Shown here: piece by piece, positions 1-64,000 of the stretch | Position numbering within the stretch: the stretch's first letter is position 1 | Layout of the letters: each line of letters begins with the position of its first letter | Source of the DNA: Octopus sinensis | Lineage: Eukaryota | Assembly (NCBI RefSeq): GCF_006345805.1 | Contig: NC_043026.1 | Coordinates: 12,813,579-12,877,578 of the forward strand | Direction of reading: 5' to 3' | DNA: 64,000 bases | Made by a program: the position numbers and the translations under genes | The notes under the pieces: model-generated | What the model was told of the DNA's origin: nothing | Databases searched by the model: none | The model's input: only the letters and a program-made list of their open reading frames with translations

Positions 1-110
1 ACACGTGACTTTGTTTACATTTCTGAAAATAAGAGAAACCCCCCCCCCCCATATATAAAAAAACCTCTTCAAATGTATCCGGTACTTTTGGTACTTATAC
101 CGAAGTTAGG
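1..110 (-). mobile_element. Fragment of the MITE family seen complete at 60245-60507, truncated by the window edge
   Basis: Bases 1-105 match the reverse complement of 60245-60380 (ACACGTGACTTTGTTTACAT, poly-C, ATATATAAAAAAAC, AAATGTATCCGGTAC, GGTACTTATACCG). Confidence 0.55.
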
Positions 111-271
111 CCAAATTGTTTACCTTGAGTGCGCGCACCTACACCACTTTTCTTAAATAGTACCCATCTGTTCTTTGGTGAAACTTAGTCTAACTTTGGA
201 AGATTCTGCTCAACATCGCTCACTGAAGCGTAGTGTTGTGTGCTCTGGGGGAGGAAAGCAATCCGAATTAG

Positions 272-750
272 ATATGACCAGAGAAGCTAGAGAGACGGGG
301 GCGACAGAAAGGAAGGCCACAGTACCTCAGGACCCACAAAGTGTAAAGATGAAAACCTGGTCATCTTCGAAGAAAGGAAGGGCGGAACCGAATACTCGAT
401 ACACGGTGTAAGTATTCCCGGATTTCTGGAAGCCGGATAAAAAATCCGGCACGTACGATCGATCGATAGATAGGTGTGGATATCTTACCTGTTATGCTTT
501 ACAAATCAATATGACCAGAGAAGCTAAAGAGACGGGGGCGGCAGCAAGGAAGGCCACAGTCCCTCAGGACCCACAAAGTGTAAAGATGAAAACCTGGTCA
601 TCTTCGAAGAAAGGAAGGGCGGAACCGAATACTCGATACACGGTGTAAGTATTCCCGGATTTCTGGAAGCCGGATAAAAAATCCGGCACGTACGATCGAT
701 CGATAGATAGGTGTGGATATCTTACCTGTTATGCTACACAAATCAATATT
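272..750. repeat. Tandem duplication, period 237 bp
   Basis: ATATGACCAGAGAAGCT... starts at 272 and again at 509. The two copies are nearly identical. Confidence 0.9.
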
Positions 751-960
751 TAGAGTGAAAATATATTTACTCAAACCCAAATCTCCGTCAAGACATACAA
801 AAACACGTTACGGTTCTTCTCCCGCGTCAGGCAGGATGTAGCGGAAACGGAAGTGTGGGGTGTCATGTGACGAACGTAATCCGCCCGTTCTCTACTAAAT
901 AAAACCAATAATGTCAAGATCAGGTGGGGAGGAAGAAATAATATTTTGATGCAAATCACC
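720..960 (-). promoter_or_regulatory. Candidate promoter and first-exon donor of a gene running leftward out of the window
   Basis: Locally CpG-rich. ETS-like CGGAAGTG at 848-855, CCAAT at 905-909, and a minus-strand donor CAG|GTAAGA with GT at 725-724. Confidence 0.3.
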
Positions 961-1065
961 ATGGTTACCGTGGTTAATATCTCGGCTGTGATAAACGAAT
1001 GTTCATTATTGTTACCGTTGGCCTTGCTGACGATATTTTAAAAGATGGGATCTTTTCCGTTTGAC

Positions 1066-1442
1066 CGGCAGTTTTTAAAAATAATTTCCACCTAACTAAA
1101 CACTTTCAAACTTCGTTTTCTGGTAGAATGTGTTTATAAAACATCTTTTTCTCTTGGCTTTATTGAGAAAATTCTATAGTTTGTAAGATATTTGTTGTTG
1201 TTTTTTTCTCCAATTTCTGCAATTTCAACCAATCAATGACGTCTATTGAGGTGAAAACATTCTGTGCCGTATGAATATGTCCCTCGTTTAAGAAACTGAT
1301 TGGGTTTATTTACATTTCTGAAGAAAAAAAGATACCCTTCCCCCCACCCCTAACCCTAAAAGAGATTGAAATGCAATAGATCGTTTCAAGGGTCATAATT
1401 ATGGGTGACAATTTCATATGACACCGCTAGAAAAAACTGCCG
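1066..1442. mobile_element. Probable MITE with 11-bp TIRs
   Basis: CGGCAGTTTTT at 1066-1076 and AAAAACTGCCG at 1432-1442. Internal CCCCTAACCCTAA and TTTACATTTCTGAAG motifs are shared with the 60245 MITE. No clear TSD. Confidence 0.5.
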
Positions 1443-1937
1443 TAAATAATATTTAATCAACTTATCCATTCTGTAGCTTTTAACTAATACATTGTTCCTA
1501 CACCTGTATTTGTCTTTTTTTTTTTTTTTGTAAATTTGAACCATATACCTGTTTGTGTGATTGGATGGATGCATGGACGGACGAACAGACAGTCTCTCTA
1601 CAGAAAGAGAGTGTTACTTTTCACTCGCAACCACTTTTATTAAATAGGATCATATTCGGAATAGGCAGAGTGAATGCAGAAAGAAGTAGGAGCACCTGAT
1701 TTTAATTTGTGATAAAACAAGATAACAATCCTTAATTGTAAGTCATGCTCAGTTTTCTTAAAATAACAAGTCACCAGAAAATAAATGGAATAAACTGATA
1801 TTATCAAATGGTACGGCGACACCTGACAAGTAAACAATCCCATGGGGTAAACAATGTTGTCAAATGGTGCCAGCTCACTCGAGGGGTCAGTCACGCTGTC
1901 CATTGATGTTATTCAACATTAATATTGGCTTACACAC

Positions 1938-3548
1938 TCATGTTTTGTAATTAATCTTCTTTCCTCTAGAGTGAATTTGTTTATGTCTTTTTAAATGATT
2001 ATTTCTGTTGAATGATTTCCCACACACTTCACAGTGATATGGCCTTTCTCCGGTGTGGCTAAGTTTGTGGGCAATTAGACTAGAATTAGCACAGAAGGAT
2101 TTCCCACATATCTCACAGTGATAAGGCTTTTCGCCGGTGTGGATTCGTTGGTGAGTAGTCAGATCTCTACTGGTCGCAAAACACTTCCCACACACGTCAC
2201 AACTGAAAGGCCTTTCTCCAGAGTGCGTCCTTTTGTGTCTGTTTAAATCACTGTTGTTGACAAAAGATTTCTCACACATTTCACAGCGGAAAGGCTTTTC
2301 TCCAGAATGTATCAGCTTGTGTTTTGTTAAATTACTGTTGGAGGCAAAAGATTTCCCACAGATCTCGCAATAAAATGGCTTTTCTCCAGTGTGACTACGA
2401 ATGTGTAAAATGAGATAAGAGTTATTTATGTAAGACTTGCCACATATTTCACAGTGAAACAGTTTTTCACCAGTGTGTGATATTTTATGTGTTTTTAATT
2501 GACTTTTAGTAGTAAATGATTTTTCACAAATCTCACAGGCGAAAGGTTTTTCTCCAATATGACTACGTATGTGTATTACAAGAGAAGAGTTATTTATGTA
2601 AGATTTACCACAGATTTCACAGTGAAATGGCTTTTCCCCAGTGTGACTAATTTTATGAGTTTTTAAGTGACTGTTAGTAATAAAACATTTCCCACAGATT
2701 TCACAGTGGAAAGGTTTATCTCCAGAGTGGATTCGTTTGTGTCTGTTTACATAACTATTATCAACAAAGGACTTTCCGCAGATTTCACAGCAATAAGGTT
2801 TTTCTCCAGTGTGGCTACGTTTGTGGACTACAAGACGAGAATTATTAAGAAATGATTTCCCACAGATTTCACATTTAAACAGTTTCTCTTTAATATGCTT
2901 TCTTCTGTGTGCTGCTAAATCGCTATTATCAACAAAACACTTTTCACACATTTCACAATAAAACGGTTTTCCTCCACTGTGCATTCGTCTATGTTTTGTT
3001 AAATTCCTCTTATAGACGAATGATTCCCCACAGATTTCACAATGAAAAGGTTTCTCACCTGTGTGAATTCTTCTGTGAACTCCAAGGTTGGAATTTTCAG
3101 AGAAGCACTTCCCACATATTTCACAACTATACGGTTTTTCCCCTGTGTGGACTCTCATATGAACTCCAAGATTAGAATTATCAGAGAATGATTTGCCACA
3201 GATTTCACAGCGGAAAGGTTTCTCTCCATTGTGGATTCTGGTATGTTTTGTTAATTTACTTTTAGAAACAAAATATTTCTCACAAATATCACAATGGAAC
3301 TGTTCTTCCTTCTTGTGTATTTCTCTGTGCGAGATGACCTCCTCTTCTGAAGAGAATATCTTCCTACAAATCTCACAGAAATATTCAGGAACATTTTTCT
3401 CTACAACTTTCTCATCCCCGTCTGTCTCTCTAACTGTATCTATATTGTTAATAACAGTTGTGCTAGAAATATCCAAATCATCAACGTTCTCCATATCAAT
3501 TCTTGAACAATTCTTAAAGCTGACAAATGTCTGTGAGTCAATCTCCAA
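1938..3548 (-). CDS. C2H2 zinc-finger protein (ZNF1 here), 17 fingers, short acidic N-terminus; the real start may be the second ATG at 3494
   Basis: 536-aa ORF with C-x2-C-x12-H-x3-H repeats and TGEKP linkers. MENVDD at 3494 aligns with the MENVDH start of the inverted paralog. Confidence 0.93.
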   Translation of the reverse strand: MEIDSQTFVSFKNCSRIDMENVDDLDISSTTVINNIDTVRETDGDEKVVEKNVPEYFCEICRKIFSSEEEVISHREIHKKEEQFHCDICEKYFVSKSKLTKHTRIHNGEKPFRCEICGKSFSDNSNLGVHMRVHTGEKPYSCEICGKCFSENSNLGVHRRIHTGEKPFHCEICGESFVYKRNLTKHRRMHSGGKPFYCEMCEKCFVDNSDLAAHRRKHIKEKLFKCEICGKSFLNNSRLVVHKRSHTGEKPYCCEICGKSFVDNSYVNRHKRIHSGDKPFHCEICGKCFITNSHLKTHKISHTGEKPFHCEICGKSYINNSSLVIHIRSHIGEKPFACEICEKSFTTKSQLKTHKISHTGEKLFHCEICGKSYINNSYLILHIRSHTGEKPFYCEICGKSFASNSNLTKHKLIHSGEKPFRCEMCEKSFVNNSDLNRHKRTHSGERPFSCDVCGKCFATSRDLTTHQRIHTGEKPYHCEICGKSFCANSSLIAHKLSHTGERPYHCEVCGKSFNRNNHLKRHKQIHSRGKKINYKT

Positions 3549-5051
3549 TGGTTCAGTTTCTTGTCTTAGATATCACAGGCCTATGTTTACATGTAAGGAA
3601 CAGATGTAACGTAGATATATTTTCTACTCACCAGTAAAATGTTTTATTGCTGACTGGGTCAATTCCATGTGGTTCACATATCGATGTAGACAAAGACTTT
3701 CTATTTCCTAATTAGAAATTAAAGGAATGACTGTAGCACCTCGGCGAAATTTGAGAGATGCTGTAATGAAGCGACCATTTAGCATTACTCAAAAGCATGA
3801 AAATATATGAATGTCTAACAGCGATGACGAACCAAGAAAATAAGTGTGTGAGTGTGTATATAATATTTTACTCGATAAATAAGTGTGTATATGCATAGAC
3901 AGGTACAAGTATTGTCCAATAAATGAGGATTGCTTCCGAGGAATAACCGAATAATATAACAATAGAATAAATGTTTTCAGCTTGAGGGATGAGAAAAGTT
4001 CATGGATTGATTAGTTGCTGATTAAAAACCAATTAAAGTTGTGATCAAACGAAACATTTAATCACGAAGGTGATGGACCAGCGACCCGAAGCATCTAGAT
4101 CGCCCTATCTTATCCACAAACTTTAACGTTCGCCTTACCACGAGATAATTACTACACATCATGTAATTAGATTCACACAAATAATTAGCAACACAAGGAG
4201 ACGGTGTCGTTGATAATTTCCCCCTCGTTTGAATGACACCGGTGATGTACTTTAAAAGTTTCTGACGTAATATAGTTCTTTTTTTTTTTTTGACAGAAAT
4301 TCCGATACAATCGTAATCTATATCTGAAAGGTATTTGTGGAAATTTTGGATCATAAAATTCCTTGATGTAAAGATCTTTACACGCAATCTGTTGACAAAG
4401 GCAAAGACACTAACCATAAAATATGTTGATAGATAAACGTTTAACCATACAAAAATGCACACACACACACACACACGCGGTCTATCTTACAGACTGTTCA
4501 AGAAACACAAGCATACATGTTCTCGTTCTCCCTCTCTTTTTCACACACACATTTCCATCTATCTTCGTGGTAAGATGTTTTAAATGTATTAAATTATGTT
4601 GGGAACTTTTAATATACGTCACCGGTGTAATTCAAAACAAGGAAAAATTATCAATGACACCGCCCACTGTGTCTCTAATTAGTTGAGCCTAATTTTATTA
4701 AGACGCGATGTAGTAATTATCTCGCGATAAGGAGAACATTAATGTTTGTGTATAAAATTGGGCGAACTATATTTGATCACAGCCTTCGTTAATTGGTCGT
4801 TCCCTGTTTTACAGGAAAGAGGAAATGGCTTTTAATCAACAACAAATCAATCAACGAACTTACCTCAGCTTTCCTTACTTTTCATTTGGACTTTATACCA
4901 AACATTCTACTGGTGAGTAGGAAATACATCTACATTGCATCTGTTCCACACTTGTAAACGGAGGACTGTGATATCTAAGACAAGAAATTGAACCATAACA
5001 GATTAACGCACGGACGTTTGTCTACTTTTTAAGAATTCCTCAAGAAATAAT
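3549..5051. promoter_or_regulatory. Shared divergent promoter region built from an inverted duplication
   Basis: 3549-3640 mirrors 4900-5050, 3980-4050 mirrors 4770-4870, and 4108-4260 mirrors 4600-4755. Both arms carry TG|GTGAGT donors and TTTAAG acceptors. Confidence 0.65.
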
Positions 5052-6419
5052 ATGGAGAACGTTGATCACTTGGACACAATTGTTTTGAACGATACAGATA
5101 CAGATCGAGAGACAGATGGAGATGAGAATGTAGAGAAAAATATTCCTGAATATCGCTGTGAGATTTGTAGAAAGACATTCTCTTCAGAAGATGAAGTCGT
5201 CACACACAAAGAAATACACAGGAAGGAAAAACCGTTTCATTGTGAAATATGTGGTAAATATTTTGCCTCAAACTGTTATTTAATAAGTCACAGAAGAATT
5301 CATACTGGAGAGAAACCATTCCGTTGCGAGATCTGTGGGAAATCTTTTACTCAGAATTCGAATCTTTTAGTTCACAAAAAAATACATAGTGGGGAAAAAG
5401 CGTTCCATTGCGAATCCTGTGGGAAATCTTTTGCTCAGAACGGTCATCTTGTCAACCACATACGCAGTCACACGGGAGAAAAAGCCTTCCACTGTGAAAT
5501 TTGTGGGAAATCTTTCTCTCAGAATGGTCATCGGGTGAAGCACATTCGTCGCCACACTGGAGAAAAACCCTTTAGTTGTGACATATGTGGTAAATCCTTT
5601 TCTGATAATTCCAGTGTTGTAGTTCACAAACGTAGCCACACGGGAGAGAAACCGTTTCATTGTAAAATCTGCGAGAAATCATTTGTTTCTCATGGAAGTT
5701 TAACAAAGCACAATATAATACACTCTGGAAAGAAACAATTTCACTGTGAAATCTGTGGTAAATCTTTTAATCAGAATTCACATCTTGTTAGTCACAAACG
5801 TAGTCACACTGGCGAAAAATCCTTCCATTGTGACATATGTGGAAAATCTTTCGCTCAGAATTCTCGTCTTGTTATCCACACACGTAGCCATACCGGAGAA
5901 AAACCTTTTCACTGTGAAATTTGTGGTAAATCATTCTGTGACCATTCTAGTCTTGTAGTTCACAAACGTAACCACACCGGAGAAAAACCGTATTGCTGTG
6001 ATACATGCGGGAAATCATTCGTTTCAAACAGTATTTTAACAAAACACAAAATGGTACACACTGGGGAAAAGCGGTTTCCTTGTGAAATATGTGGAAGACC
6101 TTTCATTAATAATCCAAGCCTTCTTAATCACAAACGTATTCATACAGGAGAAAAAGCCTTCCACTGCAAAATTTGTGGAAGATCTTTCACTCAGAATTCC
6201 CATCTTGCTATCCATACTCGTAGTCACACTGGAGAGAAACCCTTCCATTGTGAGACATGTGGTAAATCATTCTCTGATAAATCTTGTCTTGTAATTCACA
6301 AACGAAGCCATACTGGAGAAAAACCATTTCACTGTGAGATATGCCAGAAATCTTTTGTCTCCAACAGTAGTTTAACAAAACACAAACAAATACACGCAAG
6401 AGAAAAACTTTCCTTGTGA
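5052..6419 (+). CDS. C2H2 zinc-finger protein (ZNF2 here), 15 fingers
   Basis: 455-aa ORF with 15 canonical fingers. The N-terminus (ETDGDE...EKNIPEY.CEICRK.FSSE.EV) is homologous to ZNF1. Confidence 0.93.
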   Translation: MENVDHLDTIVLNDTDTDRETDGDENVEKNIPEYRCEICRKTFSSEDEVVTHKEIHRKEKPFHCEICGKYFASNCYLISHRRIHTGEKPFRCEICGKSFTQNSNLLVHKKIHSGEKAFHCESCGKSFAQNGHLVNHIRSHTGEKAFHCEICGKSFSQNGHRVKHIRRHTGEKPFSCDICGKSFSDNSSVVVHKRSHTGEKPFHCKICEKSFVSHGSLTKHNIIHSGKKQFHCEICGKSFNQNSHLVSHKRSHTGEKSFHCDICGKSFAQNSRLVIHTRSHTGEKPFHCEICGKSFCDHSSLVVHKRNHTGEKPYCCDTCGKSFVSNSILTKHKMVHTGEKRFPCEICGRPFINNPSLLNHKRIHTGEKAFHCKICGRSFTQNSHLAIHTRSHTGEKPFHCETCGKSFSDKSCLVIHKRSHTGEKPFHCEICQKSFVSNSSLTKHKQIHAREKLSL

Positions 6420-6648
6420 AATGTGTAAGACTAGGGAAGAAAAAAAAGAAATTTATTTCTGTTTAGCTTTGTGTATACATACACTACATGTGTGTACATG
6501 TTGTGTTGGTGTATACATATTTGTTTATCCAATTTGGAAAAATGGAAGCAGATGTAAGACGTGTCATGGGACTTTTATGTTAAATACTGCTTTTGCTGTT
6601 GAAACTTTTGTCAAGAATCACGAGGCGTTCATAATTATGATACATATC

Positions 6649-6854
6649 TCTTTTACTGTTTTACTTGTTTCAGTCATTTGACTGCGGCCATGCTGGAGCA
6701 CCGCCTTTAGTCGAGCAAATCGACCCCCGAGACTTATTCTTTGTAAGCCCAGTACTTATTCTATCGGTCTCCTTTTGCCGAACCGCTAAGTGACGGGGAC
6801 GTGAACACACCAGCATCGGTTGTCAAGCAATGATAGGTGGACAAACACATACAC

Positions 6855-6907
<53 letters not shown>

Positions 6908-7077
6908 CATGTATACGACAGGCTTCTTTCAGCTTCCGTCTACCAAATCCACTCACAAGGCATTGGTCGGCCTGGGGCTCTAACAGAAGACACTTGCCCA
7001 AGATGCCATGCAGTGGGACTGAACCCGGAACCATGTGGCTGGTTAGCAAGCTACTTACCACACAGCCACTCCTGCGC
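6649..7077 (-). mobile_element. tRNA-derived SINE, family A (full length)
   Basis: Reverse complement of the copy at 17401-17822. Head has A/B-box-like TGGCTGTGTGGT and GGTTCAGTCCC, a central (TA/CA)n tract, and an (AGTAAA)-type tail. Confidence 0.85.
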
Positions 7078-7289
7078 ATATATCATAAGCATCAAAATGA
7101 GAAGAGGACAAATACTATTATTTGATAAAGCCTTTTATTTTCGTTGTTACACTGTAAGACACAACTTCATTTAGTAGTTGTTATATAAGGATTATTTGCA
7201 GCTCTGTTATCCATTCTGTAGGTGGCTAATGTCATCTTCTGTTGACTGCTAGAAGCAGAGGAATAAAATAAGAAAAAGGGAAAAAAAAA

Positions 7290-7545
7290 ATCAATTGAAC
7301 ACCAAGTGTCTCGGTTGGTTGCACAAAACAAGGTACAATGGAACCTACTGAAGCAAGCGAATACCCTTGCGATATTATCGTGGGTAATGGCAACACGAAG
7401 ATGTTGGAAAAGCCAAGGACCCTCGTGGGCATCTCTTGACACCTCGGTAAGGCGAGCTGCCAATGATGGCGAGAACTTCATTGTTAGCAGCTCAGCCCTT
7501 CCAAAAGATCCCAATGAAAATATAACTCAACCCCGCCCCCTCCCC
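7290..7545 (-). mobile_element. Degenerate 3' fragment of a CRE-like (restriction-endonuclease) non-LTR retrotransposon
   Basis: The translation LGSFG...LAARLTEVSRDAHEGPWLFQHLRVAITHDNIARV resembles the CRE-type RLE C-terminus pattern RL...TGD.RE..WL.QRLS.A.QRGNA. Confidence 0.5.
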
Positions 7546-7626
7546 TCTCTCTCACTGCAATTATAGCAATCTCCAGCAGACAGAGCTTATGTAAGAAGGC
7601 ATTCATCACTTACAGTCTCTTAGAAA

Positions 7627-8444
7627 AAAAAAGGGCTAGCTGGCAGAATCGTTAGAACACTGGGCGAAATGCGTAGTCGTATTTCGTCTGCCGTTACGTT
7701 CTGAGTTCAAATTCCGCCAAGGTCGACTTTGCCTTTCATCCTTTCGGGGTTGATAAATTAAGTACCAGTTACGCACCGGGGTCGATATAATCGACTTAAT
7801 CCCTTTGTCTGTCCTTGTTTGTCCCCTCCATGTTTAGCCCCTTGTGGGCAATAAATAAATAAGAAACGTTAGGACGCCAGGCGAAATGCTTAGCCGTATT
7901 TCGTCTGCCGTTACGTTCTGAGTTCAAATTCCGCCGAGGTCGACTTTGCCTTTCATCCTTTCGGGGTTGATAAATTAAGTACCAGTTACGCACCGGGGTC
8001 GATATAATCGACTTAATCCCTTTGTCTGTCCTTGTTTGTCCCCTCTATGTTTAGCCACTTGTGGGTAGTAAAGAAATAGGTATTTCGTCTGCCGTTACGT
8101 TCAGAGTTCAAATTCCGCCGAGGTCGACTTTGCCTTTCATCCTTTCGGGGTCAATAAATTAAGTACCAGTTACGCACTGGGGTCGATATAATCGACTTAA
8201 TCCCTTTGCCTGTCCTTGTTTGTCCCCTCTATGTTTAGCCACTTGTGGGTAGTAAAGAAATACGTATTTCGTCTGTCGTTACGTTCTGAGTTCAAATTCA
8301 GCCGAGGTCGACTTTGCCTTTCATCCTTCCGGGGTCGATAAATTAAGTACCTGTTACGCACTGGGGTCGATATAATCGACTTAATCCCTTTGTCTGTCCT
8401 TGTTTGTCCCCTCTATGTTTAGCCCCTTGTGGGTAGTAAAGAAA
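7627..8444 (+). mobile_element. Head-to-tail tetramer of SINE family B inside one 20-bp TSD
   Basis: Four units containing GAGTTCAAATTCCGCC and GCCTTTCATCCTTTCGGGGTCGATAAATTAAGTACC. Flanked by CACTTACAGTCTCTTAGAAA at 7607-7626 and 8445-8464. Confidence 0.88.
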
Positions 8445-8600
8445 CACTTACAGTCTCTTAGAAATGCACAAACAAATACACACCGAAGGAGAGTCTTGTA
8501 ACTGAAATATGAGGAATCGTTCTCCTACAATTCTAAAATTATCCACCAATCTGTACACATTGAAGAACATTTGGCCGAATTTTGGTTTAAGTACCCCAAG

Positions 8601-9190
8601 ATCATCATCATCATCATTGTTCGACCGTGGTCGAGACAATGGAATTTACCATGCTACGCCAGACTTCAAGGTCCATCATGGCATTACGGAGGTCCTGTTG
8701 CTGGATGCCTGTATCCCTGGAGATTACATCAGGGTAGGAGAGTGTGCGCCCTCTGGTATTGAGAGTAGATGGCTTCCAGAGGAGAAGAGTAGAAATTACC
8801 TCTTTTTCAGCTCTACAACAATGTCCAGCAAACTGGACTCTCTTACCTTTCACAAGAGATGACACAGGTGGTAGTTTCCCATATATTTGCATTTTGGTTG
8901 GTGCTTCCACGAAAGATTTTGAGCTCTGATAAGGAGGCGAGTGTAGGTTCCATCCAACCGCCTCTCAAGCTTCTTTGATAACGTCCAGGTTTCTGAGCCA
9001 TATAGTAGAATTGGTTCAACTGTGGCTTTGAAGATTTCAAGTTTGAAGTCTCTACTTAGATTTCATGACCAGATCTTATGCATGTCATTACAGGCTGACC
9101 AGGCCATACCCTTTCTAGTTAGAAAATCTTTTCCAGATGATGATATGTATGACCCAAGATATTTGTAATCAGAACCCCATATAACACTTC
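8601..9190 (-). mobile_element. 5'-truncated RTE-like LINE (C-terminal ORF2) with (TGA)n tail
   Basis: Minus-strand translations include DYKYLGSY, VEPILLY and YGKLPPVSSLVKGKRVQFAGHCCR...LLLWKP...DTG...WR. Tail at 8601-8616. Confidence 0.75.
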
Positions 9191-9407
9191 ATAGCTTTTT
9201 CTATTTTTGTAATCTTCACAAAGTTTTTGTGAATTTATCTTCTACACGAATAAATATGATTATAAAAAAAGTTTTTTTAAAATTTTTTAAACCTTTTTCC
9301 CTATGAGTTCCATTCTTTTCCACTAATTTGTTTTAAATGAGAGATTAAAATATGGAGAGTCTGAAATTTTTGCTTAAATCCCAGCAGTGGATCATGCTTA
9401 GTTGTAC

Positions 9408-9702
9408 CATCATCATCATCATCATCATCATCATCGTTTAACGTCCGTTTTCCATGCTAGCATGGGTTGGACGGTTTAACTGGGGTCTGGGAAGCCAGAA
9501 GGCTGCACCAGGCCCAGTCTGATCTGGCAGAGTTTCTACGGCTGGATGCCCTTCCTAACGCCAACCACTCCGTGAGTGTAGTGGATGCTTTTTGTGTGTC
9601 ACCGGCACAGGTGCCAGATGGGGCTGGCAAACGGCCACGATTGGATTGGTGCATTTTACGGGGGCCAGGCGAGGCTGGCACGGCCACAATCGGATGGTGC
9701 TT
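9408..9702 (-). mobile_element. Family C repeat (RTE 3'-end-related element with (ATG)n tail)
   Basis: (CAT)n-CGTTTAACGTCCGTTTTCCATGCTAGCATGGG...GGATGCCCTTCCTAACGCCAAC; same sequence as the 3' end of the RTE LINE at 33010-33410. Confidence 0.8.
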
Positions 9703-9884
9703 TGGGGAGAAAAAATTTTGAGTAGCATCCATACAGGTCAGAGTGACAAAGAAATGGGGAAAGTATCAGGTGGTCGTGAGATGTGCTTAAAACAACAGCT
9801 AAATCACCTTTCATAATCATGAATTCCCATGTGCTTGAGAAGAAGAGCAATTAAGCCAGTCGTAGCAGATACTGGTGTCATACA

Positions 9885-10061
9885 AATGGCCCCTGTGCCA
9901 GTGGCATGTAGAAGCACCCATTACACTCTTGGAGTGGTTGGCATTAGGAAGGGCATCCAGCTGTAGAAACACTGCCAGATCAGACTGGGGTCTGGTGCAG
10001 CCTTCCAGCCTTGGTCAAATTATCCAACACCTGCCAGTATGGACAACCAGTGTTAAATGAT
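9885..10061 (+). mobile_element. Family C repeat, partial
   Basis: GTGCCAGTGGCATGTA...GGAGTGGTTGGCATTAGGAAGGGCATCCAGCTGTAGAAAC. Confidence 0.7.
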
Positions 10062-10198
10062 TGTGTGTGTGTGTGGGGGGGGGGGTATAAAGGGTACTTA
10101 AAGCAGAATTCTGCTGAATATTTATTATATTGAAACAACATGTTTCACCATTCTGTTTGAATTTTCATGTGGTTGTTTACAAACCTCCTCTCGTTTAA

Positions 10199-11200
10199 CC
10201 CTTTTGTTTACCATATTTCTGTTGAGATGTTTTGTTTTTTTTTTTCAATTAGCTTTGAAGATAACTAAGAATTTAGTAAGTCGTTGCCAGTGCCGCCCCG
10301 ACTGGCTTCCGTGCCGGTGGCATGTAAAAAGCACCATCCGATCGTGGCCGTTGCCAGCCTCTCTTGGCCCCCCGTGCTGGTGGCATGTAAAAAGCACCAT
10401 CTGTCCGTGGCCGTTTGCTAGCCCCGTCTGGCACGTAAAAATCACCCACTACACTCACGGAGTGGTTGGCGTTAGGAAGGGCATCCAGCCGTAGAAACAT
10501 TGCCAGATCAGACTGGAGTCTGGTGCAGCCTTCTGGCTTCCCAGACCCCAGTTGAACCATCTAACCCATGCTAGCATGGAAAGCGGATGCTAAATGATGA
10601 TGATGATCAGCATTCAGCTAGTGTTGGGAACATAAGTTGTAACTAAGGTTTGGTGGAAGATTATATAAGGTAACGCCAGCTCCGCCACATGACTTTTAGA
10701 GGCTCTCTGCAACTTTTTGAGGCCCCATCCCTTCAATCAAAATTCATCATCGACGCACCTTTTATTCATAGCTATATTTTACTTTATTCTATTTGAAGTT
10801 CAATATTTCATGTTATCTGAAAGAACATCTCTAACCCTTTCGTTACTGTATTTATTTTGAGATCCTCTGTATTTCTTTCAATTACTTTAAATATAACAAA
10901 GAATTTAGTAAAAGAGCTTAGTTATCATTAAGCTAGTGTTAGGAACACAATTTGTAACTAAGGTTTGGTGGAAGATTTTAATTCAAAACTTATGAAAACA
11001 AGACATTTGTACTCAGAGCCAGAGGTGGTTTCCGCCGGGTTGGTATCAAAAGGGTTAAGAATTGTTTCTCTATTATATATTTTAACCCTTTTGTTACCAT
11101 ATTTCTGCTGAGATGCTCTGTGTTTCTTTCAATTAATTTTAAATATAACAAAGAATTTAGTAAAAGAGCTTAGTTATCATTAAGCTAGTCTTAGGAACAG
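10199..11200. mobile_element. Cluster of three piggyBac-like MITEs: 10199-10660 (interrupted by a family C copy at 10280-10607), 10835-11054 (complete), 11086-11200 (partial)
   Basis: Ends read (T/C)TAA|CCCTTTYGTTAC ... GTATCAAAAGGG|TTAA. The body is shared with 53319-53498. Confidence 0.75.
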
Positions 11201-11379
11201 CTTGACCTGTCTTATCCACAAACATTAACGTTCACCTCAACACAAGATAATCAGAATATAATTATGACATGATTAAATTAAATCAAGATGATGTTAACCA
11301 AATCAATTTTGCTTCTTCTCTTTCTTTATTGGCGTATAATATAACAGTATCTTCTTCCGAATATCCATGAATCACAGTT

Positions 11380-11808
11380 TCAAGACACATTGAAACTCCG
11401 ACGTCTGGCAGCTGACTTGGCAGACACCCATAAAATTATCAACCATCGCACAAACAGTAACTCTGAGCACCTTTTCAAACTCCCGTGGACATATTTACAA
11501 AGTCAGAAAACAGCACAGCTCCCATGACTTCAGGAAACGTTTTTTCACATTAAGAGTTGCTGAAGTATGGAACAAACTGCCGGCATCAGTTGTTAGTTGT
11601 CGGAGCACTGCATCCTTCAAAACTTCCATGCTTCCTGAGATTCGCCAACACTACACCTGATTTTCTCCCCTCCATACACACACAAGCATGTATCTGACTC
11701 ATACATTGTTCGCTTTCCAGACATTTCTACATTACTGCATATACTTTATATGCACTTTCTGACAAGTTGTGGTGCACCTGAGCACTGGATACAATAATTT
11801 CATTATAT
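11380..11808 (+). mobile_element. CR1/L2-group LINE 3' end
   Basis: Translates LKLRRLAADLADTHKII and YKVRKQHSSHDFRKRFFTLRVAEVWNKLPASVV, the typical CR1-group RT C-terminus. Confidence 0.8.
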
Positions 11809-12199
11809 ATATAAGACGTTGCACAGGCGGTGTTGCTGATATTTTGTTCCCTCTTTTGAATTATACCGGAGACAGAAGTTAATAGTCCTTATCAGAAGTT
11901 ATTACATTCACAAAACGCCTATCTTCAGAAATGTAAACAAAGTCACGTGTGTACGTATACCGAAGGATCACCATTGCTTCTCCTAGCTTTGGTAAAATCC
12001 CGGTGAATTATAATGAATTATAACAAATGAAATAATTCGGACAAAACGAAAGAAGTTTTTAGACATCAATTCATATTTGTCAGTATTAAATCAACGTTTC
12101 CCTTTGTGAATCGTTATCTCACTAGGAAAAACTTATTAAAACAATAAAGATATATTTAATATATATTTAAGCAAAGAGTAAATGAGATACGCTACTAAA

Positions 12200-12536
12200 T
12201 ACACAAATATATTTGAGGTGGGGAAAAAGTAATTGAAGACATGCAATGACGAGATACGAATTGATGTCTGAAGAATAAGAAGCCAAACGAAAGTGGATGT
12301 CGCAGAATTTTTGGAATTGGAAAGAAAGGTTTGGAAATCCTAATCTAAGGACGAGAGAGAAACCCGTTTTGCAGTTTGGTCGACGCACTGGTTCACTGCT
12401 GAGAAACGGTGCAGAATTTTTGGAATTGGAAAGAAAGGTTTGGAAATCCTAATCTAAGGACGAGAGAGAAACCCGTTTTGCAGTTTGGTCGACGCACTGG
12501 TTCACTGCTGAGAAACGGGGACAAACAACGGTAAGT
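12200..12536 (+). promoter_or_regulatory. Candidate non-coding first exon of ZNF3 ending at a donor site
   Basis: CpG-containing tract ending in ACG|GTAAGT (GT at 12531). A matching acceptor TTTATTATTTCAG lies at 14880-14881. Confidence 0.5.
12302..12518. repeat. Perfect tandem duplication (108 bp, period 109)
   Basis: GCAGAATTTTTGGAATTGG...GAGAAACGG at 12302-12409 and 12411-12518. Confidence 0.92.
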
Positions 12537-12781
12537 CGACGAAGATTTACCTGAATAATAATAAATCTGTAATTACGTTTGTGAATAATAGAATTGTTAT
12601 TACGTGGAACCCTTTCGACAATTCAGTAATTCTATGCAAGGGAAAACACGTATCAACATTGGAAGGAAGAGATTTGCTCCTGTAAAAGTCGTCGTTTTGG
12701 CTGACCATGGGCCGACAGGAAAATACTTCCAAACTGAAATATTGATCTGTTATTTTCGAAACGACACGCTCCACTATTTGT

Positions 12782-13150
12782 GGAGGCACTCCGTCGGTTA
12801 CGACGACGAAGGTTCCGGTTGATCCGAATCAACGGAACAGCCTGCTCGTGAAATTAACGTGTAAGTGGCTGAGCACTCCACAGACACGTGTACCCTTAAC
12901 GTAGTTCTCGGGGATATTCAGCGTGACACAGAGAGTGACAAGGCCGGCTCTTTTGAAATACAGGTACAACAGAAACAGGAAGTAAGAGTGAGAGAAAGTT
13001 GTGGTGAAAGAGTACAGCAGGGATCGTCACCACCCCCTGCCGGAGCCTCGTGGAGCTTTAGGTGTTTTCGCTTAATAAACACTCACAACGCCCGGTCTGG
13101 GAATCGAAACCGCGAGTCCGCTGCCCTAACCACTGGGCCATTGCGCCTCC
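12782..13150 (-). mobile_element. tRNA-derived SINE of a further family (F)
   Basis: The minus strand begins GGAGGCGCAATGGCCCAGTGGTTAGGGCAGCGGACTCGCGGTTTCGATTCCC (A- and B-box-like) and ends CGTCGTCGTAACCGACGGAGTG. Confidence 0.75.
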
Positions 13151-13190
13151 GCTCCACTATTACGTGTGATATATAAGGTAAAGTAACGCT

Positions 13191-13465
13191 GTGAGCTAGC
13201 AGAAACGTTAGCACGCCGGGCGAAATGCTTTGCGGTATTTCGCCTGCGTTACGTTGTGAGTTCGAATTCCGCCGAGGTCGACTGTTCCTTTCATCCTTTC
13301 GGGGTCGATAAATTAAGTACCAATTACGCACTGGGGTCGATGTAATCGACTTAATACCTATGTCTGTCCTTGTTTGTCCCCTCTGTGTTTAGCCCCTTGT
13401 GGGTAATAAAGAAATAGGTTTTTCGCCTGCCGTTATGTTCTGAGTTCAAATTCCGCCGAGGTTGA
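13191..13465 (+). mobile_element. SINE family B with the start of a second unit
   Basis: Complete head and body, followed by GAAATAGGTTTTTCGCCTGCCGTTATGTTCTGAGTTC. Confidence 0.8.
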
Positions 13466-13994
13466 AAATTTAATTTCCTCATGCAGTCGAAGAAGTCAAA
13501 GTGTGATTGAAGCTAAAGGACTTCACATTAAATATTAAATAATTCCAGTATTCACTGTCATTTTTGATTATTTTGTTATTTTTTCAACCGTTCTGATCAT
13601 TTTGCACTAAATCATCCATAACTTTTGTATTATCCTCTCAAATTACACCCAAATCTCAGACAATAACAATTTTGATAAAAACTTATACCTACTTTTCTGA
13701 CGAAAACAATGCCGTTCTGAACATTTTGGCTGCAACTGTATATATATATATATACATATGATGGGCTCCTTTCAGTTTCTGTCAACCAAATCCACTCTCA
13801 AAGCTTTGGTCAGCCTGAGGCTATAGTAGAAGATATTTGCCCTAGGTGCAACGCAGTGGGACTGAACCCGGGACCATGTTGTTGGCAAGCAAGCTACTTA
13901 CCACACAACTGCTCCTGTGCCTATGTTAGTTTTAATTTTTGTCTTTAAGATATTTCTGTATGTATATTTTGTAATAATTGTAATGAACAGTTCA

Positions 13995-14480
13995 TCATCA
14001 TCGTTTAACGTCCATTTTCCATGCTAGCATGGGTTGGACGGTTCATCTGGGGTCTGGACAGTTCATAAGGCGGCGAGCTTGCAGAATCGTTAGCACGTCG
14101 GGCGAAATGCTTAGCGGTATTTCGTCTACTGTTACGTTGTGAGTTCAAATTCCGCTGAGGTCGACTTTGCCTTTCATCCTTTCGGGGTCGATAAATTAAG
14201 TACCAGTTATGCACTGGGGTCGATGTAATCGACTTAATACCTATGTCTGTCCATGTTTGTCCCCTCTATGTTCAGCCCCTTGTGGGTAATAAAGAAATAG
14301 GTTCATCTGGGGTCTGGGAAGCCAGGGGCTGCGCCAGGCTCCAGTCTGATCTGGCAGTGTTTCTACAGCTGGATGCCCTTCCTAACGCCAACCTCGCCAT
14401 GAGTGTAGTGGGTGCTTTTTATGTGCCACCTGCACAGGTGCCAGATGAGGCTGGCAAACGGTCACGATCAGATCGTGCTT
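13995..14480 (-). mobile_element. Family C repeat with a nested plus-strand SINE B (about 14068-14300)
   Basis: The SINE B is flanked by duplicated GTTCATCTGGGGTCTGG at 14041-14057 and 14301-14317. Confidence 0.82.
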
Positions 14481-15019
14481 TTTTTTACAGAATATACACA
14501 TCAAAGTATCTTTATGGCCGCCATATGAAGCGTTAAAGAGCTGTATGTGTTGAGAAACATGGGTTAACAATAAGCCACGGTGAAAGCCATAATATGGTCT
14601 CTTCATCTCAAAGAAAAAGTCACGGGGTCGATTTGCTCGACTAAAGGCGGTGCTCCAGCATGGCCGCAGTCAAATGACTGAAACAAGTAAAAGAGTAAAA
14701 GAATAGATATACATATAGGCATGCATGGATACACACAATTTGAAGCTGTATCTATAGTTTACAAATTTTTACATTTCACCCAATGTTATATGATGTCATT
14801 TGTTAATTAATAAACAAATGTTGTAACATTTCTCTTTTGATCTCTCCTCTCTATCTAAATACTGTTTCTTTATTATTTCAGATTCACAGATGACATTGGC
14901 ACAAAACATCTTTTGTACATTGGATACATCTGGAATATCTATCATGTCTTAAAGACTAAAGGAAAATGTCTTAACGAACGAATATAATAACCCAACTGCT
15001 ATAAATCCAGGATTGAATT

Positions 15020-15437
15020 ACTGTGAAATATTTGCTCTGAGCAACAATTCATAGCAACATTTCTCCATCTCCTTACCTGTTGCTTTTGCATTCTAATTAA
15101 ACTTGAATATATTTCTAAAGGGGTTTGCAGCATCTTTAGATATTGATAATGATCACAGTTGATAGCAGTAGAAATATTTCTGAGGAATAAATTATTACAA
15201 AAGAACAAGAAAAAGGAAATTATATGATTTGGTCAGAGAAGAAAGATAAAGGAAAAATTTAATACTGTGAGAAACTTCAATGGTTGGATTGCTATGAAAT
15301 ATCTGCTCTCACCTGAGATTCATAGCAACATTTCTCCATCTCATTACCTGGTGCTTTGGCATTCTAATTAAACATATTTTTAAAGGTGTTTGCAGCATCT
15401 TTAGGTATCAGTGAAGATCACAGTTGACAGCAGTGGA
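15020..15437 (+). repeat. Diverged direct repeat (about 150 bp) in the ZNF3 leader
   Basis: ATTCATAGCAACATTTCTCCATCTC...GCATTCTAATTAAAC...TTTGCAGCATCTTTAG...GATCACAGTTGA at about 15020-15170 and 15290-15437. Confidence 0.8.
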
Positions 15438-15462
15438 TTGGGTTTTTGTGTTCTTTGAAGAG

Positions 15463-16242
15463 ATGTCGAAAAAGTTATGCAAGACATCATATCACTGTGA
15501 AATTTGTGGTAAATTATTCTCAAGAGATATTGACTTAACTAGACACATACGTATTCATACAGGAGAGAGACCGTTTCACTGTGAGGTCTGTGGTAAATCT
15601 TTCTCTCGAAGCAGTGTATTGACTATACACAAACGTATTCATACAGGAGAGAAACCATATCATTGCGATATCTGTGATAAAGCATTCTCTGAAAATGCTA
15701 ACTTAAGTAGACACAAGCGCATTCATTCAGGAGAGAAACCATATCAGTGTGATATCTGTGGTAAATCTTTCTGTCGAAGCAGTGACTTAACTTCACACAA
15801 ACCTATTCATACCGGAGAGAAATCATTTCACTGTGATATCTGTGGTAAATCATTCTCTCAAAACAGTGTTTTAATTAACCACAAACGTATTCATACAGGG
15901 AAGAAGCCATATCACTGTGTTATCTGTAGTAAATTATTCTCTGGAAATAGTGACTTAACTAAACACATACGTATGCATACAGGAGAGAAACCATTTCACT
16001 GTGATATCTGTGGTAAATCATTCTCAGAAAATAGTGTTTTAACTAAACACAAGCGTACTCACACAGGGGAGAAACCTTATCACTGTGATGTATGTAGTAA
16101 ATCATTCTCTCAAAGTCCTAACTTAACTAAACACAAACGTATTCATACAGGAGAGAAACCATTTCACTGTGCTATCTGTGGTAAATCATTTGCTCAAAAA
16201 TGTAACTTAACTACACATATATCTATCCATACAAAAGTTTGA
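15463..16242 (+). CDS. C2H2 zinc-finger protein (ZNF3 here), 9 fingers
   Basis: The ORF track starts at a TTG (15424); the first in-frame ATG is 15463. Nine canonical fingers with TGEKP-type linkers. Confidence 0.88.
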
Positions 16243-16264
16243 CTGTCACTGCTAAAGTTCAGTA

Positions 16265-16492
16265 TGCATTCAATGCCAGCCCCTCTCGCCCCTGTGCCGG
16301 TGGCATGTAAAAAGCACCTACTACACTCTCAGAGTGGTTGGTGTTTAGGAGGGGCATCATGCTGTAGAGACACTGCTAGATCAGATTAGGGCCTGGAGCA
16401 GCCTCCTGGCTCCTCAGACCCCAGTCGAACTGTCCAACCCATGCCAGCATGGAAAACAGATGTTAAACAATGATGATGATGATGATGATGAC
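16265..16492 (+). mobile_element. Family C repeat with (GAT)n tail
   Basis: GTGCCGGTGGCATGTAAAAAGCACC...CCCATGCCAGCATGGAAAACAGATGTTAAACAATGATGATG. Confidence 0.78.
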
Positions 16493-16774
16493 AGCATCAA
16501 AATTTTATAACAGCATTTCCCTTCTAAACTATGTATTAGCTTTTGTGGATTTAACTATAATCACACAGCGATAATCATACTCATGATCAAGAGAGAGAGA
16601 GAGGTGGGGAGACAGAGAGAAAGGAGAGGATAAGTGAAAACAAAAACAATACACAAAGCAAGTGTGTGCAATAAACATTGAGGATTGTCAAATTTGAAGA
16701 CCAACAATACACAACAAACTAGGCTGATTGTTATGTGTGTGTGTGTGTGTGCATGTATGTATGTATTAATGTAT

Positions 16775-17155
16775 ACTCTTTTACTCTTTTACTTGTTTCA
16801 GTCATTTGACTGCGGCCATGCTGGAGCACCGCCTTTAGTCGAGCAAATCGATCCCGGGACTTATTCTTTTGTAAGCCCAGTACTCATTCTATCGGTCTCT
16901 TTTGCCAAACCGCTAAGTGACGGGGACGTAAACACACCAGCATCGGTTGTCAAGCAATGCTAGGGAGACAAACACAGACACATATATATACATATATATA
17001 CGACGGGCTTCTTTCAGTTTCCGTCTACCAAATCCACTCACAAGGCATTGGTCGGCCCGGGGCTATAGCAGAAGACACTTGCCCAAGATGCCACGCAGTG
17101 GGACTGAACCCGGAACCATGTGGTTGGTTAGCAAGCTACTTACCACACAGCCACT
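16775..17155 (-). mobile_element. SINE family A
   Basis: Reverse complement of 17401-17822, missing only the first head bases. Confidence 0.85.
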
Positions 17156-17157
17156 AA

Positions 17158-17294
17158 ATGCAAAGGATTTTGTGGTACATATGTTTCTGGCTTTATTGAG
17201 CAAATTATCAATGTATAATTGATATAATTGATTATGCATTGATATAAATTGCTCAATAATGCCAGAAACATATGTACCACAAAATCCTTTGCAT
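17158..17294. repeat. Long hairpin: about 57-bp arms with a 34-bp perfect outer stem
   Basis: ATGCAAAGGATTTTGTGGTACATATGTTTCTGGC from 17158 and its exact reverse complement ending at 17294. Confidence 0.9.
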
Positions 17295-17400
17295 CCTGTT
17301 TTTTCTTTTGATAAATATATCCTATCACCTACACCACTAGCTGGCATATACAGGTGCTTACAGTTATCAAGTATTCACCCTGAATTTTTTGTACCTATAT

Positions 17401-17822
17401 AGGCGCAGGAGTGGCTGTGTGGTAAGTAGCTTGCTAACCAACCACATAGTTCCAGGTTCAGTCCCACTGCGTGGCATCTTGGGCTGGTGTCTTCTGCTAT
17501 AGCCCCGGGCCGACCAATGCCTTGTGAGTGGATTTGGTAGACGGAAACTGAAAGAAGCCCGTCATATATATGTATGTATATATATATATATATATATATG
17601 TTTGTGTTTGTGTGTCTGTGTTTGTCCCCCTAGCATTGCTTGACAACCGATGCTGGTGTCTTTACGTCCCCGTCACTTAGTGGTTCGGCAACAGAGACCG
17701 ATAGAATAAGTACTGGGATTACAAAGAATAGGTCCCGGGGTCGATTTGCTTGACTAAAGGCGGTGCCCCAGCATGGCCGCAGTCAAATGACTGAAACAAG
17801 TAAAAGAGTAAAGAGTAAAAGA
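17401..17822 (+). mobile_element. SINE family A (full-length reference copy)
   Basis: AGGCGCAGGAGTGGCTGTGTGGTAAG...GGTTCAGTCCC...CAGCATGGCCGCAGTCAAATGACTGAAACAAGTAAAAGAG. Confidence 0.87.
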
Positions 17823-18186
17823 GTATACTTAAATGCATAGCTAAGTTTCAGCTAGAACCACCCTGGGACATGGTTAATGTAGAGACCCCATTTGGAAACA
17901 AGAATCAATGATGTTTCACATTACAGTTGTTCTGGGGGCACCATAACCCATTTGAGTAAAGGGTTATTGTCTGCAGTGATAGATCTGGGTGTATAGGGTG
18001 GAACTGAAATTTGTTGGAGATATTCACCCAGGAACCATTTCGATATCATAATTTGTTTCTTCTTCTTCTCCTATGTGTCTTGGCATGATGTTAAAGAGAG
18101 GACGGTTGGCATAAGGACCAAGCTGATGCTGTTGGTGGTGACCCAGCAGGGTCATGAAGTTGATGGCGAAAAACTTAAAACATTAA

Positions 18187-21100
18187 CCCCTTACCCAACA
18201 ATTATTTTGAAAATAAATGTATTTTTTCAGACATATTTTTTAATTGTTTTATTTCACTATGTTTTGAATGGTGATTTCGAGGTATATTTCAAACCTTATG
18301 TCAAAAAAGAGTTTATAATAGACGAAGGAACTCGTTAAGGTATATTTCAAACTTATGTCAAAAAAGAGTTTATAATAGACGAAGGAACTTGTTAAGGTAT
18401 ATTTCAAACTTATGTCAAAAAAGAGTTTATAATAGACGAAGGAACTTGTTAAGGTATATTTCAAATTTATGTCAAATATAATAGGGTCAAATTTCAAATA
18501 TAATAGACGAAGGAACTCGTTAAGGTATATTTCAAACTTATGTCAAAAAAGAGTTTATAATAGACGAAGGAACTCGTTAAGGTATATTTCAAACTTATGT
18601 CAAAAAAGAGTTTATAATAGACGAAGGAACTTGTTAAGGTATATTTCAAATTTATGTCAAAAAAGAGTTTATAATAGACGAAGGAACTCGTTAAGGTATA
18701 TTTCAAACTTATGTCAAAAAAGAGTTTATAATAGACGAAGGAACTCGTTAAGGTATATTTCAAACTTATGTCAAAAAAGAGTTTATAATAGACGAAGGAA
18801 CTCGTTATGGTATATTTCAAACTTATGTCAAAAAAGAGTTTATAATAGACGAAGGAACTCGTTAAGGTATATTTCAAATTTATGTCAAAAAAGAGTTTAT
18901 AATAGACGAAGGAACTCGTTAAGGTATATTTCAAACTTATGTCAAAAAAGAGTTTATAATAGACGAAGGAACTTGTTAAGGTATATTTCAAATTTATGTC
19001 AAAAAAGAGTTTATAATAGACGAAGGAACTCGTTAAGGTATACTTCAAACTTATGTCAAAAAAGAGTTTATAATAGACGAAGGAACTCGTTAAGGTATAT
19101 TTCAAACTTATGTCAAAAAAGAGTTTATAATAGACGAAGGAACTTGTTAAGGTATATTTCAAATTTATGTCAAAAAAGAGTTTATAATAGACGAAGGAAC
19201 TCGTTAAGGTATATTTCAAACTTATGTCAAAAAAGAGTTTATAATAGACGAAGGAACTCGTTAAGGTATATTTCAAACTTATGTCAAAAAAGAGTTTATA
19301 ATGGACGAAGGAACTTGTTAAGGTATATTTCAAATTTATGTCAAAAAAGAGTTTATAATAGACGAAGGAACTTGTTAAGGTATATTTCAAATTTATGTCA
19401 AAAAAGAGTTTATAATAGACGAAGGAACTCGTTAAGGTATATTTCAAATTTATGTCAAAAAAGAGTTTATAATAGACGAAGGAACTCGTTAAGGTATATT
19501 TCAAACTTATGTCAAAAAAGAGTTTATAATAGACGAAGGAACTCGTTAAGGTATATTTCAAATTTATGTCAAAAAAGAGTTTATAATAGACGAAGGAACT
19601 CGTTAAGGTATACTTCAAACTTATGTCAAAAAAGAGTTTATAATAGACGAAGGAACTCGTTAAGGTATATTTCAAACTTATGTCAAAAAAGAGTTTATAA
19701 TAGACGAAGGAACTCGTTAAGGTATACTTCAAACTTATGTCAAAAAAGAGTTTATAATAGACGAAGGAACTCGTTAAGGTATATTTCAAACTTATGTCAA
19801 AAAAGAGTTTATAATAGACGAAGGAACTTGTTAAGGTATATTTCAAATTTATGTCAAAAAAGAGTTTATAATAGACGAAGGAACTCGTTAAGGTATATTT
19901 CAAACTTATGTCAAAAAAGAGTTTATAATAGACGAAGGAACTTGTTAAGGTATATTTCAAACTTATGTCAAAAAAGAGTTTATAATAGACGAAGGAACTC
20001 GTTAAGGTATATTTCAAACTTATGTCAAAAAAGAGTTTATAATAGACGAAGGAACTCGTTAAGGTATATTTCAAACTTATGTCAAAAAAGAGTTTATAAT
20101 AGACGAAGGAACTCGTTAAGGTATATTTCAAACTTATGTCAAAAAAGAGTTTATAATAGACGAAGGAACTCGTTAAGGTATATTTCAAACTTATGTCAAA
20201 AAAGAGTTTATAATAGACGAAGGAACTTGTTAAGGTATATTTCAAATTTATGTCAAAAAAGAGTTTATAATAGACGAAGGAACTCGTTAAGGTATATTTC
20301 AAACTTATGTCAAAAAAGAGTTTATAATAGACGAAGGAACTCGTTAAGGTATATTTCAAACTTATGTCAAAAAAGAGTTTATAATATACGAAGGAACTCG
20401 TTAAGGTATATTTCAAACTTATGTCAAAAAAGAGTTTATAATAGACGAAGGAACTTGTTAAGGTATATTTCAAATTTATGTCAAAAAAGAGTTTATAATA
20501 GACGAAGGAACTCGTTAAGGTATATTTCAAATTTATGTCAAAAAAGAGTTTATAATAGACGAAGGAACTCGTTAAGGTATATTTCAAATTTATGTCAAAA
20601 AAGAGTTTATAATAGACGAAGGAACTCGTTAAGGTATATTTCAAACTTATGTCAAAAAAGAGTTTATAATAGACGAAGGAACTCGTTAAGGTATATTTCA
20701 AACTTATGTCAAAAAAGAGTTTATAATAGACGAAGGAACTTGTTAAGGTATATTTCAAATTTATGTCAAAAAAGAGTTTATAATAGACGAAGGAACTCGT
20801 TAAGGTATATTTCAAACTTATGTCAAAAAAGAGTTTATAATAGACAAAGGAACTTGTTAAGGTATATTTCAAACTTATGTCAAAAAAGAGTTTATAATAG
20901 ACGAAGGAACTCGTTAAGGTATATTTCAAACTTATGTCAAAAAAGAGTTTATAATAGACGAAGGAACTCGTTAAGGTATATTTCAAATTTATGCCAAAAA
21001 AGAGTTTATAATAGACGAAGGAACTCGTTAAGGTATATTTCAAACTTATGTCAAAAAAGAGTTTATAATAGACGAAGGAACTCGTTAAGGTATATTTCAA

Positions 21101-23248
21101 ACTTATGTCAAAAAAGAGTTTATAATAGACGAAGGAACTCGTTAAGGTATATTTCAAACCTTATGTCAAAAAAGAGTTTATTATAGAGGAAGGAACTCGT
21201 TAAGGTATATTTCAAACTTATGTCAAAAAAGAGTTTATAATATACGAAGGAACTCGTTAAGGTATATTTCAAACTTATGTCAAAAAAGAGTTTATAATAG
21301 ACGAAGGAACTTGTTAAGGTATATTTCAAATTTATGTCAAAAAAGAGTTTATAATAGACGAAGGAACTCGTTAAGGTATATTTCAAATTTATGTCAAAAA
21401 AGAGTTTATAATAGACGAAGGAACTCGTTAAGGTATATTTCAAATTTATGTCAAAAAAGAGTTTATAATAGACGAAGGAACTCGTTAAGGTATATTTCAA
21501 ACTTATGTCAAAAAAGAGTTTATAATAGACGAAGGAACTCGTTAAGGTATATTTCAAACTTATGTCAAAAAAGAGTTTATAATAGACGAAGGAACTTGTT
21601 AAGGTATATTTCAAATTTATGTCAAAAAAGAGTTTATAATAGACGAAGGAACTCGTTAAGGTATATTTCAAACTTATGTCAAAAAAGAGTTTATAATAGA
21701 CAAAGGAACTTGTTAAGGTATATTTCAAACTTATGTCAAAAAAGAGTTTATAATAGACGAAGGAACTCGTTAAGGTATATTTCAAACTTATGTCAAAAAA
21801 GAGTTTATAATAGACGAAGGAACTCGTTAAGGTATATTTCAAATTTATGCCAAAAAAGAGTTTATAATAGACGAAGGAACTCGTTAAGGTATATTTCAAA
21901 CTTATGTCAAAAAAGAGTTTATAATAGACGAAGGAACTCGTTAAGGTATATTTCAAACTTATGTCAAAAAAGAGTTTATAATAGACGAAGGAACTCGTTA
22001 AGGTATATTTCAAACCTTATGTCAAAAAAGAGTTTATTATAGAGGAAGGAACTCGTTAAGGTATATTTCAAACCTTATGTCAAAAAAGAGTTTATAATAG
22101 ACGAAGGAACTTGTTAAGGTATATTTCAAATTTATGTCAAAAAAGAGTTTATAATAGACGAAGGAACTCGTTAAGGTATATTTCAAACTTATGTCAAAAA
22201 AGAGTTTATAATAGACGAAGGAACTCGTTAAGGTATATTTCAAACTTATGTCAAAAAAGAGTTTATAATATACGAAGGAACTCGTTAAGGTATATTTCAA
22301 ACTTATGTCAAAAAAGAGTTTATAATAGACGAAGGAACTTGTTAAGGTATATTTCAAATTTATGTCAAAAAAGAGTTTATAATAGACGAAGGAACTCGTT
22401 AAGGTATATTTCAAATTTATGTCAAAAAAGAGTTTATAATAGACGAAGGAACTCGTTAAGGTATATTTCAAATTTATGTCAAAAAAGAGTTTATAATAGA
22501 CGAAGGAACTCGTTAAGGTATATTTCAAACTTATGTCAAAAAAGAGTTTATAATAGACGAAGGAACTCGTTAAGGTATATTTCAAACTTATGTCAAAAAA
22601 GAGTTTATAATAGACGAAGGAACTTGTTAAGGTATATTTCAAATTTATGTCAAAAAAGAGTTTATAATAGACGAAGGAACTCGTTAAGGTATATTTCAAA
22701 CTTATGTCAAAAAAGAGTTTATAATAGACAAAGGAACTTGTTAAGGTATATTTCAAACTTATGTCAAAAAAGAGTTTATAATAGACGAAGGAACTCGTTA
22801 AGGTATATTTCAAACTTATGTCAAAAAAGAGTTTATAATAGACGAAGGAACTCGTTAAGGTATATTTCAAATTTATGCCAAAAAAGAGTTTATAATAGAC
22901 GAAGGAACTCGTTAAGGTATATTTCAAACTTATGTCAAAAAAGAGTTTATAATAGACGAAGGAACTCGTTAAGGTATATTTCAAACTTATGTCAAAAAAG
23001 AGTTTATAATAGACGAAGGAACTCGTTAAGGTATATTTCAAACCTTATGTCAAAAAAGAGTTTATTATAGAGGAAGGAACTCGTTAAGGTATATTTCAAA
23101 CCTTATGTCAAAAAAGAGTTTATAATAGACGAAGGAACTCGTTTGCTGTCGATTTTGGCGAGTCTATCTTTTGACGAGTTAACTCGCCAGAGATAGAAAA
23201 AAACGATTTCGGTCAAAACGCATATATTCGTTTCTGCCGGGTAAGGGG
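18187..23248. mobile_element. Non-autonomous piggyBac-like element carrying a 4.9-kb satellite
   Basis: TTAA (18183-18186) + CCCCTTACCC on the left; GGGTAAGGGG + TTAA (23249-23252) on the right. Confidence 0.78.
18280..23143. repeat. 57-bp satellite array, about 85 monomers
   Basis: Monomer AAGGTATATTTCAAACTTATGTCAAAAAAGAGTTTATAATAGACGAAGGAACTCGTT with few variants. The 19-aa periodicity in the ORF track reflects it. Confidence 0.98.
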
Positions 23249-23799
23249 TTAAATGATACGCATTCTGATAGAAAAGACGCACATCTTTGTTGTTTCAATT
23301 TTTTTATTCCGGGGACAAGAAAAGGAGATAAAACAAAACAATTAGTTGGAGAGAATATTTAACAAATAAACAATTATGTTTTTAATAAATGACAATTCAA
23401 ACTAATGTATAACATGATGGTGATGGTTTTTGTGGTGGCGGTGGTGGTGGGGATGTGAATACTTGCATTTTGGGGACCAATGTGTATACAAAACACTTGA
23501 GTTGTTGAGTAAATGTAAATGAATGCTTTATCAGTTGGAAACAACTGGAATTATTTCAAAATGGATTTTGAGATCTTAAGAGGGAGGAAGTGAAAATCAA
23601 ATCCAAATAACAACAGGAGTGTCTTTGTGATAAGAGGCTTGCTTCCCAACTACATGGTTCCAGGTTCAGTCCCACTGGGTGGCACCTTAAGCAAGTGTCA
23701 TCTACTATAACCAAAGCTTTGTGAGTGGCTTTGGTAGACAGACACAGAAAGAAGTCCATCCTGAATATATGAGTGTGTGTTTGTGTATATATGTATATA

Positions 23800-23815
23800 C
23801 ATATATATATGTATG

Positions 23816-23854
<39 letters not shown>

Positions 23855-23912
23855 TGATAAATATATGAGTGCAATTATGAAGGTGTTTAATCTGTTCTAG
23901 TGCATGTGTGCT

Positions 23913-23943
<31 letters not shown>

Positions 23944-23988
23944 ATATATGTATATATATATACATATATATATAGATAGATAGATAGG

Positions 23989-24025
<37 letters not shown>
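23800..24025. repeat. Compound microsatellites (TA)n, (TG)n, (GATA)n
   Basis: Directly visible. Confidence 0.9.
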
Positions 24026-24026
<1 letters not shown>

Positions 24027-24184
24027 TGGAGTTAAATGCAGGTTTTGTTCAAATTCTTTTACTTCCTGGTACCTGTTTATGTATTTTTTCCGTGTTAATT
24101 GTTAACAAGGAAAAATACTCATTCATTTATATATATATATATCATCATCATCGATTAACGTCTGCTTTCCATGCTAGCATGGGT

Positions 24185-24225
<41 letters not shown>

Positions 24226-24705
24226 TGTGCATCTGTGACTGTCCACCCTCACCATCGTTTGAGAACCAGTGTTGCTGTGTTTACACCCCTATAACTTGGC
24301 AGTTCAGCAAAAAAGACCAATAGAAAAACTACTAAGCTTACAAAGAGTAAGTCCTCGGATCGATTTCTTCAACTAAAGGTGGTGCTCCAGCATGACCACA
24401 TTCAAATTACTGAAGCAAGTAAAGGAATAAGAGAATACATATACATATGTGCCCACATACATATAAGTTAGTTCCTGGTAGATTATTTCCAGAGAAACCC
24501 AACCTGAGCTCTGGGCTGTTGGATTCCAGACCAATACCAAAATTCTTCAAGCGTAAGAAATGCCGGTTTCACAACAGTAACACCATAGTTATGTTACTAT
24601 CATACACAGACATGTATATATATACATACATGTGTATATATAAACATGTGAGTGTGTATGTGTATGTATATACACACATATATATATATATATATACATA
24701 TGTAG

Positions 24706-24910
24706 GTCCCGGGTTGATTCGGGGTTAACCACAGTAAATAAGGTACTCAATACATAGCAGAGTAAAATTAATTTATTATATAGAAGGAGCTTCTACAGGA
24801 CTAGAACTGTTTCATTCAAGAGAAATCTTCAGGAAGCCCTGAAGCTTCCTGAAGATTTCTCTTGAATGAAACAGTTCTAGTCCTGTAGAAGCTCCTTCTA
24901 TATAATAAAT
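24706..24910 (-). mobile_element. Probable Penelope-like element terminal-repeat fragment with an inverted duplication, in a (TA)n tract
   Basis: Perfect 67-bp arms at 24771-24837 and 24844-24910, a hammerhead core followed by AATAAA, and an unpaired extension to 24706. The class assignment is inferred from the known PLE-hammerhead association. Confidence 0.55.
24843..24893 (+). ncRNA. Type I hammerhead ribozyme motif (mirror copy on the minus strand at 24788-24838)
   Basis: Stem I AGCUUC/GAAGCU; CUGAAGA at 24849-24855; stem II UUC/GAA closed by U.U; GAAA at 24868-24871; stem III ACAG/CUGU; GUA cleavage triplet at 24885-24887. Confidence 0.65.
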
Positions 24911-24989
24911 ATATATATATACATACGTATATAAAAATAAGCATATCTATATATATGTGTGTGTATTTATGAGAAGGTTGTATGTTATT

Positions 24990-25320
24990 TCAGGAAAATT
25001 TCTTTATTATTTCTAACAAGACTATGGCTATGCTGGAGCACTGCCTTTAATTGAGGAAATCGACCCCAGGATTTTTTCTTTGTAAGCCTAGTACTTATTC
25101 TATCAGTCTCTTTTGCTAAACTGCTAAGCTATGGGGAACATATACACACACATACATATATATAGAGAATGGGCTTCTTTCAGTTTCCATCTACCAAATC
25201 TACTGACAAGGCTTTGGTTGGCCCCAGGCTATAGTAGAAGTCACTTGTGCAAGGTGCCACACAGTGGGACTGAACCGAGAGCCATGTGGTTGGTAAGCAA
25301 TCTACTTACTACAGAGCCGC
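24990..25320 (-). mobile_element. SINE family A, diverged
   Basis: GCTGGAGCACTGCCTTTA...CAGTGGGACTGAACC...CTACTTACTACAGAGCC. Confidence 0.75.
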
Positions 25321-27929
25321 TCCCACACCTATACACACATAGAAATGTATATACACACAGACATGTATGTATGTGTATATCCATCTATATATACATACAT
25401 ACATAAAGATGTATACACACACACACACACATGAGGAGGCAATGCCGACTACTCCCGGATATATTATAAGTATCCTCTGAACTGTTGCCATATCTTCATT
25501 GCTGTTCGAGCGAAGCAGACTCACAGAATATTTCTGAGACAGAAAGACTTCAAGCCAGTATCAAAACCCAATAACCAACCCTGGTAAATAATATTCTTCT
25601 CCTATTTATTTAACACACAATTTACCACCACATTTACATTGCTAAACATTCATTAGACTTATTTCAAACATAAATATGCTGTTATATAGATATTGTTTTA
25701 TTTGCACACACCATTTTATAGACTAGACGTTGTTTAAACACTTTACAGTGTCACATCACAAGTAAAACCTTTCATTTCCAGAATATAATATAAAGTATGG
25801 TTTGGTTATAACTATGTCAAAACTATTTGATGGAAATGTTCATCTAAGGATACACAATTTTACGTAGTTTAAAGTGGATTTCTAAGTCTCAAGTGAAATT
25901 TAAAATTTGCAAATTAATTTCATGGCAGATAAATTAATTGGCTGTTTTTCATAAACTTAATTTTTTAAAAGCTTTGTTGAGGGAGAAGGGCCTTGCATAC
26001 GACCCTTTCATTTTCCAGGGTCTCTGACAGGGATGAGTGGGAGAAACACATTCTCAAAACAAGGGGCCTAATGTGAATGCAGACAAAAGAGAAATCCTCT
26101 GCTAAAAGCAGCTCAGGGGCCAGCTTTTGGTGTGAAATTTGGTGATAGATTTAGTCTGCAACATAGGGTGGCCACAATGGGATTTGAACTCAGTTCATAA
26201 AGAACCACATTACCTACTGGAAGGCATCGTGTCCAGTATTTAATTCTACCACCTCAAACTAGTATTTAAATTATTGACCCCTGCATAATAAAAGTCAAAG
26301 TTAACCATGCCAGAATTTGAACCCAGAACACAAAGTGTCAGTACTAATACCATTCTAACGACTCTACTAATTGAAATGTTTTTAACTGATTTTTTATTTC
26401 AATATTAAACTTTGTATATAAATGGAATTGTTCTGGTGATTTCATTTCTATTTTATATCTTGAAGCAAACAAGAAGAATTGTTTGAATATTAAACAATTT
26501 GGTGACAACGTATATTTTCTCTCTCAGCACATCTTTATCCTACATCAACATTTTAATGTGCAATGCATTAAATATGTTTTCTCACCATCTTCAATATTAT
26601 TTATCAGATGGATGGCTTCTGAGAATTACTTCACATTGTCTGCATTTATTATAAACTCTATTACAAACAAAGAACAAAGTCCCTAAAATGCCCCTAAAAA
26701 CATATTCAATCATGACAACTTATGGGAGGGTCATGGTTAGAGAGTTTTTGACTATAGCATTGCTAGACAAGAATTAACTTTCAGTTAAAAATCAAAAATG
26801 GAAATCATAGTTTTAATATATTTTAAACAAATGTATTTCTTTTATTTTAAATATATTTACTGTTTATAAAAATAATTTTAATGTTTCAATATTTCAACTT
26901 TATAAATTGTATTTCGGAATTATAAAAGTTAAACATCCTATTAAATTTAAAAAGATTGTATTTTTAATATATTTTTATAAATTACATTTAAATATTGTAT
27001 TTTTAATAATAATAATATATGTTATAAATTTGTATATTTCTTTAAGTTAACCAAGAGAATTGTCTAAAAATTAAACAATTCCAAGGTAACATCAGATATA
27101 CCAACGAACATGCACCTGTGTATAATGTAATTAATCATTTGTTATTACCTGGCCAAGGTACGACCTGGTTATGTTTCTCTAATGATGCTCTCTCAAGCAA
27201 TAATATATTCATAGAAATCAAACAGTTAAACAAGTGAACTTATTCATGTAAAAAGGGGTCAGTTGGCAAAGGCATTCACACATTTTACTAAAAGACTGTT
27301 TCCAGTATCTGCTCTGATGCCCTGAGTTCAATACCTAGTGAGGTCAGCTTTACTTTATATTATGATTGATAAAGAACCAGTCAAGTACTGGAGTGGATTT
27401 GTCATCATTGTTGTTCTTCTTCCTCTTCAACCACTTCTTTCTTTCTATGTGCAAGACATTGCCAGGGGTTACACAAGTAGAGAGAAAGGCTCCTCCAGAT
27501 TTCAAATCTCTTCAAGTCATTCTATATCTTATGTCATCTGGTTGACCACTTTTGATTTTAAATACAGCCAGAGAGGTCAGATCTTCTGATGCTGTTTTTC
27601 AACTTATTTTCCATCAATGTAGACCCAGAGTTTATTTACATGCCTCCTCTTCATCCATTTCCTCCATCCTTCATCGTTCTTCTCTTTGTTTATATTATCA
27701 AGTCTGCAACAACTGTTGTAGTTGACCCTTCCACTTTTTTCAGCCGTTTAAGGCTCTGGTCTCAAAGACACCCATCCGGTCACTGCCACTGTGCTTCTGT
27801 TGTTGTTGTTGTTGTCAACACCAGCTCATTGGCCATTCCCAGCATCAGCTCTGCCACTATAAATCCGTATGGAGTCAGGACCTTTTGGTTTGTGAATCTG
27901 TGGTGTATATATATATATATATATATACA

Positions 27930-29920
27930 CACACAGAGGAGTGGCTGTGTGGTAAGAAGCTTACTTCCCAACCACATAGTTCCGGGTTCAGTTCCACTGC
28001 GTGATACTTTGAGCAAGTGTTTCCTATTATAGCCTCAGGCCAACCAAAGACTTGTGAGAGGATTTGGTAGACGGAAATGAAAGAAGCCCGATATCATCAT
28101 CATCATCATCATCGTTTAACGTCCGCTTTCCATGCTGTCATGGGTTGGACAATTTGAGTGAGGACTGGCGAACCAGATGGTTGCACCAGGTTCCAATCTC
28201 ATCTGGCAGAGTTTCTATAGTTGGATGCCCTTCCTAATGCCAACCATTCCGAGAGTGTACTGGCTGCTTTTACGTTACACCGGCACAAGGGCCAGCCAGG
28301 CGAAACTGGCAACGGCCACACTCAAATGGTGCCTTTTATGTGCCACCTGCACAGGAGCCAGTCCAGCAGCACTGGCAACGACCTCGCTCGAATCATTTTT
28401 TGCGCCACCAGCACAAGTGCCAATGAGGCAATGCTGGTAATGATCACACTCAAATGGTGCTTTTCATGTGCCACCAGCAAGGGAGCCAGACAGCTGCTTT
28501 GGCAATGATCACACGTGGATGGTGCTGTTAGCGCTTCACTGGCACGGGTGCCAGTCATCGAATTTGGTTCAATTTTGATTATATATATATTTATATATTT
28601 AAGGCGGCGAGCTGGCAGAGTGGTTAGCACGCCGGGCGAAATGCGTAGCCGTATTTCGTCTGTCGTTACGTTCCGAGTTCAAATTCCACCGAGGTCGACT
28701 TTGCCTTTCATTCTTTCGGGGTCGATGAATTAAGTACCAGTTACGCACTGAGGTCGATATAATCGACATAATCTCTTTGTCTGTCCTTGTTTGTCCCCTC
28801 TATGTTTAGCCCCTTGTGGGTAGTAAAGAAATATATATTTATATATATATATATAAATGTGTGTATATGTTTGTGTTTATGTTTGTCCCCCAGCTTCGCT
28901 TGACAACCGATTTTGATGTGTTTGCGTCCCTGTATCTTAGCGATTTGGCAAAAGAGACTGATAGAATAAGTATTGGGCATACCAAAGAATAAGAACTGGG
29001 GTCCATTTATATTTAACTACAGGCGGTGCTCCAGCATGGCTGCAGTCAATTGACTGAAACAAATAAAGGAATACAATATATACATTATATATATATATAT
29101 ATATATATACATATGCATACATAACATATATATATATTATGAGAGACAACATAAAGGGGGAATGGTAATGTGGGAGGTGACAAGAATTAGAAGCAGTGGG
29201 GCAAGGGCAGAAGAGTGGCTGTGTGGTAAGAAGCATGCTCGCCAACCACATGTCTCTGGGTTCAGTCCCATTGCATGGCACATTGGGAAAATCAAAACCT
29301 TGTGAGTGGATCTGTTAGACGGAAACTGAAAGAAGCCTGTCATATATATTTATGTGTCTCTGTTTGTCCCACCAACAGAGCTTGACAACCAATATTGGTT
29401 TGATTACATCCCCGTAACTTAGCAATTTGGCTAAAGAGACCAATAGAATAAGTATTGGTCTTAGAAAGAATAAGTCCTGAGGTTGATTTGTTTGACTAAA
29501 GGCAGTGCTCCAGCATGGCCACACTCAAATGACTGAAGCAAGTACAAGAATAAAAGAATATATATATATACACGTGGCCTTACTTGTGCCCGGGCTAGTA
29601 GGGTGCTAAGAGCACCATCCAAGCGTGATCGTTGCCAGAGTGGTTAACTGGCTTCCGTGCCAGTGGCACGTAAAAGACACCATTCGAGCGAGGTCGTTGC
29701 CAGTACCGCCTGACTGGCCCTCCTGCCGGTGGCACGTAAAATGCACCCACTACACTCTCGGAGTGGTTGCCGTTAAGAAGGGCATCCAGCTGTAGAAACT
29801 CTGCCAGATCAACATTGGAGCCTGGTGCAGCCATCTGGTTTGCTAGCCATCAGTCAAAATCGTCCAACCCATGCTAGCATGGAAGGCAGACGTTAAACGA
29901 TGATGATGATGATGATGATA
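27930..29920. mobile_element. Mosaic of SINEs: A head 27930-28092, C (minus) 28093-28580, B 28602-28832, A tail 28850-29070, A 29205-29550, C 29570-29918
   Basis: Each segment matches the family diagnostics defined above. Confidence 0.75.
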
Positions 29921-30159
29921 CATAATACATATATATATTATATATATACATATATATATATATACACATACACACATAATATATATATATGTTTATGTAA
30001 AAGAAGGGAAATGAAATGTTGAAGTTGATATTTAAAAGGAGACAGTGAATGAGAGAGAGAGATGAAAGTAAAAGGGGACATATGAAGGATATAAAATAGG
30101 AAAAGTATGGTTGTTGTTGTTATTGTTTATTATGATGATGATGATGATGTAGGTGGTGA

Positions 30160-31695
30160 GCTGGCAGAACAGTTAGCATGCTGGGCAAAATGCTTGGCAG
30201 CATTTTGGTTGTCTTTACGTTCTGAGTTCAAATATTGCCGATGTCAACTTCCATTCTTTCAGGGTCGATAAAATAAGTACCTTTCGAGTTCTGGGGTCGC
30301 TGTAATCAACTTACCTGCTCCCCTGAAACTGCTGACCTTGTGCTAAAATCTGAAGCCATTCTTATTATTATTAATATTATGATAACTCGTTTGCCGCTAC
30401 AGTCTGAGTTCAAATTCCACCAAGGTCGACTTTGCCTTTCTTCCTTTTGGGGTCAATTCAATAAGTACCAGTTACACACTGGAGTTGTGCAACTGGTACT
30501 TATTCCACCAAATTCCACAAGGTCGACTTTGCCTCTCATCCTTTTTTCTGATTGATAAAATAAGAACCAGTTAGGGGCTGGGTCTGATGTAATCAACTAG
30601 TCCCCTCACCCGAAATTTCAGGCCTTCTTCCTATAGTAAGAAAGGATTATTATTATTATTATTACTGTGACGAGCCGGCAGAATTATGTGGATGCAAAGC
30701 AGAATTTTGACCGTCTTTACATTCTGAGTTCAAATTCCACCAAGGTTGATTTCGCCTTTCATCCTTTTGGGATTGATAAATTAAGTTCTAGCTGAGTACT
30801 GGGGCCCCCTTCCTTGAAATTGCTGGCCTTGTGCCAAAATTCAAAATCAGTTTTATTATAATAGAAATATCGTAAAAAATAGGGATTTTCATAGAAGGCT
30901 AACAAACCTGCCATACACAGACAACTTCAGCTTTATATATAGAGAGATAATTAGGGTTCAGCTAACAGCTTCACCACATCCCGAAATTAGAAATGGGAGT
31001 TAAAAATTCCTTTTCTACTACTATGAGAATCTCCATGACGGTAAACATACTTTTTTACGAAGGCAAAGAGAAAGACAATGAATCAACATGACCAGAATTA
31101 ATTATATTCGTGTTTCGAGATTAAAGTAATTTGAATTTTACTTACTTCTCTCTTTAGTATAATATTTCCAATTTTTATACAATTTCAAAGTGCTATGACT
31201 GAATATGTACACAATCGAGCCTAATTATAATTATATGGATAATTTTACCTATAAAGGTAATTTTAACGTACCAATTGACTTGGTAAAATTGTTAATTAAT
31301 TGATTAATTAATTAATTAATTAAATTAGCGTGCTAGCGGGGTGCAAAGAGCACCATAAGAGTGTGGTCACTGACAGAGCGGCTAACCGGGTTCTTTGCCA
31401 GTGGCACATAAAAGGCACCATTCAAGTGTGATCGTTACCAGCGTCGGCTTACTGGCACTCGAGCCCCGTGCTAGTAGGGTGTTAAGGGCACCATCCGAGC
31501 ATGATCGTTGCCAGAGCGGCTATCTGGCCTCCATGCCGATGGCACGTAAAACACACCATTCGAGTGTGATCGTTACAGCATTGCCTTACTGGCACCTATA
31601 CCAGTGGCATGTGTAAAAGATTCGAGCGAGGTCATTGCCAGTACTGCCTGACTGGCCCCGTGCCAGTGGCACGTAAAAGCACCCACTACAGTTAG
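30160..31695 (+). mobile_element. Old degenerate SINE B pieces (30160-30860) and a truncated family C copy (31325-31695)
   Basis: Repeated CTGAGTTCAAATTCCACCAAGGTCGAC/GCCTTTCATCC motifs and GTGCCAGTGGCACGTAAAAGCACC units. Confidence 0.6.
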
Positions 31696-33009
31696 GTGCT
31701 GGGGTTGATGTAATCGACTAGACCCCACACCCAAAATTTCAGGCCTTGTGCCTATAGTAGAAAGGATTATTATTATTATTATTATCTTCAAATTATCACC
31801 AAAAAAAGATGGGGGCATGGCTGTAAGGTTAAGGAATTCACTTTGCAATCTTGTGGTTTCAGGTTCAGTCCCACTTTGCAGCACCTTAAAGAATTAATTT
31901 CTTCTAATGTTCCAGGTTGACTTAAGCCTTGTGAGTGGGTTTCGTACCTGGAACTGATAAAGCCTATGGTATATACATGTGGGTGTATATTCATGTATGC
32001 ATATCTACATTTGTACTTATGTGTGTATGCATTTATGTGTGTGTGTGTGTGTGCGTGCGTATGTCTGCTCATGTCTCCTTGTTTTGACATCTGCTGCTAA
32101 TTATAAACAAATGTCACGTCAAACAAACAGAGTCGTTTGTTTGCAGTGTTCCACCAGAAAACATATCCAACCATTGTGCTGTTCATGTTGGAAGAACTTG
32201 GGGAAATATTCTCTTGCTTGAAGCCAGCTGAAGATTGGTGACTCTCATCAAGTGTAGTCATAGACTTGACTGAGTGGAACTCACAAGAACCTGGCAAGAA
32301 ACAAAACAAAATTATTAGAAGGAAAATACAGAAAAAAAAATACACCACCTGATGTATTATAAAGGTTTTGACATCCATTTTCCCTAACTGGCATGGGTAG
32401 GACAGTTGACGAGGAAGCAGTGAACCAGAGGACATTGCTGAGCTCCAATGAAAGATTTGGCAAGATTTCTACAGCTGGATGATCTTCTTAACACCAGATA
32501 CACACATACACGTGTGTGTGTGTGTTTATGCGTGCATAAGAGTATATGAATGAATAAACATGGGTTTACTTATGTTTGATTGCACATCTGACTTTGTATG
32601 CTAGCATGGGTTAGATGAATATATTATTGTAGCCTTGTTTTACAGACAGACAGCCTTCCTATTGCTCACCCAAAACCATCTTGCAAGAACAAAAGTTCTT
32701 ATTTCCCATGTCTTCCAAGGTGGGGGTGATTGGTTGACAGATGTTTCTGCTTGGAGCAACTTAAAAGAGATTGCAAACATAAACAAATGCACAGACACCT
32801 ATGCGCACACACACTCAGCTCAAGTTCACTGCTTCCTGTAGCAGAAACAGCTGGAAGCTAATGAAGGTGTCTACGTAACTCTTGTTCTTTTGTCATTCAT
32901 TGATTCATAGCTATAAACATACATGGACACAAATATTTATACATGGGTATGTGAAGGTATATTCATATAGTTTCACACGTGCATTTATGTATATGTGTAT
33001 GTATGTATA

Positions 33010-34385
33010 TATCATCATCATGATCATTTAATGTCCTCTTTCCATGCTAGCATGGGTTGGGCTGATTGACTGAAGGCTGGTGAACCAGATGGTTGCACCA
33101 GGCTTCAATCTTGATCTGGCAGAGTTTCTACAGCTGGATGCTTTTCCTAACGCCAACCACTCTGAGAGTGTAGTGGGTGCTTTTACGTGTCACCGGCACG
33201 GGCCAGTCACGCGATACTGGTAATGACCTTGCTCAAATCTTTTACACGTGCCAGTAACGCAATGCTGGTAACTATCAAGCTCGAATCGCGACTTTTATGT
33301 GCCACTGGCACGGAAGCCGGTTAGCCACTCTGTCAACGATCACACTCGTATGGTGCTCTTTGCTCCTCGCTAGCACAGATGCCAGTCATCGGATTTGATT
33401 TTGATTTCACTTGCATCAACAGGTCTTCGCAAGCAGAGTTTTAGTGTCCAAAGAAGGAAAAGGTATGCATAAGTGGGCTGGTTACACCCCTTGCATAGAC
33501 CACGAGGTTATGTTCTCATGTGGCTTGCCGAGTCTTCTCATGAACGGCATATTTCCAAAAGTGTCTGTCACTAATTATTTCCTTGGTGAGGCCTAAAGTT
33601 CGAAGGTCATGCTTCACCACTTCATCCCAGGTTTTCTTGGGTCTACCTGTTCCACAGGTTCCCTCAACCGCTAGGGTGTGGCACTTTTTCACACAGCTAT
33701 CCTCATCCATTCTTGCAACATGACCATACCAGTGCAGTCGTCTTTTGCACACCCCATCTGCTGCTTCTTAGGTCCAACTTTTCTCTCAAGGTACTTACAC
33801 TCTGTGTCGAGTATGCACACTGACATTACACATCCATCGGTGCATACTGGTTTCATTCCTTGCGAGCTTACGCATGTCTTCAGCAGTCACAGCCCATGTT
33901 TCACTGCCATGTAGCATGGCTGTTCGTACACATGCAACATACGGTCTATCTTTTACTCTGAGTGAGAGGCCCTTTGTCACCAGCAGAGGTAAGAGCTCTC
34001 TGAACTTTGCCCAAGCTATTCTTATTCTAGCAGCTACACTTTCAGCGCACCCTCCCCTGCTACTGACTTGGTCACCTAGGTAATGGAAGCCATCAACTAC
34101 TTCTAGTTTTTCTCCCTGGAATGTGGCGGAAGTTGATCTCTGCACATTTTCAGTATTTATAGCTCCCGAGCATCTGTCACACACAAAAACTATCTTCCCA
34201 GTTAGCCTTCCTTTGATATTGCTGCACCTCTTATGTGTCCATAGCTTACACTGGGTACATCTTAGAGTTTCTACCTAAACCTCTACTACAGATCGAGCAG
34301 GGTCATCTACCTGAAGGGATTTGTGGTTTGGTTGCCTTCCCACTTATTAGGATTTTGGTTTTAGCTAGGTTGACTCTAAGGCCCT
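33010..34385 (-). mobile_element. 5'-truncated, disrupted RTE-clade LINE with a PHD-like insert; its 3' UTR is the family C sequence
   Basis: Translations include PCSIC...CTQCKLWTHKRC...CDRC, FHYLGD, AWAKFRELLP, HGSETW, RRLHWYGHVARM and GRPKKTW. Ends in the (ATG)n tail at 33010. Confidence 0.88.
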
Positions 34386-35944
34386 TTGATAATATATATA
34401 TATATATATATTAATATTTAGCAGAAGTAACAAAGTGACCCAAAATTCGAAAGTTTCGTTAATTAGCATTTATCAAACTGGTTCTTTGAAGGTATATTCC
34501 CAGACCTCCAAACACCACTTTGATGAGTGTCAATTCTTGGATCTTGAGTCCCTACTGTCACGCCCCTATCACCCCTACCTCTATCTTTCATCTCTCAATC
34601 ACTCTCTCTTCTTCTTTTTACTCTACTATCTTACTGCTGTGACAAAGATTGGCAGTAAATCTCTTCTCTTCACCATTCTTCCAATGCAACTAGGGATGTT
34701 ACTGGACCCACCTGAGTCTCTCCCCAAAACTCAGCCACTCCTTTTCATATATACATATATATGTATGTGTATCCTGAAGAAGGTCTCTTTTATTTTTCAT
34801 TCCTCCTGGGGTCAATAGAGTAACAGTCTATTGATCCCAGGAGGCGGTGGAGGATCATTCTGATGATGATGGGTCACCAGAATGTCATTAAACACCCCCA
34901 CCAATATTTCCTAATCCACCTCATTGAACCCCCAATACTTCATAATAAACTACACCAAGTTATAACTCCTCACCTAATACAACACAAAACACACTTCACC
35001 TGCCAAACCCCTTTTTCATACAAACACATCTTTCTCATTGCTACCCAAACATCGTCTCTGAAATTAAATATAATTAAGAAGAACCTACCTTTCATTAATT
35101 GGGCTTATTCATTAACCAATCTTTATGATCTCAATCAGCGACAAATAATAACGATCCTCTCAACATGCTGTCTATCAGTGTGATTATATGAAAGCCCATC
35201 TTTGGATAAGCTTTCCGAGTTAATCAATGTTGTGTATGATAATTGTGTGGATTATATTGAAATGTCGAGAGATTTACAGCATTTGTCAGGTTAAGAACAG
35301 TTTCATCTCCAGCTTTATTGGTATCTGTAAATCCAGGTAAATATGATGGAAACCAAGCCAACCATGACTGTCCCATCATTTTCAGTACATATAATCATTA
35401 GTAATACTTATATTCCATCTAACTAGCAAAATGTTCAGTCTGTCTTGTATCTGACAAATGTCTATGAAACATAATAAAGTCTATGTTTTGCTAATTGTTC
35501 CATGTTAACGAAGTTTGAACATGATTGCTGTGTGTTGGGACATAATATAGCATGTATACCAATTAAAGTTAATTTTCTCTACAGCTTAGAGTGTCTCGTT
35601 ATTGAGTGCTTTTGGAACAGGGGAATCTCTTTGACTAATTATCGTTAAATAAATCTAAGCCACACATGACTATTTCTTTGTGATGTTGAGAGCAAATATC
35701 ATTTCCAGTGAAAATAATTATTTCTAATATTTCGACTCCATGTAATTAATGAAACTTATTAATACATCTTAGAATAGATTGTAATAAGTTGTTTAAATAT
35801 TAATTAGACAAGATTAATTCCCTGACAGAAATACATAAATGTTTTGTTTGTGTTTTTCAAATGATGAAGCAAACATCATCTCCCTGAAACTTTAATATTT
35901 TCACAAAGCTAAATGTTTTCCTTATATTTCTTTACAGATTCACT

Positions 35945-38900
35945 ATGGAAGACCAGACTGAAAATACTTTAAGGAAACTTATGCCTCAGAAATGGGCTTT
36001 GAGTTACTCAACACCAAAATGGGATGAAGAAGGAGTTGACAATAAAAGGGGTAAATACGAGGAAGATGATGGTTCAAGGAGAAGTGATGAAGGATATTGT
36101 AGTGTTAGTTCAGAGAGAGAATCAGCAGTGAAGGCCATATCTGTGGCAAGACTCAACACACATGGAGACAAAGAAAGCACAAAAGAAACTGAAAAACAAA
36201 TAGTTGCTAAAATACAGAGGATTCGTCTTCAATATGATCGCTGCATGATGTTTATGGAGCATATAGTTAAGGAGAGCAAACATTATGAAAGTCTGGGGTT
36301 AAGTGCCAATTGTATTTTAGAAAAGGTCAAAGAGAGACTTGGAATTTTGCTGAAATATACTAAAGAACAGAATATTTCTATTGAGCAGGACCTCGAATGG
36401 TTTCAACAAAGACTCTTTGACATTTATGTCACCTGTAACCCATACAACCACAAGACCATTGAACCAGCAAAAGTAACCACAAAATTTCGGCCGCTTCAGC
36501 CAGTTGTGACCAGAGAAGCAAATATTGAGGAATCTGGAGAAGAATTTGAAGAAATCCCAATAATATCCAATATTGTCATCATAGAGGAGGGAGTGATGAC
36601 ATATTCCCACCTTTGTAAGATAATAAGTTTAGTAACAAGAGACAGTGACAGAATTGATGTCCATTGTCCATCTTCTGTGACCAGTTTCACAAGAATCAGT
36701 GAAGACATGGTTCTGGCAACCCTCCCATTCCAAGAAATGATTCTTATTATCAGCCCCAAAACCTTCAAGATCAAAAGGATACAGTTGGGGTTACATATGG
36801 TGAGTTACTTGGAAGATTCTACACTTATAGGTGTAGAAATGTTTGGTAAGACAGTTTACCAATTTGATTGGGAGGATAATACCATAAACTATCAATTTAT
36901 TACCAAAGAAACCCCTACAGATATTGCTGTAGGGGTCCAGAATATACTTGTAATTACATTCGCCAGCATCAACAGAGTAATCTGTTACAAACTGGATGGC
37001 CAACAGTTATGGGAGGTAGAGACCCATTCTCTGCACCTCCCAAGTAAAATCTCTCTCTACCAAAATTATTTCTATGTCCTCCAGGGACAAATAATTTATA
37101 GGATTTCAGCTAAAGGTGGTGTAACAAGGAGGGACATTGGCAGGAAATGCCGCTCTATTTCTGTTGGTAAAGATACCATTTTGGTTACAGATTATTGCAG
37201 CAAACCACATGGTATTCAAATGAGTAAAGACTTTTGGCCCAAACTGTCATACAACCACCAGCTACATACCCCCAGTTTAAAAGACTATATTGATATTGAG
37301 AATTGCTACAACATTACAAATATTCTACCTATGTCTACATCTTCTATATTAATAATTTACAAAAACAAGAAAGCTAAATTATTCACTGATAACGGGGAAA
37401 TAATTAACCAAAATAATTCAGTTTTCCTTGAGCTTCCTTCTTTCTGTTGTAGAATAAACGCAAACAGATTCCTGGTATTTTATCGTGAAAAGAAAGGATT
37501 TCAGTATATCACCTGTCCTGAACTAAGAAAAGGCTCTTTAATAAAGGTGCAAACTGATTACATGAAAATATGTCATATTGTATCAAATAAGTGTCTGGCT
37601 GTGACCACAACTGAAAACAAAAGCGAGGTCCATATCCTCTTGATCAACGAAGATAAAGTTGACATTGCAGAAAGAATTTCTCTGGGACATCATAATGTCA
37701 GCATTGCTGCAACTCCAATTAATTTTGTAGTCGTAGATGGAAACGAAAATAAAATGGTATTTTATTCCACATGTGGTGAAGAACTTTTTCAAAAATACCT
37801 TCCATTCTATGGCTACCCTCATCACATCTACTCTGATAATGTTTATTTCTATGTCCTCTTCAGGAGACACTCTATTCTCATATGTTACGATCTACATGGA
37901 CAAATAAAATGGCAGTGGGAACTGCCTTTCCCTGTTCACCCTCACATTGCTGTTTTCCAAGGAACTCTTTATGTCCCAGACACTCAACTCAACAGGGTTC
38001 TTCTTTACAAGTATCAAGACCGGTCGTCTGCCTGCCTTTTACCCATTAAAAATCCTTATATCAGAAATCTAAATCTACGTCTCAAAGAAAAGGAGAATGA
38101 CCAAAAACTTGTCATTGGCGAAATATGTAATCTGGCCAATGGACAGTTGGTGGTATCTGACATCAACCATGATTGCTTGTTGTACATTTCTGAGGAAGGA
38201 GACATTGTGTCCAGATTATCTCTGCCGTCTACAGCCACAGATATATGTCGATGGGATTCTAATCATATAGGGGTCACATTACCCCTACAGAAACAATTAA
38301 GGGTCATTGGAAACCTATCAAAGAGAGTGAGAAGTGTATCATTAAGGCAGCCTTATGTACGGATGTGTAAGATGGGTGAAGGTGAAATTATTTGTTATTG
38401 TGATAAACCATCACATTTAGACATTTTAGCCATCAATTATTATAATCAAGTCGAAGTAATTAAGACAATTAATATCCCTGTGTTTGTGAAATCATTATCA
38501 ATAGACAAGAAAACAGAAAAGCTATTAATTGTTACTAGGGAAAAAGCTTTTCAGTACAACACTAGAATAGGTGGTGGTGGTCATGGCGGTGATGGTAGTA
38601 TTAGTAGTAGTGATGGTATGGTTTCCAGTGATTCAGAGACCAAAACAGAAGCTTTCTTCAAGGACATTAGTGGTGGTGGTCATGGCGGTCATCAGATGGT
38701 CCCCAGTGTTTTAATGTCCCAAGTGAAACGTCCCCTCAGTCTCCAAGGTGGATCTATTGACCAAACGTCTGTTTATCTGATAGACAGAAGCCGTATGTTT
38801 GCAATAAACGATCAGAACTTGTTGGTTACTGATCTCGTTACTAATAATCAACTTAATTATTATATCGACCTGGTGGATGTATTTTCCAGAAACATTTCTC

Positions 38901-41497
38901 TCAGTGAAATGTTGTCTTCCATTTTATATCTACAGGACCTGACAGTTTCTGATAAAGCCAGACGTATTCCTCTCCCTAAACATTTGGGAGACGAAGAACC
39001 AACGGATATTAATCGTTTGGTTCTTACTGAAAATAATCTGATTGCAGGATGTGACTGGGAGAATGGAAACATTAAGATATTCACATTGGATGGTCACCTT
39101 ATGGATTCAATCAAAGTGAATGTTAATTTTGATATTAAAATGTGTCGATGGCAGTCAAACACACTGGTCATTACGAGTTGGGATTATTTTGATGATAATA
39201 CACACCAACTGTTGACATTAAAAGTGGAGTTTCCATTGTCGTTGGTAATTTACAAAACGAGAAATAATTATAATTGTGTGGCTTCTTTATCAAACAATCA
39301 ACTGGTTTTGAGTGAATGGAGAGATGAAAGACATTTGCATTTTGTTGATATTGATGAAATACATTCGAGTGTGAAGGAAATAAAAAAAATAGACATACCT
39401 GAACCATTAATAAGAAGAGACAAAGATGGAGATTATTCTGGTAGAATCCTGGATATTAAAGTTACTGATGAAGATGTCATCATTGTCTTAAACAGGAGAT
39501 TCATCATTTTCTTCAACAGAGGTGGTCAATATTTACATTCAGTCAGACACTACATGAAGTGTTTTGATGTTGACAGGATGACAATTGATGACAGTTTTTT
39601 GTACATTTATGGTCGGTGGGAGAAATGTTTTTATTCATTTGGATATCAAAGCATTTTGTGTTTGACCCAGAAAGGGGAATACGAGAGAATATTTTTAAAT
39701 GAAAGAATTTATAAAGATGAATTAGATTTCACCAGTATAAACTGTAAAGGACCAAGGTTTGTTGGAAGCTCCGAAAGGAGAGAGAGTGAATTGTATGTTG
39801 AAGGGTTGTTTATGGTGAATCGAGACAGCTTCCCGGTTGCTCGTTTACAAACAGACGAATGTCCTGTTCAAGTGAAAGATTTTGATGTCTCTGAGGAAGG
39901 AAAGACAGTTGTGTGTGAAAAAGCCAATAATGGAAATGTTAAAATATTCGATGAAGACGGCCAGTTGCTATGTCACAGAAATGTTGCAAGTTTAGTTGGT
40001 GGTGTGTGTTTTACACAAGAATCACACATAATGGCCACGGTTCCTAAAAGGAAAGAAATATTTCATCTGAATGGAGAAGATTTGCAGACATCTCAAGTTT
40101 GGTCGAGTCTCATCCCTTATGGTGTAATATGGAGAAAAGTGGCGGGTATTTACTGGTGTGTACATAATGAATTGATTGAATGTCATTGCATAAAGATTGA
40201 TGGGGACCAAGTGAACATTCTGGAATCTGTGTCGTCATTAAATCTTGATTCTGGTCTTCGTTTCCCTTCCATTACATCTGAAACGAACAAGGAAATATTC
40301 AGTAATGAATTAATTAATAAATTGGAATACAGAGGAGGAGATGGAGATGGAGGAGGAAGAAGAAGAGGTAAATCAGGTGAAATAATTGGTAAAGGTAGAT
40401 TAAAGGTGAGATGTGGTAATTACATAGCGGAGATTAATAATTCAGGAATTGATGAAATATCAGTGAGGAGACTTCCATATAGGACAGCAATGGTCCCTTT
40501 TTCCATTCCTGCATTCGAGGAACCTGTTGATTATGATTTGTGGGACATTAGGGACCGGAACAGTAAACTAATTAAGTTAGATGAGAATGTGAGTGTGTTG
40601 ATGTTTCGAGAAAGTGTCACATTAATCAGAACAACAACAACAACAACAGTGGACATACTTCAACATGAACAACAACAACGACCACCACTGGACATATGTC
40701 GGTGGACAGAGGAACGTTTCATTGTCGCCTTTGGGAGAGAAATGAGGGTCTTCAACAGGGATCTCCGTCGTTTAAAAACCATCAGTACTGAGAAATACTA
40801 CAACAGGATTTATAAATACAACGACAATCAACTCGTGTGTGGTGGTCATTATATTAGAGACATAACTCAAGAAGAGAGACACGAGAAATACAAAAGAATG
40901 TGGGAGAACAACAATTTTTACTATTATTGCGATGACCCCGACATCTTTGACCCTTATTATGTGGATGTGGTTGATATCAAAGATGGGAAATATAAAGATG
41001 AAGTGTGTCGTGGGAAGATGGGGAGATGTGGAAGGTTGGAGGGAGATGAAGGGGTGTGGGGTGTGGGAGTCACATCTTTTGGTGATGTTTTTGTTGTGAG
41101 GAGGGAGATGAAGAAGGAGGGGGATGGAATTTGGGAAGATTTTTGTTTTGTGGAATGGTTCAGGGAAAAGTCTTTGGTGAGGAGGATAAGAATAGATGAA
41201 CCGTTTTATGATCTGGAATATTGTATTCCAAGACCTCGTCTGACCATAATTGGTGAATGTGTTTATATAACAGATTTAGAGAACAATATTTACGAAATAC
41301 CTCGACATATTGAAGAGGAAACATCTGAAGATGATGAAATCCTGGAATTAAAAGATAATCCAAAATATTTACTCCTCAGAAAGGAGGATAATGAAGTCTC
41401 TGAAGTTCTTGGTTTGGATGTTTCAGACAATTCTTTGATGGTTTTTGGAATTATTCCTGGACGTCAATCTTTTGCTTTCTTTTATTTTGACAAATAA
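35945..41497 (+). CDS. 1850-aa protein: acidic N-terminus, predicted coiled coil, about six tandem NHL-like beta-propeller domains
   Basis: Uninterrupted 5.55-kb ORF in AT-rich DNA. Acceptor TTTCTTTACAG at 35936-35937 just before the ATG. Blade-like motifs (GQLVVSD, ENGNIKIFTLDG, GNVKIFDEDG, TPTDIAV) and a six-fold recurring P.D.CRW....I.VT-like signature. Confidence 0.85.
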   Translation: MEDQTENTLRKLMPQKWALSYSTPKWDEEGVDNKRGKYEEDDGSRRSDEGYCSVSSERESAVKAISVARLNTHGDKESTKETEKQIVAKIQRIRLQYDRCMMFMEHIVKESKHYESLGLSANCILEKVKERLGILLKYTKEQNISIEQDLEWFQQRLFDIYVTCNPYNHKTIEPAKVTTKFRPLQPVVTREANIEESGEEFEEIPIISNIVIIEEGVMTYSHLCKIISLVTRDSDRIDVHCPSSVTSFTRISEDMVLATLPFQEMILIISPKTFKIKRIQLGLHMVSYLEDSTLIGVEMFGKTVYQFDWEDNTINYQFITKETPTDIAVGVQNILVITFASINRVICYKLDGQQLWEVETHSLHLPSKISLYQNYFYVLQGQIIYRISAKGGVTRRDIGRKCRSISVGKDTILVTDYCSKPHGIQMSKDFWPKLSYNHQLHTPSLKDYIDIENCYNITNILPMSTSSILIIYKNKKAKLFTDNGEIINQNNSVFLELPSFCCRINANRFLVFYREKKGFQYITCPELRKGSLIKVQTDYMKICHIVSNKCLAVTTTENKSEVHILLINEDKVDIAERISLGHHNVSIAATPINFVVVDGNENKMVFYSTCGEELFQKYLPFYGYPHHIYSDNVYFYVLFRRHSILICYDLHGQIKWQWELPFPVHPHIAVFQGTLYVPDTQLNRVLLYKYQDRSSACLLPIKNPYIRNLNLRLKEKENDQKLVIGEICNLANGQLVVSDINHDCLLYISEEGDIVSRLSLPSTATDICRWDSNHIGVTLPLQKQLRVIGNLSKRVRSVSLRQPYVRMCKMGEGEIICYCDKPSHLDILAINYYNQVEVIKTINIPVFVKSLSIDKKTEKLLIVTREKAFQYNTRIGGGGHGGDGSISSSDGMVSSDSETKTEAFFKDISGGGHGGHQMVPSVLMSQVKRPLSLQGGSIDQTSVYLIDRSRMFAINDQNLLVTDLVTNNQLNYYIDLVDVFSRNISLSEMLSSILYLQDLTVSDKARRIPLPKHLGDEEPTDINRLVLTENNLIAGCDWENGNIKIFTLDGHLMDSIKVNVNFDIKMCRWQSNTLVITSWDYFDDNTHQLLTLKVEFPLSLVIYKTRNNYNCVASLSNNQLVLSEWRDERHLHFVDIDEIHSSVKEIKKIDIPEPLIRRDKDGDYSGRILDIKVTDEDVIIVLNRRFIIFFNRGGQYLHSVRHYMKCFDVDRMTIDDSFLYIYGRWEKCFYSFGYQSILCLTQKGEYERIFLNERIYKDELDFTSINCKGPRFVGSSERRESELYVEGLFMVNRDSFPVARLQTDECPVQVKDFDVSEEGKTVVCEKANNGNVKIFDEDGQLLCHRNVASLVGGVCFTQESHIMATVPKRKEIFHLNGEDLQTSQVWSSLIPYGVIWRKVAGIYWCVHNELIECHCIKIDGDQVNILESVSSLNLDSGLRFPSITSETNKEIFSNELINKLEYRGGDGDGGGRRRGKSGEIIGKGRLKVRCGNYIAEINNSGIDEISVRRLPYRTAMVPFSIPAFEEPVDYDLWDIRDRNSKLIKLDENVSVLMFRESVTLIRTTTTTTVDILQHEQQQRPPLDICRWTEERFIVAFGREMRVFNRDLRRLKTISTEKYYNRIYKYNDNQLVCGGHYIRDITQEERHEKYKRMWENNNFYYYCDDPDIFDPYYVDVVDIKDGKYKDEVCRGKMGRCGRLEGDEGVWGVGVTSFGDVFVVRREMKKEGDGIWEDFCFVEWFREKSLVRRIRIDEPFYDLEYCIPRPRLTIIGECVYITDLENNIYEIPRHIEEETSEDDEILELKDNPKYLLLRKEDNEVSEVLGLDVSDNSLMVFGIIPGRQSFAFFYFDK

Positions 41498-41765
41498 ATA
41501 TTTCCAGAAATATTAAACTTCAATCTTCTTCTTCTTCTTATTATTATTGTTGTTGTTGTTGTTGTAAATGGCTTCGCACGGGAATCGAACCTGCATCGCA
41601 TACATTGCATTCTACACACTAACACTTATTGTTGTAACATTCCTCAACACTCTCTCTTTGTGTGTGTGTGTATATCTATATACAGTATATATACATGTGT
41701 TTATATATATATACACACATATTTAGGAATGTATGTATAGAAGTAAGGCTATAAGTATGTATGTT

Positions 41766-41814
<49 letters not shown>

Positions 41815-41889
41815 GCATGCATGTATGTATAGGAATGTCTGGTCCGAAAGCAGAGACTTTCATAATCATTGATTCTCCATTAAAAGGCA

Positions 41890-42045
41890 GACGACCACCA
41901 CCGCCGTCGTGGTCGTGGCCGTCTCCGCCGTCGTGGTCGTCGTGGTGGTCGTCGTCGTCGTCGTCGTCGTCGTCATCATCATCATCGTCATCATCATCAT
42001 CGTCGCCATCATCGTCATCATCATCATCATCATCGTCGTCATCAG
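41890..42045. repeat. (CGT/GGT/CAT)n trinucleotide microsatellite
   Basis: Directly visible; a shorter paralog lies at 56010-56080. Confidence 0.9.
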
Positions 42046-42224
42046 CGTTGTGTGTGCGTGTGTGCAGTCTGCATCTGACAGTTTTTAACGTTTAATAAGA
42101 ATAGATTGTTGTTGTTGTTGTTGTTGCAGTGACATTCCAACTGCACACACACACAAACATTGCCTTTCGTCCTCGTAGGGTTGTTGTTGTTGTTGTTGCT
42201 GTTGGGGGTTCATAAAAAAAGAGA

Positions 42225-42560
42225 AGGACACTTTAAGAAGCATTCAGTAAAAGCTTTCCCATAACTGGTCATTTTTCATGCTAGAAATAGAAACCACTTT
42301 ACTTTTCATATAAAATTTGAAGGACAGCTAAGAAGCATTCATTTCATGCTAGAAAGAGCCACCTAAACCTTCACATTTTTGTTTCATCACAAATAAAAAT
42401 TGAAAGACAATTTTCAAAGCATCCATGTCAAATATTGTCCTATAGATGGCCTAACATCATGCTAGAAATAACAGCCAAATACTCTGAAATTTGTATCGTT
42501 TTTCATCAAAAAAGTGAAGGACACTTTAAGAAGCAACTCTAAAGATATTGTCCTGTGGCG
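42225..42560. repeat. Dispersed internally repetitive element (family E); paralog at about 56250-56620
   Basis: Recurring GAAGGACACTTTAAGAAGCA and CATGCTAGAAATA(A/G)CAGCCAAAT blocks. Confidence 0.55.
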
Positions 42561-42699
42561 GTTTAAGTGTAAAATATTATAAAAGTATGCATCTATGAGT
42601 TTTATGTGTTTAAAAAACATAGCAAAGACATGTGTGTATATGTAGGTATATATAAATATACATGTGTATAAATGTTCCTTGATGATGTATATGCTTCTT

Positions 42700-43830
42700 C
42701 CCTAATAACTTGCAGAGAAATGGATATTTTTCATGGAATTTCCTACAAATATGCTTCAGATGGTGTAGATTCCGATTCTATGGGGATTTATTGGAAAAAC
42801 CTTTTTCTTTCAGGGACAAACGGTTTTCCCAACTTGTAACTGGAGATGAAAAACAGATGTGTATGAAAACGCAATGCAAAAATGTTACTGGAGCTGGAAT
42901 AAAGTCCCCCAAACAACAACCAAGGACGAATATCCATGCAAAATAAAAAGAAAAAAAGTTATGCTTTGTGTTTGGTAGGATCATCATCATCATCGTCATC
43001 ATTATCATCGTTTAACGTCCGTTTTCCATGCTAGCATGGGTTGAACGGTTCAACTGGGGTCTGGGAAGCCAGGAGGCTGCGCCAGGCTCCAGTCTGATCT
43101 GGCAGTGTTTCTACGGCTGGATGCCCTTCCTAACGCCAGCCACTCCGAGAGTGTAGTGGGTGCTTTTTATGTGCCACCTGCACAGGTGCCAGACAAGGCT
43201 GGCAAACGGCCACGATCGGATGGTGCTTTTTACGTACCACCAGCACGGGGGGGGGGGGGGGGGCCAGACGGGGCTGGCAACGGCCACGATCGGATGGTTC
43301 TCTTACGTGTCACCAGTACTGGTATCTCAGCTACAATTTCCATTAATGTTGAGAGATTTCGATTTCGACTTTCACTTTTATTTGATTTGATCATAAACGA
43401 TTTGATTTATTATGAGCTTCTCCCACAAAACCAGACAATTAATTCTGAAGTGTATTGCTATCAGCTGGCTAACTTGCAAATAATAAAAAAAAAATCAAAG
43501 AATTGAGGCTGAAGATTGGACAACAGGAAAGAGTGGTAGAGTTGCAACAAAACAATGCCTGACCTCATGTCTTTGGCCACCGGAACAAAGCTACATGAAC
43601 TTGTCCGGGATCTCTTAACCCCTCAACCATATTCTTCTGATATTGCACCATCCGACTACCACTTGTTCTTGTCTCTACAGAACTCATCACAAGGGAAAAC
43701 ATTTAACCATTTGAATGGAATCAAAATGCATCTAAATGATATTTTGTCTTTGAAATTATTCAAATTTTATACTGATGGAATATTTAAATTGCCTAATAGA
43801 TGGGAAAGGGTCGTTAATAATTAAGGGAAA
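42700..43830 (+). mobile_element. Degenerate mariner (DD34D) transposase, split by a family C insertion at about 42980-43390
   Basis: LVTGDEK, KVMLCVW, YELLPQNQTINSEVYCYQL, PYSSDIAPSDYHLFLSLQN and FYTDGIFKLPNRWERVV. Confidence 0.88.
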
Positions 43831-43879
43831 TTACTTCGCTGAATATAATATATTGAAAGGTCAATAATTTACATCCATT

Positions 43880-44265
43880 GCTCTTTATTCTTTTACTTGT
43901 TTCAGTCATTTGACTGCGGCCATGCTGGAGCACCGCCTTTAGTCGAGCAAATCGATCCCGGGACTTATTCTTTGTAAGCCCAGTACTTATTCTATCAGTC
44001 ACTTTTTGCTGAACCACTAAGTGACAGGGACGTAAACACACCAGCATCGGTTGTCAAGCAATGCTAGGGGTACAAACACACGCATATATATATATATATA
44101 TACGACAGGCTTCTTTCAGTTTCCGTCTACCAAATCCACTCACAAGGCTTTGGTCGGCCTGAGGCTATAGTAGAAGACACTTGCCCAAGGTGCCACGCAG
44201 TGTGACTGAACCCGGAACCATGTGGTTGGTTAGCAAGCTAGTTACCACACAGCCACTCCTGCGCC
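43880..44265 (-). mobile_element. SINE family A
   Basis: Full-length match to the reverse complement of 17401-17822. Confidence 0.85.
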
Positions 44266-44609
44266 ATTGTTGCATATTAAAAAAACCCTCAGAACATTCC
44301 AGACAATATAATTCTTTTATTCGTCACTAAATTGATAGACATTCAGAGAAGGGCATTGAGCAAGGCTTCAATAAATAGGAGGGAACAGGTGAGAACCTAA
44401 ACCTGGTCAACTCCTACCTGCATACCAAATACATCAAAGTACTCATTGTTAAGTCTCACCAGCCATTCATCTCCTAGCTTTTGCAGCAGCTACCATATAA
44501 GGGAGTGAGTCTCCCAGCCAAACGCTTCCTCTGGGGTCCAGATAAGTCCATTCTTTACCAGAGAATGACTTTGCATTCACAATTATATCAACCACCTCAC
44601 CAACAACAA

Positions 44610-44960
44610 CACTGAACACCTTTTTGATCTCCATGTGTCCAACACATGTGGACATGCCTACAAAGTCAGAAAACAACACAGCTCCCATGACTTTCGGAAA
44701 CATATTTTCACTCTCAGAGTTGCTGAAGCATGGAACAAACTGCCTGCGTCAGTTGTTGACTGCCATGATACTGCATCTTTTAAGGCCCTCATGCTTTCCG
44801 AAATCCGCCGAAACTACACCTGATTGCCCCCCTTCCATACTCATACACATATGTGTGTCATGACTCATGCACTGTTCTTTTCCTGACGCTTGTACATTAC
44901 CCTATGTACTACACATACACTTTAGATGAGTTGTAGTGCACCTGAGTACACAATGTTTTA
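44610..44960 (+). mobile_element. CR1/L2-group LINE 3' end, same family as 11380-11808
   Basis: CGHAYKVRKQHSSHDFRKHIFTLRVAEAWNKLPASVVDC. Confidence 0.8.
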
Positions 44961-45567
44961 TTATTATTATTTTACTATGACTATCCTGCTTCCTGGTGAG
45001 AATGTAGTCAATCTGGTTTGTGTGCCACAAGATTCATAGGTGATCATATGGCTGGTGGGCTCCCCCAAAATCTGAAGTTAGCATGACAAAATCAGAGTGG
45101 GGTTGAAAATGATCAGAATATCCTCCAAAAAGTTTCTCAGTTTCATGAAGGTAATTTTCATCTGGACCCCTAAAAGCATATCTCTGCAGAGTTTAAAGAA
45201 AATACCAAGGAATCAATCTGGTGTGGGGCACTAAACTATACTTATGCCTTATGTTCTTCCTTCGTGGTCTCTTCTATTTTGTACTTGGGGTCATTATTTA
45301 TTTGACAACTTTACAATATTGCAGTGTATGAAAAGCATTTGAAAGCAAATAAGCAGTAGATATACTGCAAAGGATGCAGTATTCAAGAAAGAACAAGGTG
45401 TGTGGTTGTTAGGAGGAAGTGGTTTGATATAGAGGTCCATAAATTGCAGAAAGGGAAAAGGTTAAATAAAAAACCCGAAAGAAATCTAAGTTTTGAAAAT
45501 GCTTTAATTTCAATTGCACAGAGCAGAAGATCATTAAAGATAAACAGCAAACAAAAAATTGTGGAAG

Positions 45568-47403
45568 CTAGCTCTTTCCTTTCTCCCCTGTGTGAATAAA
45601 ATTGTGCTTAGTTAAGTGAATTTTTTGAGAGAATGATTTACCACAGATATCACACTGATATGATTTCTCTCCTGTATGAATAAATTTGTGCCTAGTTAAG
45701 TGACTTTTTTGAGAGAATGATTTACCACAGATATCACACTGATATGGTTTCTCTCCAGTATAAATAACACATTTGTGTTTCTTGAAGCTACTACTATGAG
45801 AGAACGATTTACCACAGATATCACAATGATAGGGTTTCTCTCCTGTATGAACACGTATGTGGTCAGTTAAGTGAATACTTTGAGAAAATACTTTACCACA
45901 GATATCACAATGATATGGTTTCAACCCAATATGAAGGCGTTTGTGTTTTATCAAGTTACTATTATAAGAGAATGATTTACCACAGACGTCACAATCATAT
46001 GGTTTCTCTCCTGTATGAATATGTTTGTGTTCCGTTAAGCTAATATTTCGAGAGAATGATTTACCACAGACATCACAACGATATGGTTTCTCTCCTGTAT
46101 GAATATGCTTGTGTTCTGTTAAGCGAATACTTTGAGAGAATGATTTACCACAGACATCACAACGATATGGTTTCTCTCCTGTGTGAATACGAATGTGTTT
46201 AATTAAGATAACTTTTTGAGAGAATGATTTATCGCAAATATCACACTGATATGGTTTCTCTCCTGTATGAACACGTTTGTGTATAGTTAAGGCACCATTC
46301 TGAGAGAATGGTTTACCGCAGATATCACACTGATATGGCTTCTCTCCTGTATGAGTACGTTTGTGAGCAGTAACACTACCACGGTTAGTGAATGATTTAT
46401 CACAAATATCACAGTCATTTGGTTTCTCTCCTGAATGAATAGGTTTAGTTCCATCAATATTTGCTGTGTATGAGTTACCACAAATATCGAAGTGATATGG
46501 TCTCTCTCCTGTATGAGTACGTTTGTGTTTAGATAAGGTACCACTTTCAGGGAATGATTTACCACAGATATCACAGTGAAATGGTTTTTCACCTGTATGT
46601 GTACGTTTGTGTCTAGCTAAAACACTATTTGAAGAGAATGCTTTACCACAGATATCACAGTGATATGGTCTCTCTCCTGTATGAACACGCTTGTGTATAA
46701 TTAAGGCACGATTATGACAATACGATACACCACAGATATCACACTGATATGGTTTCTCTCCTGTGTGAGTACGATTGTGCTTTGTTAAGGCAGTATTTTC
46801 AGAGAATGATTTACTACAGATAACACACTGATATGGTTTCTCTCCCGTGTGAATACGTACGTGTGTAGATAAGTGAGCACTTTGAGAGAATGATTTACCA
46901 CAGATGTCACAATGATATGGTTTCTCACCTGTATGAATAAGTTTGTGACCAGTTAAGTGACCACTTTGAGAGAAAGATTTACCACAGACATCACAGTGAT
47001 ATGGCTTTTCTCCTGTATGAACGCGTTGGTGTGTAGTTAAGTGATTAGTCTGAGAGAATGATTTACCACAGATATCACAATGACATGGTTTCTCTTCTGT
47101 ATGAATACGTTTATGTCTAGTAAAGATACTAATATGAGAAAAGGATTTGCCACATATATCACAACGATATGGTGTCTCTCCTGTATGAATATATTTGTGT
47201 TTCATTAAGCTACTATTTTGACAGAATGATTTACCACAGACATCACAGTGATATGGTTTATCTCCTGTATGAATACGTTTGTGCCTAAGAAGGTCACTTT
47301 CTTGAGAAAAGGACTTTGTACAAATATCACAGTCATATGATATCATCTTTTTCATCATGTCTTCTAAGGATATCAATTCTACAATATTCTCTCTCTCTTC
47401 CAT
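45568..47403 (-). CDS. C2H2 zinc-finger protein (ZNF4 here), 21 finger units (2 degenerate)
   Basis: 611-aa ORF. Predicted upstream acceptor GTTTCTTTATAATTTCAG at 47761-47760. Confidence 0.93.
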
Positions 47404-48229
47404 TATTTATCCTCTCAGATCCCAGTTTATATATTTTCCTTGCTTTTGTTCGTATGCTTTATTTTTTCAAATATTTCTTTGGCTGAATCTCTGTCCAGTG
47501 TTACCTTTCTTTAGCAACACTTCCATAAATTAAATCCAACTTCAATCAGCAAACAGGTTCCTCTTCTTCACACTCCAGTCAGGGAGGGTCACAAATTTCG
47601 CTAATAATATTATGTCAAAGCAAATGTTTCACAGGAATTCTTCCACGTATTTGTAGAAACAATCTGATACATCTGTTTCATGGAATAATTTCGTTTAGTC
47701 TTTAAAACACGGGAGATATTGAGGATGATTCTTCTGTTGTGTCAATGTCATCTGATGTCCTGAAATTATAAAGAAACAACAGCGTAAGATGGTAGAGGCT
47801 ACTTAAAAAATACAGAAATACGGAAAAAAAATACAAAATAAATAGTTTAAAAACTGTATATAATAAGATTAAATGGTACTTCGTGGGAGAGGGGATCCTG
47901 CTGCTATTTCATTCGTTTCATGTGGGTTTTTTTTGGTCCCCACTGTGGTGTTGTGCCTGTCGTTTTACTGCCCACTCTATTGTTTTATAACTATTTCTGG
48001 GCAATGGTAAAGTGAGCGCACACCACCGAACCGGACCCAGAACCTAGCCATAAACCTTAAGAGGGTGCACCATAAAAACACAATCAGGAATTTACCTGAA
48101 TGGTAAAAGCAAATTACCTCCCCTTGTACGGTCCCACACATTCCTCTTTCTATTCGCGGGAACCCGAGTTAGGGGGTCTTTAAATGGATGAATCTTCCTA
48201 ATTTTTTGCACACACCGTTTATTTTGTAT

Positions 48230-48738
48230 ACCCTTTACTCTTTTACTTGTTTCAGTCATTTGACTGCGGCCATGCTGGAGCACCGCCTTTAGTCGAGCAA
48301 ATCGTCGACCCCGGGACTTATTCTTTGTAATCCCAGTACTTATTGTATCGGTCTCCTTTTGCCGAACCGCTACGTGACGGGGACGTAAACACACCAGCAT
48401 CGGTTGTCAAGAAATGTTGGAGAGACAAACATATACACATACAAAGACACACACATATACGACGGGCTTCTTTCAGTTTCCGTCTACCAAATCCACTCAC
48501 AAGGCATTGGTCGGCCCGGGGCTATAGCAGAAGACACTCGCCCATGATGCCACGCAGTGAAAAGGGTTTCTGTTATCTTCAGAAATGTAAACAAAGTCAC
48601 GTGTGTACCTATACCGAAGGATCGCCACATACCCTAACTCTACCCCCCCCCCCCCATATATATATTAAAAAAACCCACTTTTCTGAAATGTATCTGGTAC
48701 TTCCTGAAGTACACCGGTACTTATACCTTAAGATCGCC
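48230..48738. mobile_element. SINE A (minus, head truncated) fused to the right half of the 60245-type MITE
   Basis: Junction at 48559/48560. The paralog at 59405-60507 retains about 610 bp that are missing here. Confidence 0.8.
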
Positions 48739-48799
48739 AGAATTAATTTATTTGCTCGAAAAATATTCAATTTGTGTAAAACAATATTAATTAATTTGT

Positions 48800-49080
48800 G
48801 TATCGCGCATGCGTGAATCTAATCATTTGCGCACGCGCAAGACGTTGTAGGATCGACTACTCTAGACTAGCTAGCGCGAGTGCGCGCACCGGGACCACTG
48901 TTCGCTAGTTGTGCCCACTTATTGCCGATGCAAGCACAAGAGATGATGAGAATATCACAGAATGGGCGGGGGTGAAGCGTGTGTAGACACCACCTCACGG
49001 TAACACTAAAAGCTAAACCGAACGACGGGGCACAGTAAAAGATCAGATTAAAAAGGGACGATATCGCGAGATCCCTTACA
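48800..49080. promoter_or_regulatory. CpG-rich promoter-like island (paralog at 60570-60845)
   Basis: NRF1-like CGCGCATGCGTG at 48804 and TGCGCACGCGCA at 48828, GC box GGGCGGGG at 48964, TATCGCGAGA at 49062. Confidence 0.5.
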
Positions 49081-49175
49081 TAATTAAAAGCAGTCTTCGT
49101 CACCTTACATTGCCCCTCGCCAACTCCATATCCTTAAGATTTAGTGCCTCTATGTTGGCATTGTACTTAAGTACT

Positions 49176-50155
49176 GCAGAAATAGCAGCCAAATCTCGCA
49201 TTAATCATAGAACCTTTCAGTCACTGCTAGAAATAGCAGCCAAATCTCGCATTAATCATAGAACCTTTCAGTCACTGCTAGAAATAGCAGCCAAATCTCG
49301 CATTAATCATAGAATCTTTCAGTCACTGCTAGAAATAGCAGCCAAATCTCGCATTAATCATAGAATCTTTCAGTCACTGCTAGAAATAGCAGCCAAATCT
49401 CGCATTAATGATAGAATCTTTCAGTCACTGCTAGAAATAGCAGCCAAATCTCGCATTAATCATAGAATCTTTCAGTCACTGCTAGAAATAGCAGCCAAAT
49501 CTCGCATTAATCATAGAATCTTTCAGTCACAGCTACAAATATATTTCTTTACCCACAAGGAGCTAAACACAGAGGGGACAAACAAGGACAGACATAGGTA
49601 TTAAGTCGATTACATCGACCCCAGTGCGTAACTGGTACTTAATTTATTGAACCCGAAAGGATGAAAGGTAAAGTCGACCTCGGCGGAATTTGAACTCAGA
49701 ACGAAATACCTATTTCTTTATTACCCACTAGAAATAGCAGCCAAATCACACACAGATCATGGAATCTCTCTTCTATAGCTAGAAATAGCAGCCAAATCAC
49801 ACAGATCATGGAATCTCTCTTCTATAGCTAGAAATAGCAGCCAAATCACACACAGACCATAGTCTCTCTTCTATAGCTAGAAATAGCAGCCAAATCACAT
49901 ACAGATCAGGGAATCTCTCTTCCATAGCTAGAAATAGCAGCCAAGTCACACACAGATCATGTAATCTCTCTTCTATAGCTAGAAATAGCAGCCAAATCAC
50001 ACACAGACCATAGAGTCTCTCTTCCATAGCTAGAAATAGCAGCGAAATCATACATAGATCATAGAATCGCTCTTCCATAGCTAGAAATAGCAGCCAAATC
50101 ACACACAGATCATGGAATCTCTGTTATATAGCTAGAAATAGCAGCCAAATCCCGC
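49176..50155. repeat. Two related 51-bp minisatellite arrays (7 and about 8 units) separated by a minus-strand SINE B
   Basis: Units GCTAGAAATAGCAGCCAAATCTCGCATTAATCATAGAA... and AGCTAGAAATAGCAGCCAAATCACACACAGATCATAGAA... Confidence 0.93.
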
Positions 50156-50267
50156 ACAAATCAGGGACATCTCTCGTTCATAAAACACAGAAGAGACACA
50201 AAGAATCGAGGCGCCAAAGACCGAAAGTCTACAGAATTAAAAACAATGAAAATCTTCTTTGCTTAAT

Positions 50268-50560
50268 ACTTACGGAAATGTTTCATGAAGGATAGTGTTG
50301 TTATATGTGTGTGTGTCTAGCAGGTGAGGAATAAACTTCAAGGGCCTATTACAAGGATCGTCATCAGCTGAGAAGGGAAGATTCTTGTCAGAAACGGATT
50401 CGCAGACTTTTCTAGGAAAGTACTTCCAATGCGCATGCGTATGAACAAACTATTTAAATCGATTTCCAGTTAATTTATTCATGTTTGCGTGCGTGTTAAT
50501 ATCTGTCTTTACTGCTCGTCCAATCAGGTTATTCCACGTCACTGCTCACCACGCCCTTTC
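50268..50560 (-). promoter_or_regulatory. Candidate core promoter and first exon of ZNF4 (paralog at about 62098-62390 for ZNF6)
   Basis: TGCGCATGCGTA at 50430, CCAATCAG at 50520, CCACGTCA at 50534, CCACGCCC at 50549. Minus-strand donor CC|GTAAGT with GT at 50273-50272. Confidence 0.5.
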
Positions 50561-50630
50561 CACTTCTATAATCCTTTCGGTCCATTCTTTGCCATCTTCA
50601 CCCAAATTATTTCATCTTGGTCGAGATGTT

Positions 50631-51546
50631 TCCATTTCATCTGCCGCTGTGTTCTGAGTTCAAATTCCGCCGAGGTCGACTTTGCCTTTCATTCTTTCGG
50701 GGTCGATAAATTAAGTACCAGTTACCCACTGGGGTCCATGTAATCGACTCAATCCCTTTGTCTGTCCTTGTTTGTCCCGTCTGTGTTTAGCCCCTTGTGG
50801 GTAGTAAAGAAATAGGTATTTCGTCTGCCGTTACGTTCAGAGTTCAAATTCCGCCGAGGTCGACTTTGCCTTTCATTCTTTTGGGGTCGATAAATTAAGT
50901 ACCAGTTACGCACTAGGGTCGATATAATCGACTTAATACCTATGTCTGTCCTTGTTTGTCCCCTCTGTGTTTAACCCCTTGTGGGTAATAAAGAAATAGG
51001 TATTTCGTCTGCCCATACGTTCTGAGTTCAAATTCCGCCGAGGTCGACTTTGCCTTTCATCCTTTTGGGGTCGATAAATAAAGTACCAGTTACCCACTGG
51101 GATCGATGTAATCGACTGAATCCCTTTGTCTGTCCCCTCTGTGTTTAGCCCCTTGTGGGCAGTAAAGAAACAGATATTTCCCTTTCATCTGCCGCTGTGT
51201 TCTGAGTTCAAATTCCGCCGAGGTCGACTTTGCCATTCATCCTTTCGGAATCGATAAATTAAGTACCAGTTACCCACTGGGATCGATGTAATCGACTGAA
51301 TTCCTTTGTCTGTCCCCTCTGTGTTTAGCCCCTTGTGGGCAGTAAAGAAACAGATATTTCCCTTTCATCTGCCGCTGTGTTCTGAGTTCAAATTCTGCCG
51401 AGGTCGACTTTGCCTTTCATACTTTTGGGGTCGATAAATAAAGTACCAGTTTCGCCCTGGGATCGATGTAATCGACTTAATCCCTTTGTCTGTCCTTGTT
51501 TGTCCCCTCTATGTTTAGCCCCTTGTGGGCAGTAAAGAAACAGATA
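50631..51546 (+). mobile_element. Tandem array of five headless SINE B units
   Basis: Units of about 175-190 bp, each starting at ...TCTGCCG...GTTCTGAGTTCAAATTC. Confidence 0.88.
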
Positions 51547-51920
51547 TTTCATTGACTCATTCTCTGAAAGCAATGTTTTAACTAAACCTGCTTTCATTGA
51601 TATGAAAACGTAATTATATAAATGTGACACTTCATAACAACAACTTTAACAGGCATTTTAAACTTCGCCTGAATTCAGGTCAGTGTTGTAGGTTTTAGCC
51701 ACAGCAACAATTAATCCATTCGTTTCTATGACAGAGTCTTCACGCCAATGCTGTTGTAGTGTCTACAAAGGCATTTGTCAATTGTTTGTGTATATTTAAT
51801 ACAAATCTGCAGCTTTCTCAATTATATCATGAAAAGCAATTTTGGTGAACGTAGTCCAGCACAAACAGCTATCAAGAGTGAAAGACGGGGAGGATTAGAA
51901 GGTGGTATATTTATTCGATA

Positions 51921-52135
51921 GGCGGCGAGCTGGCAGAATCGTTAGCACGCTGGGCGAAATGCGTTGCTGTTACGTTCTGAGTTCAAATTCCGCCGAGGTC
52001 GACTTTGACTTTCATCCTTTTGGGGTCGATAAATTAAGTACCAGTTATACACTGAGGTCGACGTAATCAACTTAATCCCTTTGTCCTTGTTTGCTCCCTC
52101 TATGTTTAGCCCCTTGTGGGCAATAAAGAAACAGG
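51921..52135 (+). mobile_element. SINE B monomer with a diverged TSD of about 17 bp
   Basis: Flanks GGTATATTTATTCGATA and GGTATACTTATTAGATA. Confidence 0.8.
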
Positions 52136-52204
52136 TATACTTATTAGATATTACAAACTCATCCCCTCACACATGAACTATTGTTTTTGAACTTTTAGAA
52201 CGAC

Positions 52205-52650
52205 CTGCTGTGCTTACCTTGGATCGTAGGATGACCTGCTGTGCTTGAGGAGACCTATTGAGTCAGGTACATCAATATCGAAATAAACATCAAATGGAAA
52301 TAGCAGTTGTGATCCCTGTGCCGGTGGCATGTAAAAAGCACCATCCAAACGTGGCCGATGCCAGCGCAGCCTTGACTGGCTTCTGTGCCAGTGGCACGTA
52401 AAAAGCACCAACCGATCGGGCTGCTGCCAGCCTCCTCTGGCACCTGTGCCGATGGCACGTAAAAAGCACCATCCGATGGGGCTGCTGCCAGCCTCCCCTT
52501 GCATGTAAAAAGCACCAACCGATCGTGTCCACTGCCAGCCTCCCCTTGTATGTAAAAAGCACCGACCGATCGTGGCCGCTGCTAGCCTCCCCCGGCACCT
52601 GTGCCGGTGGCACGTAAAATACACCCACTACACTCATGGAGTGGTTGGCG
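52205..52650 (+). mobile_element. Family C repeat with expanded internal tandem units, tail missing
   Basis: Repeated GTAAAAAGCACC...CCGAT...GCCAGCCTCC units ending at GAGTGGTTGGCGT. Confidence 0.72.
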
Positions 52651-53157
52651 TCAAATGCTCCCATTTAGCATTTTACCAGACAGCTACGTTTCTAATTCTT
52701 TAGTCATAACGAATGAAAAGTAGGAGAGAGGGACATCTCTGGGCATACTTGTTCAAGCGCTGGTTTTAACTAAAATACAGTCAACAACATTGACTGATTT
52801 GTGCCAATAGACAGAAAAGTATGCTCTTAAAATAAATTATCTTTCACTGAACATTTTTAACCCTTTCGTTACTATATTTCTGATCAAAATATACCCCTCA
52901 CGAGTTTCAATTAAATTCTAAAATAATCATGAATTTAGACTAGTTTCATTAAACAACTGTAACTTTTTTACTTATCAACATATTTATGTGAAATTTGGAA
53001 CATAATTAAAGAAAGGGTTCTTAATCGATTATATTGCATAACTTTTGTCTCAAAGTGACTGTAATTACAGGTAAACTGAGCAAAAGGTAAAAATATTAAA
53101 ACTTTGTTTAAACATCACCAAGGAAAATGAATCATCAGCTAATATTTAATTCAACAA

Positions 53158-53275
53158 AGCTAGAATACATTTCTCGCTATAATGTATGGGTCCCTCAGAA
53201 ACTCTCAGAAAAGAATTGCTTGAACCAGCATTCCGTTTGTGATATGCTTTTGAAAGGGAATGAAAGTATTCCTAA
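53158..53275 (+). mobile_element. Short mariner transposase relic
   Basis: Translates KLEYISRYNVWVPQKLSEKNCLNQHSVCDMLLKGNE, matching the mariner WVPHEL motif region. Confidence 0.65.
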
Positions 53276-53318
53276 TCTGGACCCTTAAAAACATATCTCT
53301 TCAAAGTTTAGAATTTAA

Positions 53319-53498
53319 CCCTTTTGTTACTGTATTTCTGTTGAGATGCTCTGTGTTTTAAATATGACAAAGAATTTAGTAAAATAACTTAGTTATCCTT
53401 AAGCTAGTGGTAGGAACATAAATTGTGACTAAGGTTTGAATTCAAAACTTATGAAAACAAGACATTTGTATTACAGAGCCAGTTTGGTAATGAAAGGG
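53319..53498. mobile_element. piggyBac-like MITE with TTAA TSD
   Basis: TTAA|CCCTTTTGTTAC...GTAATGAAAGGG|TTAA. The paralogous empty site has a single TTAA at 45193-45196. Confidence 0.85.
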
Positions 53499-53792
53499 TT
53501 AAACAAAATAACAAACAATCAGTCTGGTGTGGTGTACTAAACTATACTTAAGCCTCATGTTTTTCCTTTGGGGTCTCTTCTGTTTTGTACGTGGGGGTCA
53601 TTGTTTCTGTACATATCTGACAACTTTACAAGATTCCTGTGCATGAAAACTCATAACTTATGTTATTGTATAAAATATTTATTGAGTGAAGAATTTAAAA
53701 CATTCATCATCATCATCATCATCATCATTTAGCGTCCGTTTTCCATGCTAGCATGGGTTGGATAAACAACAAAGAAAGAAAAGAGGTGAAAA

Positions 53793-55145
53793 TTACAAAA
53801 ACAAAAGATCCTCACTTTTTCCTTTCTCTCTTCTATGGATAGATTTGTGTCTGGTCAATTTACTATTTTCAGAGAATGATCTACCACAGATATCACAATG
53901 ATACGGCTTCTCTCCTGTGTGAATACGTTTGTGTCCAGTTAAGTGAATACTTTGAGAGAATGATTTACCACAGATATCACAAGGAAATGGTCTCTCACCT
54001 GTATGAATACGTCTGTGCTGTGTTAGGTTACTATTATTAGAGAATGATTTACCACAGGTATCACAAGGAAACGGTTTCTCACCTGTATGAATACGTATGT
54101 GTTCGGTTAAGTGATTGCTTTGTGAGAATGATTTACCACAGATATCACACTGAAATGGTCTCTTTCCCGTATGAATAGATTTGTGTGTAGTTAAGACACT
54201 ATTATGGGAGAATGATTTACCACAGATATCACACTGATATGGTTTCTCTCCTGTATGAATAGATCTGTGTTTAGTTAAGTGAATACTTTGAGAGAACACT
54301 TTACCACAGATATCACAATGGTATGGTCTCTCCCCCGTATGGACACGTTTGTGTTGTGTTAAGTTAGTATTCTGAAAGAATGATTTACCACAGATATCAC
54401 ACTGATATGGCTTCTCCCCTGTATGAATGTAATAGTGTTTTGTTAATGCAATATTTTCAGAGAAAGATTTACCACAGATATCACAATGATATGGTGTCTC
54501 TCCTGTATGAATACGTTTGTGTATAACTAAGGTACTATTTGCAGAGAATGATTTACCACAGACATCACAGTGATATGGTTTCTCTCCTGTTTGAATACGT
54601 CTGTGTTTTGTTAATTGACTACTGTGAGAGAATGATTTACCACAGATATCACAGTGATATGGTTTCTCTCCTGTATGAACACGTTTGTGCATAGCTAAGG
54701 CACTACTATGGGAGTATGATATACCACAGATATCACAATGATATGGCTTTTCCCCTGTATGAATACGATTGTGCTTTGTTAAGGCAGTATTTTCAGAGAA
54801 TGATTTACCACAGACATCACAATGATATGGTTTCTCTCCTGTATGAACACGTTTGTGTGTAGATAAGTGAGCACTTTGAGAGAATGATTTACCACAGATA
54901 TCACACTGATATGGTTTCTCGCCTGTATGAATGCGTTTGTGTGCAGTTACGTGAACACTTTGAGAGAACGATTTACCACAGATGTCACAAGGATAGGGTT
55001 TCTCTCCTGTCTGAAAACGTTTTTGACTAAGTAGGTTACCCTTTTGAAGGAAGGACCTTGTACACATATCACTGTCACATGATTTCATCTCTTTTGTTAT
55101 GGGTTCAGAGGAAATCAATTCTACAATATTCTCTCTCTCATCCAT
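53793..55145 (-). CDS. C2H2 zinc-finger protein (ZNF5 here), 15 finger units (13 canonical); 5' gene structure truncated by the duplication junction
   Basis: The ORF track start at 55160 is a TTG; the ATG at 55145 matches the [24 protein letters not shown] starts of ZNF6 and ZNF4. Confidence 0.85.
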
Positions 55146-55376
55146 TATTTTTCCTCTCAAATCCCAGTTTATATATTTTCCTTGCTTTTGTTTGTATGCT
55201 TAATTTTTTACAAATATTTCTTTGGCTGAATTTCTGTCCAGTGTTACCTTTCTTTAGCAACACTTCCATAAATTAAATCCAACTTCAATCAGCAAACAGG
55301 TTCCTCTTCTTCACACTCCAGTCAGGGAGGTTCACAAATTTCACTGATAATATTATGTCAAAGCAAATGTTTCACA

Positions 55377-55971
55377 GGAGATCAACAAGGATTACTATTA
55401 TTGCAAAGACCCAGACATCTTTGACCCTTATTATGTGGATGTGGTTGATATCGAAGATGGGAAATGTAAAGATGAAGTGTGTCGTGGGAAGATGAGGAGA
55501 TTGGGAAGGTTGGAAGGAGTGGATGATGTGGGAGTCACATCTTTTGGTGATGTTTTTGTTTTGAGGAGGGTGATGAAGTTGGAGGAGTGCTTTGAAGGGT
55601 GGGAAGTTTTTTGTTTTGTGGAATGGTTCAGGGAAAAGTCTTTGGTGAGGAAGATAAGAATAGAAGGAGGAATAATTTTTGGTCTGGAACATTATCATAT
55701 TGCAAGACCTCGTCTGACCATAATTGGTGAATGTGTTTAGATAACAGATTTAGAGAACAATATTTACGAAATACCTCGACATATTGAAGAGGAAACATCT
55801 GAAGATGATGAAATCCTGGGATATAAAGATAATTCAAAATATTTACTCCTCAGAGGGGATGATAATGAAGTCTTTGAAGTTCTTGGTTTGGATGTTTCAG
55901 ACAATTCTTTGATGGTTTTTGGAATTATTCCTGGACATCAATCTTTTGCATTCTTTTATTTTGACAAATAA
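55377..55971 (+). pseudogene. Duplicated 3' fragment (about 197 codons) of the 1850-aa gene
   Basis: Homologous to 40903-41497. No 5' part; TAT changed to TAG at 55738-55740. Confidence 0.9.
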
Positions 55972-56881
55972 ATATTTCCAGAAATATTAAAATTCAATCT
56001 TCTTCTTCTTCACGATCATCATCACCATCATCATCATCATCGTCATCATCATCATCATCATCATCATCGTCGTCATCAGCGTTGTGTGTGCGTGTGTGCA
56101 GTCTGCATCTGACAGTTTTTAACGTTTAATAAGAATAGATTGTTGTTGTTGTTGTTGCAGTGACATTCCAACTGCACACACGCACAAACATTGCCTTTCG
56201 TCCTCGCAGGGTTGTTGTTGTTGTTGTTGCTGTTGGGGGTTCATAAAAAAAGAGAAGGACACTTAAAGAGGCATTTATTAAAAGCTTTCCCATGGATGGT
56301 CATTTTTCCTGCTAGAAATAGAAACCAAGTGACTTCAAATTCACTCTATTTTCCATATAAAATTTGAAGGACCGTTAAGAAGCATTTATAAAGGAAATCG
56401 GCCTGTATATGGTCTCATTTCATGCCAGAAACAGTCACTGAAACCTTCACATTTTTGTTTTATCACAAATTAAAATCGAAGGTCAATTTACAAAGCATCC
56501 ATGACAAATATTGTCCTATAGATGGCCTAACATCATGCTAGAAATAGCAGCCAAATACTCTGAAATGTGTCGCATTTCTCATGAAAAAAGTGAAGGACAC
56601 TTTAAGAAGCAACTCTAAAGATATTGTCCTGTGGCGGTTTAAGTGTAAAATATTATAAAAGTATGCATCTATGAGTTTTATGTGTTTTAAAAACATAGCA
56701 AAGACATGTGTGTATATGTAGGTATATATAAATATACATGTGTATAAATGTTCCTTGATGATGTATATGCTTCTTCCCTAATAACTTGCAGAGAAATGGA
56801 TAAGTTTTGAAAATGCTTTAATTTCAATTGTACAGACCATAAGATCATTAAAAATAAACAGCAAACAAAAAATTGTGGAAG

Positions 56882-58582
56882 CTAGCTCTTTCCTTTCTCT
56901 CCTGTGTGAATAAAATTGTGCCTAGTTAAGTGACTTTTTTGAGAGAATGATTTACCACAGATATCACACTGATATGATTTCTCTCCTGTATGAATAAAAT
57001 TGTGCCTAGTTAAGTGACTTTTTTGAGAGAATGATACACCACAGATATCACACTGATATGGTTTCTCTCCAGTATAAATAACACATTTGTGTTTCTTGAA
57101 GCTACTACTATGAGAGAACGATTTACCACAGATATCACAATGATAGGGTTTCTCTCCTGTATGAACACGTATGTGGTCAGTTAAGTGAATACTTTGAGAA
57201 AATAATTTACCACAAATATCACAATGATATGGTTTCAACCCGATATGAAGGCGTTTGTGTTTTATTAAGTTTCTATTGTCAGAGAATGATTTACCACAGA
57301 CATCACAATCATATGGTTTCTCTCCTGTATGAGTGCGTTTGTGTACTGTTAAGCTAATATTTCGAGAGAATGATTTACCACAGACATCACAACGATGTGG
57401 TTTCTCTCCTGTATGAGTGCGTTTGTGATCTGTTAAGCTAATATTTTGAGAGAATGATTTACCACAGACATCACAACGATATGGTTTCTCTCCTGTATGA
57501 ATATATTTGTGTTCTGTTAAGCGAGTACTTTGAGAGAATGATATATTGCAAATATCACACTGATATGGTTTCTCTCCTGTATGAACACGTTTGTGTATAG
57601 TTAAGGCACTTCTGTGAGAGAATGATTTACCGCAGATATCACACTGATATGGTTTCTCTCCTGTATGAACACGCTTGTGTTTAGTTAAGGCACAATTCTG
57701 AGAGAATGGTTTACCGCAGATATCACACTGATATGGTTTCCCTCCTGCATGAAAAGAGTGAAATAGTTTTTCACCTGTATGTGTACGTTTGTGTCTAGCT
57801 AAAACACTATTTGAAGAGAATGATTTACCACAGATATCACAGTGATATGGTCTCTCTCCTGTATGAACACGCTTGTGTATAATTAAGGCACGATTATGAC
57901 AATATGATACACCACAGATATCACACCGATATGGTTTCTCTCCTGTGTGAGTGCGATTGTGCTTTGTTAAGGCATGATTTTCAGAGAATGATTTACCACA
58001 GATAACACACTGATATGGTTTCTCTCCTGTGTGAATACGTACGTGTGTAGATAAGTGAGCACTTTGAGAGAATGATTGACCACAGATGTCACAATGATAT
58101 GGTTTCTCACCTGTATGAATAAGTTTGTGACCAGTTAAGTGACTACTTTGAGAGAAAGATTTACCACAGACATCACAGTGATATGGTTTTTCTCCTGTAT
58201 GAACGCGTTGGTGTGTAGTTAAGTGATTAGTTTCAGAGAATGATTTACCACAGATATCACAATGACATGGTTTCTCTTCTGTGTGAATACGTTTATGTCT
58301 AGTAAAGATACTAATATGAGAAAAGGATTTACCACAGATATCACAATGATATGGTGTCTCTCCTGTATGAATATATTTGTGTTTCATTAAGCTACTGTTG
58401 TGACAGAATGATTTACCACAGACATCACAGTGATATGGTTTATCTCCTGTATGAATACATTTGTGCCTTAGAAGGTCACTTTCTTGAGAAAAGGACTTTG
58501 TACAAATATCACAGTCATAGGATATCTTTTTCATCACGTCTTCTAAGGATATCAATTCTACAATATTCTCTCTCTCATCCAT
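56882..58582 (-). CDS. C2H2 zinc-finger protein (ZNF6 here), 19 finger units; duplicate of ZNF4
   Basis: 566-aa ORF. Predicted acceptor at 58940-58939 homologous to that of ZNF4. Confidence 0.93.
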
Positions 58583-59404
58583 TATTTTTCCTCTCAGATC
58601 CCAGTTTATATATTTTCCTTGCTTTTGTTCGTATGCTTTATTTTTTCAAATATTTCTTTGGCTGAATCTCTGTCCAGTGTTACCTTTCTTTAGCAACACT
58701 TCCATAAATTAAATCCAACTTCAATCAGCAAACAGGTTCCTCTTCTTCACACTCCAGTCAGGGAGGGTCACAAATTTCGCTGATAATATTATGTCAAAGC
58801 AAATGTTTCACAGGAATTCTTCCACGTATTTGTAGAAACAATCTGATACATCTGTTCCATGGAATAATTTCGTTTAGTCTTTAAAACACGGCAGATATTG
58901 AGGATGATTCTTCTGTTATGTCAAAGTCATCTGATGTCCTGAAATTATAAAGAAACAACCGCGTAAGATGGTAGAGGCTACTTAAGAAATACAGAAATAC
59001 GTGAAAAAAATAGAAAAGAAATAGTTAAAAAACTGCTTATAATAAGATTAAATGGTACTTCGTGGGAGAGGGGATCCTGCTGCTATTTCATTCGTTTCAT
59101 GTTGTTTTTTTTTTGGTCCCCACTGTGGTGTTGTGCCTGTCGTTTTACTGCCCACTCTATTGTTTTATACCTATTTCTGGGCAATGGTAAAGTGAGCGCA
59201 CACCACCGAACCGGACCCAGAACCTAGCCATAAACCTTAAGAGGGTGCACCATAAAAACACAATCAGGAATTTACCTGAATGGTAAAAGCAAATTACCTC
59301 CCCTTGTACGGTCCCACACATTCCTTTCTATTCGCGGGAACCCGAGTTAGGGGGTCTTTAAATGGATGAATCTTCCTAATTTTTTGCACACACCGTTTAT
59401 TTTG

Positions 59405-59788
59405 TATACTCTTTACTCTTTTACTTGTTTCCGTCATTTGGCTGCGGCCATACTGGAGCACCGCCTTTAGTCGTGCAAATCGTCGAACCCGGGACTTATT
59501 CTTTTGTAAGCCCAGTACTTATTGTATCGTTCTACTTTTGCTGAACCGCTACGTGACGGGGACGTAAACACACCAGCATCGGTTGTCAAGCGATGCTAGG
59601 GGGACAAACACACACACACACATATATATACGACGGGCTTCTTTCAGTTTCCGTCTACCAAATCCATTCACAAGGCACTGGTCGGCCCGGCGCTATAGCC
59701 GAAGACACTTGCCCAAGGTGCCACGCAGTGGGACTGAACTCGGGACCATGTGGTTGGTTAGCAAGCTACTTACCGCACAGCCACTCCT
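59405..59788 (-). mobile_element. SINE family A
   Basis: Full-length; paralog of 48230-48559. Confidence 0.85.
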
Positions 59789-60244
59789 TAGTATAAAATA
59801 TATTTAAATGGATGAATCTTTCTAATTTTCTCCATACACCATTTACTTTGTATATAATTTCTATTTTAATAACTTTTTTTAAAAATTGCATTTCATTTTC
59901 TCGGAGTGGTACGTTTCTAAAGGAGCTCCTCATTCTCAAATGCTCGCTGAAGGTAATTTGAAAAGATCCCCTCAAAGGAATAACATCGATGCGCTAGTCT
60001 GACATTCTGCCTTAATTTTCAGCATAATTTCAAATCTACAAGTACGAGGAAAGCAAGTCGAGGCGTATAAATTATACATAAACCCCATTCAATTATACTT
60101 TTCACAACAAATTCCTACATAATCCGGTACTACTAGCGAACAGTAGTCCCGGCATGCTTGCTAGTCGTAAATAGTCGAGCCCAAACAATTTTATTAAATT
60201 TAGTAAATCAATTATTTACTTAGTAAAAAGTTTTAAAAAATGAT

Positions 60245-60507
60245 GGCGATCTTACGGTATAAGTACCGGATACATTTAAAAAAAAGTGTTGTTTTTTTAT
60301 ATATGGGGGGGGGGTTAGGATTAGGGTTAGGGGTGGGAGAAAAGAGTTTCTGTTACCTTCAGATATGTAAACAAAGTCACGTGTGTACCTATACCGAAGG
60401 ATCGCCCCAACTCTACCCCCCCCCATATATATATTAAAAAAACCCACTTTTCTGAAATGTATCTGGTACTTCCTGAAGTACATCGGTACTTATACCTTAA
60501 GATCGCC
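60245..60507. mobile_element. MITE with 23-24-bp TIRs and long imperfect subterminal inverted repeats
   Basis: GGCGATCTTACGGTATAAGTACC versus GGTACTTATACCTTAAGATCGCC (one mismatch); poly-G/poly-C mirror; internal TTAGGGTTAGGG. Confidence 0.75.
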
Positions 60508-60944
60508 AGAATTATTTACCTTGTTCGAAAAATATTTAATTTGTGTAAAACAATATTAATTAATTTGTTTATCGCGCATGCGTGAATCTAATCATTTGCG
60601 CACGCGCAAGACGTTGTAGGATCGACTACTCACGACTAGCTAGCGCGAGTGCGCGCACCGGGACCACTGTTCGCTAGTTGTGCCCACTTATTGCCGATGC
60701 AAGCACAAGAGATGATGAGAATATCACAGAATGGGCGGGGGTGAAGCGTGTGTAGACACCACCTCACGGTAACACTAAAAGCTAAACCGAACGACGGGGC
60801 ACAGTAAAAGATCAGATTAAAAAGGGACGATATCGCGAGACCCCTTACATAATTAAAAGCAGTCTTCGTCACCTTACATTGCCCCTCGCCAACTCCATAT
60901 CCTTAAGATTTAGAGACTCTATGTTGGCGTTGTACTTAAGTAGT

Positions 60945-61982
60945 GCAGAAATAGCAGCCAAATCTCGCATTAATCATAGAACCTTTCAGTCACTGCTAGA
61001 AATAGCAGCCAAATCTCGCATTAATCATAGAACCTTTCAGTCACTGCTAGAAATATATTTCTTTATTACCCACAAGACGCGACAAACAAGGAGAGACAAA
61101 CGGGTTAAGTCGATTACATCGACCCCAGTGCGTAACTAGTACTTAATTTATCGACCCCTAAAGGATGAAAGGAAAAGTCGACCTCGGCGGAATTTGAACT
61201 CAAAACGCAGCGACGGACGAAATACCGTAATGCATTTCGCCCGGTGTGCTAACGTTTCTGCCAGCTCACACGCAGATCATAGAGTCCCTCTTCCATAGCT
61301 AGAAATAGCAGCCAAATCACACACAGATCATAGAATCTCTCTTCTATAGCTAGAAATAGCAGCCAAATCACACACAGGTCATGGAATCTCTCTTCTATAG
61401 CTAGAAATAGCAGCCAAATCACACACAGATCATAGAATCCCTCTTCTATAGCTAGAAATAGCAGCCAAATCACACACAGATCATAGAATCTCTGTTATAT
61501 AGCTAGGAATAGCAGCGAAATCACACACAGACCATAGAGTGTCTGTTCCATAGCTAGAAATAGCAGCGAAGTCACACACAGATCATAGAATCTCTCTTCT
61601 ATAGCTAGAAATAGCAGCCAAATCACACACAGATCATGGAATCTCTGTTATATAGCTAGAAATAGCAGCCAAATCACACACAGATCATAGAATCTCTCTT
61701 CTATAGCTAGAAATAGCAGCTAAATCACACAGAGATTATGGAATCTCTCGTCTATAGTTAGAAATAGCAGCCAAATCACACACAGATCATAGAATCTCTC
61801 TTCCATAGCTAGAAATAGCAGCTAAATCACACAGAGATCATGGCATCTCTCTTCTATAGCTAGAAATAGCAGCCAAATCACACACAGATCATAGAGTCTC
61901 TCTTCCATAGCTAGAAATAGCAGGCAAATCACACGCAGATCATGGAATCTCTGTTATATGGCTAGAAATAGCAGCCAAATCC
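60945..61982. repeat. 51-bp minisatellite arrays of copy B (about 2 and about 14 units) around a minus-strand SINE B
   Basis: Same units as 49176-50155 with different copy numbers. Confidence 0.92.
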
Positions 61983-62459
61983 CGCACAAATCAGGGACAT
62001 CTCTCGTTCATAAAACACAGAAGAGACACAAAGAATCGAGGCGCCAAAGACCGAAAGTCTACAGAATTAAAAACAATGAAAATCTTCTTTGCTTAATACT
62101 TACGGAAATGTTTCATGAAGGATAGTGTTGTTATATGTGTGTGTGTCTAGCAGGTGAGGAATAAACTTCAAGGGCCTATTACAAGGATCGTCATCAGCTG
62201 AGAAGGGAAGATTCTTGTCAGAAACGGATTCGCAGACTTTTCTAGGAAAGTACTTCCAATGCGCATGCGTATGAACAAACTATTTAAATCGATTTCCAGT
62301 TAATTTATTCATGTTTGCGTGCGTGTTAATATCTGTCTTTACTGCTCGTCCAATCAGGTTATTCCACGTCACTGCTCACCACGCCCTTTCCACTTCTATA
62401 ATCCTTTCGGTCCATTCTTTGCCATCTTCACCCAAATTATTTCATCTTGGTCGAGATGT

Positions 62460-63617
62460 TTCCATTTCATCTGCCGCTGTGTTCTGAGTTTAGCCCCTTG
62501 TGGGTAGTAAAGAAATAGGTATTTCGTCTGCCGTTACGTTCAGAGTTCAAATTCCGCCGAGGTCGACTTTGTCTTTCATCCTTTCGGGGGTCGATAAATA
62601 AAGTACCAGTTACCCACTGGGGTCCATGTAATCGACTCAATCCCTTTGTCTGTCCTTGTTTGTCCCCACTATGTTTAGCCCCTTGTGGCTAATAAAGAAA
62701 TAGGTATTTCATCTGCCGCTGTGTTCTGAGTTCAAATTCCGCCGAGGTCGACTTTGCCTTTCATTCTTTCGGGGTCGATAAATTAAGTACCAGTTACCCA
62801 CTGGGGTCCATGTAATCGACTCAATCCCTTTGTCTGTCCTTGTTTGTCCCGTCTGTGTTTAGCCCCTTGTGGGTAGTAAAGAAATAGGTATTTCGTCTGC
62901 CGTTACGTTCAGAGTTCAAATTCCGCCGAGGTCGACTTTGCCTTTCATTCTTTTGGGGTCGATAAATTAAGTACCAGTTACGCACTAGGGTCGATATAAT
63001 CGACTTAATACCTATGTCTGTCCTTGTTTGTCCCCTCTGTGTTTAACCCCTTGTGGGTAATAAAGAAATAGGTATTTCGTCTGCCCATACGTTCTGAGTT
63101 CAAATTCCGCCGAGGTCGACTTTGCCTTTCATCCTTTTGGGGTCGATAAATAAAGTACCAGTTACCCACTGGGATCGATGTAATCGACTGAATCCCTTTG
63201 TCTGTCCCCTCTGTGTTTAGCCCCTTGTGGGCAGTAAAGAAACAGATATTTCCCTTTCATCTGCCGCTGTGTTCTGAGTTCAAATTCCGCCGAGGTCGAC
63301 TTTGCCATTCATCCTTTCGGAATCGATAAATTAAGTACCAGTTACCCACTGGGATCGATGTAATCGACTGAATTCCTTTGTCTGTCCCCTCTGTGTTTAG
63401 CCCCTTGTGGGCAGTAAAGAAACAGATATTTCCCTTTCATCTGCCGCTGTGTTCTGAGTTCAAATTCTGCCGAGGTCGACTTTGCCTTTCATACTTTTGG
63501 GGTCGATAAATAAAGTACCAGTTTCGCCCTGGGATCGATGTAATCGACTTAATCCCTTTGTCTGTCCTTGTTTGTCCCCTCTATGTTTAGCCCCTTGTGG
63601 GCAGTAAAGAAACAGAT
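62460..63617 (+). mobile_element. Tandem SINE B array of copy B (one internally deleted unit plus six units)
   Basis: Paralog of 50631-51546 with extra units. Confidence 0.87.
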
Positions 63618-64000
63618 ATTTCATTGACTCATTCTCTGAAAGCAATGTTTTAACTAAACCTGCTTTCATTGATATGAAAACGTAATTATATAAATGTGAC
63701 ACTTCATAACAACAACTTTAACAGGCATTTTAAACTTCGCCTGAATTCAGGTCAGTGTTGTAGGTTTTAGCCACAGCAACAATTAATCCATTCGTTTCTA
63801 TGACAGAGTCTTCACGCCAATGCTGTTGTAGTGTCTACAAAGGCATTTGTCAATTGTTTGTGTATATTTAATACAAATCTGCAGCTTTCTCAATTATATC
63901 ATGAAAAGCAATTTTGGTGAACGTAGTCCAGCACAAACAGCTATCAAGAGTGAAAGACGGGGAGGATTAGAAGGTGGTATATTTATTCGATAGGCGGCGA

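Follow-up and report, generated by a model that had tools for sequence, protein, structure and literature searches.

A probable piggyBac-type transposon of Octopus sinensis whose internal 57-bp repeat appears to have expanded in place

We found a 5,066-bp TTAA-flanked insert in Octopus sinensis DNA that is probably a non-autonomous, TTAA-specific cut-and-paste transposon of piggyBac type, with an internal segment that expanded in place. It occupies 18183-23252 of the window (the whole 64-kb stretch of DNA that was analysed), and its layout is TTAA-CCCCTTACCC, a 93-bp arm, 85 units of 57 bp, a 105-bp arm and GGGTAAGGGG-TTAA (Table 1). The locus preserves a target-site duplication (TSD) with inverted ends, an empty paralogous site, the footprint of a crossover, and identical blocks of monomers. 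Short non-coding arms, inverted ends, a TSD and an internal tandem array are all present, which is the structure by which a tandem-repeat-containing MITE (TR-MITE) is recognised.

Table 1. Features of the element, in window coordinates.
Feature	Position	Strand	Remark
Left TTAA target-site duplication	18183..18186	.	Single TTAA at the matching L008 position
Left terminal inverted repeat, CCCCTTACCC	18187..18196	+	Perfect reverse complement of 23239-23248
Left non-repeat arm, 93 bp, AT-rich, non-coding	18187..18279	+	
Array of 85 monomers, 57-bp unit, consensus AGGTATATTTCAAACTTATGTCAAAAAAGAGTTTATAATAGACGAAGGAACTCGTTA	18280..23143	+	TRF, sole array there, 96% matches
First monomer, type I, 58-bp 'AAACCTTATG' variant	18280..18337	+	Matches the variant of the last monomer
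18-monomer segment (monomers 34-51), putative source of the later duplication	20176..21202	+	
15-monomer block 1	20347-21202	+	Within the 18-monomer source segment
15-monomer block 2, 856 bp	21203..22058	+	100% identical to block 1
18-monomer duplicate (monomers 67-84)	22059..23086	+	Starts with hybrid monomer N
Hybrid monomer N	22059-22116	+	First monomer of the 18-monomer duplicate
15-monomer block 3	22231-23086	+	Within the 18-monomer duplicate
Last monomer, type O, 58-bp variant of the first monomer minus 1 nt	23087..23143	+	
Right non-repeat arm, 105 bp	23144..23248	+	Read directly from the sequence
Right terminal inverted repeat, GGGTAAGGGG	23239..23248	-	Partner of the left repeat
Right TTAA target-site duplication	23249..23252	.	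Single TTAA in paralog L008

The sequence TTAACCCCTTACCC occurs exactly twice in the 64-kb window, at 18183 (+) and 23239 (-), forming a perfect inverted pair; the chance expectation in 64 kb is 0.31 matches, even with two mismatches permitted. The sequence-only reading had described perfect TTAA-bounded ends and about 85 copies of a 57-bp unit between unique flanks of about 95 and 105 bp, in agreement with this pair, with TRF (85.0 copies, period 57) and with the measured arms of 93 and 105 bp. Its placement of the element in a zinc-finger cluster was likewise borne out, by C2H2 zinc fingers identified with Pfam and by 84-bp periodic arrays around the element. The inverted repeat is perfect over 10 bp and has 12 of 16 bases matching. 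Beyond the 10-bp repeat the left arm resembles neither the right arm nor the monomer, and no subterminal inverted repeats stood above shuffled controls in the element; a 12-bp perfect palindrome, CGAGTTAACTCG, lies inside the right arm at 23175-23186. A similarity search for derivation of the monomer from the arms also gave nothing above shuffled controls, and the 11/14 match of the monomer's 3′ part to 23173-23186 was too weak to use. The remaining TTAA-plus-10-bp inverted pairs in the window were considered as related elements and proved to be inverted SINE copies; this pair alone has no such explanation.

A paralogous segment (L008), 3.2 Mb away on the same Octopus sinensis chromosome (CM016888.1), has the same flanks joined by one uninterrupted TTAA where the window has TTAA-element-TTAA. 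L008 reads CTTAAAACA-TTAA-ATGATAAGC, and the window reads CTTAAAACA-TTAA[element]TTAA-ATGATACGC. The window flanks, less the element and one TTAA, align with L008 1643-1840 without a gap across the junction (86% over 200 bp, E 7e-60), and the paralogy runs over window 17888-27039 at about 88% identity. Because L008 has the flanks joined with a single TTAA, the 5,066 bp are either a TTAA-specific transposon insertion or an element that the paralog lost by precise excision. The empty site is in a paralog and not an ortholog, and loss from L008 could equally have occurred, because piggyBac-type excision is precise; insertion and loss alike show TTAA-precise mobility. Further TTAA/CCCTTT MITEs were found in the window and in L008; one of them is carried by only one of the two paralogs.

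The monomers were typed, yielding the string ICCJACBAAKBCBDCBALMBBABDADCBCAAAACBA-ECBBBACBFAAGAAH-ECBBBACBFAAGAAH-NBA-ECBBBACBFAAGAAH-O. The monomer varies mainly at two sites, position 15 (C/T) and position 53 (C/T, a CpG-to-TpG change). The three 856-bp blocks are mutually 100% identical, and the sole difference between the two 18-monomer segments is one extra C in monomer N. This monomer joins an edge-type 5′ part to a C-type 3′ part, and appears to be an unequal-crossover junction. Unequal crossover appears to have duplicated 15 monomers on one occasion and 18 on another, supplying 33 of the 85 monomers (39% of the array), and in both duplicated blocks the copies look unaltered since duplication. 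The 58-bp variant seen at the two edges is probably the older form, because edge monomers escape homogenisation. Taken from the sequence, the evidence of the identical blocks, of hybrid monomer N and of the common 58-bp variant at both edges indicates that the array expanded in place, after arrival. The 57-bp monomer has no further occurrence elsewhere in the 64-kb window. The identical blocks lie within a long-read assembly of a tandem array, and the copy number and latest duplications could partly be artefacts.

The array is open in one frame per strand. The element is non-coding, since no homologue of these frames was found when a concatenated 19-aa-repeat query was compared with 5.8 billion proteins, an Rfam scan of the window gave no matches, and tblastn with an approximate T. 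ni query detected no piggyBac transposase, either in the window or among the fetched loci (about 290 kb). Spurious ORFs derived from the array reach 905 aa, on both strands, and should be masked by annotation pipelines.

In the origin that we propose, the founder would have consisted of about 200 bp of arms with one or two copies of an internal segment of about 58 bp. A transposase acting in trans would have inserted this founder at an intergenic TTAA of the zinc-finger cluster, duplicating the TTAA. Repeated unequal exchange between misaligned monomers would have brought the internal segment to an 85-copy, 4.9-kb minisatellite, the duplications of 15 and 18 monomers being the two latest events. 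We infer that the mobilising transposase was a piggyBac transposase, that the array was short at insertion and that the element is without host function. A single copy was seen; that the element belongs to a family, and that such a family is mobile, are candidate readings.

The description of the element as a non-autonomous piggyBac, already made from the sequence alone, holds for TTAA-specific insertion (from the empty L008 site) and for the fit of the CC...GG ends, and a partner transposase was not found in the window or loci. The terminal inverted repeats of piggyBac elements are usually quoted as 12-19 bp, and the 10-bp perfect repeat of the element is shorter. Helitron and Helentron elements have no TSD, insert between A and T, carry 5′-TC and 3′-CTRR ends and a 3′ hairpin, and are without inverted ends; a satellite borne by such an element, of the bivalve type, was ruled out by the TTAA TSD and the inverted CCCC/GGGG ends. 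The piggyBac terminal motif is 5′-CC...GG-3′ with CC[C/T]T (PMC2872659). Our termini, CCCCTT...AAGGGG, fit CC...GG, have C against T as the fourth base of CC[C/T]T, and contain CCCT one base in. An origin in another TTAA-targeting superfamily, whether Kolobok or other, seems quite improbable. A TTAA TSD is insufficient by itself to name a superfamily, the inverted repeat is short and starts CCCC rather than CCYT, and Xmix/Xstir, the most familiar case of an expanded repeat inside a TTAA MITE, proved to be Kolobok (PMC6004289). However, termini in Kolobok, which is the other superfamily specific to TTAA, are RR...YY (PMC9587614, PMC6004289), and T2-MITE ends are AGGRR (PMC6004289), whereas the octopus element has the TTAA TSD with CC...GG ends. 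Furthermore, the piggyBac-type MITEs of corals include a CCCCT-starting family, CMITE family III, which begins CCCCTCAG... (PMC2872659). From their bases, the ends appear to point to piggyBac and away from Kolobok. In the sister species Octopus vulgaris, six piggyBac families with recent activity have been reported (PMC13282606).

The octopus DNA sampled, about 290 kb, amounts to some 0.01% of the genome. Neither the ends nor the 57-mer recurred in the remainder of the window, in a further 27 kb or so of O. sinensis or in roughly 238 kb of O. vulgaris, and the closest paralogous segments, L008 included, have no other copy of the ends or monomer. Exact-pattern scans of JGI metagenome contigs (for the monomer and the left end) and of IMG/VR viral contigs (for the monomer) gave no hits. 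An ortholog search by way of the adjacent zinc-finger gene returned generic C2H2 proteins, none near-identical among the matches listed; the 1850-aa neighbour protein is one of a multigene family confined to octopuses. In O. vulgaris, seven loci (L002-L007, L009) proved to be paralogous units of 16 kb whose colinearity with the window is limited to 26372-42800; the insertion flanks are in none of these seven, and the true ortholog was not recovered. A 'TTAA-CCCC' instance at L004 20028-22679 was rejected as a related transposon, being a 2.65-kb perfect palindrome whose symmetry passes beyond the TTAA. Literature searches gave only chance matches for the terminal sequence itself, and no description of an octopus satellite catalogue or of such an element.

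The proposal that the element is a 'mobile satellite carrier or seed' fared less well, there being no second copy of the ends or 57-mer in the DNA sampled and 39% of the array having apparently grown in place. That the element moved with a long array already inside, as one of a family with variable 57-mer counts that spreads or seeds satellite, is possible, if unlikely. The TSD and inverted ends are intact, so the 5-kb unit could still excise whole, and large cargo is tolerated by piggyBac. Precedents are Xmix/Xstir (PMC6004289), miDNA4 (PMC12628747) and DTC84 (PMC3879986). Against this, the ends and monomer are unduplicated in the roughly 290 kb, a sample far too small to rule out a family numbering hundreds to a few thousand members, array-derived ORFs are absent from the whole protein collection, and at least 39% of the array would have been born at the locus through very recent duplication. 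It is more doubtful that a still-active octopus family of piggyBac-type MITEs shuttles variable-length 57-bp arrays and sheds standalone satellite arrays; if it did, cephalopods would provide a live, experimentally tractable 'satellite shuttle', and the cognate transposase would be one that tolerates multi-kilobase tandem cargo.

We also consider it improbable that the assembler duplicated the blocks, which would make much of the array length artefact and leave a real element with far fewer monomers. The three 856-bp blocks and the two segments of about 1,027 bp, 100% identical, are such as a tandem-array mis-join could give, but 13 variants are mixed without periodicity in the first 36 monomers, the hybrid monomer at the junction of the 18-monomer duplication makes biological sense, and 52 monomers are left even after both duplications are subtracted. 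Co-option of the array by the host, for heterochromatin or piRNA nucleation or as a platform for zinc-finger proteins, with its length under selection, is very improbable. The array does sit inside a zinc-finger cluster, and its monomer keeps its CpGs (observed/expected 1.7, vs. 0.66 across the window); yet conservation was not seen, the array being absent from the paralog and from all sampled O. vulgaris loci, and the CpG excess is accounted for by the youth and homogenisation of the array.

A transposon insertion followed by expansion in place would mean that one locus records steps that are usually inferred separately: TTAA-precise insertion, by its empty paralogous site, and stepwise repeat growth by unequal exchange, by the hybrid monomer and the perfectly identical multi-monomer blocks. 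Because insertion and stepwise growth are captured together, the locus is a good teaching and reference case for transposons giving rise to satellite-like DNA, possibly the first for a cephalopod. The 5-kb array could serve as a length-polymorphic marker. The understanding of satellites and of piggyBac is unchanged unless the family proves active, carrying arrays between sites.

MITEs bearing tandem repeats are already well described (Xmix/Xstir, miDNA4, DTC84), and the octopus element joins this known kind. Xmix/Xstir, a Xenopus T2-MITE family (Hikosaka and Kawahara, 2000, 2004, as presented in PMC6004289 and PMC12628747), is likewise a TTAA-targeting MITE with an internal segment amplified in tandem between inverted ends, and composite MITE-plus-array structures exist in both. 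The ends of Xmix are AGGRR and its present assignment is to Kolobok, in contrast to the CCCC...GGGG ends of the octopus element; Xstir is very abundant, in MITE, composite and standalone forms, whereas one copy of the octopus element is known. The Xenopus Tc1/mariner MITE miDNA4, which has an internal satellite (Scalvenzi and Pollet, as presented in PMC12628747), resembles the octopus element in carrying its monomer singly or as a variable-length array, and the path proposed there starts with a MITE, passes through a longer internal array and leads to a satellite. In contrast to the octopus element, as that account has it, miDNA4 has a TA target and Tc1/mariner ends, and copy-number variation has been documented across its many copies.

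Coral CMITEs (PMC2872659) and the Daphnia mPok/Pokey elements (PMC3849761) share with the octopus element a TTAA TSD and short inverted ends beginning with CC, and are likewise non-coding and, as is proposed for it, mobilised in trans; Pokey also has internal repeated segments. The CMITEs differ in being about 100 bp long and in forming arrays of whole elements rather than of an internal unit (PMC2872659), and Pokey in having few repeats, of rDNA-spacer origin (PMC3849761). The DTC84/pearl-type MITEs of bivalves, now tied to Helitron/Helentron-type elements (PMC7492417), are similar as mollusc cassettes with short flanks around core tandem repeats, in which array length shifts by recombination at monomer junctions (PMC3879986). 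These have at most about five core repeats, a putative AA TSD and a microsatellite tail, and are present in high copy number (PMC3879986), whereas the octopus element encloses 85 repeats between true inverted ends and is flanked by a TTAA TSD.

The 57-bp monomer forms a single array at the region by Tandem Repeats Finder, with none in the remainder of the 64-kb window. The window has exactly two copies of the 14-mer TTAACCCCTTACCC, one at 18183 (+) and one at 23239 (-), so the element has the layout TTAA-CCCCTTACCC ... GGGTAAGGGG-TTAA. Its short inverted repeat is perfect over 10 bp (12/16 matching), no subterminal inverted repeats were found in the element, and neither arm resembles the monomer above chance level. 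A window scan for TTAA-plus-10-bp perfect inverted pairs within 8 kb found only the element's pair not attributable to inverted SINE copies. The sequence-only reading had described an array packaged within transposon ends, and its account of array, paired ends, TTAA and arms was correct, as was its structural inference. That reading also proposed a mobile satellite carrier or seed, which the element may be, and one that might nucleate heterochromatin. Because 57 = 19 x 3 and one frame per strand lacks stop codons, the array yields spurious ORFs of up to 905 aa (18469-21186, +) and 887 aa (18494-21157, -), which could pass for repeat proteins; the repeat-ORF query found no homologues among 5.8 billion proteins.

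Coordinates of the element, its internal blocks and other repeats (window positions unless a locus is named; L002 and L005 are O. vulgaris loci, L008 is the O. sinensis paralogous locus)
Feature	Position	Remarks
57-bp tandem array	18280-23143	Tandem Repeats Finder: period 57, 85.0 copies, 96% matches
Left non-repeat arm	18187-18279	93 bp, between left end and array
Right non-repeat arm	23144-23248	105 bp, between array and right end
15-monomer block	20347-21202	856 bp, 100% identical to the other two
15-monomer block	21203-22058	856 bp, 100% identical to the other two
15-monomer block	22231-23086	856 bp, 100% identical to the other two
Composite 1	49173-51552	51-bp array 49173-50175; SINE-unit array 50634-51552
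Composite 2	60947-63624	51-bp array 60947-62005; SINE-unit array 62483-63624
TTAA/CCCTTT MITE	53315-53502	
TTAA/CCCTTT MITE	10832-11061	
TTAA/CCCTTT MITE	11082-11199	
TTAA/CCCTTT MITE	10195-10279	
TTAA/CCCTTT MITE	L008 1129-1364	
TTAA/CCCTTT MITE	L002 929-1151	
TTAA/CCCTTT MITE	L005 13069-13288	

The long ORFs flanking the element are C2H2 zinc-finger arrays (Pfam), and its immediate flanks (~345 bp per side) are unique within the window. One zinc-finger ORF of the window, 455 aa long, is recorded on GCA_006345805.1 CM016888.1; the locus there matches the window identically over 16,419 bp, proteins of this record bear the label Octopus sinensis, and window position 1 falls at about CM016888.1:12,813,579. 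A paralogous copy of these flanks lies 3.2 Mb off on the same chromosome, in L008 (CM016888.1:9,635,389-9,662,218), together with a paralog of the neighboring gene. The window flanks, minus the element and one TTAA, match L008 1643-1840 in a single ungapped alignment spanning the junction (86% over 200 bp, E 7e-60). The L008 junction reads ...CTTAAAACA-TTAA-ATGATAAGCATTCTGAT... and that of the window ...CTTAAAACA-TTAA-[CCCCTTACCC...GGGTAAGGGG]-TTAA-ATGATACGCATTCTGAT....; thus either 5,066 bp (the element and one TTAA) inserted at TTAA, duplicating it, after the segmental duplication, or they were cleanly lost from the paralog, since elements of this class excise precisely. Both readings demonstrate TTAA-precise mobility. 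Paralogy extends over window 17888-27039 at ~88% identity, and its only breaks are one SINE and one MITE specific to L008. The ~333-bp SINE (L008 1841-2173), which the window lacks, lies 108 bp downstream of the empty TTAA and shows that retroposition continued after the duplication. At the octopus transposon calibration of Jukes-Cantor 0.09 for ~25 My (PMC13282606), the ~12% divergence would very roughly date the duplication to ~15-20 My ago, an upper bound on the element's age if it inserted.

The array itself appears to have expanded in place, at the insertion locus. Typing of monomer variants A-O gives the string ICCJACBAAKBCBDCBALMBBABDADCBCAAAACBA-ECBBBACBFAAGAAH-ECBBBACBFAAGAAH-NBA-ECBBBACBFAAGAAH-O. 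The sole difference between the 18-monomer segments 20176-21202 and 22059-23086 is one extra C in monomer N, which joins the 'AAACC' 5′ part of an edge-type monomer to a C-type 3′ part and is the kind of hybrid that unequal crossover leaves at its junction. These segments and the identical 15-monomer blocks point to two duplications, one in 15- and the other in 18-monomer register, which together contributed 33 of the 85 monomers (1.9 kb) and have gained no substitution afterwards; the three identical blocks come from long-read assembly of a tandem array and need read-level confirmation. At the same calibration these additions would be well under ~0.3 My old. The array begins and ends with a monomer of one 58-bp variant, the usual signature of unhomogenized array edges; the founder thus probably carried this 58-bp unit once or twice. 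Two sites in the monomer are commonly variable, one by a CpG-to-TpG change.

The neighboring gene is an intact 1850-aa ORF without Pfam domain at window 35945-41497 (+), a copy with no O. sinensis gene record. Its relatives are 37 proteins only, all of them encoded by Octopus vulgaris, O. sinensis or O. bimaculoides. The family lies in ~16-kb tandem units interleaved with zinc-finger genes (two units in the O. vulgaris locus L009, for example) and looks to be fast-duplicating and octopus-restricted. Twice in the window a 51-bp tandem array is followed by an inverted SINE copy and then a tandem array of a 184-bp tRNA-like SINE unit; the SINE unit forms a third array at 7645-8444, and these arrays are SINE-derived and satellite-like. 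In O. vulgaris OX597841.1 (L004 20028-22679), a near-perfect 2.65-kb palindrome with a (TA)n center holds inverted SINE-like copies, its symmetry running beyond the TTAA at its ends and on into flanks of GCGCATGCGCG. Either it is a foldback element or the assembly created it as an artifact.

Neither the element's ends nor the monomer were found in L002-L009 (~265 kb, mostly O. vulgaris paralogous units), a sample of ~0.01% of a 2.7-Gb genome that rules out only very high copy number. The repeat-ORF query matched no second array in protein space, and scans of JGI metagenome contigs (monomer, left end) and IMG/VR viral contigs (monomer) were empty. Since the neighboring gene is one of a family that duplicates rapidly, the loci fetched through it did not include the insertion site's true ortholog in O. 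vulgaris.

TTAA duplications are made by two superfamilies, Kolobok and piggyBac. Kolobok termini are 5′-RR...YY-3′, with AGGRR in Xenopus T2-MITEs (PMC9587614, PMC6004289), and this requirement excludes a Kolobok assignment for the CCCCTT...AAGGGG ends of the element. piggyBac termini are 5′-CC...GG-3′, carry the motif CC[C/T]T and have repeats of 12-19 bp (PMC2872659); the element's ends appear to fit these with two deviations, C as fourth base and an inverted repeat no longer than 10 bp. CCCCT is likewise the start of coral piggyBac-type MITE family III (PMC2872659). A canonical TTAA/CCCTTT(C/T)GTTAC MITE family of ~190-236 bp is shared by O. sinensis and O. vulgaris. Its L008 copy has no counterpart at the paralogous window position (~17877), which makes it a second TTAA element present in one and absent from the other of these two paralogs. 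For O. vulgaris, PMC13282606 reports six piggyBac families with recent activity and, for them, 474 young insertions; the coverage of 3,666,023 bp given for these insertions in Table 1 of that paper exceeds its own all-TIR subtotal of 2,175,404 bp and is probably a misprint. A tblastn search with the T. ni piggyBac transposase found none in the window or ~290 kb of fetched loci, so the partner transposase is putative.

Expansion of MITE internal tandem repeats toward satellites is well documented. Examples are Xmix/Xstir, a TTAA-targeting MITE now placed in Kolobok (PMC6004289, PMC12628747), the Tc1/mariner MITE miDNA4 (PMC12628747), and DTC84 and pearl-type elements of bivalves (PMC3879986), alongside the Helitron-borne tandem arrays of oysters. 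The element works as these do and differs in its piggyBac-type ends, its cephalopod host and its unusually long array (85 monomers) within intact ends and target site duplications. To a phenomenon already known, it adds a piggyBac-type cephalopod case.

Follow-up and report, generated by a model that had tools for sequence, protein, structure and literature searches.

What protein is encoded by an exceptionally long open reading frame that lies among C2H2 zinc finger (ZNF) genes of Octopus sinensis, from which ancestor did it arise, and what might it do? We analyzed this locus within a 64-kb stretch of genomic DNA, hereafter the window (Table 1). An initial annotation, made from the letters of the DNA, had proposed an intact giant gene whose product carries six tandem NHL-like propellers and represents a diverged multi-propeller derivative of TRIM-NHL proteins. 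Profile searches, profile-profile alignments, and structural comparisons, which are independent lines of evidence, agree in supporting that ancestry. The family to which the protein belongs is restricted to octopods and was previously undescribed. As the initial annotation had suspected, this is not a named gene: no published description of the family was found, and the database records are labeled only 'uncharacterized protein LOC...'. To our knowledge, innate immunity and genome defence of cephalopods are poorly understood, and the known octopus-specific gene expansions are mainly those of protocadherins, C2H2 ZNFs, and G protein-coupled receptors (GPCRs).

Gene structure and genomic context

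A single uninterrupted reading frame of 1850 codons followed by a TAA stop codon was confirmed on the forward strand, in DNA with a GC content of ~37% around the intact 5.5-kb ORF. The earlier description of the gene as single-exon holds for the coding sequence. It probably does not hold for the transcript, since a conserved polypyrimidine-AG acceptor just before the ATG makes an upstream non-coding exon likely, judging from these sequence signals. Approximately 57 nt upstream of the ATG are conserved in paralogs and in O. bimaculoides, and the O. vulgaris gene model P0002 takes the equivalent of the AG at 35937 as its acceptor. The donor CAG|GTAAAT that had been pointed out near 35337 is present. 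Distant upstream coding exons of the models P0002, P0015, and P0004 would lie 11-40 kb away, and they were treated as unverified annotation because the window shows no conservation of them. A tRNA-like sequence directly after the stop codon was not called as a tRNA gene. Six C2H2 ZNF arrays surround the giant gene in the window, which agrees with the ZNF cluster originally described.

Table 1. Features of the giant gene, its product, and the surrounding window (aa, residues of the giant protein).
Feature	Position	Strand	Remarks
C2H2 array	1938-3548	-	window ORFs
C2H2 array	5052-6419	+	window ORFs
C2H2 array	15424-16242	+	window ORFs
Recent segmental duplication unit common to O. vulgaris paralog loci	31689..42812	+	L001 from 31689; L004 minus-strand copy from 34771; both end at 42812
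Candidate donor-like CCAG|GTAAAT	35335..35343	+	sequence match, pointed out in the initial annotation
Polypyrimidine tract and AG (TTTTCCTTATATTTCTTTACAG|), probable 3' splice site of a 5'-UTR intron	35915..35937	+	8 nt before ATG
Complete CDS of giant multi-propeller protein, single exon	35945..41497	+	ORF; homologous single-exon CDSs in L002, L003, L005-L007
N-terminal region, aa 1-204	35945..36556	+	disordered acidic/basic stretch, then four predicted helices at aa 55-164 (AlphaFold2)
U1, aa 205-440, predicted six-bladed propeller	36557..37264	+	23 predicted strands, pLDDT 75-87; signature at aa 247
U2, aa 441-700, predicted six-bladed propeller	37265..38044	+	24 predicted strands, pLDDT 72-88; signature at aa 500
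U3, aa 701-880, predicted short unit, ~3-4 blades	38045..38584	+	NHL-type blade NGQLVVSDINHDCLLYIS; signature at aa 766
Linker, aa 881-1000	38585..38944	+	G-rich low-complexity loop, three strands, two helices
U4, aa 1001-1290, predicted six-bladed propeller	38945..39814	+	NHL-type blade LIAGCDWENGNIKIFTLDGHLM; signature at aa 1065; hypervariable module
U5, aa 1291-1470, predicted short unit	39815..40354	+	NHL-type blade EEGKTVVCEKANNGNVKIFDEDGQLLC; signature at aa 1353
U6, aa 1471-1850, predicted large propeller with long hairpin insertions	40355..41494	+	pLDDT up to 93; signature at aa 1583
Nearest C2H2 ZNF gene, 19 fingers	45568-47403	-	4 kb downstream of giant gene
C2H2 array	53793-55160	-	window ORFs
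Pseudogenised 3' remnant of a second family copy	55378..55968	+	aa 1654-1850, 80% identity, in-frame stop
C2H2 array	56882-58582	-	window ORFs

Predicted fold and repeat units

AlphaFold2 predicted a helical N-terminus followed by stacked all-beta domains of ~24 short strands each (pLDDT 75-93), with a moderate mean pLDDT of 62-63 overall and low values in U3 and U5. Blade counts and loop faces were read from the DSSP strings of these models and from the register of the NHL motif. DSSP counted 23-24 strands in U1, U2, and U4, which fits six blades of four strands, ~15-18 in U3, nine in U5, and ~29 in U6. In these models U1, U2, U4, and U6 appear as full six-bladed propellers, and U3 and U5 as short units. 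The original assignment of one propeller to each signature thus applies to the four units with ~23-29 strands and fails for U3 and U5, which have ~3-4 blades. U5 aligns to the first ~3.5 blades of U4. Foldseek searches of the PDB with both halves of the protein matched tandem-propeller proteins only (E 1e-21 to 1e-11), so that the structural check proposed with the annotation recovered repeated beta domains and nothing other than multi-propeller proteins. The best single-domain structural fit in a viral library was an NHL-repeat protein (TM 0.69).

All six occurrences of the recurring signature were found, 2-4 residues from the positions first given. They were exactly in register (offset 0) in nine of the 15 top pairwise profile-profile alignments of the six segments. 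Because the motifs are in register across units and the N-terminal and linker controls reached only ~0.1%, the six signatures are not attributable to chance. Unit-unit hhalign probabilities ranged from 81 to 95% (U1-U2 81%, U2-U4 95%, U2-U3 92%, U4-U5 93%, and U3-U6 95%), with controls <1% in this network, and profile-profile comparison detected no similarity between the linker and the units. A BLASTP self-comparison of the giant protein found no internal repeat, indicating that the repeats are very diverged and visible to profile-profile methods only. U3 and U5 are each followed by a G-rich low-complexity linker. U3 is the most conserved part of the octopod family, and U5, with its C-terminal GGDGDGGGRRRG linker, is nearly invariant among recent paralogs.

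The N-terminal region occurs among paralogs as two deeply diverged types, beginning MEDQ... and MEKI.... The coiled-coil-like segment described there corresponds to helices in the AlphaFold2 model, and no homology to the TRIM coiled coil was detected: hhalign gave 0.1-0.2% against the coiled-coil regions of P0060-P0063, a set of related mollusc proteins. The reported lack of RING, B-box, transmembrane segment, and signal peptide was confirmed by Pfam search and Kyte-Doolittle analysis. No RING or B-box model matched the window protein, 20 family members, or the paralogs P0038, P0040, and P0043, and aa 1-204 contain only four Cys and four His. The giant protein has no transmembrane segment (maximum Kyte-Doolittle value, 1.52) and no signal peptide was found in it; from these sequence features it is predicted to be soluble and intracellular.

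Ancestry in NHL propellers

An exhaustive HMM search through 1.84 billion proteins found no relatives beyond the family except molluscan RING/B-box/NHL proteins, which were matched in their propellers. A representative search retrieved 31 proteins only, and those not belonging to the family were RING/B-box/NHL proteins of cuttlefish and bivalves. By hhalign, the family profile matched the cuttlefish RING-B-box-NHL protein P0061 over the whole propeller at 96-97% (E 4e-11 to 4e-9) and P0060 at 90-95%. The signature aligned with the equivalent strand pair of the P0061 propeller, a protein that itself scores 29 bits against Pfam NHL. Single units behaved in the same way: U4 matched P0061 at 97% (E 4e-11), U6 matched P0061 at 85.5%, U3 matched P0060 at 95%, and U1 matched the Mytilus NHL-like protein P0063 at 93%. 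The top 12 matches of a PDB search with the family profile A5 were all NHL domains (TRIM71, TRIM2, TRIM3, Brat, and Thin; best E 8e-4), and an earlier PDB profile search from a shallow alignment had given NHL matches only, all non-significant.

Single-sequence Pfam and PDB searches with the window protein were uninformative. No Pfam domain was detected in it. Pfam NHL (PF01436, gathering score 20 bits) did not match the window protein at E<=10 or any of 20 members at E<=1, and the divergent paralog P0043 reached 18.5 bits, under the gathering score. WD40 and YWTD (Ldl_recept_b) models gave only sporadic sub-threshold WD-type matches in a few members. The per-repeat profile comparisons connect the six units both to each other and to molluscan NHL propellers. 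These results show that the units are homologous and descend from the six-bladed NHL propeller of molluscan TRIM-NHL-type proteins; the proposal of a diverged multi-propeller derivative is upheld by the HMM search, hhalign, the NHL matches in the PDB, and Foldseek alike.

Distribution, duplication, and gene conversion

Members of the family were found only in octopods (Octopus spp. and Argonauta). When the most divergent member, P0043, served as query, squid, cuttlefish, and nautilus yielded no multi-propeller homolog. The six-unit architecture is older than the split between Octopus and Argonauta. Two of the paralog lineages are conserved and single-copy, with an identity of 91-94% between O. 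vulgaris and O. bimaculoides; such conserved single-copy genes lie on other chromosomes in all three Octopus species. In O. vulgaris, a single chromosome carries at least 23 gene models of the third clade, the one that includes the window gene. In the O. bimaculoides locus L002, which holds 7301 N, the multi-frame ORFs at 4375-7081 are probably a run of N.

Copies of the third lineage are clustered; the tandem or segmental blocks that contain them measure 8-11 kb and do not share the same ends. For the same gene pairs, dS was ~0.7 in the N-terminal region and U1 versus 0.01-0.07 in U2-U6, a mosaic that indicates gene conversion. This lineage thus grew by segmental duplication, for the most part within one chromosome, and is reshuffled by gene conversion.

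Selection on individual modules

Pairwise Nei-Gojobori dN/dS among recent paralogs, which recombine, was 1.25-3.2 in U4 and 1.1-4.5 in U6, against 0.1-0.6 in U1, U3, U5, and the linker; U2 was intermediate (0.25-1.1). Pooled over three 'disjoint' pairs, which may share history, Nd/Sd was 216/32 for U4 and U6 together versus 126.5/79.5 for the rest (Fisher p = 2e-10). The pooled U4 and U6 value lay above neutrality (p = 0.0013) and that of the rest below it (p = 5e-9). Within U4, sites with at least three residues made up 44% of B-C loops, 31% of D-A loops, 12% of A-B loops, 0% of C-D loops, and 7% of strands. The hypervariable sites of U4 concentrate in the predicted top-face loops, which form the canonical ligand-binding face of such propellers.

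The units therefore evolve in distinct ways: U2, U3, and U5 are nearly constant, U4 and U6 diversify, and the N-terminus and U1 diversify as discrete types. Module-specific diversifying selection of this kind fits a recognition role. Diversifying selection also occurs in non-immune recognition systems. Omega values of 1 or more could partly reflect relaxed constraint, and there are frameshifted and truncated copies.

Proposed function and alternative explanations

Based on its evolutionary mode and ancestry, the giant protein is probably a ligase-less multivalent recognition scaffold, built from NHL-derived propellers, of an innate- or genome-defence family. In this scheme a conserved partner or effector would be bound by the constant propellers. 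The variable ones would recognize ligands that change quickly, most plausibly RNA or protein of viruses or other parasites. Such a family would serve innate-defence or genome-defence recognition and evolve like genes of the TRIM5/finTRIM type. We suggest more tentatively, as a possibility we hold with considerable doubt, that octopods evolved a variable recognition system of their own, modular and encoded in the germline. In it, a conserved effector would dock on the constant propellers, U4, U6, and exchangeable N-terminus/U1 cassettes would vary, and positive selection together with gene conversion would have diversified ~25 tandem paralogs into a repertoire of antiviral or anti-transposon sensors.

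It is rather unlikely that the protein is instead a conventional post-transcriptional regulator like Brat or LIN-41, with propellers that bind endogenous mRNAs, possibly in the nervous system, and an expansion that reflects regulatory diversification. The ancestry in TRIM-NHL propellers, whose solved relatives TRIM71 and Brat are RNA binders, would suit such a regulator, as would the two slow single-copy lineages, which are expected of housekeeping or developmental roles, and the link of octopus lineage-specific expansions such as C2H2 ZNFs to the nervous system (PMC12513265). However, omega >1 in top-face loops of two propellers, pseudogenes, and concerted evolution are unusual for regulators with endogenous targets. 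Decay or neutral drift of the expanded clade, with recent segmental duplicates whose high dN/dS reflects relaxed constraint only, is unlikely as well. Whole-gene omega between closest copies is 0.85-1.2, omega >1 is mostly without individual significance in single-pair tests, the L004 copy is frameshifted, and the window remnant is truncated with a stop codon, all as decay would predict. Nevertheless, nine loci, including that of the window, keep ORFs of 1674-1870 codons open in AT-rich DNA, and because U1, U3, U5, and the linker are clearly under purifying selection, genes of the expanded clade are not free of constraint. The replacement excess is, moreover, limited to two modules and to particular loop classes, where it exceeds neutrality when pooled.

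The neighborhood raises the idea of a cofactor that co-evolves with the adjacent KRAB-less C2H2 ZNFs, analogous to TRIM28/KAP1 for KRAB-ZNFs. In the window, a single block (40903-47999) carrying the 3' end of the giant gene and the nearest of the six ZNF genes was copied to 55377-59179; ZNF ORFs occur 3.8 kb from L006 and 36 kb from L008, and one O. vulgaris gene model fuses a ZNF with a family member. The suggested co-location of paralogs with ZNF clusters was thus met with in places and not in others, since no ZNF ORF lies within 10 kb of four of the seven other expanded-clade loci (L001, L004, L005, and L007) or of L003, a conserved-paralog locus on another chromosome. This support is positional, and any two families would be expected to lie together if the same segmental duplications had amplified both. 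TRIM28 binds KRAB via its RBCC module, but the octopod family has no such module and an N-terminus without similarity to TRIM coiled coils, leaving the cofactor idea improbable. The chromosome rich in ZNF genes seems to foster segmental duplication in general, taking non-ZNF families along with it. Many copies, an intronless CDS, a LINE ORF2 near the L001 copy, and the fusion of one O. vulgaris gene model with a transposase-like DUF4371 domain might point to a gene of a transposable element or endogenous virus. This origin is extremely improbable, and we rejected it. Pfam search found no domain of a reverse transcriptase, integrase, transposase, or capsid, and the giant gene is not flanked by LTRs or TIRs. 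Its copies lie in segmental blocks rather than as a dispersed defined unit, conserved single-copy paralogs exist, host TRIM-NHL genes are the closest relatives, the LINE is not part of the homologous block, and the structural matches in the viral library are generic propellers.

Among these explanations we favor the recognition scaffold. The architecture of the family is unusual, in that a single chain carries six NHL-derived propellers and lacks an E3 module. Its evolutionary signature of constant versus hypervariable propellers, top-face loop diversification, and concerted evolution is clear and testable. Should the variable propellers prove to be recognition surfaces, a new variable innate receptor repertoire would have been assembled here by domain duplication. 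The family would also offer a natural system for how NHL propellers change ligand specificity.

Comparison with known systems

The closest known proteins are the molluscan TRIM-NHL-type proteins, namely P0061 (Acanthosepion (Sepia) pharaonis CAE1315789.1) and the bivalve P0062 and P0063, whose propeller is homologous over ~210-280 columns. The signature strand pair, xCRW....hhVTLP, occupies the equivalent position in P0060 and in the cuttlefish protein (GICLWANYEVVVTLP). These relatives have 420-660 aa, one propeller, and RING and/or B-box domains (B-box in P0060-P0062). In the octopus family, by contrast, six units derive from the propeller, RING and B-box are missing, and the helical N-terminus is unrelated. 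The solved NHL domains of TRIM71/LIN-41, TRIM2, TRIM3, and Drosophila Brat and Thin have the six-bladed propeller in common with the family, and their blade motif hhVaD..N.rIqvF...G.hh is recognizable in the first blades of U3, U4, and U5, although likeness in sequence is marginal, as the PDB and Pfam NHL searches showed. Brat and LIN-41 are known to bind RNA.

The best overall structural matches, which also carry several propellers per chain, were DDB1, the YWTD arrays of LRP4/LRP2, and the tandem WD40 domains of IFT-A and Utp21. None has a sequence relationship to the octopus protein. WD40-type propellers are seven-bladed, and YWTD arrays are extracellular with EGF spacers. These scaffold matches reflect architecture and not ancestry.

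Primate TRIM5/TRIM22 and fish finTRIM are rapidly evolving TRIM restriction-factor families (compare PMC3845644 and PMC2533329). Like the octopus family, they have multiplied in tandem, include pseudogenes, and show diversifying selection focused on surface loops of the C-terminal recognition domain. Their recognition domain is B30.2/SPRY and they keep the RING-B-box-coiled-coil effector module, in contrast to the octopus family, which has an NHL-derived recognition domain in six copies and no ligase module; any antiviral role of the octopus family would be putative. If the tentatively suggested sensor repertoire is real, the octopod family would fill a place comparable to the TRIM5/finTRIM or NLR repertoires, with a fold and architecture that had not been used for this purpose before.

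A giant gene with a single coding exon, from an octopod-restricted family

The giant gene is one open frame of 1850 codons plus stop, without interruption, in DNA of about 37% G+C (see the table). Its coding region is a single exon, as the initial annotation had proposed, and the same holds for five homologous coding sequences (P0003, P0005, P0006, P0021, and P0038). A polypyrimidine-AG acceptor lies 8 nt ahead of the ATG, and about 57 nt of upstream sequence are kept among paralogs with a MEDQ-type N-terminus (described below), O. bimaculoides included, which makes an intron in the 5'-UTR likely; the donor-like sequence previously named as a candidate is present. The protein matched no domain in Pfam and nothing in a direct PDB sequence search, and the reported lack of a signal peptide and transmembrane segment was borne out. 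All six of the signatures first noticed are there, 2-4 residues from the positions originally assigned.

Searching 5.8 billion proteins by word index gave 37 relatives, none of them named. All belong to Octopus vulgaris, O. sinensis, or O. bimaculoides (46-91% identity), and about 21 of the 37 are on one O. vulgaris chromosome, OX597841.1 (29.2 Mb). A profile of aa 200-1290, run in an exhaustive HMM search against 1.84 billion cluster representatives, matched 31 proteins in total. Cluster look-up added two lineages, P0038 and P0043, which sit on large chromosomes as single copies in each of three Octopus species (91-94% identity between O. vulgaris and O. bimaculoides). Argonauta hians has two family proteins of 1913 and 1925 aa. 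Full-length identity among the three Octopus lineages and Argonauta is 28-36%, and the six-unit architecture is therefore older than the Octopus-Argonauta split. Querying with the most divergent member brought in one extra sequence, octopod-like, and nothing homologous from decapodiforms or nautilus. The window gene is separated from O. vulgaris paralogs by a dS of ~0.03-0.05. In three O. vulgaris models (P0001, P0004, and P0010), the propeller gene is joined to neighboring ZNF exons or to a transposase-like DUF4371 domain, or the predicted protein is as long as 2526 aa; such models are probably chimeric predictions spanning tandem neighbors.

Features of the giant gene and its surroundings (nt, window coordinates unless a locus is named; aa, giant protein; outgroup scores from profile-profile comparison)
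Feature	Position	Signature (aa)	All-beta domain (aa)	pLDDT	Outgroup match or remark
Giant gene ORF	nt 35945-41497 (+)
Donor-like sequence	nt about 35337
Helices	aa 55-164
U1	aa 205-440	247	209-430	72-88	P0063, 93%
U2	aa 441-700	500	448-689	72-88	33% only
U3	aa 701-880	766	710-872	about 60	P0060, 95%
Linker	aa 881-1000
U4	aa 1001-1290	1065	1006-1286	70-92	P0061, 97%, E 4e-11
U5	aa 1291-1470	1353	1331-1430	about 50-68	P0061, 85%
U6	aa 1471-1850	1583	1493-1849	up to 93	P0061, 85.5%
Block collinear with L001	nt 31689-42812				88-97% nt
Block collinear with L004	nt 34771-42812
Broken paralog	L004 nt 2618-10518 (-)				91-96% nt
Duplicated block	nt 40903-47999
Second block copy	nt 55377-59179				83-89% identity
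Giant-gene remnant	nt 55378-55968				aa 1654-1850
LINE ORF2	L001 nt 31505-34342				946 aa
57-bp satellite	nt 18280-23143				about 85 copies, 96% identity
180-217-bp arrays	nt 7645-8444, 50624-51552, 62483-63624
51-bp repeats	nt 49173-50175, 60947-62005				7-15 copies, 88-100% identity
Dispersed repeat (example)	nt 43881-44265
tRNA-like fragment	nt 41567-41605				AATGGCTTCGCACGGGAATCGAACCTGCATCGCA

Repeated propellers derived from an NHL domain

BLASTP self-comparison detected no repeat in the giant protein. By profile-profile comparison of a shallow alignment, the signatures fell at offset 0 in nine of the 15 top unit-unit alignments, and with the deeper family alignment A5 the six units formed one connected network (U1-U2, 81%; U2-U3, 92%; U2-U4, 95%; U2-U6, 89%; U3-U4, 90%; U3-U6, 95%; U4-U5, 93%; U4-U6, 91%). 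The N-terminal and linker segments scored at most 0.9% against everything in the A5 comparison.

AlphaFold2 was run on two overlapping halves with 28-sequence alignments and gave models of moderate confidence. These begin with a disordered stretch, followed by helices where a helical segment had been claimed and then by all-beta domains built of short strands; in every unit the signature maps to the second blade, on its strands A and B. Foldseek, suggested earlier together with AlphaFold as a check, returned only multi-propeller proteins from the PDB (IFT-A, LRP4/LRP2, Utp21, and DDB1; E 1e-21 to 1e-11), and the best single-domain superposition in a viral library was an 'NHL repeat containing protein' (target-normalised TM 0.69, rmsd 4.7 A). 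Modeled strand counts fit six four-stranded blades in U1, U2, and U4; for U6 they fit a propeller of larger size, with inserted hairpins. U3 and U5 are short, each followed by a G-rich low-complexity linker, and U5 aligns to the first ~3.5 blades of U4. The idea of one propeller per signature agrees with U1, U2, U4, and U6; the short U3 and U5 may be partial propellers or may complete one another.

The five weakest significant matches of the exhaustive search (E 1e-6 to 8e-4, whole library) were one cuttlefish, two bivalve, and two unnamed proteins. Pfam identifies RING, B-box, and NHL (29 bits) in the cuttlefish protein P0061, RING and B-box in the bivalve P0062, B-box and NHL in P0060, and weak NHL in the bivalve P0063 and in P0064. 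The family formally fails the Pfam NHL model; its divergent octopus member P0043 scores 18.5 bits, below the cut-off of 20. The family profile aligned with P0061 at 96% (E 3.6e-9) over 277 columns, the whole propeller, placing KMCRWQSNTLVIT opposite GICLWANYEVVVTLP, and with P0060 at 90%. In a PDB profile search, the top 12 matches were all NHL domains, headed by TRIM71 (E 8e-4) and followed by TRIM2, Brat, TRIM3, and Thin, and what they match is the classic blade motif carried by the first blades of units U3-U5. RING and B-box, already noted as missing from this exon, were absent by Pfam from the window protein and every other member checked, and profile-profile comparison detected no relationship between the helical N-terminus and the TRIM coiled coil. 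Propeller homology, the lack of RING and B-box, and an N-terminus with no detected TRIM relationship place the family, on sequence grounds, as derived from the TRIM-NHL class yet outside it. The diverged TRIM-NHL derivative of the initial annotation holds for propeller ancestry.

Constraint, diversification, and module exchange

Nei-Gojobori dN/dS (omega) was calculated per region from a codon alignment of nine intact coding sequences; estimates are pairwise and ignore recombination. In long-distance comparisons, made with O. bimaculoides P0021 or with the conserved paralog P0038, every unit had an omega of 0.15-0.8. All pairs among six recent paralogs (the window gene and those of loci L001 and L005-L008) put U4 and U6 at 1.2-4.3. 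U2 was intermediate at 0.25-0.9, and the linker, U1, U3, and U5 stayed at 0.1-0.6 except for a small number of outliers with low counts. Removing columns within four positions of a gap left 1.25-3.2 for U4, 1.1-4.5 for U6, and 0.38-1.1 for U2. Few single pairs were individually significant; pooling three disjoint pairs gave Nd/Sd of 216/32 in U4+U6 versus 126.5/79.5 elsewhere (Fisher p = 2e-10).

Variable sites in U4 amount to 41% outside the strands and 20% within them. With strands labeled A-D by NHL motif register, the share of sites with at least three residues is 44% in B-C loops, 31% in D-A, 12% in A-B, 0% in C-D, and 7% in strands (top versus bottom loops, OR 7.8, p = 2.5e-4). Propellers, NHL domains included, engage ligands through their 'top' face, which is made up of the B-C and D-A loops. 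U5 is nearly invariant (9/180 sites vary).

The first ~200 codons occur as two deeply diverged types, MEKINEENK... and MEDQTENT..., compared between L005, L006, and L007 versus the window, L001, L004, and L008, and upstream sequence differs between the types. The N-terminus and/or U1 reach dS of about 0.7 between copies whose U2-U6 dS is 0.01-0.07; U1 type is not always coupled to N-terminus type (e.g., L007), and in L004, U4 and U6 are diverged (dS 0.24-0.4) and U2, U3, and U5 are not. This mosaic along the gene indicates gene conversion or module exchange among paralogs.

Segmental duplication and neighboring repeats

Recent duplications of the giant gene are segmental, its surroundings being collinear with L001 and, 12 Mb away on the same chromosome, with a minus-strand copy in L004 that is frameshifted. 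This close paralog, in four reading-frame pieces, is annotated only as a 411-aa gene, is oriented head-to-head with the putative first (5') exon of gene model P0015, and may be either a pseudogene or an assembly error. Within the window, a block comprising the giant-gene 3' end, its flank, and a minus-strand C2H2 ZNF gene is repeated with internal deletions, and the second copy carries a remnant (the last ~200 codons) with an in-frame stop.

The 57-bp satellite is very AT-rich (27-30% GC), has strong GC skew (+0.26 to +0.31), and yields spurious ORFs of 240-905 aa on both strands. The 180-217-bp unit includes a tRNA-like T-arm motif, GAGTTCAAATTCCGCCGAGGTCGAC, and its arrays are probably a tRNA-derived SINE in tandem. 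A 184-bp array adjoins each 51-bp array, and this pairing suggests a larger duplicated block of about 11.7-kb period in the right-hand part of the window. Dispersed repeats of about 380-420 bp have many copies in the window and the O. vulgaris loci. The sequence right after the giant-gene stop resembles the reverse complement of a tRNA 3' half (T-arm and acceptor); ARAGORN called no tRNA gene there, and it is therefore probably a SINE or tRNA-derived fragment. L001 contains a LINE ORF2 (endonuclease and reverse transcriptase), 4 kb downstream of its O. vulgaris paralog and not part of the segment that L001 has in common with the window.

Proposed role of the family

The protein may be a cytosolic, ligase-less multivalent scaffold whose constant propellers would engage a conserved partner and whose variable propellers would recognize changing ligands, most plausibly in antiviral or anti-parasite defense. 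We consider this explanation, taken as a whole, moderately probable. Its structural and evolutionary part, comprising the ancestry, architecture, taxonomic restriction, amplification, and module-specific constraint versus diversification demonstrated here, is very probably correct, and the defense function is tentative.

An endogenous RNA regulator could share the NHL ancestry and, set beside the elevated omega of U4 and U6, is unlikely. Neutral decay of the family, of which the remnant might be an example, is rather less probable still: pooled U4+U6 lie above the neutral expectation (p = 0.0013) and the remainder below it (p = 5e-9). A ZNF cofactor was suggested by the embedding of the gene in a ZNF cluster, and six C2H2 zinc-finger arrays do surround it in the window, with ZNF ORFs also near L006 and L008; none occurs within 10 kb at L001, L004, L005, L007, or the conserved paralog locus L003, and this role appears quite improbable. 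A mobile-element gene might also be found in many copies; no LTR or TIR flanks the giant gene, and we regard this origin as extremely improbable. The ligase-less scaffold remains our preferred reading.

Our literature search found no paper mentioning genes of this family. Both NHL propellers and rapidly evolving TRIM families are familiar; an octopod-restricted chain of six NHL-derived units that lacks the tripartite motif and combines constant with hypervariable propellers appears to be undescribed.
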